Both the position numbers and the translations under genes were made by a program. A stretch of 64,000 nucleotides of DNA from Escherichia phage UE-S1. The stretch lies in the sequence record ON568341.1, one strand, 5' to 3'. The notes beneath the pieces are model-generated. The model had not been told where the DNA came from, did no database searches, and was given only the letters and a program-made list of their open reading frames with translations. Shown here one piece after another: positions 1 to 64,000 of this stretch (the first letter of the stretch is position 1; every line of letters begins with the position of its first letter).

Positions 1-27
1 ACGCACATGAAATGAATTTATTTTGAG

Positions 28-55
28 TTGACAAACACATTCAGTACTGTATAAT
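28..55 (+). promoter_or_regulatory. sigma70-like promoter
   Basis: TTGACA(28-33), 16 nt spacer, TGTATAAT(48-55); upstream of 103..657. Confidence 0.5.
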
Positions 56-102
56 GTTTATCAAGGGGATGAACTTCTCATCCCTACAATCGAGGAACGA
101 CC

Positions 103-657
103 ATGATTACTTTTAAGAAAACTGCTAACCACATCCATGAAATCTACATTAACGGTCACAAAGCTGGCCTTCTTCGTTTACTCAGCCATCATCCTGATGT
201 TACTGTATCTGATAATGAACCTAAAGATTGGCGTGTCTTTTTCTTTGGGAAGTACAGTGATTTTCAAGTATCAAACCTGAAGAACATTCGTTCAGTATGC
301 ACGTTAACTGAAATTAAAGAAAAGTTAGTAAAAGCATTGAAAACTAATCCAGATGCAGTTCTTCCACCAGATAATTTTGTAGAGAAAGGTTATGCCTTAG
401 CTCATTTCAAAGATGGCACTATTCAATCTATCAGTACTGCATATGAATATCAATGGACTGAGTACTTCACTTATGGCTCCCGTGAAACTTTGATGGCTTC
501 ACGTAGTAAATTGGAAGAAGTAATAACTATTATAAATGAACGTGAACGTCATTTATATGATAAACCTGAAATGTGGAGTTCAACTTACATTGACCGTATT
601 GACTATGTTATTATGTCTCCAATCTTTGACACTGCTTACTATGATTCTTTGAAATAA
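103..657 (+). CDS. hypothetical protein (184 aa)
   Basis: Long ORF, GAGGA SD-like upstream, promoter upstream. Confidence 0.6.
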   Translation: MITFKKTANHIHEIYINGHKAGLLRLLSHHPDVTVSDNEPKDWRVFFFGKYSDFQVSNLKNIRSVCTLTEIKEKLVKALKTNPDAVLPPDNFVEKGYALAHFKDGTIQSISTAYEYQWTEYFTYGSRETLMASRSKLEEVITIINERERHLYDKPEMWSSTYIDRIDYVIMSPIFDTAYYDSLK

Positions 658-668
658 GGATAACTTAT

Positions 669-845
669 ATGAAACTTCGTACTCGCAATCGTTTGATGGA
701 TGCACTGTACCACGAACAATGTACATTGAATGACACAAAGCGTCAGTTAATGTATACATATCAGTTACCAGCCCGTGCTGCGAAACAACGTGCCAAAGAA
801 TTACTAAAAGAAGCTATCGAGTACTGGGAATCTGATTCGTACTAA
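669..845 (+). CDS. small hypothetical protein (58 aa)
   Basis: ATG with AAGGA 8 nt upstream; fills intergenic gap; below ORF-track cutoff. Confidence 0.35.
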   Translation: MKLRTRNRLMDALYHEQCTLNDTKRQLMYTYQLPARAAKQRAKELLKEAIEYWESDSY

Positions 846-884
846 TATTACGTGAAATGTCACGTTAATTAATTGAGGCGATAA

Positions 885-1136
885 ATGAAAATTTTATTAG
901 TTCTAATACTACTAGTTGTTTTACCATTTACTTTAGTATCACCTGAACTTGCATGGAATGTGTTTGTGTACTTAGTATGTACTATTGTAGTAAATGGTAT
1001 CTTGTTCTTAGTTCTATTCATAAATGGAATAGGACACGGTGGAGGATGGACCAATACTGCTGATATTGTACATAAAACCACTATGTCTTTATTTGTTGTG
1101 TGGAATTTATTCTGGACTTGGTTTGTGTTCTTCTAA
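885..1136 (+). CDS. small hydrophobic membrane protein (83 aa)
   Basis: GAGG SD; strongly hydrophobic sequence (LLVLILLVVLPF...). Confidence 0.45.
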   Translation: MKILLVLILLVVLPFTLVSPELAWNVFVYLVCTIVVNGILFLVLFINGIGHGGGWTNTADIVHKTTMSLFVVWNLFWTWFVFF

Positions 1137-1145
1137 TTAAAAAAT

Positions 1146-1517
1146 ATGAATATAGATTTGAAAGGTGCAACCCGAACTGTTATTCTCATTGGGGAATACG
1201 CTATCAAGATTCCAACTTTCAAAAGCTGGAAGTTATTCTTAACGGGAATGATAGCTAACCTAAATGAACGTTCGTGGATGCAGTACTCCAATCGTAGTGA
1301 CAGTAGTATCTGTCCTACGTTGTGGTCATCATGTACTGGACTAGTAACTGTACAGAAACGTTGTAAGCCAATACATCATAGGGGTTTATTTTGGGTGGAG
1401 TTGTGTGCTTTAGCATTGAATTCAGAGTTAAGTGCTGACTTCTTCTATTCAGATGCGAAGCCAGAAAACTTTGGGTATCTGGGTGGTAAGTTAGTTAAAC
1501 TTGATTATGGAGATTAA
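1146..1517 (+). CDS. protein-kinase-like mini-protein
   Basis: Motifs YAIKIP (VAIK-like), SDAKPENFG (catalytic-loop-like), KLDYGD (DFG-like); too short for a full kinase. Confidence 0.5.
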   Translation: MNIDLKGATRTVILIGEYAIKIPTFKSWKLFLTGMIANLNERSWMQYSNRSDSSICPTLWSSCTGLVTVQKRCKPIHHRGLFWVELCALALNSELSADFFYSDAKPENFGYLGGKLVKLDYGD

Positions 1518-1518
1518 T

Positions 1519-1788
1519 ATGTACGCACTGTATAATAAAGAAAAGAAACAATTTGCTAAGGTTGAAATTTCGATTGATACATTTGATATGTTGGAGTACT
1601 GTATTGTAACGGACCCATATGCTAATTTGTATTACGTTCATGATGACACATCAGTACTGCAACGATTGCTTGAGAGTTCAAAAAGTCAATGTCAGGGAAT
1701 CCATGATGGTTCATCCTATGAAACTCCTGAGTGTTCATATGGCTGTCTGGATGGATATGAGATTGTTAAGTTGGGGATCGTTGAATAA
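1519..1788 (+). CDS. hypothetical protein (89 aa)
   Basis: GGAGA SD 7 nt before ATG 1519; ends just before terminator hairpin. Confidence 0.45.
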   Translation: MYALYNKEKKQFAKVEISIDTFDMLEYCIVTDPYANLYYVHDDTSVLQRLLESSKSQCQGIHDGSSYETPECSYGCLDGYEIVKLGIVE

Positions 1789-1795
1789 AGAAAAG

Positions 1796-1819
1796 GGTTG
1801 ACTTTGGTCAGCCCTTTTT
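1796..1819 (+). terminator. intrinsic terminator hairpin (overlaps promoter -35)
   Basis: GGGTTGAC-tttg-GTCAGCCC stem followed by TTTTT. Confidence 0.55.
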
Positions 1820-1827
1820 GTTATAAT
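1798..1827 (+). promoter_or_regulatory. sigma70-like promoter embedded in terminator
   Basis: TTGACT(1798-1803), 18 nt spacer, TATAAT(1822-1827); upstream of denV. Confidence 0.45.
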
Positions 1828-1855
1828 TTTTTCATCGAAACGTGAGGATGAATAC

Positions 1856-2371
1856 ATGACACGCATTAACTTAGTACACGTTAAAGAACTTGCAGACCAA
1901 CATCTGATGGCTGAATATCGTGAACTACCACGTGTATTTGGTGCTGTACGAAAACACGTTCACGCACGTAAGCGTGTACGTGATTTCAAAATTAACAGTA
2001 CTTATCTGTTAGGTTCAGGTCATGTGACCTTCTTTTACGACAAGTTGCTGTACTTACAGAAGCGTCATATCGATATTGTCAACGAATGTTTGCGTCGTGG
2101 GATGAAGATTCAAAATACTGAAGTAAACGACATTAGCAGCTTCCCTGCTGAGTTTTGTAATGACTATGTACCATCGGAGTCAGAGATTAAAATGTCTCGT
2201 GATCGTTTGATTGAGAAGCTCCAGATGAAGCCTACGTGGTATAAGTTTACTGACGTTGAACGTCCACAGTACGTTAAAGATATTCAGGACGTAAGTAGTA
2301 ATATAGAATCTAGTACGGATATGTTAGACGAAATTGAAGAACAAATCAAAAATGAAATGAATAATTATTAA
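1856..2371 (+). CDS. denV: pyrimidine-dimer DNA glycosylase / endonuclease V (T4 DenV-like)
   Basis: [52 protein letters not shown] matches T4 endonuclease V as recalled; GAGGA SD. Confidence 0.9.
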
Positions 2372-2409
2372 AGGAAAGGATTGACTTCGGTCACATAAAG
2401 GAACATAAC

Positions 2410-2604
2410 ATGTTATTAGTATATTCAAAGCGTTTCTGGATTTCTTTTATTGTACTATCGCTAATCGGCTTCGGTGTGAGTATGCTCTTTTCGTGGAATG
2501 AATTGGGCACATGGTATTATGAAGTCCCGTGGTACATGAAGATAGCTCCTTGTTACGCGGCTTTGTTCGTATCATTCCTTATTGTTGTCTTCAGCGAGGA
2601 TTAG
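2410..2604 (+). CDS. small membrane protein (64 aa)
   Basis: AAGGAA SD-like; two hydrophobic segments. Confidence 0.45.
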   Translation: MLLVYSKRFWISFIVLSLIGFGVSMLFSWNELGTWYYEVPWYMKIAPCYAALFVSFLIVVFSED

Positions 2605-2656
2605 TTGATGTAGTATGTTCTACATCAAAAGTATTTGGATATTTGAGATATAAACA

Positions 2657-2685
2657 TTGACACATGTTCTATCTTTCTGTATTAT
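2657..2685 (+). promoter_or_regulatory. sigma70-like promoter
   Basis: TTGACA(2657-2662), 17 nt spacer, TATTAT(2680-2685), then GTACATCA start region. Confidence 0.5.
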
Positions 2686-2711
2686 GTACATCACCAAATG
2701 AGGAATACAAC

Positions 2712-3071
2712 ATGGCATCTTTAAGTGAAATCGCGGAATACAATCCACTAACAATCTCAACAATTCAACGTACAAAAACTTTTTATTTCCGTCCTGTTGA
2801 TGGATGGAAACGTGGAATGAATAGTGACTATCGAGTACTGGAAGATTCACTCATCGAGCGTATCAACTCTGAACTACAGAAGTATGAAGGTGTTAAAGTT
2901 GTACGTTCAACTTCTCGTTATTTTGAGTACTATATTGAGTCTTTAACAGTAAATGAAAACTCATCATCATCTGTGGATAACACTGATATTCTTCGTAATG
3001 CAGTTGGTCTGTTATGCAACATTGCAGAAGAAATGGGATTAACTATCACAACAATGAGTGAAATAGAATAA
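2712..3071 (+). CDS. hypothetical protein (119 aa)
   Basis: ATG 2712 with TGAGGA SD; track ORF 2664 trimmed to SD-supported start. Confidence 0.55.
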   Translation: MASLSEIAEYNPLTISTIQRTKTFYFRPVDGWKRGMNSDYRVLEDSLIERINSELQKYEGVKVVRSTSRYFEYYIESLTVNENSSSSVDNTDILRNAVGLLCNIAEEMGLTITTMSEIE

Positions 3072-3078
3072 CAAAAAA

Positions 3079-3104
3079 GGGTTGACTTTAGTCAGCCCTT
3101 TTTG
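3079..3104 (+). terminator. intrinsic terminator hairpin with embedded promoter
   Basis: GGGTTGAC-ttta-GTCAGCCC + TTTTT; TTGACT(3082-3087) and TATAAT(3106-3111) overlap. Confidence 0.55.
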
Positions 3105-3139
3105 CTATAATCATTTCATCAACTGATGAGGATAACGAA

Positions 3140-3913
3140 ATGAACCGTACAGAGAAAGCACTCCAAATTGAAAAGAACTTCAACTCCATGATGGCAGCAC
3201 TGGAATGTCTTCTTGATACACAAACTAACTCGATCAACTCGCTGATCGTTTCTGGTAAAGGTGGTGTTGGTAAAACTTACAATGTTGACCAACGGTTACA
3301 GAAAGCTGATGACAACTTTGAAATCGACTACAAGAAAATCAGTGGTAAAGTAACTACTGTAGGTCTGTACGAAGCACTGTATCGTTCACGTCATGCTGCT
3401 TCAGTACTGTTACTTGACGACGTTGATATCTTCTCTGATGAAACGAATATTGATTTGCTTAAAGCTGTATTGGATACTTCTGAGAAGCGTGTAGTGTCTT
3501 ATGCTACATCTGCGAAGTACCTGGAACAGCAGGGTATCCCTAAACAGTTTGAATTCCGTGGTAAAGTAATCTTTCTGACTAACAAAAATCTGTCACAGAT
3601 TGCTAAAGGTAAAAGCAGTTTAGCACCACACATTGATGCACTGATTACTCGTAGTATCTTTGTTGACCTGCAACTGTTCACCAACGAAGAAGTTATGATT
3701 CACATTGAGAATATCATGAACAAAACTAACATCCTTGAGAACAATGGTGTTAACAAAAATGGTTGTAAAGCAATTTTGAACTGGATGTTGAGTAATGAAG
3801 ATCGTCTGCGTTCACCTTCACTGCGTATGCCAGTACTGATCGCTGGACTGTATAATAAATTCCCATATGATTGGGAGTCAATGGCAGAGAATATGTTCCT
3901 TGAGAAAATTTAA
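3140..3913 (+). CDS. P-loop NTPase
   Basis: Walker A SGKGGVGKT, Walker B-like VLLLDDVD; GAGGA SD. Confidence 0.6.
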   Translation: MNRTEKALQIEKNFNSMMAALECLLDTQTNSINSLIVSGKGGVGKTYNVDQRLQKADDNFEIDYKKISGKVTTVGLYEALYRSRHAASVLLLDDVDIFSDETNIDLLKAVLDTSEKRVVSYATSAKYLEQQGIPKQFEFRGKVIFLTNKNLSQIAKGKSSLAPHIDALITRSIFVDLQLFTNEEVMIHIENIMNKTNILENNGVNKNGCKAILNWMLSNEDRLRSPSLRMPVLIAGLYNKFPYDWESMAENMFLEKI

Positions 3914-3921
3914 TTTCCATA

Positions 3922-3950
3922 TTGACAGTACTAACAATGTGTAGTATTAT
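3922..3950 (+). promoter_or_regulatory. sigma70-like promoter for membrane-protein array
   Basis: TTGACA(3922-3927), 17 nt spacer, TATTAT(3945-3950). Confidence 0.5.
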
Positions 3951-3966
3951 ACACTGGAGACACCTG

Positions 3967-4308
3967 ATGCGTATATTTTTTGAATCTAATATAATGCTTG
4001 GTATTACACTGATATACATGTTTGTATTCTTGTTTTATCATTCAATTGTAATTAGTCTTTGGTATTTTAAAAGGAAAATGGTTTTTAAATTATATTCGTA
4101 TGATAATGTATTCTTAGTTGTATATAGTATCATACAAGGTGGATTTGTTCTATTTGGTGTTATGACGTATGTGATTTATAGATTACAAATTGATAACACA
4201 CCATACATTACACAGTATGTTGTGTTCACAGGACTAATCGTATGGTTGTTGGTGTGTATCATGTATTTCATAATTAAAGCTCGTGATAGAATTAAAGGGG
4301 AGTTCTAA
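3967..4308 (+). CDS. small polytopic membrane protein, tandem family member 1
   Basis: ATG 3967 with GGAGA SD; paralog of 4308..4646 (LGITLIYMFVFLFYH..WYFKRK). Confidence 0.55.
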   Translation: MRIFFESNIMLGITLIYMFVFLFYHSIVISLWYFKRKMVFKLYSYDNVFLVVYSIIQGGFVLFGVMTYVIYRLQIDNTPYITQYVVFTGLIVWLLVCIMYFIIKARDRIKGEF

Positions 4309-4646
4309 TGTTAGAATTTTTTAAATCAGATGTGATGCTTAGTATTACATTGATTTATATGTTTGGGTTTTTATTTTATCATATACTAGTTGTAGTTCTA
4401 TGGTATTTTAAAAAGAAAATAGTTTTCAAACTGTATCCACCTAGTAATATTTTATTGTTTCTTTACACACTTATTCAAGGTATGTTTGTGATTGTTGGTG
4501 TTATCACTCACTTAATTTATTGTACTAATCCACATTTAAACTCGATAACACAATATGTTGTTTTCTTTGGGTTGTTCATTTGGTTAGTTGTATACTTAAT
4601 CCATCTCATTATTCATGGTAGAGATAAAATTCGCGGAGACTTCTAA
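4308..4646 (+). CDS. small polytopic membrane protein, family member 2
   Basis: TAATG stop/start overlap; hydrophobic; C-term GRDKIRGDF parallels ARDRIKGEF of member 1. Confidence 0.55.
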   Translation: MLEFFKSDVMLSITLIYMFGFLFYHILVVVLWYFKKKIVFKLYPPSNILLFLYTLIQGMFVIVGVITHLIYCTNPHLNSITQYVVFFGLFIWLVVYLIHLIIHGRDKIRGDF

Positions 4647-4993
4647 TGTTTGAAGCTTATCTTGAGTTTTTAAGGAGTAGTCCAGTTGCACATTCACTTG
4701 CAGGGATTATTCTAACAACTTATGTAACATTTTGGGTAGTTATGTTTATAGGATGGTATTTTAAACGACAATTCTATAAACGTAATGTTGAAGATTTTAT
4801 GAATTCTGCAATTAATCAATCGTTGTTTGCATCAACATTTATTGCATGTATTGTAGCAACACTCACAGGAAAGGTACTACCAGCTTTTTCCGCAGTTTAC
4901 GGTACACTTGGGATGATATGTTTAACTTTTATATTGACCATTAAAATTTGTTGTGTTATGATTGAACTTCGAAACAAGATACCGGAGGAATGA
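4646..4993 (+). CDS. small polytopic membrane protein, family member 3
   Basis: TAATG overlap; WYFKRQ motif; hydrophobic. Confidence 0.5.
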   Translation: MFEAYLEFLRSSPVAHSLAGIILTTYVTFWVVMFIGWYFKRQFYKRNVEDFMNSAINQSLFASTFIACIVATLTGKVLPAFSAVYGTLGMICLTFILTIKICCVMIELRNKIPEE

Positions 4994-5328
4994 TGGAGTA
5001 CTTTATTGATTTACTACCGTGGTATATGAAAGTTAGTACTTTGTACTATATTATTAGTGCTGGATTCTATTTCCTGATGTGGTTCTTTAAACGACCAATT
5101 TCAGTATTCATCTCTGACAACCTACTGCAATTAAAATTACACGCATGGTTTGGTATGTCCATGATTATGCCAATTATTCATTACTCGATGATTAGTAATG
5201 GTTTTCGTTCTAGTGGTGAGCCAGTTGTAATTGTATTTTATTGGGGTTCAACTATAGTATATGTCGGTTTTCTATTGTTCCCGATCATTCATAAATTACG
5301 TGCTAAAGTTCCTGATGCGAGGTACTAA
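4990..5328 (+). CDS. small polytopic membrane protein, family member 4
   Basis: ATGA overlap; hydrophobic; WFFKRP motif. Confidence 0.5.
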   Translation: MMEYFIDLLPWYMKVSTLYYIISAGFYFLMWFFKRPISVFISDNLLQLKLHAWFGMSMIMPIIHYSMISNGFRSSGEPVVIVFYWGSTIVYVGFLLFPIIHKLRAKVPDARY

Positions 5329-5642
5329 TGGATATAGTAACATTGATTTACACGTTGTATTCATTCTATTTTATTATGTGTTGGGTTGGATTTGTATTTG
5401 TACTCAAGATGTTTGATTATGTTGAAAGACAGATAAAAGATTTTTGTATTCCTTTTATCGGTTCAACCATTATTAGTGTTTCTTGTGTGTATTTTTTGGT
5501 GTTTGATCCACCAGATAACACTGCGATGATTGACTTCATGTTACTACCAACCACTATTATTTTTTTATGTAGTCTGATGCCACCTATTAGTCGTGGATTG
5601 ACTGAATTTAGACGCAAACAAAAGCGTAAAAGAGGGATGTAA
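5328..5642 (+). CDS. small polytopic membrane protein, family member 5
   Basis: TAATG overlap; hydrophobic. Confidence 0.5.
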   Translation: MDIVTLIYTLYSFYFIMCWVGFVFVLKMFDYVERQIKDFCIPFIGSTIISVSCVYFLVFDPPDNTAMIDFMLLPTTIIFLCSLMPPISRGLTEFRRKQKRKRGM

Positions 5643-6010
5643 TGGAAATTGCTCTTATTATCTTAACTGCTATGCTGTTTATTAGTACTGTGGTTATAAT
5701 TGGTAAATTCTTTTGTGTATCATTTTTAGAAACGGTATACGATGAAATTGCTGATGATTATGAATTACAAGCCGGATTTTTTATTACGTATTGGCTTAGT
5801 TTATTTTGTCTAGTCATTGCTTGGATTTTGCATATCTTTAAATGGGGTATGGTAGATGGTGATCCTGTCATGGGAATTATTGTTCTAGTGTTTGGTATCC
5901 TTGGTGGTGCAGTGCATAATCTGATGGTTATCTGGCAAACTGTTCAATATGTTTTGGTTCCCTATTTTGAAAAGATGCACAGTACAATTAAAAAACGTAA
6001 ACGAGGTTAG
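5642..6010 (+). CDS. small polytopic membrane protein, family member 6
   Basis: TAATG overlap; hydrophobic. Confidence 0.5.
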   Translation: MEIALIILTAMLFISTVVIIGKFFCVSFLETVYDEIADDYELQAGFFITYWLSLFCLVIAWILHIFKWGMVDGDPVMGIIVLVFGILGGAVHNLMVIWQTVQYVLVPYFEKMHSTIKKRKRG

Positions 6011-6011
6011 T

Positions 6012-6374
6012 ATGAACGGGATAGAATTATCTTTCATTGGTCAATTACTAGTAATGGTGAATACTTTCATTTTCTCATTTATTGCATTGATGTGCATTGG
6101 AAAGTATTTCCACAAACGACCATTATCAAATTTATATGATGTAATAAAAAAGAAATATAGTCCAGCACACACTGTACTTATTAGTAGTTTCAATTTTGGG
6201 TTTGTTGTATTAATAATTGGATTGTTAACATCAACGTCGAATGTACTAATCTTCGGTCTTATGATTTGTTCATTGGTATTAGCAGCAATTATATGTTGTT
6301 TAGTACTGCACCTTGTAGTACTATTATATATAAAGCTCGTTGAAATCCATCAACGTTTAGGGATGAGGAAATAA
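6012..6374 (+). CDS. small polytopic membrane protein, family member 7
   Basis: ATG 6012 with GAGG SD; track ORF 5949 trimmed. Confidence 0.5.
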   Translation: MNGIELSFIGQLLVMVNTFIFSFIALMCIGKYFHKRPLSNLYDVIKKKYSPAHTVLISSFNFGFVVLIIGLLTSTSNVLIFGLMICSLVLAAIICCLVLHLVVLLYIKLVEIHQRLGMRK

Positions 6375-6375
6375 T

Positions 6376-6747
6376 ATGAGTTACCGTGAGATATTTTCCA
6401 TTATTTCAATTATTATGTTCAGTACTGGAACATTGGTGTGGGTATTATATTTTTTCTGTGTAGCACCAGTGTATAATATGTTATGTAATATTAAATCAAG
6501 TGCTGGATATATTACTTTTATGGTCTTTATGGGATATTATTGTCTAAGCATTTTAGGTGTTGTTTTGGTTGTTATATTAGATGTTGGACCGAATAGGGAT
6601 GGTCTGAAAATGTATGAGTTATTAACTATGTTTGGGTGTATGATACCAACAGCACTAATGTTTGTAGCTATTGGTGGTGGATGCATAAAGTTATACAATT
6701 ATTTAAAATCTATTCATCATTCCATTCACAATAAGCGTATGTCATAA
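6376..6747 (+). CDS. small polytopic membrane protein, family member 8
   Basis: GGAAA SD-like; hydrophobic. Confidence 0.5.
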   Translation: MSYREIFSIISIIMFSTGTLVWVLYFFCVAPVYNMLCNIKSSAGYITFMVFMGYYCLSILGVVLVVILDVGPNRDGLKMYELLTMFGCMIPTALMFVAIGGGCIKLYNYLKSIHHSIHNKRMS

Positions 6748-6788
6748 TAAAAATCCAGTACTGAATAGTACTGGACTAATAAGGAGTT

Positions 6789-7439
6789 ATGATGAAATCA
6801 AAATTAGGTTTGTTTTATGGAAACTACTTCATTAAACAGCGTAAATTCATAAAAAAATACTTCTCTACAGAGAAATCTAGTCCTCTAATTTTTAAAAGAC
6901 CAAAATATAATTTTTACTTAGCTGGTGCTAAACAGTCTAAGAAATTCATTACATTTTTAAATAAAAACAAAATTAAAGCTTCTTATGTTGAAACCAGAAA
7001 GAACTCATCAATAATTCCTGGTGATTTTATTGAATACGGATGTTTCAATATTAAGCACAATGATAACACATACTTTATGGATATTGATTGTAATACATCA
7101 AATCTTTTTAACATTGTAATAAATCCATCAAAACAATATAATGTTTATGGTGATTCAATTATCAAATTAATAAGAAACAAAGATTGGTTTGATTTTGAAA
7201 TAAATGTTTTAGATGAAAACTTTGATGAAGTTCCAGTTAATCCTGAAATATGTGATATATTAAACAGTTTAAAAGGTAGTAGCTACAATATACCATCTGA
7301 TTTAATGTTCCAGTACTCATTAATCCATAAAGATATTGAACAGTACATTATGTGTGCTAAAATCTTGAATTATCTGTATGATGAATTTAAAATGAGTTCT
7401 AAAATAACAGCATATACTCTTTATAATATTTCTATATAA
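6789..7439 (+). CDS. hypothetical protein (216 aa, Lys/Asn-rich)
   Basis: AAGGAG SD; long ORF ending at bidirectional terminator. Confidence 0.5.
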   Translation: MMKSKLGLFYGNYFIKQRKFIKKYFSTEKSSPLIFKRPKYNFYLAGAKQSKKFITFLNKNKIKASYVETRKNSSIIPGDFIEYGCFNIKHNDNTYFMDIDCNTSNLFNIVINPSKQYNVYGDSIIKLIRNKDWFDFEINVLDENFDEVPVNPEICDILNSLKGSSYNIPSDLMFQYSLIHKDIEQYIMCAKILNYLYDEFKMSSKITAYTLYNISI

Positions 7440-7450
7440 TTTAAAATATT

Positions 7451-7476
7451 AAAGCCAGCACAAGAGCACTGGCTTT
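7451..7476. terminator. bidirectional terminator hairpin between convergent genes
   Basis: AAAGCCAG-10 nt loop-CTGGCTTT flanked by A/T runs. Confidence 0.5.
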
Positions 7477-7480
7477 AATA

Positions 7481-8626
7481 TTATTTTTTCCAAGGAAGTA
7501 ACGAAGTTGGAATCTTGATAGGTATATTTGATGCAGCAACATCAGGAAAATTTGCATCTCCACAAACATACAAATTATCGATTTCGTCAATCAATAATGT
7601 ATAGTTGTAACTTCTACAAAAACCGCTTAAGCCTCTTCCCTCTAATGCAGATAAATTCATTTCAGTGAATTGAGTTATATATGTTTCATTTGAACCAACA
7701 CCACATTGACCATTAGCATTTATACCACAAGTAAGCAATTTATTATTGTTTTGAATTACACATGATGGTCCAGCAAGGTTCGTACCTAGTTCACCTACAA
7801 CATTAACTTCACCTTTTAATGATAAATTTTGGATCACTGTACTCATAGGGACACGCGATGTATTTCCAACACCTGCTTGTCCTGAGCCATTAGTGGATGC
7901 AACTTTAACAGTACCGTCATTAAGAAAAATATAAGATGTTTCGATGGTATTAACTGCTTGTGTAGCTGTTGTTATTGTCGTATCCTGCTTGAATTTAAGT
8001 ACATTTGTTGTTGTTGAACCAGATATAAATGTAGCACCTGCGTACCAATAGGTTCCATCTTGAAGTACTAAACCAGTACTTCTAATTGAACACCCTGCAC
8101 TGCGAACATTTTCTATATGACTATATGTAAAGGTTGATACGATTGAAGATTCACCATTACCGAACACCCCACCAGTACCTGCACCACAGAAAAACCATTT
8201 ACCGTTTTTCAAAAATACACGCATACAAGCAGAAATAACCACACTATCAATATCACTTGCAGCTACACCAAAATCGGTAAAGAAATGAGTTATATCAATC
8301 CAATTACCACCAGTATTTGATGGGAGATGGGGAATTACAACTCTAGTCCCTGTGTACCAGATTGTATCATCATCTTTAATAACAAGAGTACCTTGAACAC
8401 CACCCCAATACCTTGTTACATTTGTATTAACAAGCCTCCACTCAGTAGATGATTCAGTGGAGCCATTACCACCTTGACCATAAGATGATGAGCCGTGCCA
8501 GTATAAATTTCCATTTTTATCTAAATAAAATTTTGCATCAGCCGAACATTGCAATCTGTATTTGAATACGGTTTTTGGTGCTGGTGCAATATTTGCATAT
8601 TTTAGCATTCTACCAAAAGGTAACAT
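7481..8626 (-). CDS. RCC1-like beta-propeller protein with MLPFGRM tag (paralog 9)
   Basis: N-term MLPFGRMLKYANI; repeats such as CGINANGQCGVGSNET; AAGGAG SD. Confidence 0.7.
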   Translation of the reverse strand: MLPFGRMLKYANIAPAPKTVFKYRLQCSADAKFYLDKNGNLYWHGSSSYGQGGNGSTESSTEWRLVNTNVTRYWGGVQGTLVIKDDDTIWYTGTRVVIPHLPSNTGGNWIDITHFFTDFGVAASDIDSVVISACMRVFLKNGKWFFCGAGTGGVFGNGESSIVSTFTYSHIENVRSAGCSIRSTGLVLQDGTYWYAGATFISGSTTTNVLKFKQDTTITTATQAVNTIETSYIFLNDGTVKVASTNGSGQAGVGNTSRVPMSTVIQNLSLKGEVNVVGELGTNLAGPSCVIQNNNKLLTCGINANGQCGVGSNETYITQFTEMNLSALEGRGLSGFCRSYNYTLLIDEIDNLYVCGDANFPDVAASNIPIKIPTSLLPWKK

Positions 8627-8704
8627 AATTTTTCTCCTTCATTCATTATACTGTATTTAATCCAATTAAGAAAAGCTAGTATCAAGTACTGGCATTTAAA
8701 AGAA
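8627..8704 (-). promoter_or_regulatory. intergenic cassette: terminator hairpin + TAAATA..TATAAT promoter + SD
   Basis: minus strand reads GCCAGTACTTGATACTAGC hairpin ... TTAAATACAGTATAATGAATGAAGGAG-ATG. Confidence 0.5.
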
Positions 8705-9880
8705 TCAAATTGTCGGAAGTGGGAATTCTTTCATCACCGATGAACTGTTTGCTGCAATATTATCAGGAGATTTACCAGCGTAGTATAATTTATTATTAAT
8801 AAACATATATAGCGTTGCATCGTTCCCTGCTACAAGAGAATTACTTTTCTTAAAAATAACCCCTGGGGGTAAAATAGCTTCAACAAATGAACCTGATTCT
8901 CGTGTTGAATTGTTTGCCAATTGACCATTATTATTATAACCAGTACTATAAATTTTACCTGAACTATAATACACAAGACCACGTGTACTAATGTTTTCTA
9001 TACGAATGAATTCACTATCGTCCGGTACTGTAGTTGATAGAACTGGGTATAACTTATAAGCTGATGTTACATTATTATTACCCAATTGACCATAACCTTG
9101 AAAGCCTAGTGCATACATAGGACATGATTCTGGTGTACCTTTTGTTATAATACCAATATAATTCGAACTACAAAAAATATCCACTGCTTCTACAACATTT
9201 GTACCCTTATATTGAACCCAAGGAAATACATATGATTGTTGTTTGCCATTACCCAAAACACCGGAAGTTGTTGTACCTGTACGCCACATTGTATCATCAA
9301 GTTTAATAATCCAGTTAGCAGTTGTTATAGTTGAACAGAATTTTTTAACATTATCAACCAAGTATGTAAATTTATTATAATATGATGCAGTGTTTATTCC
9401 AAATTTAGCACCAGTATTGTCACCTAACAAATATAAACTATTATCTGTACCTAAAATCAAAACATAATCATGACCCACGTATATCTTTTTGATTTTTGAA
9501 ATACCAAATTGTGTAAAATAGCTGGTACATTCAGTGAATATTGTTACATGATTTGATGTATTATTACCTAGCCATTTATCTAAACCACTATAAAAGAACC
9601 TATCATCATTTGTGCGTATTAGACAAAAAGAATTATTTGTACTGCACCAGAAATCTTTGACATTACTATATATTTTTGTCCATTCAGTTACTTGATTAGT
9701 ATGACCTAAACCAAAAATTCCACCATTTTGTAGTCCCATAGCCCATATTGAACCATTTTTATCAAGAAGCATTGTGCATGTAAATGAATACCCACACGCT
9801 GGAGTAACTAATTTAACAAAATTGGGAATATATGGTAAAACTTTATTCCCATAATTCACCATTCTTCCAAAAGGTAACAT
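8705..9880 (-). CDS. RCC1-like beta-propeller protein with MLPFGRM tag (paralog 8)
   Basis: N-term MLPFGRMVNYGNK; STGYNNNGQLANN, LGFQGYGQLGNNN repeats. Confidence 0.7.
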   Translation of the reverse strand: MLPFGRMVNYGNKVLPYIPNFVKLVTPACGYSFTCTMLLDKNGSIWAMGLQNGGIFGLGHTNQVTEWTKIYSNVKDFWCSTNNSFCLIRTNDDRFFYSGLDKWLGNNTSNHVTIFTECTSYFTQFGISKIKKIYVGHDYVLILGTDNSLYLLGDNTGAKFGINTASYYNKFTYLVDNVKKFCSTITTANWIIKLDDTMWRTGTTTSGVLGNGKQQSYVFPWVQYKGTNVVEAVDIFCSSNYIGIITKGTPESCPMYALGFQGYGQLGNNNVTSAYKLYPVLSTTVPDDSEFIRIENISTRGLVYYSSGKIYSTGYNNNGQLANNSTRESGSFVEAILPPGVIFKKSNSLVAGNDATLYMFINNKLYYAGKSPDNIAANSSSVMKEFPLPTI

Positions 9881-9953
9881 ATTCTCTCCTTATTCATTAT
9901 AATATATATTTAATACAAATAATAATGCCAGTACTCAAATACTGGCATTATTA
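9881..9953 (-). promoter_or_regulatory. intergenic cassette: terminator hairpin + promoter + SD
   Basis: GCCAGTATTTGAGTACTGGC hairpin; GTATTAAATATATATTATAATGAATAAGGAG. Confidence 0.5.
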
Positions 9954-11144
9954 TTACAATTGTCTAGGTGTATCCAGAACATATCTATTTGTGCTAGGAC
10001 CGCCATCATCATAAGTTCCGGTTGAATATATATTTTTCATATCAGCAGTTAGAAATGTACGATACGAACCTCTATATATTTTTATTTTATCATACATATT
10101 ATATGTAATTTGTGCTGGCATTGGACATATAGTAAATCTTCCAATAGTCCCCACTGAACCTACCCCCAATGAGCCAGCATAACTACTCGCATTTAAACCA
10201 GTTGCATATACACCAGAACTCGTAACTAGTATACTAGATTGTGATGGGTATCCAGTATGAATTGAATACAAAGTTCCAGGTGGTAATGTCGTACTATTTC
10301 TCCCTAATACAGCAAGTGCCGAACTGGATGTGGTATTATTACCCCATGCACCATTACTTGCTAAACCACCAACTAGGAACTGACGTACACCCGTACTTGG
10401 ATTTTCCACCAAAGCACTGACTGAACCCATTGAGCATCCAGTGTATTGTAACGTTTTTGTGTATGTTGTACTTGGCTGATATAAAGTATATTCATTATAT
10501 AAAGTCCATGTAGTACTGGAACTTATACCGGATGTACCACCACCAATATATAAATTATTTTGTTTATCAAACAACATTACACAGTTATTTGTTGACATTA
10601 TTTGTGCAATATCAACATTAGGTGTTACTGCTTTTACAAATGAACCATCTGTTATTTGTTGAGTTTTTCCAGTACCATCAGCGAATTGTCTAGCCCCACT
10701 CCAACCAGTACTCCATATTGTATTATTATCCATTAAGAAAGTAAACCACGTAGTACCTGCATACATCTGTTTAATTGAAGTACTTGAACTTTGTTTGTAC
10801 AAATTTTCAATATATTGGTTATAACTTAAAAATGATGTAGTACTGGTTGGTAAACCAATATGACTACCAAATCCACAATAGAAATAATTTAAGTCATTAT
10901 CTTGAACTAACAAAGTTCCTTGTGTGATCCAGCAATCATTAACGTTTTCTCTAATTAATGTCCATGTTCTTAATGCAGTGTTGTTTCCTCTCCCAAACTG
11001 CCCAAAACTATTATTACCTCGTGCATATAGTTGACCATCAGTATAAAGTACAACAACATCAGTATCGGTTGTTAGTATTTTCTTAATTTGAAGTGGGATA
11101 GGTACAATATTCCCGTACTTAACCATTCTTGCAAAAGGTAACAT
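9954..11144 (-). CDS. RCC1-like beta-propeller protein with MLPFGRM tag (paralog 7)
   Basis: N-term MLPFARMVKYGNI; ARGNNSFGQFGRGNNT repeat. Confidence 0.7.
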   Translation of the reverse strand: MLPFARMVKYGNIVPIPLQIKKILTTDTDVVVLYTDGQLYARGNNSFGQFGRGNNTALRTWTLIRENVNDCWITQGTLLVQDNDLNYFYCGFGSHIGLPTSTTSFLSYNQYIENLYKQSSSTSIKQMYAGTTWFTFLMDNNTIWSTGWSGARQFADGTGKTQQITDGSFVKAVTPNVDIAQIMSTNNCVMLFDKQNNLYIGGGTSGISSSTTWTLYNEYTLYQPSTTYTKTLQYTGCSMGSVSALVENPSTGVRQFLVGGLASNGAWGNNTTSSSALAVLGRNSTTLPPGTLYSIHTGYPSQSSILVTSSGVYATGLNASSYAGSLGVGSVGTIGRFTICPMPAQITYNMYDKIKIYRGSYRTFLTADMKNIYSTGTYDDGGPSTNRYVLDTPRQL

Positions 11145-11215
11145 ATTTTCCTCCTTTATTCATTATACTATATTTAATCAAAAAGAAAAGCCAGTATCAA
11201 GTACTGGCCTATATT
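11145..11215 (-). promoter_or_regulatory. intergenic cassette: terminator hairpin + promoter + SD
   Basis: GCCAGTACTTGATACTGGC hairpin; GATTAAATATAGTATAATGAATAAAGGAGG. Confidence 0.5.
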
Positions 11216-11953
11216 TTAGACTGAATTGTTAGGATAATATCTCCCCCTTCCCCATATTATTCGCACAGCACCACCACCAGCAGCCGTATAAGAAGAATTA
11301 TCCCATATACTACCACCACCACCATACCTCTTACCAGCACCACCACTACCAGCACCACCATTATATGAACCACCGTAGCTACCACCAATACCATTAGCAC
11401 CTTGAACAATGATACCAGTACCACCACCCGTACCAATGAACGAGGTACTATAGAATGTACCACCCCCACCGCCGCCACCAGCACCATTTTCACCAGTGAT
11501 TGCATCTCCGTTACCACCTTTACCAGTGTAGCCACCAGCACCACCACCAATGACTGCACCACCACTTACACCAGTGTTGCCACCATTACCACCACCATCA
11601 TTAATAGCGTTAGCAGCTTTTCCACCTAGTCCACCAACCGTATATGCACCAGTGAAGCTAACACATAGTTTTTCAGTTCCACGATATAAACCGTTTTCAA
11701 CTGCTGTAGTAGTGTTGGGATGTGTAAGAGAAACACTTAAGTACTCACCACCAGAAACCGGAATATTATTACGCCACGATAAGCCGCCACCAGCACCACG
11801 TTGACCACCCGGCGAAATAACACATACTGATATTTCGGTAACGCCAGCAGGAACTGTAAATTGTGTTGTTCCTATTGTCGTGATTAATTGTTCACCATGT
11901 GGCTTATATTCAATTTTATTCCCGAACTTAACCATTCTTCCAAAAGGTAACAT
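11216..11953 (-). CDS. glycine-rich protein with MLPFGRM tag (paralog 6, non-propeller)
   Basis: N-term MLPFGRMVKFGNK; long GGxGG runs (..GGGNGGNTGVSGG..GAGGGGGGG..). Confidence 0.65.
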   Translation of the reverse strand: MLPFGRMVKFGNKIEYKPHGEQLITTIGTTQFTVPAGVTEISVCVISPGGQRGAGGGLSWRNNIPVSGGEYLSVSLTHPNTTTAVENGLYRGTEKLCVSFTGAYTVGGLGGKAANAINDGGGNGGNTGVSGGAVIGGGAGGYTGKGGNGDAITGENGAGGGGGGGTFYSTSFIGTGGGTGIIVQGANGIGGSYGGSYNGGAGSGGAGKRYGGGGSIWDNSSYTAAGGGAVRIIWGRGRYYPNNSV

Positions 11954-12024
11954 AATTCCCTCCTTTATTTGTTATACTATATTTAATACAAAAAGAAAAG
12001 CCAGTACTCAGTACTGGCATAATG
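11954..12024 (-). promoter_or_regulatory. intergenic cassette: terminator hairpin + promoter + SD
   Basis: GCCAGTACTGAGTACTGGC hairpin; GTATTAAATATAGTATAACAAATAAAGGAGGG. Confidence 0.5.
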
Positions 12025-13167
12025 TCAATAAGTATCCCAAGGTAATGGTGTCTTCCTAAATCCATACCTGGTTGTGCTCGCACCATCACCAGCAATGTAT
12101 CTACCTATACCACATTGGTATAACTCTGTACTACTACATATAGCACCACCTATAGTACCACTACTCCACTGAATTATATTAGAATATGTTATTGGTAAAT
12201 CACTACATTTAGTATATACAGCAACGGTAGAAGCACCACTAATACCACCAAACATACTTCGCTTAGCACCAGTGTAATATATACCATCTGGACTCATAAA
12301 TGCAGAGGTGTAAGTTGTACTGCAATCCACTGGACTTCTTATTGTATTAAGATCGCCTGGATATGTTCTGACACCAAAGGTGTATACATTACCATCAGTT
12401 GTAATACCATTACCTAACTGCCCACTGTTTTGTCCACCACATGTAAGCAACGATGCAGAACCAGAAACAATTGCAGTAGCATTATACGAAGTGCCCATTG
12501 CAATAGAAGCACCAGACAATAGTTTTGGAGTAACAATAGCTGTTGTATTACCCTGGCCTAATTCACCATTTGTGTTTCGTCCCCATGCGTATATGGAAGT
12601 AGTATCCAACCTACATAGTACTGAACCATAACTAAACGTATATCGCATGTCAATTACCGCAGAAGGCAAATTAACCTTAGTTGCAACACTAATAACACCA
12701 CCAGTAACACCACTGTTTGCGTTCATGTTACGACCATATGCATATAAAGAACCATCTGAAGTTTTAATATGCATCATACCATCTGTACAATATAATGCAT
12801 CTATACTCTCCACCGCAACCGGACCCATACTGGTAGTTATATCGGTCCACCCAAGAGTAGTAGTACTAGAAATTAAGTTATTTCCTGCGTATAGTATTCT
12901 ATTATTATTAGTAACTACAACTGTATATCTGGCAGTAACACCAATTAATCGAACATCAGTATATATCTTAGACCACGCACCTAATGAATTGGTGTTTGCA
13001 TCCAAAAAGCCCAACTGCCCATCTGTATTGTATCCAATGCCCCATACATCACCTGCACTGTCCAATAACACTTCATGTGAAAATCCAATCTTAAAATCTT
13101 TTATTGTAGGAACTACCGGATCTGGTGCAATATTCCCGTACTTAACCATTCTAGTAAAAGGTAACAT
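12025..13167 (-). CDS. RCC1-like beta-propeller protein with MLPFGRM tag (paralog 5)
   Basis: N-term MLPFTRMVKYGNI; WGIGYNTDGQLGF, WGRNTNGELGQGN, CGGQNSGQLGNG repeats. Confidence 0.7.
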   Translation of the reverse strand: MLPFTRMVKYGNIAPDPVVPTIKDFKIGFSHEVLLDSAGDVWGIGYNTDGQLGFLDANTNSLGAWSKIYTDVRLIGVTARYTVVVTNNNRILYAGNNLISSTTTLGWTDITTSMGPVAVESIDALYCTDGMMHIKTSDGSLYAYGRNMNANSGVTGGVISVATKVNLPSAVIDMRYTFSYGSVLCRLDTTSIYAWGRNTNGELGQGNTTAIVTPKLLSGASIAMGTSYNATAIVSGSASLLTCGGQNSGQLGNGITTDGNVYTFGVRTYPGDLNTIRSPVDCSTTYTSAFMSPDGIYYTGAKRSMFGGISGASTVAVYTKCSDLPITYSNIIQWSSGTIGGAICSSTELYQCGIGRYIAGDGASTTRYGFRKTPLPWDTY

Positions 13168-13240
13168 AATTCCCTCCCTTATTCATTATAATATATTTAA
13201 TACAAAAAAGAAAAGCCAGTACTTGAGTACTGGCATTATG
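13168..13240 (-). promoter_or_regulatory. intergenic cassette: terminator hairpin + promoter + SD
   Basis: GCCAGTACTTGAGTACTGGC(13215-13234); GTATTAAATATATTATAATGAATAAGGGAGG. Confidence 0.5.
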
Positions 13241-14350
13241 TTATTTTGGTAAATCAATTTTAGTAAAGACTGCAACATCCTCGCTTGCCCCAGGAATGGC
13301 GTAATACGATCCAGTACTATATACATCTCCGTCTTTGGTTAATATTGATGTTAAACCATCACTAAAAAGAACATCCCTAATCTCACTAACTTCAACGGGT
13401 AATTGTAAATTAGTAGCACTATATATTGCACCAGTTTGAGAATTGTTTAATCCCAAACCACGGTTCGCCCCAACACCCTTCTGATATGTACTAGTAATTA
13501 TCATTTGTGTAGCAGTATTTAAGGCAGGTGAATTCGTCATAAACAACGGAGAACTATTAGGCAAAGTACTTGCAGGAACTGCACGAAATGAAGTTGTATC
13601 TGAACTAAGAAAGTTTGGCGTTTGACCACATACGAAATATGATGTACCATTATAGTAATTAAATGCATTACCACCAATGACTGCATCGATTACACCAGAG
13701 CTACGTAATCCCCACGTGTTAATTTGTGTTCGGTTCCCCGTGCCATGCTGACCCCTGTCATTCCACCCAGAACTATATAACTTATTATCTAATGTAATAT
13801 ACATACTGTCATTTGCATTCGTCATTACTTTACGCACATTAGTAGCACATTGAGTTAATGTGTAAATTGATGATGAACCAATACCTAAAGCACCACGATA
13901 TCCATTAGCTCCTGCACCATAGAGTACTGAACTAGTGCTAAGTACAAATATTAAACCATACGAACATACAATATTAGCAATTTCACTCACTGGTATAGCA
14001 CTGGTAAACCAATTAGTTCTTTCAACTAATACTGTGCTGTAAGAAGTAGTTGTAGACGATGTGAACCAATATGTTTCCCCTGATGTCCATATAGTATTAT
14101 CATTTTTAATAATAACAAGTGCACGATCACCTACGAAAAAATTAGAAACATCTGCACTTACTAATATCCATGAAGATACCGTGTTTTTATTACCATTTCC
14201 AGATTCACCACCTTGATTTCTACCTATGTAATATAAATCATGTGAATCAGTTAATAAGAATTGACCCTGTGTAGATGCACCAACTTTAATTATATTTTTA
14301 GGACCAGGTACAATATTCCCATAATCAAACATTCTTACAAAAGGTAACAT
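13241..14350 (-). CDS. RCC1-like beta-propeller protein with MLPFGRM tag (paralog 4)
   Basis: Start set at conserved MLPFVRMFDYGNI (track ORF extends 5 codons upstream); SSGWNDRGQHGTGN repeat. Confidence 0.65.
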   Translation of the reverse strand: MLPFVRMFDYGNIVPGPKNIIKVGASTQGQFLLTDSHDLYYIGRNQGGESGNGNKNTVSSWILVSADVSNFFVGDRALVIIKNDNTIWTSGETYWFTSSTTTSYSTVLVERTNWFTSAIPVSEIANIVCSYGLIFVLSTSSVLYGAGANGYRGALGIGSSSIYTLTQCATNVRKVMTNANDSMYITLDNKLYSSGWNDRGQHGTGNRTQINTWGLRSSGVIDAVIGGNAFNYYNGTSYFVCGQTPNFLSSDTTSFRAVPASTLPNSSPLFMTNSPALNTATQMIITSTYQKGVGANRGLGLNNSQTGAIYSATNLQLPVEVSEIRDVLFSDGLTSILTKDGDVYSTGSYYAIPGASEDVAVFTKIDLPK

Positions 14351-14425
14351 AACTAAAATCTCCATATAATAATTATAATGTATTTACAAAAAAATACCAG
14401 CACATATTTCAGTACTGGTATAATG
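14351..14425 (-). promoter_or_regulatory. intergenic cassette: terminator hairpin + promoter + SD
   Basis: CCAGTACTGAAATATGTGCTGG hairpin; TGTAAATACATTATAAT...GGAG. Confidence 0.45.
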
Positions 14426-15607
14426 TTATGGTAAAATAATAGCTTGTAACGAACTCATACCCAATGTTGGAACACTCGCCTGTGGTGCTGGAGAATTCAA
14501 TTTTGGTGATGAAACCGCATATGACATTCCTGAACCCAAATCTGGATCAAAAACTACAGCACAATAATTCCCACTATATATAAGTCCATTCTTGTATCCT
14601 TGTGCACTTTGAATGCATTTCGTGAACGTACCAATATCTGTAGTGGCATTTATTAAGTTCCTCCCACGATAACCGCAGGTGTATATGAAATTATCATCGC
14701 CTATGTACATACTAGAATCCCCAGAAGAACTACATAGATACGACATATAAGCACGCATGTTTTTAGGAGCAACTGACAATGTACCTGCATAGAATTTATT
14801 ATTCGAACCCGTAATATTACCATCACCCAATGCACCAAAACTTCCCCAGCCAGTACCGTAATATCTCTTATCACTCAAAAATATAATACAGTTGTTATTA
14901 CACATCTTGATTTGATATATCAATGAAGGATCAATCCCAGGGAATGATTCAGTGAATGTTAGAACAGCCGGATCAGTACTAGCATTACATTGATGATATG
15001 TATTAGTACCAGCGGACAAGATTGTTCCATTAGCTAACAGAATTCTCGCAGTACCAGTACCAGCAGTACAAGCAACTGCACTTCCTGCACTTCCGGTGTA
15101 TATTTGTCTGAAAGTAAAGAAACCAACAGTTTTACTTCCCTGCCCACTCCAACCAGTATTATCAACTCCACACGCCCATACTGAACCATCTTGCATGATC
15201 ATCATTACACCAAAGCGTTCTATTGAAATATAAACAATCTTCGTTGTATCAACTGCACTAAATCTAGAAGTTATATCAGTCCATACCTTAACACTTACCG
15301 CCGTCGCACTGGAAGTAGGATCTTCACCAGCTATCATTATCCTCCCATTGTTAGTAAGATACATTGTCTGACTATAACCAGTACTACAAAACTTAACACT
15401 ATCAGTCTCTGGAACTTTTAACCACTCGTTGTAACGTGTTACGTTAGTGTTATTACCTAACTGATAATAGTTATTCATCCCAGATACATATAACACACCA
15501 TCCTTTATTAAACTATAAGTCGCACTATAGTCACTACAGGTATAACGTGTACCCACAGGTGGCTCAACGACGTTCCCGTACTTAACCATTCTCCCAAAAG
15601 GTAACAT
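14426..15607 (-). CDS. RCC1-like beta-propeller protein with MLPFGRM tag (paralog 3)
   Basis: N-term MLPFGRMVKYGNV; TGWGSFGALGDGN, MNNYYQLGNN repeats. Confidence 0.7.
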   Translation of the reverse strand: MLPFGRMVKYGNVVEPPVGTRYTCSDYSATYSLIKDGVLYVSGMNNYYQLGNNTNVTRYNEWLKVPETDSVKFCSTGYSQTMYLTNNGRIMIAGEDPTSSATAVSVKVWTDITSRFSAVDTTKIVYISIERFGVMMIMQDGSVWACGVDNTGWSGQGSKTVGFFTFRQIYTGSAGSAVACTAGTGTARILLANGTILSAGTNTYHQCNASTDPAVLTFTESFPGIDPSLIYQIKMCNNNCIIFLSDKRYYGTGWGSFGALGDGNITGSNNKFYAGTLSVAPKNMRAYMSYLCSSSGDSSMYIGDDNFIYTCGYRGRNLINATTDIGTFTKCIQSAQGYKNGLIYSGNYCAVVFDPDLGSGMSYAVSSPKLNSPAPQASVPTLGMSSLQAIILP

Positions 15608-15680
15608 AATAAAATCTCCGTAATTAAATTATATAGTATTTACAAAAAATACCAGTACATATTTCAGTACTGACCTATTA
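15608..15680 (-). promoter_or_regulatory. intergenic cassette: terminator hairpin + promoter + SD
   Basis: CAGTACTGAAATATGTACTGG hairpin; TGTAAATACTATATAAT...GGAG. Confidence 0.45.
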
Positions 15681-16802
15681 TTAAAAGGGCAACGGTAACT
15701 CAGTAAAAGTACTTACGTCCGGTAAACCATACATTAAATTAGCATCACCACAGTAATACCACTTCGTAGAATCATGTACCACCGATAAACGCTGTGCACA
15801 TAACACTTCCTGTATGTCATTAAACACCATCGGGACTAACTCATATGTATCTGCAAATGAAGATTCACTACCACTCGCATGAAAAGTATTTGTCCCAGCA
15901 TAAAATAACTGATTAGTGTTCTTACCCACAGCAAATGTTATCAAAACCCCATCATTCTCCCATAAAGAAGAAAACTTATCAACACTACCAGAAAGCTCTG
16001 TGTAAGTACTCGTAATGGCACTCGCCGCCGCCGCATTACCCATCTGTTTATTCAAGTTCTGTCCAGCAATAAAATATCTCGTTCGTGCACTAGAATCAGT
16101 ATATAATAACCCAGTGTTCGTAGTCATCATTCCAATGTCCTTAATCGTCATATCAGTCTGTGAATAACTTAGATACGAAGTTAAATTAACATTATTACCC
16201 AACGAACCGTTAGAACTCATGCCACAACGATGTAATATACCACTTGTATCAACGTAGATAGTACTAACTAAACTCGTATACAACTCTTGTACATTATTCG
16301 CAATAAACACAGCAGTCGCCTTATTACTAACCCCACCAAATGATAGGTTATTATCAAATCCCTTAGCGTATAATTGATTATTAGTAGTCAATAATCCAAT
16401 CGTGTAATAAGACATTTTCATATCCCTTACTGTACTCAAATCTACTGCCCCAAATTGATACGTAACATCTGTCCATTTGAAAATCTGTGCACTACCAACA
16501 CCACCCGTTTCAAACCATTTGTCACCACAGTACAATATGCGATTATCCTTAGTAAAGATAACTGTTAACAATCCACTACCACACGCAAACTTTACATCAC
16601 TTCTAACCTTCGTCCAATCAAGTACATAGGTAGTGGTGTTATTACCTATACCTAACTTGCCATAACGGTTATAACCACGCACCCATAAATCACCACTCTT
16701 AGTAATTAATAGTAATGCGTCTCCTGTACTTATTATTCGAAATCCCGAACTAGGATCAGGGGCAATATTCCCGTACTTAACCATTCTCCCAAAAGGTAAC
16801 AT
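15681..16802 (-). CDS. RCC1-like beta-propeller protein with MLPFGRM tag (paralog 2)
   Basis: N-term MLPFGRMVKYGNI; YNRYGKLGIGNNT, MSSNGSLGNN repeats. Confidence 0.7.
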   Translation of the reverse strand: MLPFGRMVKYGNIAPDPSSGFRIISTGDALLLITKSGDLWVRGYNRYGKLGIGNNTTTYVLDWTKVRSDVKFACGSGLLTVIFTKDNRILYCGDKWFETGGVGSAQIFKWTDVTYQFGAVDLSTVRDMKMSYYTIGLLTTNNQLYAKGFDNNLSFGGVSNKATAVFIANNVQELYTSLVSTIYVDTSGILHRCGMSSNGSLGNNVNLTSYLSYSQTDMTIKDIGMMTTNTGLLYTDSSARTRYFIAGQNLNKQMGNAAAASAITSTYTELSGSVDKFSSLWENDGVLITFAVGKNTNQLFYAGTNTFHASGSESSFADTYELVPMVFNDIQEVLCAQRLSVVHDSTKWYYCGDANLMYGLPDVSTFTELPLPF

Positions 16803-16875
16803 ATTTTCCTCCTTTATTCATTATACTATATTTAATACAAAAAGAAATGCCAGTATCAAGTACTGGCATATTAAT
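16803..16875 (-). promoter_or_regulatory. intergenic cassette: terminator hairpin + promoter + SD
   Basis: GCCAGTACTTGATACTGGC hairpin; GTATTAAATATAGTATAATGAATAAAGGAGG. Confidence 0.5.
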
Positions 16876-18024
16876 TCATTGTATAAATGACATATCTACT
16901 TCTGTATAATTAAGAACGTTCTGTCCAGAAATACCACCCATTACTACTATTGCAAGGCCACAATAATATAATTTTCCAGTATCCGTAAGTATAAGTGATC
17001 CAGATGGACTGCGTACCAAATCACACGAACTATTAAAAGAAGTATAAGAAGGAGTATAGGAGTACTGATTATTATTATTACCAACACCTAATTGCCCAAA
17101 CCCATTCGATCCAGAAGCATATAGAACTTCATCTGCTTTGACAATATGTGATGCCATGTTACCAACACAAGTATATAGAGTATAAACTCCTGAACTCAAT
17201 AATGTCGGAGTTTTATATTGTATATCTGTAGATGTAGAAGTACCACCTGTACCAAATTCGTTCCCATATTGTGCACCGAACTGTTTGCCACAAGCGTACA
17301 AATTATTATCCGATTTGATAAAAAATGTACTCTGATAACTTACATTAAAATCTATAACATCCGAAGAAATCATCGTCACCCCAGTAATAGAAGTTTGATT
17401 ACCCGTGCCCAACTGGTAGTAATAGTTAAAACCACAACCCCATAAAGTATTATCTTCTCGCAAATAAATGTTACCAACTGCCTTTTTAACCGAAGTTATA
17501 GTATCTACTCTTTTGAATGTGTTAAAAGAATTAATGTTTGTACCATCACCAAATGATGATATGTTCGATATATTGTTAACTCCACAACAATACAATGTAC
17601 CATCTTTTGTTATCAAATTCACCTTCATATCATAAAAACTACTCATGTATTTTATATCAGAAACATTAACACCACTTGATGTTATCCACGTAGTACAGTC
17701 CGTCCACAAAGTTTTTCTATCAGTTACACCAGTGAATGCCTTCGTGTTACCAGTGATAAAAACTTTTCCAGTACCTTTCTCTTCATACAATTGACAATCA
17801 CTACTGTTATCTTCCAATAGAACTCGTTTAACATTCTCCGCACAAAGAATAAATTTACTCGATGCTACACCTGTACCAGTACCCCAATTCGTCGCAGAAG
17901 ATGCATACAACTTATCAGTATAAGTATCATGAAGATACATAGAATCACTGGAATATATTTTAAAACGCCCTTCTTTCTCAGGTATAATATTCCCGTACTT
18001 AACCATTCTCCCAAAAGGTAACAT
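16876..18024 (-). CDS. RCC1-like beta-propeller protein with MLPFGRM tag (paralog 1)
   Basis: N-term MLPFGRMVKYGNI; GSNGFGQLGVGNNN, FNYYYQLGTGNQT repeats. Confidence 0.7.
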   Translation of the reverse strand: MLPFGRMVKYGNIIPEKEGRFKIYSSDSMYLHDTYTDKLYASSATNWGTGTGVASSKFILCAENVKRVLLEDNSSDCQLYEEKGTGKVFITGNTKAFTGVTDRKTLWTDCTTWITSSGVNVSDIKYMSSFYDMKVNLITKDGTLYCCGVNNISNISSFGDGTNINSFNTFKRVDTITSVKKAVGNIYLREDNTLWGCGFNYYYQLGTGNQTSITGVTMISSDVIDFNVSYQSTFFIKSDNNLYACGKQFGAQYGNEFGTGGTSTSTDIQYKTPTLLSSGVYTLYTCVGNMASHIVKADEVLYASGSNGFGQLGVGNNNNQYSYTPSYTSFNSSCDLVRSPSGSLILTDTGKLYYCGLAIVVMGGISGQNVLNYTEVDMSFIQ

Positions 18025-18060
18025 ATTCCCTCCTTATTCATTATATCATATTTACCCAAA
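18025..18060 (-). promoter_or_regulatory. promoter + SD of first array gene
   Basis: minus strand GGTAAATATGATATAATGAATAAGGAGGG-ATG. Confidence 0.45.
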
Positions 18061-18065
18061 AAACA

Positions 18066-18094
18066 CTTGACACCCTTTCAGTACTGTTGTACAA
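18066..18094 (+). promoter_or_regulatory. sigma70-like promoter (divergent from array)
   Basis: TTGACA(18066-18071), 17 nt spacer, TACAAT(18089-18094). Confidence 0.5.
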
Positions 18095-18120
18095 TAGAAG
18101 GAATATTAGGAGAACTACAT

Positions 18121-18348
18121 ATGACAAATACCCTTAAGTACTACCTCAATACTCTGCCCGACCTAGAGTACGGGAAGTTTCTCGCAGATAGTTCGTGGCT
18201 GATTGAGCTAAAAAAATATAATAGTCCCGGATGCACCCTTATGATGAACAATGCAATTGATACCCTTATAGTGAGTATTTTACATAGCAACATCTACGGG
18301 GATAACAATAAACAATTAACAAAAATCTTAGTACTGCTATCTCTATGA
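18121..18348 (+). CDS. small protein, MNNHKEYY...LLIYRY-type family (75 aa)
   Basis: ATG 18121 with AGGAG SD; C-term hydrophobic ..TKILVLLSL. Confidence 0.5.
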   Translation: MTNTLKYYLNTLPDLEYGKFLADSSWLIELKKYNSPGCTLMMNNAIDTLIVSILHSNIYGDNNKQLTKILVLLSL

Positions 18349-18557
18349 ACACTATGAGCACTGAACAGTTCTACATCAATGCACTACCAACTAAAAGTCT
18401 TCAAGAAAGCTTACTGTATACACAAAAGAATTTTAAAAACTTCAAACGTTGCCCTAAACTACTGAACTCGTACAGGAATAATATTATAAGAAATGTTTTA
18501 CAAGGAGAAGAAAGTATGCAATACTATCACATCCTTATACTTATATTGGAGTACTAA
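18345..18557 (+). CDS. small protein, tandem family
   Basis: ATGA overlap with previous gene; C-term ..YYHILILILEY. Confidence 0.5.
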   Translation: MNTMSTEQFYINALPTKSLQESLLYTQKNFKNFKRCPKLLNSYRNNIIRNVLQGEESMQYYHILILILEY

Positions 18558-18558
18558 T

Positions 18559-18768
18559 ATGAATACTGAACATAAAGAATTCTACACCAAATACCTCAGT
18601 AACGAAGAACAATTGTTTCTAAGAAGTGTATCACCGGTAAGTACCAATACTCAATTCGGTAGAGATTGCTTTAATAATTGTATACGTAGTACCCTAGAAG
18701 CAATCGAATATAATAACAAAAATATTATGTACTCAGGTTTAATAGGACTAATATTCTTCTATGAATAA
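18559..18768 (+). CDS. small protein, tandem family
   Basis: TAATATG junction; MNTEHKEFYTKYL..; C-term LIGLIFFYE. Confidence 0.5.
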   Translation: MNTEHKEFYTKYLSNEEQLFLRSVSPVSTNTQFGRDCFNNCIRSTLEAIEYNNKNIMYSGLIGLIFFYE

Positions 18769-18955
18769 TCATAAAGATTTCTATGGTAGTAAACTACACA
18801 AACATGAACAGCTATCATTCTCTTTAGCACCACCTATGAGAAAGGATAATCTATATTATAATTACGATTTCAGGATGGCGACACGTTATGCAATAGAACA
18901 TCAGTTCCCTGAAACTAAGTACCGCTCTATCCTGAACCTCATCTTTAAGTTCTAA
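18761..18955 (+). CDS. small protein, tandem family
   Basis: MNNHKDFY N-terminus; overlaps previous stop. Confidence 0.5.
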   Translation: MNNHKDFYGSKLHKHEQLSFSLAPPMRKDNLYYNYDFRMATRYAIEHQFPETKYRSILNLIFKF

Positions 18956-19002
18956 AAACAGCACCAGGGTCCGAGTACTTTAACATAGTAAGGCTAATTA
19001 CA

Positions 19003-19188
19003 ATGAATCATATACGCTACTATTACCAACAACTATCCGACAGGGACAAGTACAGCCACAATTCCCATGTATGGTACTACAAACGCGGCAGTATAAGAGA
19101 CAAACAACATTACTTCTGTATTTCTATTAAAGAAGCACTAACAACTAAGTACACGTACAGAGCAGTACTTAAACTAATCTCTATCTAA
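19003..19188 (+). CDS. small protein (61 aa)
   Basis: ORF in tightly packed array; MNHIRYYYQQL. Confidence 0.45.
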   Translation: MNHIRYYYQQLSDRDKYSHNSHVWYYKRGSIRDKQHYFCISIKEALTTKYTYRAVLKLISI

Positions 19189-19196
19189 GGAATACT

Positions 19197-19376
19197 ATGC
19201 AAGAATTCTATATAGAACATATAACCATAAAAGACCGTTTCATGTACCACACCTTCGTGAAATACTACAAACTGGGAACAAAAAGTACTAAAAATATTAA
19301 TCTCAATAGCTGCATTCATTCTGCACTAACAAAAGATAATCCCTTCAGGGAAATCCTCGCACTAGCATCTGTATAA
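19197..19376 (+). CDS. small protein (59 aa), tandem family
   Basis: AAGGAA SD; MQEFYIEHI..; not in ORF track (under 60 aa). Confidence 0.4.
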   Translation: MQEFYIEHITIKDRFMYHTFVKYYKLGTKSTKNINLNSCIHSALTKDNPFREILALASV

Positions 19377-19386
19377 AGGAAACCAA

Positions 19387-20046
19387 ATGAAACTTAATGC
19401 ACACAGCAAACAATACCTTAAGCACTTTAAGTACCTCAACAGTATTCAAGCAGAATCTTTTACACCAGCATATACGTATCACCCTAATGTACTAAAGAAA
19501 CGAAATAAAAAGAAAAAATCCAGAAATGTTCTCGTATCTAAGAACCTCAAATCGTACTTGAAGAAAAATAATATAGCTCTTGCTTTTATTAATATCTATA
19601 ATACTGATTTAAAAGTATTGAGTACTAATACCAGCACAAAAGCACTAAAGAATGCATCTATCTATATACACATGGATAATATCCCGTGCACTATAATTCT
19701 ATCTTCCGGGAATGTATACTTCTTCGGGAATTGTAATAGCACCCATGATATCAGTACTGCACAATTCCAAATCGGAGATATGTACTGCATGGGTTCAGAA
19801 AAAATACACGATAATATGCACTTCTTCCAAAAGCAACGTACTAACGAAACTGATACAGTACTGCAATTCCTCAAAGAACTAGAACACAAAGAATTATCCG
19901 AGGAAGAAGAATTCATGTACAGTACTGTAATCGATAATCCAGGACTCTATAAAAACGCGTACAAACTAACAAAACATGTACAGGAACTTATCAGTACTGA
20001 TAAGAAAATTCATCACCTCATTACGTATATTTCAAACTATGTATAA
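19387..20046 (+). CDS. hypothetical protein (219 aa)
   Basis: AAGGAAA SD; long ORF inside the small-protein array. Confidence 0.5.
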   Translation: MKLNAHSKQYLKHFKYLNSIQAESFTPAYTYHPNVLKKRNKKKKSRNVLVSKNLKSYLKKNNIALAFINIYNTDLKVLSTNTSTKALKNASIYIHMDNIPCTIILSSGNVYFFGNCNSTHDISTAQFQIGDMYCMGSEKIHDNMHFFQKQRTNETDTVLQFLKELEHKELSEEEEFMYSTVIDNPGLYKNAYKLTKHVQELISTDKKIHHLITYISNYV

Positions 20047-20221
20047 AGAATACTACATAGAGAAACTCCCAATGCATCTACAACACCATATACCAAACGT
20101 TGCATTGGGCATAACCGAGCACGCAAAGATAATGTTCCAACAATGTACTAAGTACACGCTCATATACGATGATAATCCATATATGCTGTACTACGTAGTA
20201 ATGCTAACATTCAGGTACTAA
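20039..20221 (+). CDS. small protein, tandem family
   Basis: MYKEYYIEKLPMHLQ..; C-term YYVVMLTFRY; overlaps previous stop. Confidence 0.5.
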   Translation: MYKEYYIEKLPMHLQHHIPNVALGITEHAKIMFQQCTKYTLIYDDNPYMLYYVVMLTFRY

Positions 20222-20222
20222 T

Positions 20223-20402
20223 ATGAATACTTATAAAGAATTCTACCTCTCGTACCTTAATTCCGATATAGTAACATCCAATACATTCAGTACTAAAATT
20301 ATCTATAATGAAGTAATGAAAGAATGTATTAAAGGTGCTATTAACCCTAAAGATACGTATGACTTGTACTATGCAGTACTAACCCTTGTTTTCACGAAAT
20401 AA
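20223..20402 (+). CDS. small protein (59 aa), tandem family
   Basis: TAATATG junction; MNTYKEFYLSYL..YAVLTLVFTK. Confidence 0.4.
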   Translation: MNTYKEFYLSYLNSDIVTSNTFSTKIIYNEVMKECIKGAINPKDTYDLYYAVLTLVFTK

Positions 20403-20410
20403 CACATAAT

Positions 20411-20602
20411 ATGAATAACCACAAAGAATACTACATAGAGAAACTCCCAATGTATCTCCAACACCTTCTACCAACAGAACCATTGCGTATAGAAAAAAAC
20501 TACGAAAAAGACTACTTCATTCAGTGCACTAAATCCTCGATATATATTGAAGACTATAATCGAGTACTGTATCACATCCTTTTACTAATATATAAGTACT
20601 AA
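20411..20602 (+). CDS. small protein, tandem family
   Basis: MNNHKEYYIEKLPMYLQ..YHILLLIYKY. Confidence 0.55.
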   Translation: MNNHKEYYIEKLPMYLQHLLPTEPLRIEKNYEKDYFIQCTKSSIYIEDYNRVLYHILLLIYKY

Positions 20603-20603
20603 T

Positions 20604-20792
20604 ATGAATAACCACAAAGAATACTACACACAATTTCTCCCCAGCATTTTGGAACAATACGCCAGATATAAAGTCCCCCTCGATAACGATTTGGCAGTAC
20701 TGGGATTCAATAACTGCATAGAACGAAGTATAGAAAATAGTAATAGCTATGAACAATTATATAACACTATCCTACTTATATTCAGGTACTAA
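20604..20792 (+). CDS. small protein, tandem family
   Basis: TAATATG junction; MNNHKEYYTQFL..YNTILLIFRY. Confidence 0.55.
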   Translation: MNNHKEYYTQFLPSILEQYARYKVPLDNDLAVLGFNNCIERSIENSNSYEQLYNTILLIFRY

Positions 20793-20793
20793 T

Positions 20794-20982
20794 ATGTATA
20801 AAGAATACTACGCAAAATATTTCCCAATGTATCTCAGAACTAATCTATTAGATAAACCTCGCGATATCAATGCACAAAACGATAAAGTGTACTTTATTAT
20901 GTGCACTAAAGCATGTATACTAGATCATGACAGCTACCATCGAGTACTGTATCATACACTGTACCTAGCTTTCGTATACTAA
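20794..20982 (+). CDS. small protein, tandem family
   Basis: TAATATG junction; MYKEYYAKYFPMYL..YHTLYLAFVY. Confidence 0.5.
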   Translation: MYKEYYAKYFPMYLRTNLLDKPRDINAQNDKVYFIMCTKACILDHDSYHRVLYHTLYLAFVY

Positions 20983-21017
20983 AATGTACTCCGGTTTAAT
21001 AGGACTAATATTCTTCT

Positions 21018-21197
21018 ATGAATAATCATAAAGATTTCTACATAAGCCATCTGGATATAAACTCCCAAATGCTTATACTACTAAACACAATAGATTTCAA
21101 GGATAAGAAAAAGATCCAACAATTCATTGACCATACGGACCGTGCTGTGAACCAAAATTATATGTACTACATTCTCGCCCTAATATACAGGTACTAA
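21018..21197 (+). CDS. small protein (59 aa), tandem family
   Basis: MNNHKDFYISHL..YYILALIYRY. Confidence 0.45.
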   Translation: MNNHKDFYISHLDINSQMLILLNTIDFKDKKKIQQFIDHTDRAVNQNYMYYILALIYRY

Positions 21198-21198
21198 T

Positions 21199-21384
21199 AT
21201 GCATAGAGAATACTATATACAATTTGTTAAAGAAAACTACAAACACGCCGTCCCCGTAAACCCTTTAAATTCTAATGACCCAAGTACTATATTCTTGTTC
21301 CATGACGCAATACGTACAGTACTCAATACTAAAGATGAACAAGTGCAGTACGTATTCTTACTTTTACTTATATACAGACACTAA
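21199..21384 (+). CDS. small protein, tandem family
   Basis: TAATATG junction; MHREYYIQF..FLLLLIYRH. Confidence 0.5.
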   Translation: MHREYYIQFVKENYKHAVPVNPLNSNDPSTIFLFHDAIRTVLNTKDEQVQYVFLLLLIYRH

Positions 21385-21397
21385 AGCACTAACTAAT

Positions 21398-21598
21398 ATG
21401 AATAAAGAATATAAAGACTTCTATATAAGTAAACTAAAAGAAAATGAACAAGCATGGATTCAACCACTAATAATACTTCCATTTAATAGATATTCATTGA
21501 ACCGATGTACCGAGATTGCTATAGACCCTTGTCCTATTAAAGAGAATGTACAATACAATCAGTACTACTATATCTTAATGCTTATATATAGGAAGTAA
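21398..21598 (+). CDS. small protein, tandem family
   Basis: ATG 21398 (TAATATG-type context); MNKEYKDFYISKL..YYILMLIYRK. Confidence 0.5.
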   Translation: MNKEYKDFYISKLKENEQAWIQPLIILPFNRYSLNRCTEIAIDPCPIKENVQYNQYYYILMLIYRK

Positions 21599-22700
21599 TT
21601 AAACACATATAGACAGGGGAAGCTCCGTAGTGGAAGCATTATACAGGCTTTAACATATGTTGCATATGTTAAAATTCAGCCTGGACAAATGCGATCACTA
21701 GGATTCTCCCCAGGCTAAACCCCGTAACTCTACAGAGAAGCCAATAGCTTCTCTTTGTCATAGGTAGTCATAAGTAATCATATATAAACATTTAAGTAAT
21801 CATTCATACGCACGGTAGTGATTAGTATTGAGTACTAGAGTACAGGAATGTTCACGTTTAATCAAGAACGTAGCAGTACTGCCCCAAAAGTATTCAGTAC
21901 TGAAGGTGTCGATATCCCACTAAGTAGGCAGAGGAAGTCTGCCGTACTTTGTAGTTTCCAAGCTCCTTTTCCATTTTTCAAATTACATCAAATGTATTCA
22001 AAAGTAATCACGTAATGATTAGTACTGAATTATTACTTTCACCTTAATTCCAAATACTCTTTTACCCTTCGGGGAAAATCCCATTACCCCTTGAGGCTCC
22101 AGCAAAAAGTTGGAAAGTACTCCATCGTAAATCTGGATCGTAAAAATTTTGGAGTACCTATGAAATAAAAGTTGGATCTTCGAAAGTTGAAATTTACGTT
22201 GGGACATATAGGATTGATGGGATATAATGAGTTTTGTAGAGATACAGATTATACGATTTCAGTACTGAATAATGAAAGAAAGCTATTGACTTTATGATTC
22301 AGTACTGTATAATGTTCTATATAGAGAGATGAGTTGCCGCAAACAATTCATTCACTCTACCTCCTGTCGTGAGACAGTACAGAAAAGATAGTTCCTCCTA
22401 TGGGTGGTACATCTTTTTATAACCTCTTTTTTCGTAATATAAACAGTACTGATATTAACAGAATGGTGTCAGTACTGATTTTAATCTAATACAATACACC
22501 CACCAGCTTGTGCTGGTGGATTATCCACTAACAGTATTCAGTACTACATGATAGTCTTCATCCTCCTAGGGTAACATAGTGAGGGCTATTGTGGGAGTAC
22601 TGAATACTCCTTTCACAAGATAGATCTATGGTATAGTACTGACGGATTTTGGGCGTAGTAAGCCTAGGTTAAATTTAGACGTAGAGATGTCTAGACCTCC

Positions 22701-22830
22701 AGATGGTTGGAAGTAAAGATGGCTATCCCTCTAGGCGGCTGGATGGCTAGATTTCTAGATGGCTGTACTGCTAGACGTTTGGACGGCTAAACGGCTAGAT
22801 GGTTACACGTCTGGAAGTATAGACGGCTAA
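22701..22830. repeat. iteron-like direct repeats (AGAYGGCT / AGATGGTT), CTAG-rich
   Basis: About 8 copies in 130 bp: agatggtt, agatggct, ggatggctag, agatggct, gacggcta, acggctagatggtt, gacggcta. Confidence 0.6.
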
Positions 22831-23452
22831 ATCAAAATTTTTATTCTGTTTTTTCCAATAGTTCCCCTACCGCGTGAGGATGTTTTTCCCCGCAGTATCT
22901 GGTGTTAGATTTTTCTGAATCTGGAATCATTATCTAATAAACTGGGGGCAATGTCAACGGCCTGGATGAATATTTTTAAAAAATAATCTAGTACTAAATT
23001 TTGGGCGTAACTATGCACCCGGTGGGCTTGAGTCTTTCTCGACTTGATGAAATAATTATATCAGTACTGGAAAAATAAAGCAATACCATGGAAGCAAAAA
23101 AGTTTTAATTAATTTGCTTGCTATCCTGGGCCGGACTATGGTACTATATTTCAGTACTGAGAAAGTGCGTTTACCTGCTAGGGTGCGGGAGTGTATCCTT
23201 TTTTTATATCTTGAATTTTGGGCGTAATTCCGCACCCTCTGGGGTTTCCGCTTTCTCGCGTCTATGTAGTAATTATACGCTTTTTTAGTACTGAGTCAAT
23301 AGCCAAAAACAAAATAATTGAAAATAATTTAACGCGTTTAAACGGCCTGTAAAGCCCTGAAATGATTAGAATGGTGCAAATGTATAGCTTAGGTGTATTA
23401 ATGCGTTAGAATGCGTCTGAGGCCGTTTTACGTGGTATAGGGATGATTTAGT

Positions 23453-23547
23453 GGATTGATTCAGTACTGAATAATAGTACTCCTATATAGAAAGATAGTT
23501 CCCCTGGATTGATTCAGTACTGAATAATAGTACTCCTATATAGAAAG
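23453..23547. repeat. tandem direct repeat (2 x 42 bp, 53-bp period)
   Basis: GGATTGATTCAGTACTGAATAATAGTACTCCTATATAGAAAGA at 23453 and 23506. Confidence 0.7.
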
Positions 23548-23579
23548 AAAACTATTTTAAAAGTATTTGTAGAAAGTAC

Positions 23580-23607
23580 TTGCACAGTACTGAAAAAAGC
23601 GTATAAT
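23580..23607 (+). promoter_or_regulatory. early sigma70-type promoter
   Basis: TTGCAC, 16 nt spacer, TATAAT(23602-23607); GTTTTACATC start region then 5' hairpin. Confidence 0.55.
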
Positions 23608-23661
23608 GTTTTACATCGAGAGCGGGAACACTTCCCTACTCACTTTTAAGAGATTAAAACG

Positions 23662-24024
23662 ATGGCGACTCAAATCACTAAAATCATTGCTAACCTGGTT
23701 AACTTCCGCGACGATATGAAAGATCTTCCGGCGGCAACGGTTAAAACTCACATTGACGCATACCGCGAACTGATTAAAATGTTGCCGCTTAAGCGTGAAC
23801 AATACGCCGCTAAACTGATGCTTGATGCGATGATCCATAAGATGATCGCCAGTGATTTGACGATGGTTTATCAGTATATGGGCGAAAATTTCGCGGTGTA
23901 TAGTAAACCAGTACCAGGAATGGAAAGTACAGAAGTATTACACGGTTTAAATTTAAAACAAGATGCATGGGATAATATGCCTCGTTTCCTGGTATGGGCT
24001 GACAGTGGCAAAATTTACGAATAA
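23662..24024 (+). CDS. hypothetical early protein (120 aa)
   Basis: ORF after promoter + leader hairpin; AAGAGA SD-like. Confidence 0.55.
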   Translation: MATQITKIIANLVNFRDDMKDLPAATVKTHIDAYRELIKMLPLKREQYAAKLMLDAMIHKMIASDLTMVYQYMGENFAVYSKPVPGMESTEVLHGLNLKQDAWDNMPRFLVWADSGKIYE

Positions 24025-24037
24025 GTTAAAAATTAGT

Positions 24038-24065
24038 TTGACAGTACTGAATAAAAGCGTATAAT
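24038..24065 (+). promoter_or_regulatory. early sigma70-type promoter
   Basis: TTGACA(24038-24043), 16 nt spacer, TATAAT(24060-24065). Confidence 0.55.
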
Positions 24066-24116
24066 GTTTTACATCAGGTGGGGAATAGTTCCCCACTATA
24101 TAAGAGGATTAAAAAA

Positions 24117-24356
24117 ATGGCTAAATCAAAAATGTTCTTAGGTCACAAAAACAAAACTCATTGGAATGTAAGCCTGTGGATTAATAACGATGAGGGATTG
24201 TATCGGTTGGCCCTGGACTTTATTGCCGCCCATACTAATCGCAATGATGCGGCCCGTCATATGATGTTATTTTTAGAACAGACTGGACAAGATAAAACAC
24301 CGGACGGATTCAAATATAGCACTACTGCGATCCGTGCGGCGATGGTTGGAATGTAA
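24117..24356 (+). CDS. hypothetical early protein (79 aa)
   Basis: ATG 24117 after AAGAGGA SD; paralog of 26157..26396 (KNKTHWNVSLWINN..TPDGFKYSTTAIRAAMVGM). Confidence 0.55.
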   Translation: MAKSKMFLGHKNKTHWNVSLWINNDEGLYRLALDFIAAHTNRNDAARHMMLFLEQTGQDKTPDGFKYSTTAIRAAMVGM

Positions 24357-24442
24357 TAGAATTTATTTAAAGTACTATCATTTTTTTGCGATAGTACTTT
24401 ATAATAGTGTTTTATTCATACACCAACGATAAGGGCAACAGC

Positions 24443-24709
24443 ATGAATATTAAGTATTTTGCGACGCGTGAACAAGCTCGGATCGCCGCACGCCAGGACG
24501 GGGCAACGTTTAAAGATATGGGCGTACAATCGGAACGTGGTAAACGTTGGGCCATTGTAAAGCGTAGTACCGCCAGATCATTACAGTACTGGTTAGCGGC
24601 CTTAAAAAGTCCCGATAGTGTATCGCGTCGAGTGGTAGAAATAAAGCTCGACCGAAAGGGCAACCGCGTGACTGTGTACCGTACTAAAAAGATTGCAGTA
24701 CTTGAATAA
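24443..24709 (+). CDS. hypothetical early protein (88 aa)
   Basis: ATG 24443; paralog of 36151..36546 (FATREQARIAARQ..DRKGNRVTVY). Confidence 0.5.
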   Translation: MNIKYFATREQARIAARQDGATFKDMGVQSERGKRWAIVKRSTARSLQYWLAALKSPDSVSRRVVEIKLDRKGNRVTVYRTKKIAVLE

Positions 24710-24716
24710 AAAGTAC

Positions 24717-24744
24717 TTGCAAACTATGTTTAAAGGCGTATAAT
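24717..24744 (+). promoter_or_regulatory. early sigma70-type promoter
   Basis: TTGCAA(24717-24722), 16 nt spacer, TATAAT(24739-24744); leader hairpin GCGGGAACTCTTCCCGC. Confidence 0.55.
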
Positions 24745-24796
24745 GTTTTACATCGAGAGCGGGAACTCTTCCCGCCTATAACCTGGAGTAATAAAA

Positions 24797-25027
24797 ATGA
24801 CTAATATGTATATGACTGAAGTTAAAACCGTAAAAGATACTACCACGAATAAAACTACTTACTTACAGCGGATCTGTGGTGTATGGCAACGTATCAGCAA
24901 ATCAAAGTACTTTAAATTAACATCATATGCAAACCGTTCGGATTCATTCAGTACTGAAATAAAAGGTAATAAAGTACACCAATACGGCACTTATTATTAT
25001 TACAGCCTGGACGCGATTGCAGTATAA
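24797..25027 (+). CDS. hypothetical early protein (76 aa)
   Basis: ORF after promoter/hairpin; GGAG SD. Confidence 0.5.
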   Translation: MTNMYMTEVKTVKDTTTNKTTYLQRICGVWQRISKSKYFKLTSYANRSDSFSTEIKGNKVHQYGTYYYYSLDAIAV

Positions 25028-25278
25028 TCATATTTTTTGAAAAATTTACAATTGCCGGTATTGACTTATTTTGTCAGTACTGGCATAATGTATTCATTGG
25101 CAGATAAGCCGTAGCCCATAGGGTGCGGGAGTGTATCTATAGAAAAATTAGTTTAGTATAGTTACAATTGTGCACCCGGTGGGTTAGCTGTTGTCATGGG
25201 GTATATTATGCCAGTACTTGATAATGCTGTCAATACTTTTTTTACTATTCAGTACTGAAAACTATTTTTAAAAAGTAC

Positions 25279-25306
25279 TTGCTAACTATGTTTAAAGGCG
25301 TATAAT
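25279..25306 (+). promoter_or_regulatory. early promoter (upstream of tandem promoter pair)
   Basis: TTGCTA, 16 nt spacer, TATAAT(25301-25306). Confidence 0.5.
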
Positions 25307-25400
25307 GTTTTACATCAGGACGGGGAACGAAATAAGTAACCCCGTTAAGTAGTCCAGGAGTAAGACATACGAAAAACTCCCCTGATAAAATAGTTTGACA
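25301..25400. repeat. 100-bp exact repeat (copy 1) carrying structured leader
   Basis: Appears identical by eye to 35214..35313. Confidence 0.7.
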
Positions 25401-25422
25401 AATGTTTTTAAAAGCGTATAAT
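25395..25422 (+). promoter_or_regulatory. early promoter (downstream of tandem promoter pair)
   Basis: TTGACA(25395-25400), 16 nt spacer, TATAAT(25417-25422). Confidence 0.5.
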
Positions 25423-25454
25423 ACTTACATCAACTACTGAATGAGGGTTACAAA

Positions 25455-26066
25455 ATGAAAACTATCACTACTACTACTTTTGTTATGGCTTTTTCTGAAC
25501 TGAACGCAGAACAAAAAACGGCGGCTATCGAACTGGTTCGGGATCGTGAGCGTTCATGTGAGGATAATTTCTTTGCTGAGGGCGTTATCGAGTACTATAA
25601 AGAAACAGTACTACCAGAATACGGCATAGATGAAGCTGAATTGCAATACAGTGGTTTTTGGTCGCAAGGTGACGGTGCATCAATCAGTACTGACAGCGTG
25701 GACGCGGAGAAGTTTTTACGCAAGATTAAAGCGTTAACGAAATATCGTTCTATCCGTCACTTGTTGAATGAAGATGATTTGGCAATGAGTGTAGAACGTT
25801 CACACTCTCGCTACGCACACGAAAACACGGTAAGCGGTTGCGTTGATACTCGCTACACTGATTTAACTGTAAAACAAGCGGCACTTGCTGATGACCTGGA
25901 AAACTTACTGACTGATGCGATCCGTGAATTATCTCGTAAGTTGTACCGTGATTTAGAGAATGCATATGAGGATCAATTCACTACTGAAAACATTACTGCA
26001 CTGATTGAGGGTAACGAATATCAATTCAATGTTATTGATGGCGTAGTGGAATCAATCGAATATTAA
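25455..26066 (+). CDS. hypothetical early protein (203 aa)
   Basis: ORF after dual promoters; GAGGG SD. Confidence 0.55.
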   Translation: MKTITTTTFVMAFSELNAEQKTAAIELVRDRERSCEDNFFAEGVIEYYKETVLPEYGIDEAELQYSGFWSQGDGASISTDSVDAEKFLRKIKALTKYRSIRHLLNEDDLAMSVERSHSRYAHENTVSGCVDTRYTDLTVKQAALADDLENLLTDAIRELSRKLYRDLENAYEDQFTTENITALIEGNEYQFNVIDGVVESIEY

Positions 26067-26078
26067 TTCAAAAAGTAC

Positions 26079-26106
26079 TTGTAAACTAAGTTTAAAAGCG
26101 TATAAT
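26079..26106 (+). promoter_or_regulatory. early sigma70-type promoter
   Basis: TTGTAA, 16 nt spacer, TATAAT(26101-26106); hairpin GCGGGGAGTGGTTCCCCGC. Confidence 0.5.
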
Positions 26107-26156
26107 ACTTTACATCAAGGCGGGGAGTGGTTCCCCGCTCAAACGAGGATTTAAAA

Positions 26157-26396
26157 ATGGCTAGTACTAAAACTTACAACGGACACAAAAACAAAACTCA
26201 TTGGAATGTAAGCCTTTGGATTAATAACGGTGAGTCATTGTATCGGCTTGCACAAAGTTGCATCGCACAAAGTAGAACTAAAGATATTGCTGCGGAATGT
26301 ATGTACCGCAGATTAAAAGCCAACGGTACTACTACAACACCGGACGGATTCAAATATAGCACTACTGCGATCCGTGCTGCAATGGTTGGAATGTAA
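26157..26396 (+). CDS. hypothetical early protein (79 aa)
   Basis: ATG 26157 after ACGAGGA SD; paralog of 24117..24356. Confidence 0.55.
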   Translation: MASTKTYNGHKNKTHWNVSLWINNGESLYRLAQSCIAQSRTKDIAAECMYRRLKANGTTTTPDGFKYSTTAIRAAMVGM

Positions 26397-26453
26397 TATT
26401 CAGTACTGAGATAATGGCGGGTAATAGTTCCCGCCTTTACTGAGGGTTATCTA

Positions 26454-26714
26454 ATGAGTAAAGTAATTAGCTATACAGCACTAAGCAAGACATTATCTAT
26501 TAGCCAGTGCACCGATGGTTATTGGCTATTTGATGAAACGCGTGGCATGAATTTAGCCATGCGTGCAAAAACTGCTGAGGCGGCGTATCTTGAAGCATTG
26601 GAATACTACCAGGAACGTTTAAAGGAAGTAGAAGAAGATTATAAAAGCCTCAAAGCGAAAGTAGATCATTTCGTCGGTCAATTCATCGAGGAAGACGACG
26701 ACAAACAATATTGA
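26454..26714 (+). CDS. hypothetical early protein (86 aa)
   Basis: ORF with GAGGG SD. Confidence 0.5.
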   Translation: MSKVISYTALSKTLSISQCTDGYWLFDETRGMNLAMRAKTAEAAYLEALEYYQERLKEVEEDYKSLKAKVDHFVGQFIEEDDDKQY

Positions 26715-26722
26715 AAAAGTAC

Positions 26723-26750
26723 TTGCAATTAGTTTTCAGTACTGTATAAT
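26723..26750 (+). promoter_or_regulatory. early sigma70-type promoter
   Basis: TTGCAA(26723-26728), 16 nt spacer, TGTATAAT(26743-26750). Confidence 0.55.
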
Positions 26751-26800
26751 GGTTTACATCAAAGGGAGAAATGGTTCTCCCTGGTAATGAGGAAAATAAA

Positions 26801-27022
26801 ATGGCTAATATCACTACTCTTTCCCAACTGGAAGCACTGGTGAAATCTATGCGGGAACATGCCGACAAAATCGGCGTACAAGATCCAGCCGTTTGCTTCT
26901 GCGACGAATTGAATGATGATACACTGGTAATAGCAGAAGTCCAGGACGTTTCTAACTATTCCTCGCGTTACACTGGCGGCGTAGCAAATAAAGGCGACTT
27001 CTGTTTATACCTTACAAAATAA
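26801..27022 (+). CDS. hypothetical early protein (73 aa)
   Basis: ATG 26801 after TGAGGAAA SD and leader hairpin GGGAGAAATGGTTCTCCC. Confidence 0.5.
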   Translation: MANITTLSQLEALVKSMREHADKIGVQDPAVCFCDELNDDTLVIAEVQDVSNYSSRYTGGVANKGDFCLYLTK

Positions 27023-27190
27023 CAACGCGGGGAGATAATAACTCCCCGTTACTTTTTCAGTACTGAATCATTTAATAGACGGATCTCGGCACCCGGTGGG
27101 TTAGTGACTGTTTCGTCTTGATGTAGTAATTATGCCAGTACTGGATGCACTTGTCAACAACTATTTTTCAAATACTTTTTATTAAAATAC

Positions 27191-27218
27191 TTGCAATTAG
27201 TTTTTAAACGCGTATAAT
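27191..27218 (+). promoter_or_regulatory. early sigma70-type promoter
   Basis: TTGCAA(27191-27196), 16 nt spacer, TATAAT(27213-27218). Confidence 0.55.
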
Positions 27219-27265
27219 GTTTTGCATAGGGGGAGCGGTTCCCCTGGTAACTAAGGAATAAGAAA

Positions 27266-27502
27266 ATGCTCGAACAAATCAAATCAACGTCTGCGAATGT
27301 AACGGGAACTGTATCACACTTTACTAGTGATGAATCGCGTGGTGTTCCTTATTGTGCTGTACATGTAAACACTGATGGCAACTACTGGTTTACGGTTTAC
27401 GGATCATATTCATTTGGTCGGCCAGGACATCAAAAAATCCTGGATAAAGTACAGCCAACGGGTAAAAATATCACTGCTGAAATGTTTTATAAAAAATCAT
27501 AA
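27266..27502 (+). CDS. hypothetical early protein (78 aa)
   Basis: ORF after leader hairpin GGGGGAGCGGTTCCCC; AAGGAA SD. Confidence 0.5.
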   Translation: MLEQIKSTSANVTGTVSHFTSDESRGVPYCAVHVNTDGNYWFTVYGSYSFGRPGHQKILDKVQPTGKNITAEMFYKKS

Positions 27503-27507
27503 AGTAC

Positions 27508-27535
27508 TTGATAATAGTTTTTAGTACTGTATAAT
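27508..27535 (+). promoter_or_regulatory. early sigma70-type promoter
   Basis: TTGATA, 16 nt spacer, TGTATAAT(27528-27535). Confidence 0.5.
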
Positions 27536-27586
27536 ATTTTACATCGCAAGGGGGAGCGGTTCCCCCTGGTAACTAAGGATAATAAA

Positions 27587-27886
27587 ATGAAAATTGCAAT
27601 CATCGCCCTGGCTTTATCTGTTTCCTCTTTCGCTGTTAATGCGTCATTAGATGTAAGTAGTGAAAAATTCATTCAGTGCACTGTTGCAATGACCGATGAA
27701 AGTACTGGCGAGATTGTATTAAAGGATTTAGAGATCCAGCCGGAAGCATTTAAAAACGGCCCGTTCCATGAAGAAGACGAAAACGGTAGCACATCAATTT
27801 ATTATGATGCCAGTACTAAACGCGGTTCGGTCACTGTAATGGATACTGAGAAAGTAACGCATACCGGCGTTATTAATTGCCGTTGA
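27587..27886 (+). CDS. small secreted/periplasmic protein (signal peptide)
   Basis: N-term MKIAIIALALSVSSFAVNA-S resembles Sec signal peptide with AxA cleavage site. Confidence 0.5.
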   Translation: MKIAIIALALSVSSFAVNASLDVSSEKFIQCTVAMTDESTGEIVLKDLEIQPEAFKNGPFHEEDENGSTSIYYDASTKRGSVTVMDTEKVTHTGVINCR

Positions 27887-27907
27887 TAGATACTACGGGG
27901 TAACATC

Positions 27908-28138
27908 ATGACTAAGCGAATTGTTTTACTTAACGAAAGCAGTACTACACAACTACTTAACGCCGTGCATTATGATATTGAAACGAGCGTTAATCTTATC
28001 AGTACTGTAGTACTGTTGGACACTGGAAAGGTCGCCAATGATAAAGCGATTGCAGGTATATTAACGGATCTTGAGCCTGGTAGCAGTGCACCAATAACGT
28101 TAAATGGTAAAGTGTTTAATATTTTACTCACTGATTAA
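27908..28138 (+). CDS. hypothetical early protein (76 aa)
   Basis: ORF with GGGG SD-like; followed by terminator. Confidence 0.45.
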   Translation: MTKRIVLLNESSTTQLLNAVHYDIETSVNLISTVVLLDTGKVANDKAIAGILTDLEPGSSAPITLNGKVFNILLTD

Positions 28139-28144
28139 GTACAT

Positions 28145-28166
28145 AGCCCACCTGGTGGGCTTTTTT
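28145..28166 (+). terminator. intrinsic terminator
   Basis: AGCCCACCTGGTGGGCT hairpin + TTTTTT. Confidence 0.6.
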
Positions 28167-28220
28167 GTTTTTGTAGTATCGTAGTACTGAGATACTTTGA
28201 AAATAGTTTTAAGAAAGTAG

Positions 28221-28248
28221 TTGACATTACCGCAGAAAAGCGTAGAAT
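28221..28248 (+). promoter_or_regulatory. early sigma70-type promoter
   Basis: TTGACA(28221-28226), 16 nt spacer, TAGAAT; followed by ~120 nt structured leader. Confidence 0.45.
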
Positions 28249-28371
28249 GTATTACATCAAGACGGGGAGCACTAAGTAGACCGCCAGTAAGTCGAACGAA
28301 AAACTGGACACGTCGAGAAAACTTTGATACACTAATAAACGTAAACTAAACTTTAATTGAGGATTTATAAA

Positions 28372-28854
28372 ATGGCTAATGTAAAATCATTTCTGAAAGC
28401 ACTGATTTCTAACGACACTGCTATTGCGGCTGAATTGCTGGCGGATCTGGATAGCGATACCATGAAAGCAGTACGCAACAATTTTAACATTGCGTACAGT
28501 GAAGCTAAAGAACTGCAAGCCAAAAAGATAGCAGAACTGGAAGAACAGAAAAAAGCCCGTGAAGAAGAACTACAAGCAACGATTGAAAGTATTCAGGCGG
28601 CGGTTGCAGGGTTGGATCTGGAAGTAGTTATTGAAATGGCACATAAAGCACTGGCAGTTAAGTACGGGGAAGATAAGCCAGTAACTAAACCTAAAAAATG
28701 GATTCAGGAACGCGTAACGGTTGTTCTTGATAATGGCGAGGAACATTTAATTCCCGTGCGTGGTAACTGCATTGCGGTAGTTCTGGATGCTATCAAAGAA
28801 AGCGGATTGACTCGCGAGGAATGGATCGAAGCTCACCGCAAAATTGAAGCATAA
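28372..28854 (+). CDS. hypothetical early protein (160 aa)
   Basis: ATG 28372 after TGAGGA SD; track ORF 28357 trimmed. Confidence 0.5.
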   Translation: MANVKSFLKALISNDTAIAAELLADLDSDTMKAVRNNFNIAYSEAKELQAKKIAELEEQKKAREEELQATIESIQAAVAGLDLEVVIEMAHKALAVKYGEDKPVTKPKKWIQERVTVVLDNGEEHLIPVRGNCIAVVLDAIKESGLTREEWIEAHRKIEA

Positions 28855-28875
28855 CAATTAAAGTACTGAATCACT

Positions 28876-28902
28876 AGCCCACTTCTTATAGTGGGCTTTT
28901 TT
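28876..28902 (+). terminator. intrinsic terminator
   Basis: AGCCCAC-ttcttata-GTGGGCT hairpin + TTTTTT. Confidence 0.6.
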
Positions 28903-29129
28903 GTGTTTATCGTTTACCAGTCCACTAGCACCGCCTAGAATCGATTCTAACGCATTAAACTGATTATCTGATGAATAGCCCTAGCTGGTGGCGTTAATGC
29001 CGTTAGAAAGCGATTGAGGACGTTTAAAGTATTTTGCAAAAAGTAATAAAAAGTACTTGCACGATTAAGAGATTAGAGTATAATTAATTACATCAAGACA
29101 AGACACCTTAACTAACTGAGGATATAAAG

Positions 29130-29282
29130 ATGAATACTTATGAACTGGATTGTTTCACTTTACAAGTAATGTCAGTATGCAGTAAAAAAGATTGGTCATC
29201 AAAGGAATTTAAAGCAGTTATTGCGTGTGCAAAACACGGCAAGACTATCAATGAAACGGCATCAATCATTGATAAACTTTAA
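29130..29282 (+). CDS. small early protein (50 aa)
   Basis: TGAGGA SD; preceded by TTGCAC..TATAAT promoter; under ORF-track cutoff. Confidence 0.4.
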   Translation: MNTYELDCFTLQVMSVCSKKDWSSKEFKAVIACAKHGKTINETASIIDKL

Positions 29283-29290
29283 AAAATAGT

Positions 29291-29319
29291 TTGACAATAG
29301 TTTTAAGTACTGCGATAAT
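29291..29319 (+). promoter_or_regulatory. early sigma70-type promoter
   Basis: TTGACA(29291-29296), 17 nt spacer, GATAAT. Confidence 0.45.
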
Positions 29320-29354
29320 ACATACATCAACTACTGAATAGGAATAAAAAAACA

Positions 29355-29582
29355 ATGGCTATCATCATTACTTACGTATCTGGTACTACTGGCACTGCTT
29401 CAACTGTTGCTGTAATTACTAATAAGAAAGGAGCGGAATTACATTTTGCAATGGATAATTGGGCCGTGAAGGAGTTCGGACCGTGGGCAAGTGTAGCATA
29501 CATTGAAACCTATCAAGTGCCATCGATTAGCTTAACTGATTTAGGTGTAGATCGAATCTTATGCCTGGATGAATTAATTTAA
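29355..29582 (+). CDS. hypothetical early protein (75 aa)
   Basis: ORF downstream of promoter; weak SD. Confidence 0.45.
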   Translation: MAIIITYVSGTTGTASTVAVITNKKGAELHFAMDNWAVKEFGPWASVAYIETYQVPSISLTDLGVDRILCLDELI

Positions 29583-29668
29583 AAAAGTACTTGCAAAGTA
29601 AATCGAATAAAGTATAATACATTACATCAAGGGGAGAAAATGGTTCTCCCCACTAAGAGGAAACTAAT

Positions 29669-29812
29669 ATGAAAACTTGTCAATGTGGTAAAAAATCTAT
29701 TACTGGTTTGAAACGGGGCGTTGCACTTTGCCAGTACCATTATAATTTACAAGTATGGGGTAAAGAATGGGCCGATCAAGTGGAAGCAATTAAGAAAGCA
29801 AAAAGTAAGTAA
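29669..29812 (+). CDS. small Cys-containing early protein (47 aa)
   Basis: AGAGGAAA SD after leader hairpin GGGGAGAAAATGGTTCTCCCC; CxC..C pattern. Confidence 0.4.
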   Translation: MKTCQCGKKSITGLKRGVALCQYHYNLQVWGKEWADQVEAIKKAKSK

Positions 29813-29893
29813 AAATATTATCACAGTACTATTGACATAGATTGATAGTACTGGCATAATAGATTTTATCAAGACAACTAAGAGGAAATTAAA

Positions 29894-30238
29894 ATGGCTA
29901 ACATCAATACTATAGCAGCACAAAATATTAACCTGTCTTCTGTTGAAGTTGTACACATTGCCGCCCGGCGTTGGTTCCAGGCGTCTTATGGTAATACTTA
30001 TTTCTCTTTAACGGTAGATGTTGAAATCAATGGCGAATTTATTGAAGTAGTAAACGTGCCGTTCCAATATGGCTACGGGGATCATTTTGACACTGTAGCA
30101 ATGGAAGAATTTAGCAAGGTTATTAATATGGAAGGTAAAGAGTTTTTACGCGGTTCTTATCTTTCCCGTTTTTGCCGTGATAATAATATTACTGTTTATA
30201 GTTCTGTTAGTGATGTTAAACGCAAAAAAGATCTTTAA
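29894..30238 (+). CDS. hypothetical early protein (114 aa)
   Basis: AGAGGAAA SD; paralog of 35732..36055 (shared ..YGYG.. and C-terminal DVKRKKD). Confidence 0.55.
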   Translation: MANINTIAAQNINLSSVEVVHIAARRWFQASYGNTYFSLTVDVEINGEFIEVVNVPFQYGYGDHFDTVAMEEFSKVINMEGKEFLRGSYLSRFCRDNNITVYSSVSDVKRKKDL

Positions 30239-30318
30239 TTAGCTTTACTTTATGCAGATACTTTGATATAGTGTCTGCATAGGGGAAAGAAATTAAATCA
30301 ACTTAAGAGGATAGTAAA

Positions 30319-30588
30319 ATGAAAAATATCAGTACTTTAATCGATGCAGGCACACATGTTCGTCGGTCTATGGTTGCAACCAGTTCTACAAAACAAGTAG
30401 CGAGCGGTTATCTTGTATTTGTGCACGATGGAAAACTCCTGGAACGTTCAATCAATTTTGATGTTAAAAACAATTGCCGTTTTATTATCTTTAAGCGTGA
30501 GCAATATAAAATTGATTTACCAGCAAAGCCCATTAGTGGGGCGTACAACGTGCAATCATTGTTTGAGCGTCAACCATACACCTATTAA
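30319..30588 (+). CDS. hypothetical early protein (89 aa)
   Basis: AAGAGGA SD. Confidence 0.5.
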   Translation: MKNISTLIDAGTHVRRSMVATSSTKQVASGYLVFVHDGKLLERSINFDVKNNCRFIIFKREQYKIDLPAKPISGAYNVQSLFERQPYTY

Positions 30589-30639
30589 TCAAAACAACGT
30601 TAGCGGTCGATTTAGGCCGCTTATACTGGGGATTATATA

Positions 30640-30810
30640 ATGAATACTAATCAAGTACTGAACGAGATTGAAAGCATCATTAAACCGATGAAGCGTACTG
30701 ATGCAATGTTAACACCGGAAGAATGCCGCTTATATGAGCGTTACAGCGTCGAACAAGTCCAGGCAATGGCCCGTATCCGTCCGGTTGCCAGTACTGATAA
30801 GGCGGCGTAA
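30640..30810 (+). CDS. small early protein (56 aa)
   Basis: GGGG SD-like; TAATATG coupling to next gene. Confidence 0.4.
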   Translation: MNTNQVLNEIESIIKPMKRTDAMLTPEECRLYERYSVEQVQAMARIRPVASTDKAA

Positions 30811-30811
30811 T

Positions 30812-31021
30812 ATGCTTACTGTACAGGATAAGATCGACATCTTAAAGGTTAATATGTATGTGATTGATGCCGTACCTGGTAAAGTATTTGCATACGATGA
30901 CACCACTGTAAGCAATTTCTACTATAGCCAGGACGTGGGGGATCTTTCTGTACAGTCGGTTATTGAAAATGTAGTTAATGCAGCGTATGAGCATTTACTT
31001 TCAAATAGTACTTGCAATTAG
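30812..31021 (+). CDS. hypothetical early protein (69 aa)
   Basis: ATG 30812 immediately after upstream stop; track ORF 30734 trimmed. Confidence 0.45.
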   Translation: MLTVQDKIDILKVNMYVIDAVPGKVFAYDDTTVSNFYYSQDVGDLSVQSVIENVVNAAYEHLLSNSTCN

Positions 31022-31090
31022 TTTTCAGTACTGTATAATGTTTTACATGAAGGGGAGAAATAGTACTCCCCACTAATTAAGGAATATGAA

Positions 31091-31237
31091 ATGAAAGCAT
31101 CAAAAAAGAGTAATACTAAGAAAGCATGTTCACCTTTCGCTGGGGTATTCCCTTTACGTTTCGTTGATGAAGTGGTTTCCTACCCGCCGGGCCTTACTCC
31201 TGAGATGGTAGAAAGTTTGCGTAAATCTAAAAAATAA
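31091..31237 (+). CDS. small early protein (48 aa)
   Basis: AAGGAA SD after promoter TTGCAA..TGTATAAT and leader hairpin. Confidence 0.4.
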   Translation: MKASKKSNTKKACSPFAGVFPLRFVDEVVSYPPGLTPEMVESLRKSKK

Positions 31238-31318
31238 TACTTGCAATTAGTTTTTAGTACTGTATAATGTTTTACATGAAGGGGAGAAATGATTCTCCCC
31301 AAGAACAGGAGAAACAAA

Positions 31319-31471
31319 ATGAAACAATACAACGCTCGGTTTGATGTTACTATCGGCAACGGCAAAGGTCAATTCTCTTTCAGTACTCGTAAGAGTTATA
31401 CAGAAAACTTCTTGCGTAATTGTGCACTGACCGCCGCACAAATTAAACATTATTTTCAGGCTAAAAAATGA
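31319..31471 (+). CDS. small early protein (50 aa)
   Basis: ATG 31319 after CAGGAGAAA SD and leader hairpin GGGGAGAAATGATTCTCCCC. Confidence 0.45.
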   Translation: MKQYNARFDVTIGNGKGQFSFSTRKSYTENFLRNCALTAAQIKHYFQAKK

Positions 31472-31706
31472 AATCATTAGCTTATTATAGTTCGGCCCTG
31501 GTCGGTGCATTGATCGCGGCATTGTTAGTAGCTTATCTATTCTTTATGGTGATTTAAATGAATCCTAACGGTATAATTTACAGTACTCCTAAAACGAAAG
31601 CAGATAAAGCTAAAGCACGTAAAGCGAAAGTAAAGGAATACATCAAGCAAGGCATGACACGAAAGGCGGCGATTCTAAAAGCTAAAAATAAATGAAAAAA
31701 GTGGTT

Positions 31707-31744
31707 GACTTCGGTCAGCCATTTTGCTATTATATAATCATTGA
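31707..31744 (+). terminator. terminator hairpin with embedded promoter (composite element)
   Basis: GTGGTTGACTTCGGTCAGCCA + TTTTGCTATTATATAATC; TTGACT inside stem. Confidence 0.5.
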
Positions 31745-31837
31745 GAGATAGCTCACTAGCCCACGGGGTGCGGGAGTGTATCTATTATATAAGCATTGAG
31801 TACTGAAAACTATTTTAAAAGTATTTGCAGAAAGTAC

Positions 31838-31865
31838 TTGCAAACTATCTCAATTGGCGTATAAT
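31838..31865 (+). promoter_or_regulatory. early sigma70-type promoter
   Basis: TTGCAA(31838-31843), 16 nt spacer, TATAAT(31860-31865). Confidence 0.55.
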
Positions 31866-31916
31866 GTTTTACATCGCAAGGGGAAACGGTTTCCCCTAGT
31901 AATAAGGAATAAAATC

Positions 31917-32258
31917 ATGACTATTGCAATTGTACAATCTAACTTTGAAAATGAAATCATCGCCCAAGCACTGCGTTTAAATGATGGTCGGGCCGAAATT
32001 AATTACGGTTTCAATTCAGGCGGTTGTGAAAAATATCAGTACTTTATAACTGCTGATGGCGGTGTCCTGGGTATTAATACAGTTATTGTAAACATTCAGA
32101 AAATTAATTTCAATGATCCAGACGATAGCCAGTTTTACATTATAGGCGTAGACGTGAACTATGAGGATGACTCACTAACTGATGATTACACTGGCGAGAA
32201 GTTAGAAAGTGCATACGGTGAAGATGATTATCAGTCAGTACCAGAAGATTTCGAATAA
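31917..32258 (+). CDS. hypothetical early acidic protein (113 aa)
   Basis: ATG 31917 after TAAGGAAT SD and leader hairpin GGGGAAACGGTTTCCCC. Confidence 0.55.
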   Translation: MTIAIVQSNFENEIIAQALRLNDGRAEINYGFNSGGCEKYQYFITADGGVLGINTVIVNIQKINFNDPDDSQFYIIGVDVNYEDDSLTDDYTGEKLESAYGEDDYQSVPEDFE

Positions 32259-32358
32259 TATTAAAAAATAGTTTGACAATAGATTATAGTACTGTATAAT
32301 AGTTTACATCAAGAAACGGGAAGTAACAGTACTTCCCTACTAACAGAGAGAAAACAAA

Positions 32359-32571
32359 ATGGCTGATATCCGCACTTTACTGAAAAATGCAAAACGAGTT
32401 TTATTTTCTGATCACGAACATTTAAACAAGGATATTACTGGCGTTCGGAATATCAAAGATGTAAAACGTGTTATGGGTATCTATTGCAATATGAAACGTG
32501 TTGGCACGTTCGGTAATAAATTTCTATACCAGGCGGGGGATTACAATTTTACACTGACTATCATTAACTAA
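32359..32571 (+). CDS. hypothetical early protein (70 aa)
   Basis: AGAGAGAAA SD after hairpin; promoter TTGACA..TGTATAAT upstream. Confidence 0.5.
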   Translation: MADIRTLLKNAKRVLFSDHEHLNKDITGVRNIKDVKRVMGIYCNMKRVGTFGNKFLYQAGDYNFTLTIIN

Positions 32572-32653
32572 AAATATTATCACAGTACTATTGACATAGT
32601 TTGATAGTACTGGCATAATAGATTTTATCAACTACACTACTAAGGAATTAAAA

Positions 32654-32833
32654 ATGGCTATCATCGCAAAAACTGAAATCATCGGCCTGGATTCTATCAT
32701 CATGACGTTTGAAGATCAAAAAGGTATGTATGTAGTTTCCTATGGTGATTATGTTCGGGAGTATGAAACAGTAGACGAAGCCTTTGAAAGTTACATTCGC
32801 CAGGTGAATAAAGCATACGACGATTACCGCTAA
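32654..32833 (+). CDS. small early protein (59 aa)
   Basis: TAAGGAAT SD; promoter TTGACA..GGCATAAT upstream. Confidence 0.45.
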   Translation: MAIIAKTEIIGLDSIIMTFEDQKGMYVVSYGDYVREYETVDEAFESYIRQVNKAYDDYR

Positions 32834-32946
32834 AATATATTACCAGTACTATTAAAGATATTGACAACGTTTGATAGTACTGGCATAATAAGTTTTATAA
32901 ACAGTAGTCAAATAGTAGTTAACTTAACAAAAGAGAGAGAAACAAA

Positions 32947-33090
32947 ATGATCGCACTGGATTCATTCATCGATGCAGTTCTGGCAAAAACTGGCGAGGAT
33001 CTGACCGCAGAACAATACGCAATGATCGAGCAATGCCAGCAAGACGGTAAATCGGTGAAAGATACTGTTAAGATTATCCGCAAGATGTAA
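32947..33090 (+). CDS. small early protein (47 aa)
   Basis: AGAGAGAGAAA SD-like; followed by hairpin AGCCCAT..GGTGGGCT. Confidence 0.4.
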   Translation: MIALDSFIDAVLAKTGEDLTAEQYAMIEQCQQDGKSVKDTVKIIRKM

Positions 33091-33196
33091 GATTATAAGC
33101 CCATTAGTTAACGCTGGTGGGCTTTAATCATTTACCCTATACAATGCCAGTACTAAACCGTTTATCTCATTAGAATGCATTACAGGACGTTTAACA

Positions 33197-33394
33197 ATGA
33201 TTAGCATGAAATCAGTACAAAAACAAATAGAAACATTATCAAAAATTAAACGTAAACAGTACTCATTAGAATATAATATCAATGGTAACTATCATCTAAT
33301 GAAAGAGAATAATTTTATCGTCATTGATGAATCATTGCAAATTATTAGTATAGTACTGAAAGCATTAATTAATGATAGAAAAAGGTTAAAATAA
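33197..33394 (+). CDS. hypothetical protein (65 aa)
   Basis: ORF; TAATG coupling to zinc-finger gene. Confidence 0.45.
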   Translation: MISMKSVQKQIETLSKIKRKQYSLEYNINGNYHLMKENNFIVIDESLQIISIVLKALINDRKRLK

Positions 33395-33651
33395 TGGCAG
33401 TAGGATTCGCGAAAGATGGAGCCGAGCAAGATGAGATTAACGCAGTTATTCAAGCCGCCGTTAACCACGCTAGAAAGCAAATTAACGCACAAATAGAATC
33501 ACTGATACATTGCCTCGACTGCGGCGATAAAATCCCTGAGAATCGCCGACAGGCTGTTAAGGGATGTAAGTACTGCATTAATTGCCAAGTGGATCATGAT
33601 AGTACTTTTAAAAGAGATCCGCGTAATTGTTGGCATAGATCTATGAGATAA
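33394..33651 (+). CDS. C4 zinc-finger protein (DksA/TraR-like)
   Basis: C-x2-C (HCLDCGD) ... C-x2-C (KYCINC) spacing typical of DksA/TraR-type zinc fingers. Confidence 0.55.
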   Translation: MAVGFAKDGAEQDEINAVIQAAVNHARKQINAQIESLIHCLDCGDKIPENRRQAVKGCKYCINCQVDHDSTFKRDPRNCWHRSMR

Positions 33652-33715
33652 AAAGTAATTGACAGTACTGAAAGATAGTGTATAATGTTTTATATCTTAA
33701 CTGAGGATAGAAATC

Positions 33716-34072
33716 ATGGGAATACAACATATCACGCGGACCACTGACAATGGCGAGATCACTGGTTATCAAGTACAGGGCAAAGTAGCACAATTGCAGT
33801 ACTGGTTTGTTAAACGTGGAATCATTGCACCGGATCTTGATTATGACCGTGTAGCGTTTATTGATTCTCTTTATGTTGATCCTGATAGTCGGGGCAATGG
33901 TGAAGGTAACGAATTAATGAATGCCTTTATCGATGCCGCCGATGATTCAGATTGTATCATCTTAGAATGCGATACGGGAGAAGATAACGCCTTTAATCTT
34001 AAAGAATGGTACGAAGGATTCGGATTCGAGGTACTGATCGATAGTGAATATCCTATCATGATTTTATCATAG
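33716..34072 (+). CDS. GNAT-family acetyltransferase-like protein
   Basis: LYVDPDSRGNGEGNELMNAF resembles GNAT motif A (R/Q-x-x-G-x-G/A); promoter TTGACA..TGTATAAT upstream. Confidence 0.5.
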   Translation: MGIQHITRTTDNGEITGYQVQGKVAQLQYWFVKRGIIAPDLDYDRVAFIDSLYVDPDSRGNGEGNELMNAFIDAADDSDCIILECDTGEDNAFNLKEWYEGFGFEVLIDSEYPIMILS

Positions 34073-34150
34073 TACTTGCATTTAGTTTTCAGTACTGTTA
34101 TAGTACTTGCATCAAGGGGAAACATCTTCCCCTACTAAGAGGAAATAAAA

Positions 34151-34339
34151 ATGGAAAACTTATCAAGTATTTTAGTACAAGATGATTTCGGTAATCCTGG
34201 AAGTGCTATCATTGTTCGGGGCAATAAAGCAACGTTTGTTATTGCTGGTGGACCCGTACAGCGTAGCATTAAAAATAATGCTGTTACCATTAATAATGTA
34301 CGCTATCGCTTAGATAAAGAATTAATTCATAAACTGTAA
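34151..34339 (+). CDS. hypothetical early protein (62 aa)
   Basis: AAGAGGAAA SD after leader hairpin. Confidence 0.5.
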   Translation: MENLSSILVQDDFGNPGSAIIVRGNKATFVIAGGPVQRSIKNNAVTINNVRYRLDKELIHKL

Positions 34340-34424
34340 AAAAGTACTGGACAATAGATTATAGTACTGTATAATAGTTTACATGAAGGGGAGAAATGAT
34401 TCTCCCCACTAAGAGGAAAGAAAA

Positions 34425-34637
34425 ATGCAAGGTCAACTAATCGTTCGTAAATGGTCTGATACTAACGAAAAACCGTGGGATGTACAATACATCGCCCCAA
34501 ATGGTGAATCCAGATATCAACCAGGTGTAACGCATAGTACTGAGCAATTCGCCGCCGCTCATCGCGAACGTCTGTTACAATCAATGCAGCACGGTTCCGG
34601 TGAAAAATTCATTCAGGATCATTGGCTGAAAGATTAA
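34425..34637 (+). CDS. hypothetical early protein (70 aa)
   Basis: AAGAGGAAA SD after hairpin GGGGAGAAATGATTCTCCCC. Confidence 0.5.
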   Translation: MQGQLIVRKWSDTNEKPWDVQYIAPNGESRYQPGVTHSTEQFAAAHRERLLQSMQHGSGEKFIQDHWLKD

Positions 34638-34723
34638 AAAGTACTTGCACAGTACTGAATAAAGTGTATAATGTTTTATATCGGAAGGGGAATAGTTCCC
34701 CTCCTAACAAAGAGGAAAGTATA

Positions 34724-34897
34724 ATGGTCCAGGTAGAATTAACAGTACTGAAAGATCTGTTTTATCGGATTGGTACTACTGGCGAATATCCGAAGGGTGA
34801 TAATGCAAAACTTTACGTATCACTCGACTTATGGCAACGCGAACAATTAGCAACGGCCTGGCGTAAAGGCAAAGCAGATAGCGAGGTGAAAGCATGA
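34724..34897 (+). CDS. hypothetical early protein (57 aa)
   Basis: ATG 34724 after AGAGGAAA SD; track ORF 34622 trimmed. Confidence 0.45.
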   Translation: MVQVELTVLKDLFYRIGTTGEYPKGDNAKLYVSLDLWQREQLATAWRKGKADSEVKA

Positions 34898-35057
34898 AAG
34901 AATTCTTATTTGAAGTAGTGTTTCAAGGTGTCGGTAATAACCAACTGATTCGAACAAGTGGTTATAATGTTAACCAGGCATGGAATAACATTAAACAAAT
35001 GTACCCGAACGCTATCACATATCGCAACCCGAAAGAAGTTTAAAAATAATTGAAAAA

Positions 35058-35095
35058 GGGATTGACTCCGGTCAGTCCCTTTGCTATTATATACG
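35058..35095 (+). terminator. terminator hairpin with embedded promoter (composite element)
   Basis: AAAAAGGGATTGACTCCGGTCAGTCCCTTTGCTATTATATA. Confidence 0.55.
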
Positions 35096-35191
35096 CATAG
35101 AAACAAATTAGCCCACCGGGTGCATAAATGTATCTATTGTTTGCTGGTGGCTAGTACTATCAAGTACTGAAAACTATTTTTAAAAAAGTAC

Positions 35192-35219
35192 TTGCAAAGT
35201 ATCACGATAAGCGTATAAT
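35192..35219 (+). promoter_or_regulatory. early promoter (upstream of tandem pair)
   Basis: TTGCAA(35192-35197), 16 nt spacer, TATAAT(35214-35219). Confidence 0.55.
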
Positions 35220-35313
35220 GTTTTACATCAGGACGGGGAACGAAATAAGTAACCCCGTTAAGTAGTCCAGGAGTAAGACATACGAAAAACTCCCCTGATA
35301 AAATAGTTTGACA
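35214..35313. repeat. 100-bp exact repeat (copy 2)
   Basis: Appears identical by eye to 25301..25400. Confidence 0.7.
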
Positions 35314-35335
35314 ATAGAAAGTAAACGAGTATAAT
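35308..35335 (+). promoter_or_regulatory. early promoter (downstream of tandem pair)
   Basis: TTGACA(35308-35313), 16 nt spacer, TATAAT(35330-35335). Confidence 0.5.
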
Positions 35336-35368
35336 ACTTACATCAACCACTGATAAGGAAACATTAAA

Positions 35369-35644
35369 ATGCGGACTTTACTTACAGCTAACGAAATCGA
35401 GCAAGTACTGACTACTAATCTGGAACAATGGAAACGTGAAGCAGATATCCAGGCGGTTCAATGCCTTAACGATAAGTTAACGCCAGATGACTTAAGCACG
35501 ATTGTTGATCCACAATTTTATGAAGATATTCACGACACGTCTTTAAGCGTCGAGGATGTACTTGATAAGCACTACATTGATACTGATTTACATGTTTACG
35601 GTCGTAAAAACTTTATCACTATTCACGACATTTACAATACTTAA
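35369..35644 (+). CDS. hypothetical early protein (91 aa)
   Basis: ORF after dual promoters; AAGGAAA SD. Confidence 0.55.
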   Translation: MRTLLTANEIEQVLTTNLEQWKREADIQAVQCLNDKLTPDDLSTIVDPQFYEDIHDTSLSVEDVLDKHYIDTDLHVYGRKNFITIHDIYNT

Positions 35645-35731
35645 GTATTGACAAAGTATCTTAGTACTGTATAATAGTTTACATCAAGCGAGGGGAATGG
35701 TTCCCCTCCTAACAAAGAGAGAGAAATAAAA

Positions 35732-36055
35732 ATGGCTATGATCCTTACCCAGAAAGTAGAACTGAAAATTGTAACCTCCTTTGACATTAAAGTTAATCGG
35801 TGGACTGATAGCCACGGCAATACTTACCACTCCTGCTACGTGTCCGCATTGATTGGTGATCGCTGGGAAGACCTGGGACACGAAACCTTTACATACGGTT
35901 ACGGCACACAAGGCGAGTACACGGGTTTAGAAATCATTAAGGAAACTGTAATAGGTTTCAACCCGAAAGAGAAAGTACTACACAGAATTGAGAAAGAGAT
36001 CAACAAAGAAATTACAGTTCGCTACTACGATGTAAAACGTAAGAAAGACATGTAA
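35732..36055 (+). CDS. hypothetical early protein (107 aa)
   Basis: AGAGAGAGAAA SD after hairpin; paralog of 29894..30238. Confidence 0.55.
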   Translation: MAMILTQKVELKIVTSFDIKVNRWTDSHGNTYHSCYVSALIGDRWEDLGHETFTYGYGTQGEYTGLEIIKETVIGFNPKEKVLHRIEKEINKEITVRYYDVKRKKDM

Positions 36056-36150
36056 TAGAATCCATTTAAAGTACTATTTGACATTGCCCAGATAGTACTT
36101 TATAATAGACTCTAACTTGTAGTACTAACTCAACTAATAGGATGTATACC

Positions 36151-36546
36151 ATGATTACTAAATTCTACGCTACCCGTGAAGCTGCCCGTATTGTTGCACG
36201 CGAGGAAGGAGCAGCATTTAAAGACATGGGCAAAGATGCAACGAAAGGTCAACGCTGGGCCGTACAGTTCAAAGAAATCTCTGATATTGTGAATTCACCT
36301 GAGCCAGTACTGACAGCAGCAGAACTAAAACGAGCGGATATGCTGGCGGCAATACTTGACGCACAAGATGAGTTTATCGCTGACTCTGATATCAAAGTAC
36401 AGGTAAACCACACCGCATGGACTCACGCGGATCACCTGGCAAACCTTAAGCGTCCAAGTGAACTGATTCGCAACCAGAAAGAGATCCGACATGATCGTAA
36501 GGGTAATCGTGTAACAGTATACAGTAAACGCCGCCAGGTTATCTAA
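36151..36546 (+). CDS. hypothetical early protein (131 aa)
   Basis: ATG 36151 after AGGA; paralog of 24443..24709; followed by hairpin GGCGGGA..TCCCGCC + T-run. Confidence 0.55.
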   Translation: MITKFYATREAARIVAREEGAAFKDMGKDATKGQRWAVQFKEISDIVNSPEPVLTAAELKRADMLAAILDAQDEFIADSDIKVQVNHTAWTHADHLANLKRPSELIRNQKEIRHDRKGNRVTVYSKRRQVI

Positions 36547-36607
36547 TAACTTGCAGTACTAACAACACGGCGGGATCAGTTCCCGCCTTTTTTATAGGAC
36601 AAACAAA

Positions 36608-36862
36608 ATGATTAAGGTTCAACTATATAAAGATAACATCTTACGGGTACACTATAAAGCACCTCAGAGAATCATCACAAAGGCCGTACAGCTTGCTAAT
36701 GAGTTTATTAATGGTAACCTATTACCTAGGAAGTTAAGCAACGGAAAACTGCGTGTAATCGACGTGGACACTAACAACAGGATAGTAATCGAGAACACAG
36801 GAAAAATAAACCTATATGAACACCAACAATACAATAAGAAAATAAAACTAATATCACGTTGA
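36608..36862 (+). CDS. hypothetical early protein (84 aa)
   Basis: ORF with AGGA SD-like. Confidence 0.45.
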   Translation: MIKVQLYKDNILRVHYKAPQRIITKAVQLANEFINGNLLPRKLSNGKLRVIDVDTNNRIVIENTGKINLYEHQQYNKKIKLISR

Positions 36863-36915
36863 CAGTACTCAAATGTTTTAGTATTATGTACACATACCAA
36901 CACGGGAGAAACAAA

Positions 36916-37134
36916 ATGAAATTATCTAAAATCGAAAAGAAAACTATTGATGAAGCAGTTAAGCACGGTTATACCTTTCGTAATGATTCACATTTTACCA
37001 ATTTTCAACAGGGGTATCGTACTATTAAAAAACTAATTGACAAAGGTTTATTAGTTGAAGTCAATAATGGGAACGGTATCGAGTATCAGCCAACCCAAGA
37101 CGCATTATCTTTAAAGAAATATAATATTATCTAA
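36916..37134 (+). CDS. hypothetical early protein (72 aa)
   Basis: ATG 36916 after GGGAGAAA; promoter TTGACA(36860)..TATTAT upstream. Confidence 0.5.
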   Translation: MKLSKIEKKTIDEAVKHGYTFRNDSHFTNFQQGYRTIKKLIDKGLLVEVNNGNGIEYQPTQDALSLKKYNII

Positions 37135-37191
37135 TTGACAGTACTCAAATGTTTTAGTACTATATGTACATACCAACACGGGGGAAACAAA

Positions 37192-37434
37192 ATGATTACT
37201 TTAGAAAAACGTATCAAAGAAACTACATCGCTGGTGGAACTGTTAACAGTACTCAAATGTAAAACAACACCATTTAGCACGCCGGACTTTATTAATATGG
37301 TTGATGTTAATGGTCGCTATCGTATCACGGTCGAACAAGGAGCGGCGAAAGTATTCAGTACTAAAAACACGAAGGAAGTGATCCACGCCGTTAATGTTAA
37401 AAAAGTAGTTGCCATTGATAGTAAAGTACTGTAA
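37192..37434 (+). CDS. hypothetical early protein (80 aa)
   Basis: ATG 37192 after GGGGGAAA; promoter/leader duplicated from 36859-36915. Confidence 0.5.
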   Translation: MITLEKRIKETTSLVELLTVLKCKTTPFSTPDFINMVDVNGRYRITVEQGAAKVFSTKNTKEVIHAVNVKKVVAIDSKVL

Positions 37435-37465
37435 TATAGTTTCATTAACTCAAGGAGAACATGCA

Positions 37466-38050
37466 ATGCGTAATTATACTAAATTCATCCGTACACTGTC
37501 AGAAATGGAAACCAACAAAGAGATCCTTTCAGCTTGTCGGTTAGCTGGCCTGGAGATCATCGGTGCTGGTTCTTCCCGTATAGTTTTCGCTTTAAATGAT
37601 CGGTTAGTGATTAAGGTCGCGAATTGTGATGCGGGTGTAGAACAAAATGAAACTGAATGTAAGGTATGGAATTTTTTAGACTATGACCGCCCTCAGTTGA
37701 AACAGTACTTTGCAAAGGTGCATATGCATTTATGCGATCCTGATAATATGTTTATCGTTATGGATCGGTTGAGTACTGCAAGCAAAGGTAGTGTGAAGCA
37801 CGTAAACGCGTGCAATGAATTAAAGTACAATATTAAACGTAATGCAATCGAACGCCATCACCGCTTTGCTGATGCACTACAACACGTCGATGATACATTA
37901 TCAACACTAACGATAAGAGATATCAGAAAACAGAATATCGGCCAGGATCGTAATGGCCTTATTAAAGTACTTGATTACGGTTTAACCTGCAATATCTGGA
38001 ATCAGTACTATAAAAAGCGTGATGTGGCAGCAAGTAAGGTAACACGATAA
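37466..38050 (+). CDS. protein-kinase-like protein (194 aa)
   Basis: G-loop-like GAGSSRIVF, VIKVA lysine motif, RDIRKQNIG catalytic-loop-like, KVLDYG DFG-like; AAGGAGAA SD. Confidence 0.55.
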   Translation: MRNYTKFIRTLSEMETNKEILSACRLAGLEIIGAGSSRIVFALNDRLVIKVANCDAGVEQNETECKVWNFLDYDRPQLKQYFAKVHMHLCDPDNMFIVMDRLSTASKGSVKHVNACNELKYNIKRNAIERHHRFADALQHVDDTLSTLTIRDIRKQNIGQDRNGLIKVLDYGLTCNIWNQYYKKRDVAASKVTR

Positions 38051-38067
38051 AAAAGATTAAAAAAGGG

Positions 38068-38105
38068 ATTGACTCCGGTCAGTCCCTTTGCTATTATATA
38101 TCCAT
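38068..38105 (+). terminator. terminator hairpin with embedded promoter (composite element)
   Basis: AAAAAAGGGATTGACTCCGGTCAGTCCCTTTGCTATTATATA. Confidence 0.55.
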
Positions 38106-38191
38106 TGAGAGATAACTCACTGACCCATAGGGTGCGGAAGTGTATCTATTATATAAGTATTCAGTACTGAAAACTATTTTTAAAAAAGTAC

Positions 38192-38219
38192 TTGCAAACT
38201 ATCTCAATGAGCGTATAAT
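38192..38219 (+). promoter_or_regulatory. early sigma70-type promoter
   Basis: TTGCAA(38192-38197), 16 nt spacer, TATAAT(38214-38219). Confidence 0.55.
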
Positions 38220-38274
38220 GTTTTATATCGAGAGGGGGAAATGGTTCTCCCTAGTACTAAAAGGAATCAAGACG

Positions 38275-38496
38275 ATGACTACTATGACCTGCGTTCACGC
38301 TTCAAATCTTCTGAATGATGCAGCATTTAAAGCAGGTGAAGAATATCAATGCTATCGGGATGAAAATAAAAAAGTTTTTGTAGTTGATAATAATGGTTTC
38401 CATATTGAATTACAATCCGGCTTCACTGGTTTAAATGGTAAATCAGTATGGGGCGTACAGGATGATAAAGGTACATATCATTTTAAACGTAATTAA
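38275..38496 (+). CDS. hypothetical early protein (73 aa)
   Basis: ATG 38275 after AAAAGGAAT SD and leader hairpin GGGGGAAATGGTTCTCCC. Confidence 0.5.
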   Translation: MTTMTCVHASNLLNDAAFKAGEEYQCYRDENKKVFVVDNNGFHIELQSGFTGLNGKSVWGVQDDKGTYHFKRN

Positions 38497-38577
38497 GTAT
38501 TGACAAAGTATATCAGTACTGTATAATAGTTTACATCAAGGGGAGAATGGTTCTCCCCACTAAAAGGAAACAAAATT

Positions 38578-38850
38578 ATGTCCAGCTACTCCGCTACTAT
38601 GATCATTAAAGATATGAACGGTAATCCTACTTCTGCTGGTGGATCATTTGGAAACATTAATTTAGATGGTCGGTTATCCATGCAATCAGCCATCGATGCA
38701 GCGAAAGAAGTTTTTAAGAATGAATGTACTGTTAGTAAGCTGGATTATATGGGTTTCGCTATCGAGAAAACTACTCGTTTTGTGAACTACAAAAATCCAC
38801 TGATGATTGATACTAACCTGAAAGCTAACGAAGTGGGGTACTTATTATGA
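38578..38850 (+). CDS. hypothetical early protein (90 aa)
   Basis: AAAAGGAAA SD after hairpin; promoter TTGACA..TGTATAAT. Confidence 0.55.
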   Translation: MSSYSATMIIKDMNGNPTSAGGSFGNINLDGRLSMQSAIDAAKEVFKNECTVSKLDYMGFAIEKTTRFVNYKNPLMIDTNLKANEVGYLL

Positions 38851-39038
38851 CAGTAGAAGAAGTAAAAAAAGTACTGGCAGTACTACGATATCATAATCAT
38901 TGCAAGGTGAAGAATGATCCTGATTATCTTGATTCATCCCTGGAGGAAGACACCTTGAACGCTATAAGCCATATGCAGACATTAGCAAAGCGTATGACTG
39001 AAAAGAACATGCCGGACTATATCGGAAATAAAATTTAA
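38847..39038 (+). CDS. hypothetical early protein (63 aa)
   Basis: ATGA overlap with previous gene. Confidence 0.45.
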   Translation: MTVEEVKKVLAVLRYHNHCKVKNDPDYLDSSLEEDTLNAISHMQTLAKRMTEKNMPDYIGNKI

Positions 39039-39124
39039 AAAGTACTTGCATTGTAGTTAGATTAACGTATAATGTTTTATATCGAGAGGGGAAATGGTTT
39101 CCCCTCAAGTCCAGGAGATACACC

Positions 39125-39388
39125 ATGAACACTATCGAAATCACTATCAATGCACACGTATACGACAACGTAGTACTGCAAACTACTATGACCGCCAATG
39201 ATACCAGTACTTTGCGGAATACTGTTATTAGTGCTGTATGTGCCGCTATCGGTGATGTATCCCTGGAAAATTCAGAACACATCAACAACGGTTTCACTAT
39301 GTGCAAACGTGATAACGCAAAACATATCATCGTGGAAGGTTACGGCGGTGTAGAATTTAATGTTTATATGAAAAAAGTACTTGCATAA
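39125..39388 (+). CDS. hypothetical early protein (87 aa)
   Basis: CAGGAGA SD after hairpin GGGGAAATGGTTTCCCC. Confidence 0.5.
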   Translation: MNTIEITINAHVYDNVVLQTTMTANDTSTLRNTVISAVCAAIGDVSLENSEHINNGFTMCKRDNAKHIIVEGYGGVEFNVYMKKVLA

Positions 39389-39455
39389 TAACTAAAACAA
39401 AGTATAATGTTTTGCATAGGGGGAGATATCCTCCCCCACTAAAAGGAGTAATAAA

Positions 39456-39680
39456 ATGGCTAACTTTGATGAACTGATGCGGGAAGTAGCTTACCTGGCA
39501 GAAGAGAAGAAATCATTCGATTCTATCTATAACACCGCTCACCGTGATTCAGTACTGGCATGTAACCAGGATCAAAAAGATGAACTAATCGCCACCTATC
39601 ATGAAGCATGGAAGTACTACCGACAATGGGAGAAAGAAGAAAGTGAGTCTACCATTGACGGCCTCAATAATCTAATCTAA
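39456..39680 (+). CDS. hypothetical early protein (74 aa)
   Basis: AAAAGGAG SD after hairpin GGGGGAGATATCCTCCCCC. Confidence 0.5.
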   Translation: MANFDELMREVAYLAEEKKSFDSIYNTAHRDSVLACNQDQKDELIATYHEAWKYYRQWEKEESESTIDGLNNLI

Positions 39681-39756
39681 AAGTTTTATTTCAGTACTAT
39701 TGACATAGCTTGATAGTACTGATGTAATAACTTTACTAACTACAAGGGGAAACATA

Positions 39757-40014
39757 ATGGATCAATTCACACAATATCGGGTAAATCCTCAAGCTATGGC
39801 CTACGTAGAAGACCATAAAACGTTACCAGTACTGCAACCAGTTAAAGGCCGTATCTATCGTGGCCTTGCCTGGGATACGGCCCAGGATGGATATAAAACC
39901 GTCGCCGTGGGTATGTATTGCGGTGATGGTGAATGGTTTGATCCAAATAATCCGGTATCCATTGACAGTACTGAAAAAATGAAATGGGCCGACTACATCG
40001 AAGATATTTCATAA
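39757..40014 (+). CDS. hypothetical early protein (85 aa)
   Basis: AAGGGGAAA SD; promoter TTGACA..GATGTAAT. Confidence 0.5.
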   Translation: MDQFTQYRVNPQAMAYVEDHKTLPVLQPVKGRIYRGLAWDTAQDGYKTVAVGMYCGDGEWFDPNNPVSIDSTEKMKWADYIEDIS

Positions 40015-40104
40015 AAACTATTTGACAGTACTAACCAGTAATGTATAATGTTTTACATAGAGCGGGGGAATAGTTCTCCCGCCAATAGTTTGGAGTAAAA
40101 CATT

Positions 40105-40305
40105 ATGTCTATCGCTATCGCCCTGGTTGAAGTACTGAAAGAAGCTAAAGCCAACCTTATCGACGTAAAGATCCAGGAACTACAAAACGGCTTAATCGGC
40201 TGTACTTGTACCGCTGGTGGAGCGGCAGACTATCGAGAACACGAATCACTCGAATCACTGGTTCGGTATCTTACCATGATCGTTGATGATTGGAGAATCA
40301 TCTAA
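40105..40305 (+). CDS. hypothetical early protein (66 aa)
   Basis: TGGAG SD after hairpin GCGGGGGAATAGTTCTCCCGC. Confidence 0.5.
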   Translation: MSIAIALVEVLKEAKANLIDVKIQELQNGLIGCTCTAGGAADYREHESLESLVRYLTMIVDDWRII

Positions 40306-40322
40306 CAAAAAAGAATAAAAAA

Positions 40323-40360
40323 AGGGATTGACTCCGGTCAGTCCCTTTGCTATTATATAC
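40323..40360 (+). terminator. terminator hairpin with embedded promoter (composite element)
   Basis: AAAAAAAGGGATTGACTCCGGTCAGTCCCTTTGCTATTATATA. Confidence 0.55.
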
Positions 40361-40550
40361 GCATAGACAAAAACTAGCCCACAGGGTGCATAGGTGTATC
40401 CAAAATATATAGTTAATAACGGTGAGTAACTATCTGCTGGTGGAACTAAAACTATTAATAAAAAAGTATTGACAAAGTATATCAGTACTGCAATAATGTA
40501 TCTCGTAGGGCGGCAATGGTGCGACGGCCCACAAAGTTAGGAGATTCACC

Positions 40551-40883
40551 ATGAGTACTTCAATCGCTATCGTTAAAGCTTTCATCCGTACTAATGTTTC
40601 CTCTGTATTCATCGACGGCCTCGACCGTAACGTAGAATACTCAATCATTATCGCACAAACGGCAAACGGTTCTCGGTACATCCTGAATGATAGTGAAGCA
40701 AATCACTACTACTTCACTAAAGCCACTGGCTTTAAACGCATCGATGCTGATGTAGTATACGCTAAGATGAATAAGCTGGTAGACAAGATTAACGCGAAAG
40801 GTACTATCGATTTACAGTACTGGACCGAAACCGATCCAGAATATGGATCTCACCGCTACCTGAATCCAGGTATCAAAATGTAA
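40551..40883 (+). CDS. hypothetical early protein (110 aa)
   Basis: TAGGAGA SD; promoter TTGACA(40470)..TGCAATAAT. Confidence 0.5.
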   Translation: MSTSIAIVKAFIRTNVSSVFIDGLDRNVEYSIIIAQTANGSRYILNDSEANHYYFTKATGFKRIDADVVYAKMNKLVDKINAKGTIDLQYWTETDPEYGSHRYLNPGIKM

Positions 40884-40972
40884 AAAGTACTTGCATAGTA
40901 CTTAGATTCATGTATAATGTTTTACATAGAGAGGGGGAAATGGTTCTCCCTCCTAAATTAAGGAGTTTTATC

Positions 40973-41374
40973 ATGACCTTCTCAATCACTTCCTTCGCTG
41001 ACGTTTTAGTACTGGCCCGGACTTTTGGTAAAGCTGGCCTTGAGCACGCTGTAAGTAATGGTCATATGCACCCTGAATATTGCCGCATCATCGGTAGCTG
41101 CAAACGTTGGGCCGTGTCCCGTAACATTGAGATTGAAAACTTCAATGACGGCAACAACGAATATACAGTTGATGCAGTATTCGAAGCCGTTGATCTCGGC
41201 GGTATCTATAACACTAACCTGAATGATGTGCGTATCGTTCGCACGGGGTTCGGTGCTTATGATGTATCTATCCGTGAAGCTATGGACAAGGGATACATTA
41301 GCAAGGACCAGTTAGCTTACATCATGCAGCAAACTAAGGAACGTAACGAAGCACGTACTATCTTAGGGTTGTAA
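40973..41374 (+). CDS. hypothetical early protein (133 aa)
   Basis: ATG 40973 after TAAGGAG SD and hairpin GAGGGGGAAATGGTTCTCCCTCC. Confidence 0.55.
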   Translation: MTFSITSFADVLVLARTFGKAGLEHAVSNGHMHPEYCRIIGSCKRWAVSRNIEIENFNDGNNEYTVDAVFEAVDLGGIYNTNLNDVRIVRTGFGAYDVSIREAMDKGYISKDQLAYIMQQTKERNEARTILGL

Positions 41375-41442
41375 GCGTTACACATCACCAAACATCATAG
41401 GCCGCCTTGTAGCGGCCTTAACTATATCAGGAGTTCATACAC

Positions 41443-41652
41443 ATGAACTATACAGTATACAGCGTTCTAGGCACTATTGCAGGCGTACATGATAACGTCG
41501 ATGGTGCTATGCGTACAGTACTGCAACAGGTTCCACTAAAGCCTAAGACCATTAAGCAGATGACAGCACGACTAACCAGGGCGACGGCTGGCGTGGAAGT
41601 ATGGCAGGACTATGGGGATACACAGATAATCGTAAGCGTAACGAAGGATTAA
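41443..41652 (+). CDS. hypothetical protein (69 aa)
   Basis: CAGGAG SD; last gene of higher-GC block. Confidence 0.5.
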   Translation: MNYTVYSVLGTIAGVHDNVDGAMRTVLQQVPLKPKTIKQMTARLTRATAGVEVWQDYGDTQIIVSVTKD

Positions 41653-41680
41653 TGCGTAAAAGGATTTAGTACTGATTCAG

Positions 41681-41747
41681 AAAAAAGTCAAGGCGTTTTT
41701 TAAATTATGCGTTAAAAAAATGCATAGGTAATCCCTTGACTTTTTTG
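41681..41747. promoter_or_regulatory. large inverted repeat between early block and LGTNYQE array
   Basis: AAAAAAGTCAAGG (41681-41693) vs CCTTGACTTTTTT (41734-41747); AATGCGTA-like motif three times nearby. Confidence 0.4.
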
Positions 41748-41871
41748 AAATAAAAGGGATTGGACTATGGCAAAATGCGTAGGGGGCTAAAGGGCGGGTA
41801 ACCTTAGCGACTTCGTTAAAGGGGTATTACGAATAAAATGTTATTGACTTTTTATATAAATCGTATAAAAT

Positions 41872-42099
41872 ATGATTGATAATAATTTTAAGGGAGTCCC
41901 TGTGCGTATTTTAACTCAAGCAGAACACCACGAAAGACTTATCAATAACATGGCTATGATAATGTATAAGTCCCATGACCGTGGTATTGCATATAAGCGT
42001 GAATTAGTACTGGAACTATTCATTGGGACTAACTATCAGGAAAGGTATGTCAACGATTGGATTTGGTATTTAATTGAAGATATAACGAGTAAACTATGA
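41872..42099 (+). CDS. LGTNYQE-family small protein (first of tandem array)
   Basis: Motif FIGTNYQERYV; ATG is only 2 nt after TATAAA, so start may be leaderless or internal. Confidence 0.45.
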   Translation: MIDNNFKGVPVRILTQAEHHERLINNMAMIMYKSHDRGIAYKRELVLELFIGTNYQERYVNDWIWYLIEDITSKL

Positions 42100-42290
42100 T
42101 AATTTTAACTAAAGAAGAATATCAATCACTGTTACGTAAAAACTACGTAAAGATTTACAATACAGCCACACACGTAGAACGAATGGAGTTATACCTTTTG
42201 ATTACATTGGGAACTAACTATCAGGAAAGATGGGTGATTCAATATATGGATACATTGAAAAATAAAATATTGTCCACGAGGAAACAATGA
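42096..42290 (+). CDS. LGTNYQE-family small protein
   Basis: ATGA overlap; motif LGTNYQERWV. Confidence 0.55.
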   Translation: MIILTKEEYQSLLRKNYVKIYNTATHVERMELYLLITLGTNYQERWVIQYMDTLKNKILSTRKQ

Positions 42291-42496
42291 AAATCATAAC
42301 ACACAGACAAGCATTGAGTCGTATGGTGAAGTATCTTGAATTGATGGTGTCTATACCAAAGAGCTTACCAAAAACTGAAAGAGAGATACATTCAGCAGAG
42401 TATCGTCTATTAGCAGTACTGAATACTAACTACCAAGATGAATATGTTGACGATTGGATTCTATCATTAATAGAAGATATAAAGAGTAAACTATGA
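42287..42496 (+). CDS. LGTNYQE-family small protein
   Basis: ATGA overlap; motif LNTNYQDEYV. Confidence 0.55.
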   Translation: MKIITHRQALSRMVKYLELMVSIPKSLPKTEREIHSAEYRLLAVLNTNYQDEYVDDWILSLIEDIKSKL

Positions 42497-42708
42497 ATAT
42501 CATTGCGAACTCACATCAATATACCGAACGCGTCGCTGCCAGACAACTTGAAATCCTCATAATATACGAAGAAACTTCTGATTTAAACTTAGCTGAGGTA
42601 TTGGAAAATGAAATACTTTTGGGTGCATTCTTGGGAACAGACTATCAGGAGTATTATGAGGAAAAGTATTTGTCATCTCTTGAGAAATACATCAGGAGTA
42701 AACAATGA
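42493..42708 (+). CDS. LGTNYQE-family small protein
   Basis: ATGA overlap; motif LGTDYQEYYE. Confidence 0.55.
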   Translation: MNIIANSHQYTERVAARQLEILIIYEETSDLNLAEVLENEILLGAFLGTDYQEYYEEKYLSSLEKYIRSKQ

Positions 42709-42932
42709 AACATTTAAGTATAAGAGAGAAGAATAAAATTATCATCAATGTCATGAACCGATATAATCAACTATTGGATAGAGAATACTCAAGTTCATAT
42801 GTGCACAGGATAAACACTACGGATGTACGCATGATGGCTGTACTGGGGACAAACTATCAGGAAAGTTATGTTCATGAGCACATAGTTGCACTCACTAATT
42901 ACATAATGGACAAATGTAATGAACATCATTAA
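42705..42932 (+). CDS. LGTNYQE-family small protein
   Basis: ATGA overlap; motif LGTNYQESYV. Confidence 0.55.
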   Translation: MKHLSIREKNKIIINVMNRYNQLLDREYSSSYVHRINTTDVRMMAVLGTNYQESYVHEHIVALTNYIMDKCNEHH

Positions 42933-43143
42933 TAACTTTGAATACGAGGCCCGTGTTAAGAGTGCCAGAGAAAAAGAGAACACCATTTACTTCACTATGA
43001 TGTACTTACAATGGACTGAAATTGAAGAAAAGGTTGCTGAAGTATGGATGTTGGAATTCATGGGGACGCAGTATCAGAATATGTTTGCGGGTGAGTATAT
43101 CAATGTTCTTATGAAACAAATAGAAAGGAAGGAAAAGAACTAA
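42919..43143 (+). CDS. LGTNYQE-family small protein
   Basis: motif MGTQYQNMFA. Confidence 0.55.
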   Translation: MNIINNFEYEARVKSAREKENTIYFTMMYLQWTEIEEKVAEVWMLEFMGTQYQNMFAGEYINVLMKQIERKEKN

Positions 43144-43179
43144 TGGAGGGATGCTGTACTTTATTTGAACTTTTATATA

Positions 43180-43228
43180 TTCATGAACACATAGTTGCCC
43201 TCACAAATCTAATAAAGGATAAATGTAA
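43180..43228 (+). pseudogene. remnant 3' fragment of an LGTNYQE-family gene
   Basis: ~85% identical by eye to 3' end of 42705..42932 (..HEHIVALTN..DKC..); no start codon. Confidence 0.45.
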
Positions 43229-43486
43229 ATGAAACACTTGACTGATGATGAACATGAAACTATAATTCGTAAACTAACCCCCATCACAAGGATAGTATAC
43301 GGTGATCCCAGCCTTACATGGAACCAAATGCAAGCTAAAGTTAATGAGCTATGGTTGCTGTACTTTATGGGGACTCAATATCAAGATAAGTTTTGCACAG
43401 AATATATCGAACAATTAACGAATGTTATACAGGATAAACTAAATGAACGAATTGTGGAAAAATATGAAAACTTTATCAAGCATTGA
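43229..43486 (+). CDS. LGTNYQE-family small protein
   Basis: motif MGTQYQDKFC; AAAGGA SD. Confidence 0.55.
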   Translation: MKHLTDDEHETIIRKLTPITRIVYGDPSLTWNQMQAKVNELWLLYFMGTQYQDKFCTEYIEQLTNVIQDKLNERIVEKYENFIKH

Positions 43487-43715
43487 GTATCAGACTGCCC
43501 TCTTCTCTCTTCTAAATACCCTCCGCACGAACAATAAACTTTATAATTCCCGTGAAGCTGATATTGTCAACGCTGATGTATATCTTAATAAATTCATTGG
43601 GACTAACTATCAAGAACTGTTTGTTTTACGATATATCTCTGCACTAAGAAACGAAATATCAGATAAAACCCGACAAGCCAGAAGAGAATGGAAGAAACAA
43701 TGCGACACAGACTAA
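43443..43715 (+). CDS. LGTNYQE-family small protein
   Basis: motif IGTNYQELFV; overlaps previous gene end. Confidence 0.5.
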   Translation: MNELWKNMKTLSSIEYQTALFSLLNTLRTNNKLYNSREADIVNADVYLNKFIGTNYQELFVLRYISALRNEISDKTRQARREWKKQCDTD

Positions 43716-43951
43716 ATCACAAAATGTATTGTAAACTATTACAGGAACTGACACAGAAACACTATAATACAATATCTTCCATATTACCCTATGATATCAT
43801 GCGTTTAATTCATAGTGAGGCAGAGATGTTAGTACTGATGACCGGTACTGATAAAATAGCAATCACCAGATCGATAGAGCAATATATTGATGCACACTGT
43901 CAATGTATTAGAACTGAGATATGGAGGCGAGTAAATGAAAGTACTGAATGA
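43688..43951 (+). CDS. LGTNYQE-family small protein (divergent)
   Basis: motif MTGTDKIAITR. Confidence 0.45.
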   Translation: MEETMRHRLNHKMYCKLLQELTQKHYNTISSILPYDIMRLIHSEAEMLVLMTGTDKIAITRSIEQYIDAHCQCIRTEIWRRVNESTE

Positions 43952-44150
43952 GTATCAGTATCATTGGAGGTTACAAACTATAAGAGGGAAAGTTGTTAGT
44001 ATTTCTTTAGACAAGTCTATTGCACAAGAGGACAAATGTGTTATAATAGCTGAAATGAAGTTGGGTGTATTTGTAGGAACAAACTATCAAAACATCTACA
44101 CTGACGTATTATTAAGTGCCTTACGCAACAAGGTGTTATCCAGAGAATGA
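43935..44150 (+). CDS. LGTNYQE-family small protein
   Basis: motif VGTNYQNIYT. Confidence 0.55.
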   Translation: MKVLNEYQYHWRLQTIRGKVVSISLDKSIAQEDKCVIIAEMKLGVFVGTNYQNIYTDVLLSALRNKVLSRE

Positions 44151-44365
44151 GAAAATTAATAGGTTACGAATATGTTAAGCTTCTGAAAACCTGTAGTATT
44201 AGCAGGGTAAAGATTCAATCTGATAAGAGTATTCCTGTTGAACTAAAGTACGCAATGATGGCTGAACTTTATGTAGGTGCACTATTGGGGACAAACTATC
44301 AACAAATGTATGTAGACCTATGGGTTGACGCTCTACAGAAAGAGGTCCAAAGTAAATGCAAATGA
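44147..44365 (+). CDS. LGTNYQE-family small protein
   Basis: ATGA overlap; motif LGTNYQQMYV. Confidence 0.55.
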   Translation: MRKLIGYEYVKLLKTCSISRVKIQSDKSIPVELKYAMMAELYVGALLGTNYQQMYVDLWVDALQKEVQSKCK

Positions 44366-44577
44366 TTCATTTATCTTACTATGAATATCAAAAACGTTTA
44401 AATGCATCAAGAGGTATAAGGATTCAAATCTTCAATAACAAAAGATTGAAATCTGAAGCCAAAAAAATCAAAATCATAGAAGCAGAGTTGTGCAACTTTC
44501 TAGGGACGAACTATCAGGAAGGTAAGATAAAAAACTATCTTAGAGAACTAATGATTAGTATCAAGAGTAAATGTTAG
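44356..44577 (+). CDS. LGTNYQE-family small protein
   Basis: motif LGTNYQEGKI. Confidence 0.55.
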   Translation: MQMIHLSYYEYQKRLNASRGIRIQIFNNKRLKSEAKKIKIIEAELCNFLGTNYQEGKIKNYLRELMISIKSKC

Positions 44578-44581
44578 GCAG

Positions 44582-44839
44582 ATGTACATGAAAATGATTA
44601 AATTATCTCAAGCAAAATATAAAGAACGCCTGGAAAAAATTACACCTAAACTTAATGAAATCCATCACGGAGAAGTCATTAAACACGGAAATAAGATGAT
44701 TATGAAACTTGAGTTAAAGGTGGGTGCATTCATAGGAACAAACTATCAGGAGTATTATGTAGATGAATACATAATCGCACTTAAGAGATACATTGGAAGA
44801 AAACTATATCTACAAACTAAAGAATTGTATTGCAAATAA
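44582..44839 (+). CDS. LGTNYQE-family small protein
   Basis: motif IGTNYQEYYV; true start may be ATG 44588. Confidence 0.5.
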   Translation: MYMKMIKLSQAKYKERLEKITPKLNEIHHGEVIKHGNKMIMKLELKVGAFIGTNYQEYYVDEYIIALKRYIGRKLYLQTKELYCK

Positions 44840-45120
44840 ATGTGAGGTTGATGAACATGCAAATGATTAATTTAAGTAAAGATGAATATACCGAGCGTAT
44901 GACAAAAATTACGCACAAACGTAATACAATCTATCACAACCCAGAAATTCAACACAGTAAGAAAATGATTATGATGCGTGAGTTAAAGATGGGTGTATTC
45001 TTAGGAACAAACTATCAAGATACAGAAGTAAATCGCTTAATCGCGGAGTTACTACTGGAAATCAGAGGTAAGCTGTACTTTCATCAAATGACCCAACCAC
45101 TGAGGTGTACTAAGAAATGA
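44830..45120 (+). CDS. LGTNYQE-family small protein
   Basis: motif LGTNYQDTEV; true start may be an internal ATG near 44857. Confidence 0.5.
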   Translation: MQINVRLMNMQMINLSKDEYTERMTKITHKRNTIYHNPEIQHSKKMIMMRELKMGVFLGTNYQDTEVNRLIAELLLEIRGKLYFHQMTQPLRCTKK

Positions 45121-45332
45121 TCAACATCACATTGCAAGAAAGATTCATCCGAATCAACTATGCAATTACCAAATTAGATGCTACTATAGGATTCCAAAGT
45201 CTACCGTTCCAAACAAGAATGATATTAGAGTGCGAAGCTAAATTGGGTGTACTGTTAGGAACGCAACACCAACAACGATATGTGGAAATCTGGATTGATC
45301 TTTTAACCCAAAATGTACATGAGAAAATGTAA
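45117..45332 (+). CDS. LGTNYQE-family small protein
   Basis: ATGA overlap; motif LGTQHQQRYV. Confidence 0.55.
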   Translation: MINITLQERFIRINYAITKLDATIGFQSLPFQTRMILECEAKLGVLLGTQHQQRYVEIWIDLLTQNVHEKM

Positions 45333-45569
45333 ATGAAAAATGAAATGATATACTTAACGAATGAAGAGTTTCAAGAGAAGATGTTAAAAATCTATGATAA
45401 TACTCTTGAGTACGTTCCAAATCAATCAATATATGAAGTGTCTGCGAATGTATTATTTCAGAAGCTACCATACGTTCTTGGTACTGATAAACAAGAATTT
45501 ATGGTCAAAAATATGATTGAACATCTTATGATGAGTATTAAGGAAAAAGTAAATGCAAAAACAAAATAA
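45333..45569 (+). CDS. LGTNYQE-family small protein
   Basis: TAAATG junction; motif LGTDKQEFMV. Confidence 0.55.
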   Translation: MKNEMIYLTNEEFQEKMLKIYDNTLEYVPNQSIYEVSANVLFQKLPYVLGTDKQEFMVKNMIEHLMMSIKEKVNAKTK

Positions 45570-45816
45570 AATGATATACTTAACACCTGCTGAGTTAACA
45601 GAAAGACTAGTTAAATCCAGAAGATATACAAATCAACTTCCTCACAACCCAAATCAAAGCCCAGCGGAAAGGAGTGCAGAAGTTTTATTCCAATCACTAC
45701 CATACCTTCTTGGAACTAATAGACAAGAGTATCATATCGAACGTATAATTAAATATCTTAAAATTACTATTAAGGAAAAGATACATGCTCAAGAATTTAA
45801 AAATCCTAACAGCTAA
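45553..45816 (+). CDS. LGTNYQE-family small protein
   Basis: motif LGTNRQEYHI. Confidence 0.55.
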   Translation: MQKQNKMIYLTPAELTERLVKSRRYTNQLPHNPNQSPAERSAEVLFQSLPYLLGTNRQEYHIERIIKYLKITIKEKIHAQEFKNPNS

Positions 45817-46027
45817 TGAATATCATAAGATTGTAATGACGACTAATAGTGCAATTTCTAAAAAATCAAATCCCAAATACATACTGGAACACACATTTGA
45901 AGAACGACAATTAACTTTAGTTGAAGCAAAACTTCTTGCACTCCTAGGAACAAACTATCAAGAAGAGTACGTTAGAAAACTAATATACCTTTTAACTAAA
46001 CATATTAGAAAAAAGAAAAACGCATGA
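45785..46027 (+). CDS. LGTNYQE-family small protein
   Basis: motif LGTNYQEEYV. Confidence 0.55.
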   Translation: MLKNLKILTANEYHKIVMTTNSAISKKSNPKYILEHTFEERQLTLVEAKLLALLGTNYQEEYVRKLIYLLTKHIRKKKNA

Positions 46028-46254
46028 AACACTTGACAGATGATGAACATGGGCTTATAGTAATGGATGTAATCAACATCGAATACAAAAAGTTGATACG
46101 CTACCGTTGTTATGAAGATAAGCAACTCGTTCTAGAAGAACAGAAGTTGTTTCGACTCTTAAACACAAACTACCAAGCACAATACGAAGAATCGTATATG
46201 TACCTTTTGGCGAGGAAAGCAAAAAGAGATTATGAAAATTTTAAGCGAAGGTGA
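46024..46254 (+). CDS. LGTNYQE-family small protein
   Basis: ATGA overlap; motif LNTNYQAQYE. Confidence 0.55.
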   Translation: MKHLTDDEHGLIVMDVINIEYKKLIRYRCYEDKQLVLEEQKLFRLLNTNYQAQYEESYMYLLARKAKRDYENFKRR

Positions 46255-46447
46255 TGCAGTAATATTACTTATCGAGAATTCACGTAAATTCGTAAACATA
46301 ACACTGTCTGATATAGATGAAGATGACAAAGAAGTACTGAGAGCAGATTTAAGAGTACTGTTACATCTCGGAACAAACCTACAAGAAAGATATGTAGAGT
46401 TCTACATTGATGAACTTAAAGAATCAGTACTGAAAAGATGCAAATGA
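46232..46447 (+). CDS. LGTNYQE-family small protein
   Basis: motif LGTNLQERYV. Confidence 0.55.
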   Translation: MKILSEGDAVILLIENSRKFVNITLSDIDEDDKEVLRADLRVLLHLGTNLQERYVEFYIDELKESVLKRCK

Positions 46448-46665
46448 AAATCATTACTGACGAAGAATACCTAACAATCATAAATGGACTGTTTTTGAAG
46501 CTATATGCTATTAACATATCAAACCTACCAGATATGGATAAAATTATTAAGAGAAATGAAATCTATGTTCTAGCTACCCTGGGAACTAACTATCAAGAAT
46601 ACGATATTAATGATTATATTAAGACACTTAAACGAGCGATTGAACTAAAATGCCAAAACCACTAG
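46438..46665 (+). CDS. LGTNYQE-family small protein
   Basis: motif LGTNYQEYDI. Confidence 0.55.
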   Translation: MQMKIITDEEYLTIINGLFLKLYAINISNLPDMDKIIKRNEIYVLATLGTNYQEYDINDYIKTLKRAIELKCQNH

Positions 46666-46865
46666 GAACAGCAGAATACATTGAACTCATGGGATTACAC
46701 TTCTCATCCTTTCAGAAACTTATGCGAGAATCAAAGAATGATTTAGAATATACCATCAGAGGTTCAGATTTAAGAATGCTTCTCACCCTAGACACAGATT
46801 CCCAAGAGCGATTTGTCAATGAGCACATTAGAGCACTTTTAATGGAAATTCAAAGTAAACTATGA
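46650..46865 (+). CDS. LGTNYQE-family small protein (divergent)
   Basis: motif LDTDSQERFV. Confidence 0.5.
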   Translation: MPKPLGTAEYIELMGLHFSSFQKLMRESKNDLEYTIRGSDLRMLLTLDTDSQERFVNEHIRALLMEIQSKL

Positions 46866-47077
46866 AGGAAATATCAAACCAAGAGTACTTGGCACTATTC
46901 AGAAAGAATAATCATAAATTTATGGCACTTGATACAAGAACTGATATAGGGGAACTTGAAAAAAATCTTTTGCGTTCAGAGATGATAGTACTGACACTTT
47001 TAGGAACACAGCATCAAGAGAGAACTGTTAATTCATATATTGAGATTCTTACGAAGCTTATACAGGAAAAACTATGA
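46862..47077 (+). CDS. LGTNYQE-family small protein
   Basis: ATGA overlap; motif LGTQHQERTV. Confidence 0.55.
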   Translation: MKEISNQEYLALFRKNNHKFMALDTRTDIGELEKNLLRSEMIVLTLLGTQHQERTVNSYIEILTKLIQEKL

Positions 47078-47295
47078 GAATCATAACACAAACAGACATA
47101 TTTAAGTTAGCAAGAGAACATACATCTGAAATTGATGCTATAGTATCAAAAAGTTACAATGACCCTTATACACAAGATGTACACTACAATGAATTATGGG
47201 TGTATATACTTTTAGGTACAAATTATCAAGAGCAAGCAGTACAGAAGTATTTGACAGCCTTAAGTACTGCTATTGCTAATGGAATAGGTGTTTAA
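47074..47295 (+). CDS. LGTNYQE-family small protein
   Basis: ATGA overlap; motif LGTNYQEQAV. Confidence 0.55.
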   Translation: MRIITQTDIFKLAREHTSEIDAIVSKSYNDPYTQDVHYNELWVYILLGTNYQEQAVQKYLTALSTAIANGIGV

Positions 47296-47539
47296 AATGC
47301 TAGTACTGACAGAACTAGAAATGTATCATAGATTTAACAAGTACTATCATTTACTTAAGCCTATACAGAGGATTAAATGTCCATTTGAAGAGAAACAGGT
47401 ATTAATTTATGAGCATAAGTTATTTGTATCATTAGGTACGAATGAACAAGAGTATTATTTGAAGTTGTACTTAATTACTTTAATTGAATTGATTAATCAC
47501 AAAACTCAGAAAGCTAAGAAATCTAAAAATGAAAACTAA
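47288..47539 (+). CDS. LGTNYQE-family small protein
   Basis: motif LGTNEQEYYL. Confidence 0.55.
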   Translation: MFKMLVLTELEMYHRFNKYYHLLKPIQRIKCPFEEKQVLIYEHKLFVSLGTNEQEYYLKLYLITLIELINHKTQKAKKSKNEN

Positions 47540-47867
47540 TATTCAACTCAAGGTATACATATCTTATGAATCTATATACATCAAATGCAGTCTATGTAAA
47601 GATGTAATGGATTATAAAGGTAAGCCATTCACAATTACTTACAGTCTAACAGGAGGTTTTTATATATCTTTTGTTGATTACGAAAATAAAATATACAAGC
47701 ACATTGATATTAAAGATTTAAGTACCTTGTCAGATGAGGAATACTTTCAAGAATCATTAGTATGGGATTTAGAGTTTCCTATGACATTAGTACACAAAAT
47801 GATAGTTCTAATGAAAGAAACTAAACCTGAGCCGAGTGGTTATGAAGAATTCATTATTGAGTATTAA
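47529..47867 (+). CDS. FQxSLVxD-family protein (first member, interleaved with LGTNYQE array)
   Basis: motif EEYFQESLVWDLEFPM. Confidence 0.55.
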   Translation: MKTNIQLKVYISYESIYIKCSLCKDVMDYKGKPFTITYSLTGGFYISFVDYENKIYKHIDIKDLSTLSDEEYFQESLVWDLEFPMTLVHKMIVLMKETKPEPSGYEEFIIEY

Positions 47868-47879
47868 GAGTACTGATAT

Positions 47880-48095
47880 ATGAAAATATTATCATACAAA
47901 GATTATAGTAAGCTTATCAGTGCTTTGCAACCAGAAATTAGGAGAATTAATTCTCTTCCTGTATCTAATGCAGAATGTACAGTACTGAAAAAAGAGTTAA
48001 TATTAAAACGCACAGTAGGTACTAACTATCAGGATAATAGTGTTCGAGATTTAATTAGAGGGTTAATGAACACAATAAAGGCCAAGTGCCATTGA
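47880..48095 (+). CDS. LGTNYQE-family small protein
   Basis: motif VGTNYQDNSV. Confidence 0.55.
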   Translation: MKILSYKDYSKLISALQPEIRRINSLPVSNAECTVLKKELILKRTVGTNYQDNSVRDLIRGLMNTIKAKCH

Positions 48096-48159
48096 CAGTA
48101 CTTGACGGAGCTTTTCATTACTGATATAGTACACAAACGTTAATCATAGGGTAGAAATT

Positions 48160-48405
48160 ATGTTAAAATTTTTAAATTTCCTTATCGTCTTGTGTATTGT
48201 TCTTGGGATTGCACCGTTTGTACTGGTGTATATGGATTCAGATGAAATGCAAAAGATGAATTGCACAAAGACGGGACAGAGTAGAGAAGAGACGATTCTT
48301 ATGCCTGTTACCGTTATTGTTAATAATATGCCCATTACAAACATGGTCCCTAACCTAACGACAACGTACCAGTACTCTTGTACAGACGGGGAGAGGTGGA
48401 GATGA
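48160..48405 (+). CDS. small membrane protein (81 aa)
   Basis: Hydrophobic N-terminus FLNFLIVLCIVLGIAPFVLV; promoter-like TTGACG-17-TATAGT upstream. Confidence 0.45.
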   Translation: MLKFLNFLIVLCIVLGIAPFVLVYMDSDEMQKMNCTKTGQSREETILMPVTVIVNNMPITNMVPNLTTTYQYSCTDGERWR

Positions 48406-48722
48406 AATTTAATATAGCAAAAACATCGAATGTATGTATATTTGGTTATGCAGATGAGTTAGGTGATCTTGACATTCTTTTGTACAAAAAGGATGGTGTT
48501 ATGCATTTCAAGTACCAGGATGAAGAGGCAGACAATTATCCTTTACCTAATTTAGTACAAATGCAGGAAGAGGAATTATTCCAGTACAGCTTAGTATATG
48601 ACATTGATATTTGCACGATGCCAGTACTAATTAATATTCAAAAAGTGATGCTCGATGTGTTTGATAGGCTAATACAAGGCACACAAGGAAGAACCATATA
48701 TGTCAATGTACAAGACAATTAA
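48402..48722 (+). CDS. FQxSLVxD-family protein
   Basis: ATG 48402 after GGAGAGGTGGAG SD; motif EEELFQYSLVYDIDICTMP. Confidence 0.55.
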   Translation: MKFNIAKTSNVCIFGYADELGDLDILLYKKDGVMHFKYQDEEADNYPLPNLVQMQEEELFQYSLVYDIDICTMPVLINIQKVMLDVFDRLIQGTQGRTIYVNVQDN

Positions 48723-48915
48723 TCAAGAATGGAAGACCCAAAAATACAGAGAATTCAATAGGAATTTTACAAAAGACGAATTGAATATAAAAACAACAGA
48801 ATTTGATATGTTTATTTTTCTCGGAACACGTTCACAGGAGCAATTTGTTCATTATTATATAAATTCGTTGCGAACGGAGATAGTATGCAAAACAAAGGGT
48901 ATTATAAAAAGGTAA
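48700..48915 (+). CDS. LGTNYQE-like small protein (divergent)
   Basis: motif LGTRSQEQFV. Confidence 0.5.
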   Translation: MSMYKTINQEWKTQKYREFNRNFTKDELNIKTTEFDMFIFLGTRSQEQFVHYYINSLRTEIVCKTKGIIKR

Positions 48916-49151
48916 ACCAACATTTGTACGCTACAAAGTACAGGGATTTTTGTTTAAAGGGTGGTGATGAAGATTTTTCTTTGCGATTATCAGAATTTAA
49001 TCTGTTATTTTATCTTGGTACATCGGAACAAGAAGAAATGGCACAGAAATTTATCAAGCACCTTGTACAAAAAATTAATATGCAAATTTTGATGCTTAAG
49101 TTACAGAATGAGATAAATGAATATGAACCCAACAATAGTACTGGATCTTAA
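48885..49151 (+). CDS. LGTNYQE-like small protein (divergent)
   Basis: motif LGTSEQEEMA. Confidence 0.5.
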   Translation: MQNKGYYKKVNQHLYATKYRDFCLKGGDEDFSLRLSEFNLLFYLGTSEQEEMAQKFIKHLVQKINMQILMLKLQNEINEYEPNNSTGS

Positions 49152-49506
49152 AAAAGTAATATTTCTATTGAATGCCAGAAGTGAATTGTATACAGAGTTA
49201 AAAGAGATTAATGCATTTTATCAGAATTTTGTAATCCAAGAGTTCAGTGATTTAATTACAGATGCATTATTTGAATTCTCGGAGAAATACAAAGGAGCCG
49301 AGTTCAGTGTTAAGAATGTATTACGTCCTTTATCTAAGCGTATAATAAAATTGGATCATTTTAAATTTGACAATAAAGATTTATTCAGCTATAATCCTAA
49401 TACAGCTTTATATTTTATTCCTGATTCAGACAAAGATCACCCAATTCATTACGGATGGATTCTGTCGTACATAGAACAAGGAAAGGAGTATCCTATTAAA
49501 TGGTAA
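49117..49506 (+). CDS. hypothetical protein (129 aa)
   Basis: ORF in array; no family motif recognised. Confidence 0.45.
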   Translation: MNMNPTIVLDLKKVIFLLNARSELYTELKEINAFYQNFVIQEFSDLITDALFEFSEKYKGAEFSVKNVLRPLSKRIIKLDHFKFDNKDLFSYNPNTALYFIPDSDKDHPIHYGWILSYIEQGKEYPIKW

Positions 49507-49660
49507 GATTATGGCGTTTAGATTATTACACAATTAATGTAAATTATTTGCTGAGTAATATAAAATCCGATTACAAAATATGGATAAAGAACAGAGATAG
49601 TATGTGTTATGAATTTTATTTAGATTATGCTATCAAACGATTTTTAAGAGAAGAACATTA

Positions 49661-49864
49661 GTGCAAAATAGTAATACGATAACATTAAATGCATTACAGG
49701 ATTCATTATTAGATAGTATTAAGATGTATTACAATATACATTTGAGGGGTGGCATTGATGATTATAATTATTATTTGAGTTTAATTGTAATTGAGCACCT
49801 TTCAGTACAGGACAGGATTTTACATCCTACAAATCCTATGTATCCATCAATAGGTAAATTATGA
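49661..49864 (+). CDS. hypothetical protein (67 aa)
   Basis: ORF; ATGA coupling to next gene. Confidence 0.4.
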   Translation: MQNSNTITLNALQDSLLDSIKMYYNIHLRGGIDDYNYYLSLIVIEHLSVQDRILHPTNPMYPSIGKL

Positions 49865-50418
49865 ATGAGATAGAGTTATTAGCACACAAGATAAGTACAA
49901 TAATGCTTATCCTCAATAACAACCATCCTATATCGCAGATAGATGGAATCCTGAGTCAGAGGACAGGTGGTAGTTTATATTTGTCCATAAACGCAAATAT
50001 CGCAAGGAAATACATTGACATTGGTGATGTTGATGCTGAAATCGAATGTGATACAACTGGAATTGTTGATGTAGGTGCATTAATCAGTTCAAATCCTGTA
50101 TCAGTATCCCCATTGACCAAAGGTGTTAGTACAGGATTCGAAGGATATTTGTGGTATAATGCTAATGATAATTATTTTATATATCAGCATTCCAATACAA
50201 ATTATGATGAAGATAAATTTGAGTTCATTGACCCTTATGATGAAGCTGGAGTATTTCAACAATCATTAATCACAAAACCACATCAAATGATGTATCTAAT
50301 GTTATTCAGTACAATGAATTTGAATCCATTAATTAATGGTTTAAAGTTTTATATTCAATTGAATCTGGTTCATATAGTTTATGATTTATTAATGCAAGGA
50401 TATAGTTATGAAGTATAA
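49861..50418 (+). CDS. FQxSLVxD-family protein (185 aa)
   Basis: motif DEAGVFQQSLITKPHQ. Confidence 0.5.
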   Translation: MNEIELLAHKISTIMLILNNNHPISQIDGILSQRTGGSLYLSINANIARKYIDIGDVDAEIECDTTGIVDVGALISSNPVSVSPLTKGVSTGFEGYLWYNANDNYFIYQHSNTNYDEDKFEFIDPYDEAGVFQQSLITKPHQMMYLMLFSTMNLNPLINGLKFYIQLNLVHIVYDLLMQGYSYEV

Positions 50419-50710
50419 AATGATGTATACTCCAGATATGATTTATGTTGAATTAGAAGACGATGACGACGGGTGGAATTTGATTTATTCAATTAGTTCA
50501 GGTTGGTACATGGCACATTTAAATGATAACAAAGTTACAGATTATTTTGTAGATTTCAACACCTTATCCGATGAAGAATTGTTTCAACAACAATTAGTGA
50601 TTGATACAGGTGGTTATGATGTGTTATTATTAAAAAAGATACAGAAAGCTGTTATTGATTTTAAGCCCAATATGTTGCAAAGGAAATATTATGACATCGA
50701 AGTACAATAA
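50408..50710 (+). CDS. FQxSLVxD-family protein
   Basis: motif DEELFQQQLVIDTGGYD. Confidence 0.55.
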   Translation: MKYKMMYTPDMIYVELEDDDDGWNLIYSISSGWYMAHLNDNKVTDYFVDFNTLSDEELFQQQLVIDTGGYDVLLLKKIQKAVIDFKPNMLQRKYYDIEVQ

Positions 50711-51044
50711 TGTATTTGATATTAAGAAATTAAAAGAATGGGTTTATAGTATTGAAATTGAAGCAATTCCTTATCATAGATACAAACAATATGATTTATG
50801 TAATATAGATATTCGTGAGTTGTACGCATATTATCAGAGTGCATTAGAGATGCATAAGATATTTTTGAGTTCAAATTACATGACACGTTGTAATGATGCT
50901 TTTAAAGAATTTAATAATTATAATTTAGTACAAAAATATGTAGTATCAAAGTACATGTACAATCAAGGAATTAAAGGTTGTATTGAATTCAATTCGGTCT
51001 TTGCTTTAGTTGAGATAATTTTATGCAGTACATGTCTGATTTAG
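50691..51044 (+). CDS. hypothetical protein (117 aa)
   Basis: ATG 50691 after AGGAAA; track ORF 50655 trimmed. Confidence 0.45.
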   Translation: MTSKYNNVFDIKKLKEWVYSIEIEAIPYHRYKQYDLCNIDIRELYAYYQSALEMHKIFLSSNYMTRCNDAFKEFNNYNLVQKYVVSKYMYNQGIKGCIEFNSVFALVEIILCSTCLI

Positions 51045-51520
51045 AGTTTAGTTTAGATGCTGCTTTTAAATTTGTACACAAGATAGAAACAATATATCGT
51101 ACATTATGTGCAATACGATTAGTAACATCTGAACTTGATGTTGGTAAAAGGTATCAGGTATGGAATAACACATTTCTAGACAAAGAGCGTTGTTCAACTG
51201 GGTTTAATATTTTATCATTTAATCCAAGTAATTGTTACCCAGAGAAGCATGAGCGTTATCCGAATGATGACATGTGGTTTGAGTACAAAGAAGATGGTGA
51301 TATGTCGTTCATTGAAGTTCCTGATGATTTTAATGCACAAGATTTAACTGAAGAATGGTGGTTCCAGCAGAATTTAGTCCACGATGATATTGATTTATTT
51401 TTTTATGTAGTATTTAAAATGCTTTATCATAACAAGATAGTACAAGATAGTGTATTTTTTTCATGTCTATATATTGATGATTTGTACAATGAAATTCAAA
51501 TCAACATGCCTGTATCGTAA
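51023..51520 (+). CDS. FQxSLVxD-family protein
   Basis: motif EEWWFQQNLVHDDIDLF. Confidence 0.55.
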   Translation: MQYMSDLEFSLDAAFKFVHKIETIYRTLCAIRLVTSELDVGKRYQVWNNTFLDKERCSTGFNILSFNPSNCYPEKHERYPNDDMWFEYKEDGDMSFIEVPDDFNAQDLTEEWWFQQNLVHDDIDLFFYVVFKMLYHNKIVQDSVFFSCLYIDDLYNEIQINMPVS

Positions 51521-51600
51521 GATATGGGCTTTTTTTGTTTTGGTATTGACATAGAAGTACAAAACTGTTATCATGGGTAATCATTTTAAAGGAGGAATTT

Positions 51601-52134
51601 ATGGCGAGTTTTATGGTTCCAAGTACATACGAAGATGCATCAAGTGCAGTGCATAAGGTTCATCATATTTTTAATTTAATTATTAATGCATCAAAAAATA
51701 AAATGTATGCACCTCTAGTGAAATTTAATAAAAATGAGGAAATTTTTGTTAGTACAGAACAAACGATTTTTCCATATTTCAATAAAGATAGATTATGGTT
51801 CATGCATTCAGTCGCATTACAAAGATATAATATAACAAGATCCAACGAAAATCATAATCCAAGATATTTGCATATATCGTTATACCATCCCGATATTGGA
51901 GAGGATGAATATTTTCAGTACAGCACAGTACACCACCATGAAGATATCTTTGCTGCTATGCTTATTGCTAAATTGAACACCGTTGATTTGGAGAAGCACA
52001 AATACAATAATAAATCATGTAAGATCATAATCCCTGCATTCATAGCTCTTTATGATTATGTGGTGCATAACAAAAAAGATGATACATATGCTTTCAATGA
52101 AGAGTATTTGAATTTTTTTAAGGAGAACATATGA
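51601..52134 (+). CDS. FQxSLVxD-family protein
   Basis: AAGGAGGA SD; motif EDEYFQYSTVHHHEDIF; promoter-like TTGACA-17-TATCAT upstream. Confidence 0.55.
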   Translation: MASFMVPSTYEDASSAVHKVHHIFNLIINASKNKMYAPLVKFNKNEEIFVSTEQTIFPYFNKDRLWFMHSVALQRYNITRSNENHNPRYLHISLYHPDIGEDEYFQYSTVHHHEDIFAAMLIAKLNTVDLEKHKYNNKSCKIIIPAFIALYDYVVHNKKDDTYAFNEEYLNFFKENI

Positions 52135-52661
52135 GCAGTACAACAGTACAGAAAGCAATGACATTCAATGAAATTGGTACATTTAAAGATAAGATCATTG
52201 ATTGCCTTGAATACATGATTTGTAGTAATATTGAGAGTATCGAAATATTTAACAAGAGAAATCGCTCTTACCATATGATGTACACTGCAAAAAATACTGG
52301 TATCATTCCATTTATTTCGGATAGCACAATATGGTACGCATGTGATACGAAAAAATACACAGCAGGTTCGTATAGCGTAGGGTCACATACGGAATTGATT
52401 ATTCCTGAGCATTGTATACAAGAAGAAGAATATTTTCAAATGCAATGTGTACATTCACCATTAGAGTTGTTTAGTTTATATATGATACCGTATATTTCTA
52501 AATGTGTTCATGAGAATAAAGCTCCGTGGAATCATGAATTTGTATCGTTGAAGTTATTGTATAATGTATTAGTAGAATATTATGATTACAGGCACAATGG
52601 TACAATCAGTGATGTATGGGATTTTGAATCGCTAAGGGTGAAAACATACACAGGTGAATGA
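52131..52661 (+). CDS. FQxSLVxD-family protein
   Basis: ATGA overlap; motif EEEYFQMQCVHSPLELF. Confidence 0.55.
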   Translation: MSSTTVQKAMTFNEIGTFKDKIIDCLEYMICSNIESIEIFNKRNRSYHMMYTAKNTGIIPFISDSTIWYACDTKKYTAGSYSVGSHTELIIPEHCIQEEEYFQMQCVHSPLELFSLYMIPYISKCVHENKAPWNHEFVSLKLLYNVLVEYYDYRHNGTISDVWDFESLRVKTYTGE

Positions 52662-53277
52662 TATGACCAGAATTAAAATGTATGATTTGATGCAGTACAG
52701 TAAAATTGCAATTCCAGTACTTAATAAAGTGCTGGATGCATTCATTGCCAAATACCCTGAGAATTCAGAGTTACGCATTCCATTTCGTGTACCAGATAAA
52801 GATGATATATTCCAAGTGAATGTCAGTACACGTGGTATTACATTGCAGCAGAAATACATGGATACAGAATATTATGGAATAAAGTTGGATTCAGTTCAGG
52901 GTTCGAAATCAGCCTATGATTTTTTTGTTCCTAATAATATAGAGTCATGGGAAACAAACATTTCAAAGAAAGATGAAAATGATGTTCCTATTAGCGGTGA
53001 ATTAAACAATAAAGTTTTTTATTATTACGAAACTGATAAATTCCCTGAAGAGTTATATTACAATTCAGAAATGAGTGAAGATGTAGATGCATTTATGTTT
53101 CAATTATCTTTAGTACATGATATCATCGACGTTCAAGAGTTAAGAGCAGAAATCAATTTAGCTAAAGAGTTGTCGGACATGTTGCCACCGTTTAGTATGA
53201 TTTTTTGTGAAGGAGGTTATTTTACAAAAGAAGTGTTTGAACATTTCGTAGATGTTGTAAAAGGGTTGGATATATAG
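52654..53277 (+). CDS. FQxSLVxD-family protein
   Basis: motif DAFMFQLSLVHDIIDV. Confidence 0.55.
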   Translation: MNDMTRIKMYDLMQYSKIAIPVLNKVLDAFIAKYPENSELRIPFRVPDKDDIFQVNVSTRGITLQQKYMDTEYYGIKLDSVQGSKSAYDFFVPNNIESWETNISKKDENDVPISGELNNKVFYYYETDKFPEELYYNSEMSEDVDAFMFQLSLVHDIIDVQELRAEINLAKELSDMLPPFSMIFCEGGYFTKEVFEHFVDVVKGLDI

Positions 53278-53278
53278 T

Positions 53279-53473
53279 ATGCTTACTGATGATATTAAAC
53301 AAAAATACCGTAAGTTTGATTGGTTCACCGACAGTTTCCAGCTTGAATTACTGCATTTGAATATAAGTGAGACATTATGTGCAGAAACACAAGATGAATT
53401 TGATGACAGAGTTCTTAACATAGTAATGCTTTCTTGCTTTAAACATTTTGGTTATTTTTTCGAACAGGATTAA
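53279..53473 (+). CDS. hypothetical protein (64 aa)
   Basis: ORF tightly following previous gene. Confidence 0.4.
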   Translation: MLTDDIKQKYRKFDWFTDSFQLELLHLNISETLCAETQDEFDDRVLNIVMLSCFKHFGYFFEQD

Positions 53474-53481
53474 GGTACAAA

Positions 53482-53997
53482 ATGCATCAACACAAGCATC
53501 ATTCATATGATTTTGCAATTAACATTATGAAGTTCATTCGAGCGTTGGAGGATGGGAAGCTTAGTCATAAGTACAGGAAAGAGGGTAACAATTGGTTCAG
53601 AAATGATTCCGAGTTCAGGAGTCATAACATCGTGTATAGCAATCAGTACAGTGCCAATTACCTACAAGATGTAGTGATGTGTTTTGAATATGTATTGCAG
53701 TTCAGGGGTACAATCCAGAATGAATTAATGGATCACATGTACATCCGATACCTTCCAATGCATAAAGATGAAAATGCATTATTAGGTTCAATATACCAAC
53801 GAGTAAGGGAAATTGAGTGCAGGGATATATTAGATACAGAAGAATCGTATTTCCAGCAATCTCTTATTACTGCACCTGATTCATTACAGGCACATAATTT
53901 GTTTAATACATTACGTCAGAACATCAGTACAGACATATTTTTGTCATTATTGGATTATGATACATTTGTCAAAGATTTAGAGGAAATAGGTTTATGA
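53482..53997 (+). CDS. FQxSLVxD-family protein
   Basis: motif EESYFQQSLITAPDSL. Confidence 0.55.
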   Translation: MHQHKHHSYDFAINIMKFIRALEDGKLSHKYRKEGNNWFRNDSEFRSHNIVYSNQYSANYLQDVVMCFEYVLQFRGTIQNELMDHMYIRYLPMHKDENALLGSIYQRVREIECRDILDTEESYFQQSLITAPDSLQAHNLFNTLRQNISTDIFLSLLDYDTFVKDLEEIGL

Positions 53998-54350
53998 GTA
54001 TATTTTCGGTTTGTGTGGTAAACATAAAAAGTGATGGTAGTTTAATTGAATTTGAACTAGTTGATGACGATTATAATGCATATGGTATTAAAGTACAGGG
54101 CAATGATGTACAGTTCAGTGCAAGAACAGATTATGAAAATCCAGTCCATGTTCCTAATTTCATAGAAGATGAAGCAACCCGATTCCAATACGAAACGGTA
54201 TATGACAATGTACATATGCATATTGTTATGCAACAAAGTTTAGTTCAATTAGTTCCTTTGTTCAGACAAAATATATATGTACACGAGATAACGATTGGTG
54301 GCATAAGTAAATCCGTGTTATTCCGTACAATTGATTCCTATGATATGTAA
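53994..54350 (+). CDS. FQxSLVxD-family protein
   Basis: ATGA overlap; motif EATRFQYETVYDNVHMH. Confidence 0.5.
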   Translation: MSIFSVCVVNIKSDGSLIEFELVDDDYNAYGIKVQGNDVQFSARTDYENPVHVPNFIEDEATRFQYETVYDNVHMHIVMQQSLVQLVPLFRQNIYVHEITIGGISKSVLFRTIDSYDM

Positions 54351-54359
54351 GGAAGTACA

Positions 54360-54908
54360 ATGAGTTTATTAGATACATTAGAAAAAGACAGAAGTGCAAT
54401 TAAGCGTTTAAAAGAGCAAGTACAAAAGATTGTATACAACGTTGATAAGTTTGAGGTTCCCGGAAGATTTGGTGATATTTCCCATACGGAGATCAAATCC
54501 CTGAAGTCAGATTTGTTGATTAAAAATAAAAATGAGTTGATTTTAGTTTTGAGTTCAGATATGATGGGGGCAAGATATGGTTTTAATTCAATATCAGTAC
54601 ATCCTAAGAGTGAAGGGTTATATCTATCACAGGGTTTCAATAGCAACGAGCAGAAGTGTTTTTGTGATGCCGTGCATGATCCTATGAAGTTCAGGAGAAG
54701 TGAAGCCCAAGCGTTATTAGAGCTATCAGACGAAAGTTTGTTTCAGTACAGTACAATATACGACAATGACAAGCTTCGTTGTATGTACGCAGTGAAGCAT
54801 TATGCACATGAGTTCTCTGGATTTGAATACCTTTTAGTCAGAACCAATACAATGTATCTTGATATGTTAGAAGAATACATCGATAAAGTTGTCAATGAGT
54901 ATTACTAA
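54360..54908 (+). CDS. FQxSLVxD-family protein
   Basis: AAGGAAG SD; motif DESLFQYSTIYDNDKL. Confidence 0.55.
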   Translation: MSLLDTLEKDRSAIKRLKEQVQKIVYNVDKFEVPGRFGDISHTEIKSLKSDLLIKNKNELILVLSSDMMGARYGFNSISVHPKSEGLYLSQGFNSNEQKCFCDAVHDPMKFRRSEAQALLELSDESLFQYSTIYDNDKLRCMYAVKHYAHEFSGFEYLLVRTNTMYLDMLEEYIDKVVNEYY

Positions 54909-55069
54909 TGAAAGAGTTATTTGAAGATCAGTTCAATACCTATGTGGATAATATTCTTTATTCCAGTCGTGACAGTCAACGAGGGAATCGTGCTTACAAT
55001 ATTGATTACCTATTAGTGGTACTGAGTTCACAGTACACACACGCTGTACAGAGGATGTATTATGAATAG
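54908..55069 (+). CDS. small hypothetical protein (53 aa)
   Basis: TAATG coupling; under ORF-track cutoff. Confidence 0.3.
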   Translation: MKELFEDQFNTYVDNILYSSRDSQRGNRAYNIDYLLVVLSSQYTHAVQRMYYE

Positions 55070-55265
55070 TTATCACGATATTGCAAAGGAGAAGTTGGAG
55101 TGCAGTTTAGATTACGGTTTAAATGATTTTCTTACATGCACAATGTACAGGAATGATGATTATGAGCAATCCGTAATTTCGTTGCACAGATATTTCGAAA
55201 TAATTTACGCAAGATATCTTAGAAGGTTAGAGGGAATAGGGGATTGGAATTATGATTACGTTTGA
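55062..55265 (+). CDS. hypothetical protein (67 aa)
   Basis: ORF with GAGGA SD-like. Confidence 0.4.
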   Translation: MNSYHDIAKEKLECSLDYGLNDFLTCTMYRNDDYEQSVISLHRYFEIIYARYLRRLEGIGDWNYDYV

Positions 55266-55497
55266 AGAGCCGGAAACAATGAGTCCATATACGATGAAAG
55301 GTTTTGAATTCATGATGGATTCGATTTTGAAGAGTTCGTGTTTAGTACACAATCCTGGATGTGCTACAGTGAGGGAATATCAGGACAATGCATTGCATCG
55401 TGTAATGAATATGTACAGGAATACGAGCCGTAAGCTTTGTGCGATTAAAAGGATTAAAGAAATCAAGGCTTCTAAGATGAATAAAATCAATCCGTGA
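55252..55497 (+). CDS. hypothetical protein (81 aa)
   Basis: ORF overlapping previous stop. Confidence 0.4.
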   Translation: MITFEEPETMSPYTMKGFEFMMDSILKSSCLVHNPGCATVREYQDNALHRVMNMYRNTSRKLCAIKRIKEIKASKMNKINP

Positions 55498-55542
55498 GAT
55501 TTTTGAAATCTTCGTATTCATATATCATAAGGTTTAATAAAA

Positions 55543-56271
55543 ATGAAATATAAAGAATTTTGTATAAAAACATGGATGTACACTGGTGAATTGCTTACGT
55601 GTTGTAATTTGTACAAGCGTGATGTAAACTTCACAAAGGACAAAGTTATCAAGTATGAAAATTCTCAATTTTATTTGATGGATTTTAGTACTGGGTTTCA
55701 TGGTAAATCAACCGAGATGCTGGATTATACATTAATGGATGAGGCGGCACTATTTCAAGAATCATTAGTATTTGATAAGAAGTACATCTGTACATTAGAA
55801 GAGATGATTGAAATTCAGAATAAAATTAAATGTGTTCACAGGGAATGTATTGATAAATGGTGTAAAACTGGTGAAACTGATTTTAGTAATCATTTTAATC
55901 TAGGAGAAAGAGTGATGGAATTTGATTTTTTAATATCAGTGCATACATTCAAGAATACACATCAGTACTTTTGTAATTTAAACAAAGGTGATTTAATGCA
56001 CAGTGCGAATGAGTATATTCATTTTATGGATGGTAAATTCACATTCATTGATTACAGTTCATTACAATATCCACATCAAGATATGCCGGACTATACAATA
56101 ATGAATGAGGCTGAACTATTTCAAGCTTCATTAGTATTTGACAAGAAGTACATCTGTACATTTGAAGAAGTAATTACTATACAAAATGAAATGAAGGAGT
56201 ATGCATCTTTGAATAAACCCAATGAAGGTATTAATCAAGAATACAAATTCAATATAGAGATTCCAAAATGA
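55543..56271 (+). CDS. FQxSLVxD-family protein with internally duplicated domain (242 aa)
   Basis: Two copies: TLMDEAALFQESLVFDKKYICTLEEMIEIQNKIK and TIMNEAELFQASLVFDKKYICTFEEVITIQNEMK. Confidence 0.6.
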   Translation: MKYKEFCIKTWMYTGELLTCCNLYKRDVNFTKDKVIKYENSQFYLMDFSTGFHGKSTEMLDYTLMDEAALFQESLVFDKKYICTLEEMIEIQNKIKCVHRECIDKWCKTGETDFSNHFNLGERVMEFDFLISVHTFKNTHQYFCNLNKGDLMHSANEYIHFMDGKFTFIDYSSLQYPHQDMPDYTIMNEAELFQASLVFDKKYICTFEEVITIQNEMKEYASLNKPNEGINQEYKFNIEIPK

Positions 56272-56627
56272 CATATGATTACTCTATGTACTATTATAAG
56301 TTACCTAAAGGATGGGACTTGTGCTGTAATCTTATTAAGGGAGACTCGGAACATGAGTTGAATTTATATATGCACTACAAAGATTCTTGTTTTAAATTTA
56401 TTCATGTATCACATGATGACTATGACTATGAATCTGAGAGTCTTATAGATTATACAGTACTGGACGATGGCGAACTATTTCAGGAAGCATTAGTGTTTGA
56501 TAAGAATAAGTACTCCTGTACATTTGAAGAAATGGTTTCTTTGCAAACTGAAATGAAGAGATTTGAAAAAGAAAACGTATTTAATCCATCCCCATCAAGA
56601 ACGAATAATTATTATTTCAATATATGA
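56268..56627 (+). CDS. FQxSLVxD-family protein
   Basis: ATGA overlap; motif DGELFQEALVFDKNKYSCTFEE. Confidence 0.55.
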   Translation: MTYDYSMYYYKLPKGWDLCCNLIKGDSEHELNLYMHYKDSCFKFIHVSHDDYDYESESLIDYTVLDDGELFQEALVFDKNKYSCTFEEMVSLQTEMKRFEKENVFNPSPSRTNNYYFNI

Positions 56628-56636
56628 GATTATAAA

Positions 56637-57110
56637 ATGACATTACAGAGTTCATTGGAAAAAGCAAAGAAGATCCATGAGTACATGAATATGGCAAAAG
56701 AAGGTTCAGTTTACGGTGTTTTCAAAGACACAAGTACTCAATATTATGTGCCGGATAACCTCCTTTATAATGACTACTCAGATACAGAAACGTGCGTACT
56801 GGATACCGACCCTAAAGATTATGAATGTTTCATTGATATGCATTATGAGTACATGGTCTATATTAATGATGCAGATATTACCATCTACAGTACTGACAGC
56901 GATTCCGATGACATTATAATTCCGAGTGAAGTTCTGGAAGGTCCGTGGGATAGTGAAGAGTATTACTTCCAACAAAGTACTGTGTATGATGAAGAAGTTT
57001 TAGATGTTATTGTAATTATGTGGTATTTTAAAAGTATTGGTTCTGGGAACTTCTATTTCGATTACAAATACGTAAAGAAAACTGTAGATAACGGTATTAA
57101 CAGGGGTTGA
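56637..57110 (+). CDS. FQxSLVxD-family protein (MSLQSxLEKAK subfamily)
   Basis: motif EEYYFQQSTVYDEEVLDVIVIMWYFKSIG. Confidence 0.6.
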   Translation: MTLQSSLEKAKKIHEYMNMAKEGSVYGVFKDTSTQYYVPDNLLYNDYSDTETCVLDTDPKDYECFIDMHYEYMVYINDADITIYSTDSDSDDIIIPSEVLEGPWDSEEYYFQQSTVYDEEVLDVIVIMWYFKSIGSGNFYFDYKYVKKTVDNGINRG

Positions 57111-57111
57111 A

Positions 57112-57582
57112 ATGAGTTTAGAAAGAGCATTAGAGATTGCGAAGTTAATTGATTTATGCAGCAAAGAAATTGTATCAAATTGTCTCAATGGATATCTATT
57201 CAAGGAAGGTAAATCATATTGTCGAATGAGATACGATGACAGTAGTGAGTATATTCACATGTATGAAGAAGACCTTGATGATTCCGAAATAACACTGAAT
57301 GGGTGTGATGTTAATCTGGAAGATAATTACATTTACTTCAGTCGTGGTGCTGATATTTTAATACAAGAAACATCAATTCAACATGTGAATCCAGATGTAT
57401 ATCTTCCATATTCAGTACTGGATAATGACTGGGGAAGTGAAGAGGTTTACTTTCAGCATAATACTATCTATGATGAAGATGTGCTTGACAAGCTTGTCAT
57501 TCTGTGGTACTTTAAGAACACTGATACTCCCAACTTCTATATGGATTTGGATCTACTACGAGTTATAAAAGAGGATATATGA
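57112..57582 (+). CDS. FQxSLVxD-family protein (MSL subfamily)
   Basis: motif EEVYFQHNTIYDEDVLDKLVILWYFKNT. Confidence 0.6.
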   Translation: MSLERALEIAKLIDLCSKEIVSNCLNGYLFKEGKSYCRMRYDDSSEYIHMYEEDLDDSEITLNGCDVNLEDNYIYFSRGADILIQETSIQHVNPDVYLPYSVLDNDWGSEEVYFQHNTIYDEDVLDKLVILWYFKNTDTPNFYMDLDLLRVIKEDI

Positions 57583-58022
57583 GTTTAGCAAGTGCACTTA
57601 AACTGGCACACAAAATACATCACTTCCACGATAACATAAAAAGTGGGTTTTATGGTGATAAAGTACATACATATGGAAATGAATATTATCTATCAGGTGT
57701 GACAAGATACTCTAATGATATTTTACTTATGGGATGTGATAAAGATAACTTCATGCAGTACACGTCATGTAGCTTATACACTAATTTTATTGTATATATG
57801 CCTGGTGCTAATATTACATTTGACACATCAAATACCTCGGTAGATTTTGGAATACTGGATGGGCCGTGGGGGACTGAAGAGTATTACTTCCAACAGAGTT
57901 TTATTTTCAGCCAAGAAATGCTTGATTCCTTGGTTGTTTTGTGGTACTTTAAGGAATTAGATATAGAACCCTTCTTTATGGACTGGGGGGCGTGTGAGTA
58001 TTTAGAGACAGAGGTATATTAA
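57579..58022 (+). CDS. FQxSLVxD-family protein (MSL subfamily)
   Basis: ATGA overlap; motif EEYYFQQSFIFSQEMLDSLVVLWYFKEL. Confidence 0.6.
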   Translation: MSLASALKLAHKIHHFHDNIKSGFYGDKVHTYGNEYYLSGVTRYSNDILLMGCDKDNFMQYTSCSLYTNFIVYMPGANITFDTSNTSVDFGILDGPWGTEEYYFQQSFIFSQEMLDSLVVLWYFKELDIEPFFMDWGACEYLETEVY

Positions 58023-58510
58023 TGTCATTGCAGAGTGCATTAAAAGAGGCAAAGAAGATTCATGAGTACATGATTATGGTACAGGAAGGTTTAGTGCCTG
58101 GTGTATACAAAACATCAGATACGGAATTCTTTGTTCTGGACAGGGATGATTATGATGAGTCCGAGGTACATGCTGAAACATTAGTTCTGCACACTGATAC
58201 TGGTGATAGTGACAACTGTGAATATCATATGTACAATCAATACATTAGTTATTGCCGTAATGAAGATATTACCATCTACAACACAGATATTGATGCTGAT
58301 GACACTATCATTCCATATTCAGTTCTGGAAGGTCCGTGGGATAGTGAAGAGTATTACTTTCAGAATAGTACTATCTACAGTGAAGAAGAACTGGATGTTA
58401 TTGTGATTATGTGGTACTTTAAAAGTATTGACTCCAGTAGTTTCTATTTTGATTATGAATATGTAGAGAATACAGTAGGAGAAGGTAATGTCATTACAAA
58501 GTGCTCTTGA
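58022..58510 (+). CDS. FQxSLVxD-family protein (MSL subfamily)
   Basis: TAATG overlap; motif EEYYFQNSTIYSEEELDVIVIMWYFKSI. Confidence 0.6.
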   Translation: MSLQSALKEAKKIHEYMIMVQEGLVPGVYKTSDTEFFVLDRDDYDESEVHAETLVLHTDTGDSDNCEYHMYNQYISYCRNEDITIYNTDIDADDTIIPYSVLEGPWDSEEYYFQNSTIYSEEELDVIVIMWYFKSIDSSSFYFDYEYVENTVGEGNVITKCS

Positions 58511-58934
58511 AAAAGCAAAAGAACTACATGGATACTTTGAAGATATAAAGGCAGGAAAGTTCAAAGAAGTATACAAAACCGAGAACGGTAACTACTACAA
58601 AGATGAAATATATAATAATTCCGTTGGTGTAAGGGTTATTCTTGGGTTGAATTCCAATAGTCCTGTGTCGTTTTCTGAATACAATAGAGATGCAGAATTC
58701 ATTAGTTATGTTGAAAATGGTAGCATTCGTTTTATTAATAGACAAAAACCATTAATTTTGAATTATGAAGTTCTGGATGGTCAGTGGAATAATGAAGAGT
58801 ATTACTTCCAAAACAGTACTGTATACGACGATGAAGTACTTGAAGCATTAGTTATTATGTGGTACTTCAAGAGTATTAACTGTCCTCGATTTTATTTGGA
58901 TTTCGAAGAACTTGGTAAAGATCCAGAGGTATAG
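58488..58934 (+). CDS. FQxSLVxD-family protein (MSL subfamily)
   Basis: motif EEYYFQNSTVYDDEVLEALVIMWYFKSI. Confidence 0.6.
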   Translation: MSLQSALEKAKELHGYFEDIKAGKFKEVYKTENGNYYKDEIYNNSVGVRVILGLNSNSPVSFSEYNRDAEFISYVENGSIRFINRQKPLILNYEVLDGQWNNEEYYFQNSTVYDDEVLEALVIMWYFKSINCPRFYLDFEELGKDPEV

Positions 58935-58935
58935 A

Positions 58936-59250
58936 ATGAAAAACTTATTCAGTGTTCAGTACGTTCCAGGTGAAATTAGTTTATTGTATCTCTTTGACCA
59001 TGATAATTCATTATTACTAGTAGTGAAGAAATGCCAAGCTAGTTCGTTTGTTGAATACATTCACGATAATGAATATATACCTGATTTTTTAGAGTGTGAT
59101 TATCACGATGAACATGAATCATTTATTTTCCAGGAATCGCTAGTATGGGATAAGTCGATTAACTTTTTTACGTTAATTGAATTACAAAAGCAGGTGAAAT
59201 ATCATTGGGATTACTTAATTACCCAAGACTACATAGAGATAGAAATATAA
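58936..59250 (+). CDS. FQxSLVxD-family protein
   Basis: ATG 58936; motif SFIFQESLVWDKSINFF. Confidence 0.5.
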   Translation: MKNLFSVQYVPGEISLLYLFDHDNSLLLVVKKCQASSFVEYIHDNEYIPDFLECDYHDEHESFIFQESLVWDKSINFFTLIELQKQVKYHWDYLITQDYIEIEI

Positions 59251-59558
59251 TGACTAAAAATGAATTTGATTCACTTTGTACGGTTTATAATTCATTGACA
59301 GCAATACCTGACTTTATTAATTATATTTCAGCTTTAAATCACATTATGCATAGTTTTGAACAATCATTTGAAGAGAAATATGCTGGAAGAAAAGTTCTAT
59401 GTCATATGACAATGTACTTAGGAGATGGTGAGCCTTACACTACAAGTACTACATGTGAAATAAAAAAATATAATATATTATTGGGAACTATAGAATTCAC
59501 AGTATCCAATGGCGGTAGTTATATGTACTTTAGAGATGGAGTGGTTGAATTATTATGA
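59250..59558 (+). CDS. hypothetical protein (102 aa)
   Basis: TAATG coupling; no family motif. Confidence 0.45.
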   Translation: MTKNEFDSLCTVYNSLTAIPDFINYISALNHIMHSFEQSFEEKYAGRKVLCHMTMYLGDGEPYTTSTTCEIKKYNILLGTIEFTVSNGGSYMYFRDGVVELL

Positions 59559-60004
59559 GTTACGAAAGTGCAATCAAGAAAGCAAATGATATTCTACGCG
59601 TCGTTCAATTCTTCAAAGAAAATCCTGAATACGTAGATGATAAAAACCAAGAGAACGATGAGAGATTGAGACGAAAAATTATCTCTTTATTTGACACTAA
59701 TAAAGATAATTGGAGTCTATGTGAGTTAGCATACGATTATATTTCATTGAACCGAAATGATGATGTAGTTAAGATAGAAAGGCATGAATCAGAAGAATCT
59801 TTTAAAATTTCAGATATTTTATCCCTGAGTACTGAAGAAGGGTACTTCCAGGGTAGCACTCTTTATAATGAAGAAACACTTGACAATCTATGCACATTCA
59901 GTGTAATATATCAGAAATCTGTACTAGATATATTTTATCTTGACACTGCTGAACTGCATACCCTAACCAATTTTGTTACTACCGAAGAGGCTACATTCGA
60001 GTGA
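59555..60004 (+). CDS. FQxSLVxD-family protein
   Basis: ATGA overlap; N-term MSYESAIKKAN; motif EEGYFQGSTLYNEETLDNL. Confidence 0.55.
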   Translation: MSYESAIKKANDILRVVQFFKENPEYVDDKNQENDERLRRKIISLFDTNKDNWSLCELAYDYISLNRNDDVVKIERHESEESFKISDILSLSTEEGYFQGSTLYNEETLDNLCTFSVIYQKSVLDIFYLDTAELHTLTNFVTTEEATFE

Positions 60005-60537
60005 TGAAAGTTAACATTAATGACTTTGATGCATTACAAGATTTATCAAAAAAGATTCGCACCATCGTACCAGTACTTAAAAAATGCAGTACTGGTTTAA
60101 TCGATCCTAGTACTGTTGTTAATGAGAAGTACAATTTTCATCGTGTATTACAGGGGACAGGTGCATTTCAGAAGTGTGAGGTACGTGAGAAACATGTAAT
60201 TGATACATCGTTGTTTTCTATTGGTGCACCTGTGTCAAACAATACTATTTTCCTGGATGCCTCTGGAAATATTCAACAATTAACATTTAAGAAAAGGAAA
60301 AAGAATAATAACATTGGTGTGTACGCGATGAAGTGGGGACAGCCAGCGTTGATGCGTGACATTCACATTCCTAAGTACAATTTCAATGCATTTGAAGAAC
60401 AGTGTTTTCAACTTTCTTGTACTGACCCTGACTATGCTATCATTCAATTCTATATGGAATTGCAGATTGCATTTAATAGTAATTTGTATATTAACTTATT
60501 GGCAATGAACATAGATGAAGTATTCAAAAACATTTAA
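60001..60537 (+). CDS. FQxSLVxD-like protein (divergent)
   Basis: ATGA overlap; motif EEQCFQLSCTDPDYA. Confidence 0.5.
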   Translation: MMKVNINDFDALQDLSKKIRTIVPVLKKCSTGLIDPSTVVNEKYNFHRVLQGTGAFQKCEVREKHVIDTSLFSIGAPVSNNTIFLDASGNIQQLTFKKRKKNNNIGVYAMKWGQPALMRDIHIPKYNFNAFEEQCFQLSCTDPDYAIIQFYMELQIAFNSNLYINLLAMNIDEVFKNI

Positions 60538-60733
60538 TCGAATTGAATACATGAGAACTGTGAGAGCGGTGTGGAATATATGGTACACTACTAAACCAAA
60601 AATGGATTACCATGATTTTAAGCTCTTGTTCTTTGTTGGCTCTAACAAACAGGATGTTGCAATGAAGGGTTATATTCAGCACTTACAGGAACTAATCCAG
60701 AAGAGAATATATGAAAATAATAGACCAAAATGA
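60515..60733 (+). CDS. LGTNYQE-like small protein
   Basis: motif FVGSNKQDVAMKGYIQHL. Confidence 0.5.
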   Translation: MKYSKTFNRIEYMRTVRAVWNIWYTTKPKMDYHDFKLLFFVGSNKQDVAMKGYIQHLQELIQKRIYENNRPK

Positions 60734-60902
60734 CATTGCTAAACTATTCAATATATATTCTACTAGAATGATGCAAACAGATTCATATAGTACTAAATTC
60801 AAAGAGTTGAAAGTACTGATGTACTTGGGAACACAATATCAGGAACAAGTTATTTTAGAATATATTAATTCATTAAAGAAGGATATCCGTGATGTACGAT
60901 GA
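60711..60902 (+). CDS. LGTNYQE-family small protein
   Basis: motif LGTQYQEQVILEYINSL. Confidence 0.55.
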   Translation: MKIIDQNDIAKLFNIYSTRMMQTDSYSTKFKELKVLMYLGTQYQEQVILEYINSLKKDIRDVR

Positions 60903-61452
60903 TTTAGATCTTGCGTTTGAACGCATGAAAATTTTAATGCAATGCAATGAAATGCATGAGACAATCCGTCGCACCAAAGGGATTGAATATACAAGTAAAC
61001 TATTCTCATACGAAAGTCGTCGAGGGATGGATCATTTTTACTGCACTGATTGTTCAAAGTTTTCAGTACTGAAATATTATCATCCTACTGTTTCCAATAA
61101 TAGTTTAATATCCACATATGACGGTGATCTGTTTAGTGTAATGTATGACACATTACATCCATCAATTTCAATATATAAAGATTGCGATAGTAGTCTATCG
61201 TATATAATTGAAGATTACTTATCTCCTAATACTGAAGAGAATATATTTCAAAACAGTGTATTGCATGATGAATTAAGTATAAAATGCATCTATATGTTCA
61301 ATAAGTTAAAAGAATACGTTGATAATAATTACTTAATTGATGAGTTAGCTGTGTTTTCGGTTTCAGTTTTCAATACAAATGATGTTGATATGAAATACTA
61401 TAATGAAATTTGTAAAGTACATAACATGTATAAGGAACTCTTATGCTACTAA
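60889..61452 (+). CDS. FQxSLVxD-family protein
   Basis: motif EENIFQNSVLHDELSIKCIYMF. Confidence 0.55.
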   Translation: MMYDDLDLAFERMKILMQCNEMHETIRRTKGIEYTSKLFSYESRRGMDHFYCTDCSKFSVLKYYHPTVSNNSLISTYDGDLFSVMYDTLHPSISIYKDCDSSLSYIIEDYLSPNTEENIFQNSVLHDELSIKCIYMFNKLKEYVDNNYLIDELAVFSVSVFNTNDVDMKYYNEICKVHNMYKELLCY

Positions 61453-62045
61453 ATGCCAATAAATGTTGTAGTGCAGATGTGCATTTGTTTTTTAAGAAAT
61501 TGGCAAATGATATTATATATATGCAGGAAATGATTTACCACAAACGAACAGATTTAGAAAAAGCATTAGTACAGTTCTCCTTTATGCTTGATGGTGATAT
61601 ATTTCTACATGGTGATACATTGCGAACAGTACTGGACGGAAATTCAAATAGAAGTTTCATTTGTACAAATAATAAATTTTCTTCCACGATGTGCCGTACT
61701 TTTTATAATCCTGATTCGGACTTATATCAAGTGTCGTATTCTAAAGGTGCAGTTGAATCATCATATTGTGATAGTTCAGCTTTAGGTAAAAGTCGTCCAT
61801 ATATGCAATCATTTGAAATTGAACTCATCAGTACTGATGAAGATGCAATGTTCACAAATGATATAACGATGGATCGTGAATCGGCAATGATATATATTAC
61901 AAATTCTATGCATACATTCTTTCAACGATTAGAATTTGATAATGTATATATATCAAATGTAAATATTTTCAATGATCTGTGTCAGTACTTGAAAAGTGTT
62001 TGTGATTTTGATGAAAGCTATTGTAAGCTTTATACTGAGGTATAA
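61443..62045 (+). CDS. hypothetical protein (200 aa), possibly divergent family member
   Basis: Degenerate motif DEDAMFTNDITMD. Confidence 0.45.
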   Translation: MLLNANKCCSADVHLFFKKLANDIIYMQEMIYHKRTDLEKALVQFSFMLDGDIFLHGDTLRTVLDGNSNRSFICTNNKFSSTMCRTFYNPDSDLYQVSYSKGAVESSYCDSSALGKSRPYMQSFEIELISTDEDAMFTNDITMDRESAMIYITNSMHTFFQRLEFDNVYISNVNIFNDLCQYLKSVCDFDESYCKLYTEV

Positions 62046-62050
62046 AACAA

Positions 62051-62413
62051 ATGAACACATTAAGTATTACATACTATACAACTAAAAAATTAATTACTTG
62101 TTTAATATCATTGAAGTCAAAAAATGATGATATGTTTGATATGGCTGCATATGAATTAGAATTATCAGAAGATGGTTTCAAGATCTATGAAGTATATAGC
62201 TATGTTCGTGAAGATGTAATTGACACTACACTAATGCAAGAGGATGAGTTATTCCAAGAAAGTTTAGTATGGGATAATAAGTACGATTGTAACTTTGATT
62301 TCTTATGTTTAATCCAAAAAGAAATGAAAAGAATCTTTGATAATTATCCAATCAAACGTTTCAGTACTGCACCTGAGCAATATAAAAGGATTATATTCAC
62401 CTATGAAGATTGA
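62051..62413 (+). CDS. FQxSLVxD-family protein
   Basis: motif EDELFQESLVWDNKYDCNFDF. Confidence 0.55.
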   Translation: MNTLSITYYTTKKLITCLISLKSKNDDMFDMAAYELELSEDGFKIYEVYSYVREDVIDTTLMQEDELFQESLVWDNKYDCNFDFLCLIQKEMKRIFDNYPIKRFSTAPEQYKRIIFTYED

Positions 62414-62780
62414 ATTTGAAGTTATTACATATAGTATAGGTGATGGTATCCGTTGCTACGTACAAGCAAGGCATATTGTTCCTGATGATAAACTGTCACC
62501 CAAAAGTTTCCTTATTACACAAGAACTCTTAGATATTAACAGAGAGAACAAGTATACATATTATCTCACTAAGGGTTATTGTGGTTCGCGTGGATTTAAT
62601 ATTGTAGCTGTTTCTAGAGATGAAATTGATGATTTAACTGAGTACGGTGAAGAAGAGATGTTCCAGTACAGTACTGTTTTTAATGAACTGGATGTGTTTC
62701 TGTTACGAAAAATACAACACATTATGAAAGAATGTTTGCATCATAAGAGAGGTATTGTATGCGACGTGAATCTGAATTAG
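62403..62780 (+). CDS. FQxSLVxD-family protein
   Basis: ATG 62403; motif EEEMFQYSTVFNELDVF. Confidence 0.55.
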   Translation: MKIEFEVITYSIGDGIRCYVQARHIVPDDKLSPKSFLITQELLDINRENKYTYYLTKGYCGSRGFNIVAVSRDEIDDLTEYGEEEMFQYSTVFNELDVFLLRKIQHIMKECLHHKRGIVCDVNLN

Positions 62781-63100
62781 TTAAAGTAATGTACGCTACT
62801 CATATTAAACTACTACTTGTGAAATTTGATTATAATATAAAACATAATAATTTCTATACGTTGATTCGTGATGAAAATTCATTCTCATTGCGATGCAACA
62901 ATATACAGTGGACGATAAGTGATTTTACTTCACTTGACGAGGGTGAATTATTTCAAGAATCATTAGTTTTTAATAGTAATATAAAAGTTGATATAGAAGC
63001 AATTAAACAGTATCAAATATTATTAAACAAAATTATGGATTGTTATCCATGTGAAATAGGTGGTCATATGCAGTTCAAATCAAAAATGTACGAGTTATGA
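62759..63100 (+). CDS. FQxSLVxD-family protein
   Basis: motif EGELFQESLVFNSNIKV. Confidence 0.55.
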   Translation: MRRESELVKVMYATHIKLLLVKFDYNIKHNNFYTLIRDENSFSLRCNNIQWTISDFTSLDEGELFQESLVFNSNIKVDIEAIKQYQILLNKIMDCYPCEIGGHMQFKSKMYEL

Positions 63101-63107
63101 GGTCTTT

Positions 63108-63644
63108 ATGTTAGATAAAAAAATGAACACTGGAACTCTATACAATCATCTTAAGTTGGATACTTTCGAATCAGCTATCAGTACTGCACAAGATATTATC
63201 GATATTATTAAGTACATTAAAGAAAATAAGTTAAAATGTGTGAAAACACCCGAACGTACAATGTATAAAGATGACTGTATTCACGTATCTGTTGTTAATC
63301 CAAAAGATAAGGATGGTAATAGAGATTTCTATAATAACAGTGAGCAGTTCGAATGTGAATATGATCCAGAATTCAGAGGTGGTTTCATGTGTTACAGTAT
63401 GAAGGATACCTCACACATTGAGATACGTTCATCTAAAGGTGGCATACGTACATTAGAGTTCATTGATATAGTTTTAAATCAGGAATACTACTTTCAACTA
63501 TCATTATTGTTTCCTGCATACGATTTAGGAGTTCTATTCATGTATAAGTACTTTCATGAGCACTGGAATGAAGACTTCTATCTGGACTTAGAAGATTACC
63601 AATTAGTTTGGGAAGAAATGGTAGAACTTCGCAACCACTCTTGA
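63108..63644 (+). CDS. FQxSLVxD-family protein
   Basis: ATG 63108; motif QEYYFQLSLLFPAYDLG. Confidence 0.55.
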   Translation: MLDKKMNTGTLYNHLKLDTFESAISTAQDIIDIIKYIKENKLKCVKTPERTMYKDDCIHVSVVNPKDKDGNRDFYNNSEQFECEYDPEFRGGFMCYSMKDTSHIEIRSSKGGIRTLEFIDIVLNQEYYFQLSLLFPAYDLGVLFMYKYFHEHWNEDFYLDLEDYQLVWEEMVELRNHS

Positions 63645-63670
63645 CACCCACCGATTTTTTGTGATATAAT
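63641..63670 (+). promoter_or_regulatory. sigma70-like promoter
   Basis: TTGACA(63641-63646), 18 nt spacer, TATAAT(63665-63670); hairpin CCCTTTA..TAAAGGG follows. Confidence 0.5.
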
Positions 63671-63703
63671 CCCTTTATATTAATTTTAAAGGGTTATAAC
63701 ACA

Positions 63704-64000
63704 ATGTCCAACGAACTCACATTCACCAATGCACAAAAAATAGCAAAAGACATTATCAGGGTTTATAAATTCCTTGCGAATGTTACTGAAGATTTTTTAA
63801 TTGATAAAAATAAAGTTATTAAGCGAAATGGATACCTTTCCTTTATGGATGGGTTGCTCTATAGTTCAGATGAGTCAGCTTGTAGTATTAGAGTACTTGA
63901 TACTGTACCAAGTGGTGATTTTATTTCATACCATTTTCCAAGTTCAGATAAGTTCAAATACTACAATAGTATTCTCATAGCAGAAGACTTTGATACGATT
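63704..64000 (+). CDS. hypothetical protein (partial, runs off window end)
   Basis: ATG 63704 downstream of promoter; ORF open to window end. Confidence 0.45.
   Translation, partial: MSNELTFTNAQKIAKDIIRVYKFLANVTEDFLIDKNKVIKRNGYLSFMDGLLYSSDESACSIRVLDTVPSGDFISYHFPSSDKFKYYNSILIAEDFDTI

What the first reader, a model, noticed from the sequence alone, without database searches (positions are those of the whole stretch)
8627..16875. Each array gene is a self-contained promoter-SD-tag / terminator cassette
Every intergenic gap in the array is 70-78 bp and holds the same pieces on the minus strand: a palindromic hairpin GCCAGTACTnnAGTACTGGC acting as the upstream gene's terminator, then (G/T)TAAATA-n3-TATAAT, then AAGGAG(G) and ATG. 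The first ~40 nt of coding sequence are also conserved at nucleotide level. This is the architecture expected for recombinational shuffling of gene cassettes via conserved flanks, here around large genes rather than small early ORFs. The TAAATA..TATAAT box resembles but does not match the T4 late promoter TATAAATA, so the expression class is unclear.
Basis: partly seen in the sequence, partly recalled or inferred. Interest (0 to 1): 0.65.

Follow-up and report, generated by a model that had tools for sequence, protein, structure and literature searches.

The report
Shufflable virion-protein gene cassettes, jumbo phage
A giant E. coli phage carries nine tandem genes for virion proteins, each framed by the same terminator, late-type promoter, ribosome site and 12-residue N-terminal tag, and related phages have gained, lost and reordered these units by recombining within the shared frames.

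Summary
Nine minus-strand genes (7481-18024) are separated by 71-78 bp gaps. Each gap carries a hairpin with CCAGTAC arms plus a T-run (7 of 8 stable), a TAAATA-N3-TATAAT box, AAGGAG and ATG. All nine genes start ATGTTACCTTTT and encode MLPFxRMxxYGN.

The window is an Asteriusvirus-like jumbo coliphage (121Q/PBECO4 group). Eight genes encode RCC1-like seven-bladed propellers and one an unrelated protein.

The recombination reading is supported. In 13 relatives the array runs from about 8 to 21 kb, with cassettes present or absent and in different orders. All 90 homology-block ends fall within -76 to +49 of a start codon. The first 36 nt exist as alleles that swap between unrelated gene bodies.

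The expression class is probably late:
- TAAATA is the core upstream of the capsid and baseplate genes of phAPEC6.
- It is about six-fold depleted in this window, apart from the nine array boxes.
- Eight phAPEC6 array proteins were found in virions by mass spectrometry.

The tag is disordered in the AlphaFold model. It also heads unrelated virion proteins in GAP32, so it looks like a virion-docking signal.

The closest known system is the PeSL cassettes of T4-like phages, but the sigma-70 -35 element is missing. I rate this a new variant of a known kind. Transcription and tag function remain untested.

The parts
16876..18024 (-). Cassette 1 gene (orthogroup D), 382 aa. N-terminal tag MLPFGRMVKYGN followed by an RCC1-like 7-bladed propeller.
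   Evidence: Pfam RCC1 hits. AlphaFold model: pLDDT 90, residues 1-17 below 50. Foldseek matches UVR8, HERC2 and RCC1 at TM about 0.72. 96.9% identical to phAPEC6 gp549, which was detected in virions.
18025..18066 (-). First-position promoter region: GGGTAAATA-TGA-TATAAT, then AAGGAGG. It has no hairpin. It lies back to back with a divergent sigma-70-type promoter on the + strand (18067-18095).
   Evidence: The same upstream segment precedes different first genes in relatives: D, J, U, Q and S.
16803..16875 (-). Junction 1>2: hairpin at 16847-16869 plus T-run, box at 16820-16834, then SD.
   Evidence: (-12.0 kcal/mol, z -4.0).
15681..16802 (-). Cassette 2 gene (orthogroup S), 373 aa, tag plus RCC1-like propeller.
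15608..15680 (-). Junction 2>3, variant type: hairpin at 15651-15674 with an 8-nt loop, TGTAAATA-CTA-TATAAT at 15628-15642, then GGAG.
   Evidence: (-8.1 kcal/mol, z -2.2). The identical junction is present in Turkey3.
14426..15607 (-). Cassette 3 gene (orthogroup T), 393 aa, tag plus RCC1-like propeller.
14351..14425 (-). Junction 3>4, variant type: hairpin at 14394-14421, TGTAAATA-CAT-TATAAT at 14372-14386, then GGAG. An in-frame ATG at 14365 is probably not the real start.
   Evidence: (-14.4 kcal/mol, z -5.4). This junction travels with upstream gene T in WPEC5 and Turkey3.
13241..14350 (-). Cassette 4 gene (orthogroup B), 369 aa, tag MLPFVRMFDYGN plus RCC1-like propeller.
13168..13240 (-).
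   Evidence: (-13.2 kcal/mol, z -4.3).
12025..13167 (-). Cassette 5 gene (orthogroup C), 380 aa, tag plus RCC1-like propeller.
   Evidence: 83.8% identical to phAPEC6 gp005, which was detected in virions.
11954..12024 (-). Junction 5>6: hairpin at 12000-12018, box TAAATA-TAG-TATAAC at 11971-11985, then SD.
   Evidence: -12.4 kcal/mol, z -3.7.
11216..11953 (-). Cassette 6 gene (orthogroup G), 245 aa, glycine-rich. It has the same tag (MLPFGRMVKFGN) but is not RCC1-like.
   Evidence: No Pfam hit even at E of 5 or less. Matches phrog_4474, unknown function.
11145..11215 (-). Junction 6>7: hairpin at 11188-11210, box at 11162-11176, then SD.
   Evidence: (-11.5 kcal/mol, z -3.5).
9954..11144 (-). 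Cassette 7 gene (orthogroup A), 396 aa, tag plus RCC1-like propeller.
9881..9953 (-). Junction 7>8: extended hairpin at about 9920-9953 with a weaker T-tail. The box at 9896-9912 has a 5-nt spacer. SD follows.
   Evidence: (-19.2 kcal/mol, z -6.0).
8705..9880 (-). Cassette 8 gene (orthogroup K), 391 aa, tag plus RCC1-like propeller.
8627..8704 (-). Junction 8>9: degenerate hairpin at about 8675-8693 (one arm mutated to TACTAGC), box at 8645-8659, then SD.
   Evidence: (-4.1 kcal/mol, z 0.0).
7481..8626 (-). Cassette 9 gene (orthogroup Y), 381 aa, tag MLPFGRMLKYAN plus RCC1-like propeller.
7441..7480 (.). Strong bidirectional terminator hairpin. It closes the array against the convergent + strand gene 6789-7439.
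   Evidence: -20.7 kcal/mol, z -6.9.

Best explanation
The locus is a tandem array of individually framed genes for low-abundance virion proteins in an Asteriusvirus-like jumbo coliphage. Each unit has five pieces, in this order:
1. A T4-type late promoter core (nTAAATA), followed by a conserved TATAAT-containing leader.
2. A strong SD.
3. A 36-nt stretch encoding a flexible N-terminal tag, MLPFxRMxxYGN.
4. A variable cargo, which is an RCC1-like seven-bladed propeller in 8 of 9 units.
5. An intrinsic terminator hairpin with a T-run.

The frame from hairpin to codon 12 is about 110 nt long and is shared by all units, while the bodies are only about 22% identical in amino acids. Homologous recombination between frames, within one genome or between co-infecting phages, duplicates, deletes, replaces and reorders whole cassettes.

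Shown here: the anatomy, the cassette-level variation, the breakpoints in the frames, the mosaic 5' alleles, the propeller fold and the disordered tag.

Inferred: late timing, from motif and proteome evidence; the tag as a docking or incorporation signal, because it heads unrelated virion proteins; and adaptive value, as a swappable library of host-interaction proteins.
For: **Identity of the phage.** Megablast gives 85-98% identity to 36 Asteriusvirus records, and no record covers 80% or more of the array.

**Cassette variation.** The distance between the conserved flanks ranges from about 8 to 21 kb. Orthogroup strings show presence/absence and reordering.

**Breakpoints.** All 90 blastn block ends between the window and 12 relatives lie within -76 to +49 of an ATG, and none lies inside a gene body.

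**Recombination in the frame.**
- The same first-position promoter precedes five different genes.
- The T-type junction, with its VRMFDYG allele, precedes B or Ar.
- Pairs with unrelated bodies are 79-87% identical in CDS nt 10-36 but about 30% in the body.
- 50 of 325 ortholog pairs with bodies at least 90% identical differ at 5 or more of 24 tag-region positions.
- 12 of 52 36-nt alleles are shared by unrelated orthogroups.
- Synonymous codons are fixed: TTA in 37 of 37 orthogroups, CCT in 36 of 37, AGA in 33 of 37, against body usage of 0.45, 0.29 and 0.40.

**Late class.**
- The phAPEC6 capsid, scaffold, portal-cluster and baseplate genes carry (T/C/A)ATAAATA or nnTAAATA upstream. This includes ATTAAATA and GGTAAATA, the same variants as in the array.
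- phAPEC6 gp237c is annotated in its GenBank record as a sigma factor for late transcription; the CBB paper (PMC5259590) describes a gp55-like late sigma in the related phage CBB.
- TAAATA occurs 24 times against 140 +/- 10 expected in the window, and 9 of the 24 are the array boxes.
- Only 1 of 136 other genes has TAAATA within 60 nt upstream.

**Virion association.** The phAPEC6 mass-spectrometry table lists gp003, 005, 006, 007, 009, 010, 549 and 551 (PMC7247149). All of them map inside the array. GAP32 gp1 was found in virions (PMC5259590).

**Tag.**
- It is disordered in the AlphaFold model.
- It is present on the non-RCC1 cassette G.
- It is present on GAP32 gp1 and on the unrelated GAP32 gp2, annotated as a virion structural protein.
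- It heads seven non-RCC1 genes in a 378-kb IMG/VR contig.
Against: - No transcript data exist, so promoter and terminator activity and timing are inferred from motifs only.
- The array box is ATTAAATA, TGTAAATA or GGTAAATA, not the canonical TATAAATA.
- The conserved TATAAT three bases downstream has no counterpart at structural-gene promoters, so its role is unexplained.
- One hairpin is degenerate and one lacks a good T-tail.
- In relatives, about a fifth of junctions are 8-15 bp with no regulatory frame, yet cassettes still differ on either side of them. The intergenic frame is therefore not required for shuffling.
- Peptide counts for the array proteins in phAPEC6 virions are low: 1-5 peptides and 3-17% coverage.
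- Where these proteins sit in the virion is unknown.
- Conserved frames could be explained by purifying selection alone, with recombination as a by-product.
Confidence: 0.7

Rival explanations
1. The frames are ordinary regulatory and peptide elements inherited from the ancestral duplicated gene and kept by purifying selection. Recombination between them is an unavoidable by-product of tandem paralogy (a 'genomic accordion'), not a feature with its own role.
For: - The tag is conserved at the peptide level even where nucleotides differ. Examples are MIPFARIMKYGN and MLPFAIMNPYGN in distant paralogs, and the ATGTTACCA/CCG variants in L024.
- Short junctions without the intergenic frame still border different cassettes.
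- The stems are nearly invariant, as expected for a functional terminator.
Against: - Synonymous positions of codons 2-6 are fixed across 37 orthogroups whose bodies are saturated.
- Identical 36-nt alleles are shared by up to 10 unrelated orthogroups.
- Close orthologs carry different alleles.
These patterns need ongoing exchange, not just descent. This rival differs from the best explanation mainly in whether the shuffling is 'for' anything.
Confidence: 0.2
2. The box is not a late promoter. TATAAT would be the -10 element of a host sigma-70 promoter, or of a promoter for the phage-encoded sigma-70-like factor. The genes would then be early or middle genes.
For: - TATAAT is a perfect sigma-70 -10 element in 7 of 9 units.
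- The first-position box reads TGATATAAT, which is an extended -10.
- The array sits next to the early region, with its many sigma-70 promoters.
- Relatives encode an extra sigma-70-like factor (PMC5259590; PMC13070987).
Against: - No -35 element lies 16-18 bp upstream; that position is the T-run.
- The genuine early promoters of this window have TTGACA and a CAGTACTG spacer, which the array boxes lack.
- In divergent junction types and in GAP32 and L024, the conserved part is TAAATA, while the second hexamer drifts to GATATT, AATATT or TATAAC.
- TAAATA is strongly avoided elsewhere in the window.
- The products are virion proteins.
Confidence: 0.15
3. The array is transcribed as one long mRNA from the first promoter. 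On this view the hairpins serve as RNA-stability or processing elements, or as attenuators, rather than as terminators, and the internal boxes are inactive relics.
For: - Short, translationally coupled junctions (stop overlapping SD) exist in relatives.
- One hairpin in the window is degenerate and one has a poor T-tail.
Against: - Six of 8 hairpins meet intrinsic-terminator criteria, with a T-run.
- The G17 annotators' ARNold run predicted putative terminators (-10 to -12.8 kcal/mol) at most junctions of the G17 array.
- The internal boxes are as well conserved as the first one, in a genome that otherwise purges TAAATA.
Confidence: 0.1
4. The hairpins are primarily DNA-level sites. They would be instances of the genome-wide (C)AGTACT(G) palindrome, bound or cut by a phage factor that promotes site-directed cassette exchange, integron-like.
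For: - AGTACT occurs 257 times against about 22 expected, and CAGTACTG 68 times against about 0.7.
- The hairpin arms contain CCAGTAC(T).
- The loops are hypervariable while the stems are fixed.
Against: - Many junction hairpins in relatives lack an exact AGTACT, for example GCCAGTACACTGTACTGGC.
- Block ends and allele swaps map to the promoter, SD and tag part and to codons 12-16, not to the hairpin.
- Exchange also occurs at junctions with no hairpin.
- No integrase-like gene was seen next to the array.
Confidence: 0.05

Closest known systems
PeSL (promoter-early stem-loop) regulatory cassettes of T4-like phages (Arbiol et al. 2010, PMC2839356; Comeau et al. 2014, PMC4122927)
   Same: Both are composite intergenic motifs of stem-loop/terminator, promoter and SD, ending at the start codon. 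Both are repeated between variable genes of a hyperplastic region. In both, insertions, deletions and replacements between related phages have their breakpoints in the motif (for PeSLs; here).
   Different: - PeSLs carry a sigma-70 consensus early promoter with -35 and -10 elements. The array frame has no -35 and carries the late-type TAAATA core.
- PeSLs flank small unrelated ORFans. Here the cargo is a family of 1.1-kb paralogous virion-protein genes.
- Here the homology continues 36 nt into the coding sequence as a peptide tag.
- The early promoters elsewhere in this window (TTGACA-N8-CAGTACTG-TATAAT plus a leader hairpin) look more PeSL-like than the array frames do.
T4 capsid-targeting sequence (CTS) and the polymorphic internal-protein (IP) locus of T-even phages. 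This comparison rests on my own knowledge (Mullaney and Black; Repoila et al. 1994) and was not checked in the library.
   Same: A short conserved N-terminal peptide is shared by otherwise unrelated virion-delivered proteins. The genes are clustered and highly variable between close relatives. Conserved 5' ends are available as recombination substrates.
   Different: - The CTS is removed by the prohead protease at an L/I-x-E site. No such conserved site follows MLPFxRMxxYGN.
- A capsid-internal location is not shown for the array proteins.
- The cargo here is a large propeller family.
Modular tail fibre and tailspike genes, with a conserved N-terminal anchor and exchangeable receptor-binding C-terminus. 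This rests on my own knowledge.
   Same: A conserved N-terminal docking part is joined to a hypervariable body. Bodies are swapped by recombination at the conserved part. The products are in the virion.
   Different: The anchor here is only about 12 residues and disordered, not a folded domain of 100 residues or more. The bodies are single RCC1-like propellers with no fibre or beta-helix features.
Tandem paralog 'genomic accordions' of large DNA viruses. This rests on my own knowledge.
   Same: Copy number expands and contracts by unequal recombination in tandem arrays. phAPEC6 shows a possible recent two-cassette duplication.
   Different: Here each unit keeps its own promoter and terminator, and the units are deeply diverged (about 22% identity) rather than recent copies.

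Membership tests
PeSL cassettes (T4-like phages) | Intergenic composite of a stem-loop, a promoter and an SD, ending at the start codon | tested here: met
   All 8 internal gaps have this layout, and 7 of the 8 hairpins are stable.
PeSL cassettes (T4-like phages) | Promoter identical to the sigma-70 consensus, with -35 and -10 elements and an AT-rich upstream region (an early promoter) | tested here: not met
   The -10-like TATAAT is present. However, the 16-18 bp upstream position is the terminator T-run, and no TTGACA-like hexamer is there. The conserved element is TAAATA instead.
PeSL cassettes (T4-like phages) | Insertion, deletion and replacement breakpoints between related genomes coincide with the motif | tested here: met
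   All 90 block ends fall within -76 to +49 of a start codon. Orthogroup strings differ among genomes. 5' alleles are mosaic.
PeSL cassettes (T4-like phages) | Formation of excised mini-circles by recombination between neighbouring motifs | not testable with these tools
   This needs outward-facing PCR or long-read data from infected cells.
T4-type late promoter (gp55-dependent) | A TATAAATA-like element with no -35 element | tested here: inconclusive
   The array has ATTAAATA, TGTAAATA or GGTAAATA, so the TAAATA core is invariant but the first two bases are off consensus. The same variants precede phAPEC6 gp250c and gp247. The capsid and scaffold genes have the exact TATAAATA.
T4-type late promoter (gp55-dependent) | The motif is used upstream of late or structural genes and avoided elsewhere | tested here: met
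   17 of 30 upstream regions in the phAPEC6 structural region carry TAAATA. In the window it occurs 24 times against 140 expected, and 9 of those are the array boxes. Only 1 of 136 other genes has it upstream.
T4-type late promoter (gp55-dependent) | The phage encodes a gp55-like late sigma factor, and transcripts appear late | not testable with these tools
   phAPEC6 gp237c is annotated as a late-transcription sigma factor, and the CBB paper describes a gp55-like sigma in CBB; I did not test either homology. No such gene lies in this window, and timing needs RNA data.
Intrinsic (rho-independent) terminator | A G+C-containing stem-loop directly followed by a T-run | tested here: met
   Six of 8 gaps pass the scan. 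Seven of 8 fold at -8 to -19 kcal/mol. ARNold-predicted terminators are annotated at most junctions of the G17 array. Function was not tested.
RCC1-like repeat propeller (PF00415/PF25390) | A seven-bladed beta-propeller made of RCC1 repeats | tested here: met
   PF00415 or PF13540 scores above the gathering cut-off in 6 of 9 proteins; PF25390 gives sub-threshold matches in 8 of 9. The AlphaFold model has pLDDT 90 and Foldseek matches UVR8, HERC2 RLD and RCC1 at TM about 0.72. Gene 11216-11953 is not a member.
RCC1-like repeat propeller (PF00415/PF25390) | 'DNA/chromosome condensation' activity, as the annotations in public records imply | not tested
   The label is carried over from eukaryotic RCC1. 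No evidence here or in the papers read supports DNA binding.
T4 capsid-targeting sequence | A short conserved N-terminal peptide shared by unrelated virion-packaged proteins | tested here: met
   The tag is found on RCC1-like bodies, on the phrog_4474 body, on the GAP32 gp2-type body and on further bodies in L024. Several of these proteins were detected in virions.
T4 capsid-targeting sequence | Cleaved off by the prohead protease at a conserved site after packaging | tested here: not met
   No conserved L/I-x-E or comparable motif follows the tag in the alignments. Actual processing can only be settled by N-terminal proteomics.

The most novel reading that the evidence does not exclude
MLPFxRxxxYGN may be a clade-wide 'plug' for the virion of Rak2-like jumbo phages (Asteriusvirus, Mimasvirus and uncultured relatives). 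Any protein that carries this 12-residue disordered tag would be docked to, or loaded into, the particle. The arrays would then be recombination-ready libraries of swappable virion-borne proteins, either adhesins or injected effectors. The system would be a functional analogue of the T4 capsid-targeting sequence, but joined to a PeSL-like late-promoter/terminator frame. In that case the 'DNA condensation' annotation of dozens of public records would be wrong.
Probability: 0.35. Interest if true: 0.75.

Novelty: new variant of a known kind. Interest (0 to 1): 0.55.

Why it matters
**A second mechanism of the PeSL type.** If right, this is a second, mechanistically distinct example of regulatory-frame-mediated modular shuffling in phages. 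It involves late virion genes of a jumbo phage and extends into the coding sequence as a peptide tag.

**A testable handle on the virion.** The work suggests how these very large phages diversify a set of virion proteins between close relatives. This is plausibly relevant to host range or to countering defences. The 12-residue tag might also be usable to load foreign proteins into the particle.

**Annotation.** The paralogs are labelled 'regulator of chromosome condensation' or 'DNA condensation' in public records. That label has no support here or in the papers read.

**Gene calling.** The result gives a practical rule for Asteriusvirus annotation: start at MLPF, and expect unannotated or mis-framed cassettes.

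Tried and rejected
- **Exact consensus search.** I replaced it with folding each gap.
- **Sigma-70 scan.** It finds no more promoter-like sites than shuffles do (75 against 64 +/- 8) and does not pick up the array boxes as full promoters.
- **Rfam.** Nothing meaningful lies in 7000-18500. There is one sub-threshold frnS hit at E 0.62.
- **Velcro-strand idea.** I considered that the tag might be the closing strand of the propeller. This is rejected, because residues 1-17 have pLDDT below 50 and the tag also heads non-propeller proteins.
- **Gene G and GAP32 gp2.** I considered that gene G (11216-11953) might be homologous to GAP32 gp2. This is rejected, because only the 12-residue tag aligns.
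- **Covariation in the hairpin.** The stems are almost invariant across 77 distinct junctions, so a covariation test would say little. It was not run.
- **Scan of IMG/VR.** Searching for ATGTTACCTTTTNNNAGAATG gave three chance hits with short ORFs (L020-L022), besides 121Q and one informative contig, L024.
- **Literature.** No paper in the library describes this cassette frame, an Asteriusvirus promoter analysis, or the AGTACT excess. Subscription papers, such as the GAP32 genome paper, could not be searched.
- **CMSTMSU.** The record (L007) was dropped because it is marked unverified and is full of frameshifts.

Full report
**1. What is in the sequence**

Window 7481-18024 holds nine consecutive minus-strand genes. 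With the start of the fourth gene placed at its MLPF codon (14350), the eight gaps are 71-78 bp. Read on the minus strand, each gap contains these pieces in order:
- a hairpin whose arms are GCCAGTAC and (G)TACTGGC;
- a T-run;
- (T/G)TAAATA, then three bases, then TATAAT;
- GAATAAAGGAGG;
- about 7 nt and then ATG.

All nine genes begin ATGTTACCTTTT, a 12-mer found nowhere else in the 64 kb (9 observed, 0.03 expected). The exact composite TAAATA-N3-TATAAT occurs 7 times, always in the array (0.16 expected). The two remaining units have TATAAC or a 5-nt spacer.

Seven of the eight hairpins fold at -8 to -19 kcal/mol, with z-scores of -2.2 to -6.0. The hairpin in 8627-8704 has lost an arm base and is not stable. 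The first gene has the box but no hairpin. A -20.7 kcal/mol bidirectional terminator closes the array at 7441-7480.

Pairwise nucleotide identity among the nine genes is 100%, 81% and 82% for nt 1-12, 13-24 and 25-36. It then drops to 44% and 30%. Overall protein identity is about 22%.

**2. What the genes are**

The window is 85-98% identical, in patches, to 36 Asteriusvirus genomes. These are jumbo myoviruses of about 350 kb infecting E. coli and Salmonella, such as 121Q, PBECO4, phAPEC6 and G17. No record covers 80% or more of the array.

Eight products match the RCC1-like domain model PF25390 below its gathering cut-off, and six of them also reach the cut-off for an RCC1 repeat model. An AlphaFold model of gene 16876-18024 has pLDDT 90 and pTM 0.87. 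It is a seven-bladed propeller that superposes on UVR8, HERC2 RLDs and RCC1 at TM about 0.72. The sixth gene (11216-11953, 245 aa, glycine-rich) is not RCC1-like. It matches phrog_4474 and has no Pfam hit, but it carries the same frame and tag.

Public records label these proteins 'regulator of chromosome condensation' or 'DNA condensation protein'. That is a name transfer from eukaryotic RCC1, and the phAPEC6 authors say the function is unknown.

**3. The cassettes are shuffled among relatives**

I located the two conserved flanks in other genomes. The distance between them ranges from about 8 kb (ph0011) to about 21 kb (CMSTMSU, WPEC3, Turkey3).

I fetched the array from 14 relatives and dropped the unverified CMSTMSU record. 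Clustering all products at 75% identity gives strings in transcription order:

| Phage | Cassette order |
|---|---|
| window | D S T B C G A K Y |
| 121Q | D Z B I A G Aj C L M Aa .. |
| PBECO4 | J B I D A .. C K P .. |
| JP4 | D B K A V G C .. |
| WPEC5 | D Q T B C A G .. |
| ph0011 | S V A Ac Y |

Cassettes are present or absent, and several change position. D is first in some genomes and fifth in others. K follows B, C or A. The G/A order is inverted.

**4. The exchanges happen in the frame**

- Blastn of the window array against 12 relatives gives 45 blocks, each of one to three cassettes. All 90 block ends lie between -76 and +49 of a start codon, and none lies in a gene body.
- The segment upstream of the first gene is the same whether that gene is D, J, U, Q or S.
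- The variant junction that follows gene T precedes B in the window and WPEC5 but Ar in Turkey3. It brings along the VRMFDYG version of the tag.
- The tag region exists as a few alleles (GRMVKYG, VRMFDYG, ARMMNYG and others) that do not follow the gene bodies.
- Of 325 ortholog pairs with bodies at least 90% identical, 50 differ at 5 or more of 24 positions in nt 13-36. Of 52 distinct 36-nt alleles, 12 are shared by unrelated orthogroups, and one is shared by ten.
- Pairs with unrelated bodies are 79-87% identical in nt 10-36 against about 30% in the body.
- Synonymous sites are frozen across 37 orthogroups: TTA in 37 of 37, CCT in 36 of 37 and AGA in 33 of 37. The corresponding body usage is 0.45, 0.29 and 0.40.

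Together these results show ongoing homologous exchange or conversion within the roughly 110-nt frame.

A caveat applies. In relatives, about one junction in five is only 8-15 bp, with the stop codon inside the SD (TAGGAGG) and no terminator or promoter, and different cassettes still follow such junctions. The tag-coding stretch alone may therefore suffice, and 'self-contained cassette' is typical rather than obligatory.

**5. Expression class**

In the phAPEC6 structural region, the major head, scaffold, protease, portal-cluster, baseplate and other virion genes carry (T/C/A)ATAAATA or nnTAAATA 17-50 nt before the ATG. The variants ATTAAATA and GGTAAATA, which the array uses, are among them. 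The phAPEC6 record annotates gp237c, which lies in the same region, as a sigma factor for late transcription. The CBB paper reports ATAAATA as the putative late motif of Rak2-like phages and a gp55-like late sigma factor in CBB.

In this window TAAATA is strongly avoided: 24 sites on both strands against 139.9 +/- 9.8 in shuffles. Nine of the 24 are the array boxes. Only 1 of 136 other genes has TAAATA within 60 nt upstream, and TATAAATA is absent.

The products are virion proteins. The phAPEC6 virion proteome lists gp003, 005, 006, 007, 009, 010, 549 and 551, all of which lie in its array. gp549 is 96.9% identical to window gene 16876-18024, and gp005 is 83.8% identical to 12025-13167. GAP32 gp1 was also found in virions.

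I therefore read TAAATA as a T4-type late promoter core. This is an inference. The conserved TATAAT three bases downstream is specific to this gene class. It is absent from 50 kb of structural genes and drifts to GATATT or AATATT in GAP32 and L024. It may be the start-site and leader region or a second promoter element. No -35 hexamer is present.

**6. The tag**

- Residues 1-17 are disordered in the model.
- The motif M-[LI]-P-F-x-R-x-x-x-Y-G-N persists in paralogs down to 38% identity.
- It heads GAP32 gp1 (MLPFSRIIQYGN), which belongs to a different genus.
- It heads GAP32 gp2 (MLPFARIFRYGD), an unrelated 'virion structural protein', and a third ORF at the GAP32 record start.
- A 378-kb IMG/VR contig has seven consecutive tag-bearing genes of 217-285 aa with several different bodies. 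One 77-bp junction there again shows hairpin, T-run and GTAAATA.
- More distant phage RCC1 proteins lack the tag.

A short disordered N-terminal peptide shared by unrelated virion proteins is best explained as a docking or incorporation signal. This is inferred and not shown. No conserved protease site follows the tag.

**7. Comparison with known systems**

The nearest described mechanism is the PeSL cassette of T4-like phages: a stem-loop, promoter and SD motif between variable genes that mediates modular shuffling.

The array meets the layout and breakpoint criteria but fails the defining sigma-70 early promoter criterion. It differs further in its cargo, which is large paralogous virion genes, and in extending into the coding sequence. 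I therefore do not file it as a PeSL. It works like one.

The tag-plus-variable-cargo logic resembles the T4 capsid-targeting sequence and IP locus, and tail-fibre anchor modules. Both of those comparisons come from my own knowledge.

The literature I could read notes only the following:
- these phages have many RCC1-like genes;
- two 'chromosome condensation regulators' differ between two close relatives;
- ARNold finds terminators there.

The frame, the tag and the shuffling do not appear to have been described.

**8. Side observation bearing on the hairpin**

The hairpin arms overlap a palindrome that is hugely over-represented in the whole window. AGTACT occurs 257 times against about 22 expected, which is 12-fold; the next palindromic hexamer is only 3-fold. 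CAGTACTG occurs 68 times against about 0.7 expected. Sites occur in all three reading frames and are about two-fold enriched between genes.

The excess is also seen in the phAPEC6 structural region (91 sites in 50 kb), in GAP32 (81 in 12 kb) and in L024 (83 in 15 kb).

Many sites belong to early promoters of the form AGTACT-TTGACA-N8-10-(C)AGTACT(G)-TATAAT. Many junction hairpins in relatives lack an exact AGTACT, so the link to the array is partial. I found no description of this motif.

**9. Verdict**

The mechanism is frame-mediated homologous shuffling of late virion-protein cassettes, at confidence 0.7. The untested steps are transcription starts and stops, timing, tag function and biological role. 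I rate it a new variant of a known kind, with interest 0.55.

Noticed in passing
whole window; densest at 18000-42000. Also L016 (phAPEC6 135-185 kb), L017 (GAP32 1-12 kb) and L024: The palindrome AGTACT is about 12-fold over-represented (257 sites against about 22 expected). CAGTACTG occurs 68 times against about 0.7 expected. Sites lie in all three reading frames and are enriched between genes. The excess is shared by phAPEC6 (91 per 50 kb), GAP32 (81 per 12 kb) and an uncultured relative (83 per 15 kb). No other palindromic hexamer exceeds 3-fold. The function is unknown, and no description was found in the library.
   Followed up: partly
window, + strand: 28, 22286, 25061, 26718, 27503, 29825, 31007, 32273, 32584, 32861, 34343, 35648, 36070, 38500; - strand: 25233, 27157: The early-type promoters share an unusual architecture: (AAAGTACT)-TTGACA-N8-10-(C)AGTACT(G)-(G)TATAAT. 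They are often followed by a conserved leader hairpin (GGGGAGAA..TTCTCCCC). GAP32 has the same layout, AGTACT-TTGACA-N10-AGTACT-T-TATAAT. The two palindromes bracket the -35 element and abut the -10 element, which looks like an operator pair or a PeSL-style stem-loop.
   Followed up: partly
whole window: TAAATA is about six-fold depleted: 24 sites on both strands against 139.9 +/- 9.8 in shuffles. TATAAATA is absent. Nine of the 24 sites are the array boxes. One further gene (45785-46027, +) has AATTAAATA 35 nt upstream.
   Followed up: partly
window + strand of the array gaps, e.g. 12009-12024, 13226-13240, 14410-14425: Read on the + strand, several terminator hairpins run straight into AGTACTGGCATAAT or AGTACTGGTATAAT. 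That is the same string as the -10 half of the window's early promoters (e.g. 25061, 29832). No -35 element lies upstream, so these could be antisense promoters or relics.
   Followed up: no
L002 (G17), L003 (PBECO4), L011 (Turkey3), L015 (WPEC5) and others: Relatives have a second junction type of only 8-15 bp, with the stop codon inside the SD (..TAGGAGGGAATATG). Examples are J-B, L-Ab/Ad/Af/M and Af-Ag. These pairs must be co-transcribed. A recurrent 380-bp gap after cassette M looks like a decayed cassette.
   Followed up: partly
L024 (IMGVR_UViG_2974588491_000001, 378 kb), minus strand, about 870-6140: Seven consecutive genes of 217-285 aa all start with the MLPF..Y[GA]N tag but have several different non-RCC1 bodies. 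Two resemble the GAP32 gp2 virion protein. This is a second kind of tag-bearing array in an uncultured Rak2-like phage.
   Followed up: partly
L018/L019 (phAPEC6 MK817115.1 array, across the record origin): A two-cassette unit (D'-Z) appears twice in tandem across the record origin, with the Z copies 97.7% identical over 1330 nt. It is either a recent duplication or an assembly effect. The G-type cassette is unannotated there, with a wrong-frame gp004 called instead. gp002 is annotated with an upstream start rather than MLPF.
   Followed up: partly
window 58070-58154 (+): ARAGORN calls an 85-nt tRNA-Cys with anticodon ACA, lying inside the ORF 58022-58510. It is possibly spurious.
   Followed up: no
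window 18067-47000 (+): This is a long run of very small + strand ORFs, mostly 40-120 aa, with frequent strong sigma-70-type promoters and repeated intergenic modules. It looks like the early or host-takeover region. In relatives it adjoins the roughly 20-kb direct terminal repeat (PMC13070987).
   Followed up: no

Follow-up and report, generated by a model that had tools for sequence, protein, structure and literature searches.

The window analysed here, a 64,000-nt stretch of DNA from an Asteriusvirus jumbo coliphage of the PBECO4/121Q group, carries on its plus strand, at 18121-21598, 14 small genes in tandem, each of 59-75 codons, and profile searches together with codon evolution indicate that these genes form one family and are genuinely protein-coding. 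We lean towards the interpretation, with somewhat better than even confidence, that they constitute an early polycistronic family of diversified small binders that serves host takeover or counter-defence and is remodelled by recombination at gene junctions. A preliminary description of this DNA had counted about 14 tandem paralogs of about 60 aa and proposed alignment and HMM searches as a check. A custom profile built from 69 family sequences and run against all six-frame ORFs of the window matched exactly the 14 array genes (E-values from 4e-13 to 8e-26), with no match outside the array and none on the minus strand, so the paralogy is significant for all members. With PHROG 11711, a family of uncharacterised function, 10 of the 14 matched at E<=0.01, the best of them at 6.8e-27 along the whole profile. 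The remaining four, which are the most diverged (subfamilies A, B, E, F or similar), lie outside this model and are joined only via the custom profile. Amino-acid identity among the paralogs is only 19-48%. The N-terminal K-E-(Y/F)-Y motif described earlier for most genes was recovered as K-[ED]-[YF]-Y in 10 of 14, every member has an aromatic-Tyr pair, with Tyr8 and Leu59 invariant; the hydrophobic tail was likewise found, as a C-terminal helix ending in FRY, YRY, YKY, YRH, YRK, FKF, FVY or similar.

The layout is given in the table below. The start and stop codons of the 14 intact ORFs are spread over three different frames, and three members, at 59 aa, do fall just under the 60-aa cutoff of the ORF list, as had been claimed. 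For the members starting at 18559, 20039, 20794 and 21398, this mechanical list gives only longer ORFs of 77-107 aa; their starts are likely the internal ATGs directly after the preceding stop. Two points of the preliminary description need qualification. The row does consist of 14 same-strand members, but it is split by an unrelated 219-aa gene; and the TAATATG junction, said to join the genes, is exact at five boundaries, whereas three others are 4- or 8-nt stop/start overlaps (ATGA, ATGAATAA and ATGTATAA) and the remainder are spacers of 8-47 nt. The upstream sequences of the members at 18345, 20039, 20411 and 21398 contain no recognisable Shine-Dalgarno site, and efficient translation of these genes is therefore assumed to occur via coupling. 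More generally, downstream genes may be translated largely by coupling over the stop/start overlaps and TAAnATG junctions, and at several junctions the penultimate Arg, Lys or Glu codon of the upstream gene (AGG, AAG or GAG) could act as a weak Shine-Dalgarno element. The 219-aa gene showed no relation to the small-gene family (hhalign probability 0.4%) and nothing above cutoff in Pfam, and its AlphaFold model is unusable (pLDDT 38); it is syntenic in all relatives examined where annotation or gene calls permit checking.

Table. Features of the small-gene array and its upstream signals (window coordinates).
Feature	Position	Strand	Evidence and remarks
Sigma70-type promoter, near-consensus	18067..18095	+	TTGACA-17 nt-TACAAT, 11/12 consensus positions, in silico
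Shine-Dalgarno TAGGAGA	18108..18114	+	6 nt 5' of member 1 ATG
Member 1 (subfamily A, 75 aa)	18121..18348	+	HMM E=4.5e-15; dN/dS 0.21-0.49
Member 2 (B, 70 aa)	18345..18557	+	HMM E=1.8e-15; ATGA overlap with member 1 stop
Member 3 (C, 69 aa)	18559..18768	+	HMM E=7.7e-24; dN/dS 0.06-0.18; TAATATG with member 2
Member 4 (D, 64 aa)	18761..18955	+	HMM E=2.5e-17; 8-nt overlap with member 3
Deletion scar, last ~40 nt of R-type family gene	18962..19002	+	Pairwise alignment with phAPEC6
Member 5 (E, 61 aa)	19003..19188	+	HMM E=4e-15; dN/dS 0.08-0.31
Member 6 (F, 59 aa)	19197..19376	+	HMM E=1.9e-19
Unrelated 219-aa gene (PHROG 29152, uncharacterised)	19387..20046	+	PHROG E=5e-114
Member 7 (G, 60 aa)	20039..20221	+	HMM E=1.6e-19; 8-nt overlap with 219-aa gene
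Member 8 (H, 59 aa; accessory subfamily)	20223..20402	+	HMM E=4.2e-13
Member 9 (I, 63 aa; structure-modelled member)	20411..20602	+	HMM E=7.6e-26; AlphaFold2 pLDDT 89.7
Member 10 (J, 62 aa)	20604..20792	+	HMM E=7e-17
Member 11 (K, 62 aa)	20794..20982	+	HMM E=9.1e-16; dN/dS 0.33-0.74
Recombination scar, 57-nt copy of C/D junction	20984..21040	+	Direct repeat; four-way junction alignment
Member 12 (L, 59 aa; chimeric)	21018..21197	+	HMM E=1.3e-15
Member 13 (M, 61 aa)	21199..21384	+	HMM E=7.9e-24; dN/dS 0.06-0.43
Member 14 (N, 66 aa)	21398..21598	+	HMM E=7.9e-15

To judge from database searches, the family (PHROG 11711) is restricted to the Asteriusvirus lineage. It gave 58 matches in 5.8 billion proteins searched, an exhaustive search of 1.84 billion proteins returned 31 representatives, and of 50,697 phage records searched with tblastn 35 contained it, every one from an Escherichia or Salmonella phage; each of the records fetched from this set was classified as Asteriusvirus or had the same architecture. 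Known members include 121Q gp249-265 and phAPEC6 gp540c-548c, and orthologous arrays are found at the corresponding place in the genomes of 121Q, phAPEC6, SP27, WPEC5, G17 and others. In several GenBank records, many or all of the array ORFs lack annotation. PADLOC revealed no relation of the array proteins to defence-system components.

The preliminary description had raised the concern that the recurring motif reflects a nucleotide repeat without a conserved reading frame. This does not hold, because the frame is conserved and the DNA between the junctions is as diverged as the proteins: pooled dN/dS among orthologs in related phages, over pairs that are not phylogenetically independent, was 0.30 for the proposed frame, compared with 1.26 and 1.15 for the shifted ones, and mid-gene DNA is only 37% identical among paralogs. 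Tandem Repeats Finder detected no array of gene-sized period, and DNA-level repetition is confined to junction segments of ~50-60 nt with 60-73% identity. Among paralogs, synonymous-codon identity is elevated only towards the ends of the gene (N end, 0.65 with 0.51 expected; C end, 0.47 with 0.35 expected; middle, 0.45 with 0.44 expected). A degenerate DNA repeat, for instance one that binds proteins or serves recombination, with ORFs occurring by chance, could account for conservation that sits in the ~50-nt junctions and for the missing annotations mentioned above; it is, however, effectively refuted by the frame-specific excess of synonymous change, the retention of helix-forming core residues in the diverged middle of the unit, the intactness of 14 of 14 ORFs across three frames and the confident structure prediction that the family profile yields. 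Within orthogroups, omega was ~0.21 at core positions and ~0.45 elsewhere. Thus even the variable positions are under purifying selection and no signal of ongoing positive selection was seen within orthogroups, contrary to the prediction of a simple arms-race model.

The family fold is predicted with high confidence to be a compact small helical bundle. The AlphaFold2 model of member 9 (pTM 0.75) has helices at residues 3-10, 14-17, 30-45 and 49-62, and the conserved positions form a hydrophobic core (Y7, Y8, L12, F36, C39, I/T40, L/I44, Y/L53, I56, L57, L59 and I60) outside which nearly all positions vary freely; the entropy per column is distributed as expected for a conserved core with a variable surface. 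No informative structural match to the predicted bundle was obtained. Members range in pI from 5.1 to 9.7. Small phage membrane proteins of about 60 aa are common, and the conspicuously hydrophobic C-terminus (for example VLYHILLLIY or YVFLLLLIY) might suggest membrane-active or membrane-anchored factors concerned with lysis timing, superinfection exclusion or a holin-like function. We regard this as very improbable, since across the 14 members the longest uncharged hydrophobic runs are of 6-13 residues and the best 19-residue Kyte-Doolittle window reaches 1.18, below the usual transmembrane threshold of 1.6, so that no transmembrane segment was found; the N-termini are polar with no evident signal peptide, and in the AlphaFold model the C-terminal helix is packed within the bundle core (pLDDT >90). 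By analogy, we propose instead that the array proteins are soluble, non-virion, surface-diversified binders.

Whole gene cassettes are gained, lost and fused into chimeras as the array evolves. Across 12 genomes its copy number ranges from 13 to 22, with at least 51 subfamilies (clusters at 65% identity), and maps of these genomes display conserved anchor genes between which cassettes are gained or lost, and a backbone of ~11-12 subfamilies is ordered identically throughout the nine closest relatives examined. Member 1 has orthologs in 9 of 11 relatives (75-89% identity), clear orthologs of the accessory member 8 occur in only 3 of 11 (93-100%), and of the 12 genomes compared, 11 have an N-type member as the final gene of the array, the array map of the divergent phage JNE01 showing none. 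In JNE01, identity to the window is 95-100% for the downstream flanking genes but only 20-59% for the array members. As a whole, the region is matched most closely by fEgEco12 (92.5% identity over 96%), and the window's combination of 14 cassettes and two scars recurs in none of the 11 other genomes compared. At the first scar, an R-type gene has lost its first ~170 nt and kept its 3' end; phAPEC6 has the complete gene (gp547c), lying between D and E. The second scar is 98% identical to the C/D junction (18727-18783); 34 nt of a C-type 3' end remain there (20984-21017), and member 12 owes its D-type 5' end to this scar. This member is a chimera of eight D-like first codons and an L-type body; ten relatives have an L ortholog, and in nine of them the identity to it is only 42-65%. 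Members 7 and 9 have in common a 69-nt 5' segment at 84% identity. We suggest that this turnover results from recombination between one conserved gene junction of ~50 nt and another.

Such fluidity might also be expected of largely neutral filler, that is, tandem duplicates without important function that are tolerated by a large headful-packaging capsid. According to a proposal by Hua et al., jumbo genomes may expand through tandem duplication (PMC5646251), copy number is free to vary between 13 and 22, whole cassettes have been lost without apparent harm, and scars of deleted members are present in the array. Nevertheless, we consider this explanation improbable in view of the purifying selection on each orthogroup (dN/dS 0.30, core 0.21), the intactness of all 14 ORFs and of their conserved core despite the age of the paralogs, the maintained backbone order and the conservation of the promoter and Shine-Dalgarno sequence ahead of the array.

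That promoter contains the palindrome CAGTACTG inside its spacer, and its -35 element, spacer core and -10 element are kept in eight related loci, including two with a different first gene; in the same alignment the GGAGA of the Shine-Dalgarno sequence is invariant. About 15 other promoters of this class in the window head the small-ORF region at 22-43 kb, and no terminator-like sites were found within the array. From consensus matches, and by analogy with the temporal classes of T4-type phages, we infer that the array is one early operon transcribed from this promoter by host sigma70 RNA polymerase, and that it is probably switched on early to interfere with the host; the literature searched yielded no Asteriusvirus transcriptome. 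The promoter, the fold, the copy-number dynamics and the recombination scars are additions to the preliminary description.

Divergent from the array, on the minus strand at 7481-18024, lie RCC1-like beta-propeller paralogs, each with its own -35-less motif TATAATGAATAA, an AGGAGG and an individual hairpin terminator. The different promoter types suggest that the two groups belong to different temporal classes. A conceivable alternative is that the small proteins serve the RCC1-like paralogs as chaperones, adaptors or assembly partners, with both arrays co-varying as a structural or morphogenetic module; both are hypervariable multigene families, they adjoin across one common intergenic region in all relatives examined, and RCC1-like gp549 and gp551 are virion components of phAPEC6 (PMC7247149). 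We find this quite improbable. The single full sigma70 promoter of the small-gene array is at odds with the individual motifs and terminators of the RCC1-like genes, the copy numbers are unmatched (9 RCC1-like ORFs for 14 small genes in the window; in phAPEC6, 11 for 18), and gp540c-gp548c are absent from the 62 proteins, including one of 4.7 kDa, detected by mass spectrometry in the phAPEC6 virion, a negative result from one relative (PMC7247149).

Several known systems resemble the array in part. The SPO1 gp37-60 module and the T4 early small ORFs are host-takeover ('monkey-wrench') clusters of small early genes. Like them, the array is a dense same-strand block behind a strong host-type promoter, encoding lineage-restricted, presumably non-structural proteins of <100 aa with no database homologs outside the lineage, and its early timing and host targets are proposed by analogy; those clusters consist mostly of unrelated genes, whereas the array members are all paralogs of one predicted fold. 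Viral multigene families are well known in poxviruses and ASFV. As in genomic accordions, the array comprises tandem same-strand paralogs (14 in 3.5 kb) with copy-number polymorphism among close relatives and recombination scars, and it forms a hypervariable island between conserved flanks. A precedent is given by T-even phages, in which anti-defence loci are amplified, as described for tifA (PMC9391042) and for SegB-driven amplification (PMC13096335). Experimental accordions, however, consist of recent near-identical copies that raise dosage; because the array paralogs are ancient and individually conserved, the array looks like a diversified repertoire rather than a dosage effect. HEAT/ARM/TOG/VHS-type alpha-solenoid repeat units are also among the closest known systems. 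The same phage has a second small-protein array at 41872-49151, with 27 'GTNYQE' paralogs of 64-90 aa (PHROG 4148), which is similarly tandem, on the same strand, of similar protein size, helix-rich and functionally uncharacterised. Both families have a short N-x-x-E-Y-Y-like motif, but no homology between them was detected by hhalign (probability 4.6%, and at most 11.2% with 13 circular permutations of the family profile), and BLASTP links the GTNYQE paralogs to each other but only 3 of the 14 array members.

Taken as early, diversified binders, the array proteins may each target a different host or host-defence component and thereby contribute to takeover, counter-defence or host range, and the array would represent a standing repertoire, in the manner of viral multigene families whose size rises and falls with host pressure. 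A more specific version, which we regard as unlikely, is a recombination-shuffled repertoire of mini-binders in which one ~60-residue scaffold presents many surfaces and each cassette neutralises a different strain-specific defence or host factor. The conserved ~50-nt stop/start junctions would then be built-in recombination sites, via which co-infecting Asteriusviruses could exchange, delete and duplicate cassettes. If so, the phage would in effect encode a modular library for counter-defence, a counterpart to the multigene families found in large DNA viruses of eukaryotes.

Using a mechanical ORF list, a stop-to-stop scan and explicit extraction, we recovered from the array 14 same-strand genes of 59–75 codons, which use all three reading frames and are interrupted once, by a gene of 219 codons. 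A family profile HMM run against every six-frame ORF of the window matched exactly these 14 genes (E 4e-13 to 8e-26) and no additional member on either strand, bearing out the preliminary description of about 14 tandem paralogs of roughly 60 aa. Its common start motif applies to most of them, K-[ED]-[YF]-Y lying inside the first nine residues of 10 of the 14, and an aromatic-Tyr pair is present in all, with Tyr8 and Leu59 invariant. The C-termini, described as hydrophobic tails, are hydrophobic helices with endings such as FRY, YRY and YKY. The TAATATG junction said to join the genes is exact at five boundaries, whereas the others are overlaps of 4 or 8 nt (three) or spacers of 8–47 nt (six). 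As to members expected below a 60-aa cutoff, three are 59 aa long, and four more are concealed in ORF lists inside longer ORFs, their probable starts being internal ATGs.

Such recurrence might instead reflect a non-coding repeat without a conserved reading frame, and repeated DNA does exist, as segments of ~50–60 nt across each stop/start junction with 60–73% identity. These are the only DNA-level repeats; Tandem Repeats Finder reported no tandem array with the period of the genes, nucleotide identity between paralogs falls from 0.57 at the 5' end to 0.37 mid-gene and is 0.48 at the 3' end, and their amino-acid identity is only 19–48%. Pooled over 40 window-versus-ortholog pairs, dN/dS was 0.30 in the proposed frame, as against 1.26 and 1.15 in the shifted frames, and a parsimony count within orthogroups of 12 genomes put omega at ~0.21 for conserved core positions and ~0.45 for the rest; these comparisons are phylogenetically non-independent, but the asymmetry between frames is clear nonetheless and speaks against a repeat that lacks a conserved frame. 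The value of ~0.45 lends no support to positive selection at surface positions within orthogroups.

AlphaFold2 on a 69-sequence family alignment gave a confident model (pLDDT 89.7, pTM 0.75) with predicted helices at residues 3–10, 14–17, 30–45 and 49–62. Column entropies over 123 non-redundant family members showed conservation at Y7, Y8, L12, F36, C39, I/T40, L/I44, Y/L53, I56, L57, L59 and I60, which is a helical core pattern, and high variability in segment 13–35 and at most other positions. The hydrophobic tails invite the alternative that these are membrane-active peptides; on the other side, none of the 14 members has a hydrophobic segment of transmembrane length. Their pI ranges from 5.1 to 9.7, with tyrosine making up 10.9% of residues. 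Searched against PDB sequences, the family profile matched only 8g8i, a de novo designed helical-repeat protein (E=3.4e-5, with no stretch passing alone), a match that we judged a compositional artefact.

Ten of the 14 members match PHROG 11711, a cluster of unknown function into which the array sequences, present in databases as hypothetical proteins, have already been grouped, and scans of all 14 against Pfam, NCBIfam and PADLOC gave only noise. A profile search of 5.8 billion proteins yielded 58 clusters, and HMMER run exhaustively on 1.84 billion representatives yielded 31 matches; the hits of both searches are all 41–90 aa long. By tblastn the family occurs in 35 of the 50,697 phage records searched; these 35 come without exception from Escherichia or Salmonella phages, and every positive record fetched had either an Asteriusvirus classification or the same architecture. 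Two metagenomic contigs share the layout of a minus-strand RCC1-like array, a small-gene array with an embedded gene of ~220 aa, a ~2-kb ORF-poor stretch and then conserved small genes. We are confident that the array is a genuine lineage-specific multigene family under selection, encoding small soluble helical proteins.

By megablast, the region and its surroundings are 82–94% identical to Asteriusvirus jumbo coliphages (PBECO4, 121Q, phAPEC6, SP27 and others). Since no record was found near-identical over 12 kb (the best, fEgEco12, reached 92.5% over 96%), the window represents a new variant within this known group. Annotation of the array is inconsistent between records, among them phage UB, PBECO4, SP27, Sharanji and slurp01: phage UB has only the 219-aa gene annotated and all of its ~19 small members unannotated, and in several other records tblastn matches fall on unannotated DNA, with individual members missing. 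With some or even all array genes left out of many GenBank records, gene counts for this region are unreliable for comparison across the genus. A literature search found neither an Asteriusvirus transcriptome nor a description of this array.

Members of 12 genomes, clustered at 65% identity, fall into 51 subfamilies with 13–22 copies per genome. Naming the subfamilies of members 1–14 A to N, the nine closest relatives keep an anchor order of A to E, F followed by the 219-aa gene, J to M and finally N, and between anchors cassettes are gained, lost or moved. Two scars of this process lie in the window. Between D and E remain the final ~40 nt of an R-type gene that is intact in phAPEC6 (gp547c); ahead of the L-type body sits a 57-nt copy of the C/D junction, 98% identical to it, so that member 12 is a chimera. 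Synonymous-codon identity among paralogs exceeds expectation at gene ends only, which fits recombination or gene conversion at junctions, and translation-initiation constraints could lie behind part of it. Relative to JNE01, three downstream flanking genes are 95–100% identical, as against 20–59% for array members and 39% for the 219-aa gene; this marks the array as a hypervariable island with conserved genes on its flanks. That it is neutral filler (compare PMC5646251) is a rival reading, to be weighed between this turnover of cassettes and the low dN/dS of the coding frame. The 219-aa gene is unrelated to the family, although its C-terminal helices look family-like by eye, a resemblance without statistical support, and it offers no functional clue: its 23 homologs all belong to the same lineage, no Pfam match exceeds the cutoff, and its AlphaFold model is unusable (pLDDT 38).

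Upstream of the first array gene lie TTGACA-17-TACAAT, matching 11 of 12 promoter positions in silico, and TAGGAGA 6 nt ahead of the ATG; both signals are kept in eight relatives, including those with a different first gene. This promoter belongs to a single class of ~15 near-consensus promoters in the window, which heads the dense small-ORF region at 22–43 kb and carries the palindrome CAGTACTG in many spacers. In contrast, each RCC1-like gene of the preceding, divergently oriented array carries an individual TATAATGAATAA motif that lacks a -35 element, together with an AGGAGG site and an upstream hairpin terminator. Given the promoter class, this contrast and the lack of any terminator-like site within the array, we infer a single early polycistronic transcript, and it is likely that host RNA polymerase transcribes the array as an early operon. 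Four members have no recognisable Shine-Dalgarno site, and downstream genes are probably translated via coupling; at junctions of the form AGG TAC TAA T ATG, the upstream gene's AGG or GAG codon, 7 nt ahead of the ATG, can act as a weak Shine-Dalgarno element.

The 64-kb window contains 68 copies of the palindromic 8-mer CAGTACTG, where 0.87 would be expected and 100 shuffles gave at most 4. Many of the copies adjoin the -10 element of a near-consensus sigma70-type promoter, giving TTGACA-N9/10-CAGTACTG-TATAAT. The 8-mer may be a structural DNA motif or an operator bound by a phage regulator. Several strong sigma70-type promoters are followed, ~10 nt past the -10 element, by a GC-rich hairpin of the form GGGGAgaatggtTCTCCCC, pointing to a conserved structure in the 5' leader of early transcripts.

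Coordinates of features in the window
Feature	Position	Strand	Description
Paralog pair	3937-4646		
RCC1-like beta-propeller paralogs	7481-18024	-	eight full-length, ~380 aa
Shorter RCC1-array ORF	11216-11953	-	245 aa
Small-paralog array	18121-21598	+	members 1-14
219-aa gene	19387-20046	+	between members 6 and 7; four CAGTACTG copies
ORF-poor stretch	21600-23660		~2 kb without an ORF of at least 90 aa
CAGTACTG cluster	21874-23592		eleven copies
CAGTACTG, example copies	42; 18079; 22300; 38514		
Strong promoter	22286	+	no sizeable ORF behind
Strong promoter	23299	-	no sizeable ORF behind
Degenerate 8-mers	22676-22830	+	~19 head-to-tail, consensus TAGAYGGC, spacing in multiples of 8
64-nt repeat pair	22997; 23214		
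44-nt direct repeat	23452-23495; 23505-23548		perfect
GGGGAgaatggtTCTCCCC hairpins	24066-24105; 32301-32340; 35676-35715; 38528-38567; 40050-40089		
PHROG 4148 array	41872-49151		27 adjacent paralogs, 64-90 aa
PHROG 4148 outlier copy	60711-60902		
Four-member paralog set	55543-56627; 62051-63100		
Five-gene paralog set	56637-58934		adjacent, ~150 aa
162-aa ORF	58022-58510		belongs to five-gene set
tRNA-Cys call (ARAGORN)	58070-58154		anticodon ACA, 85 nt; within 162-aa ORF; probably false positive

Directly after the array, the ORF-poor stretch is an annotation gap in phAPEC6 too; it holds several repeats, cumulative GC skew across the window is lowest at ~22 kb, and no Rfam RNA family was found anywhere in the window. 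Candidate roles for the stretch are replication origin, iteron region and non-coding RNA locus. Jumbo phages are known to carry families of tandem paralogs, and this genome is unusually rich in tandem duplicates, all-against-all BLASTP having revealed three further sets. The larger PHROG 4148 array (function unknown) has an invariant G-T-N-Y-Q-E-like motif and no detectable relationship to PHROG 11711. Because an in-frame 'GTN-M-x-KEYY' read-through resembles 'GTNYQEYY', we considered a circular permutation and rejected it, the hhalign probability being at most 11% at every rotation. The terminator hairpins between RCC1-like genes have stems of related CCAGTACT...AGTACTGG sequences. Best-match identities of these genes to relatives swing between ~25% and >90%, so the RCC1-like array is likewise reshuffled between phages.

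The small proteins may be partners of the adjacent RCC1-like paralogs, a rival to be read beside the phAPEC6 virion, in which two homologs of RCC1-like genes and none of the small array proteins were detected (PMC7247149). We tentatively propose instead, at somewhat less than even odds, that they are surface-diversified binders of host or defence components, their repertoire reshuffled by recombination. This proposal draws on their size, the promoter class, the lack of virion detection, the pattern of core and surface conservation, presence/absence polymorphism and the precedent of T-even phages, which amplify anti-defence loci (PMC9391042, PMC13096335). The selection on orthologs, purifying and not positive, does not fit a simple arms race.

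Jumbo phages of the PBECO4/121Q group have repeatedly been isolated as therapy and biocontrol candidates, and >80% of their genes lack a known function. The array is among the most variable islands separating otherwise near-identical genomes, and, given the contrast with JNE01 between conserved flanks and diverged array, it could plausibly determine host range or the evasion of defences. Its 51 natural variants on a 60-residue scaffold provide a compact test bed that can be screened for host targets.
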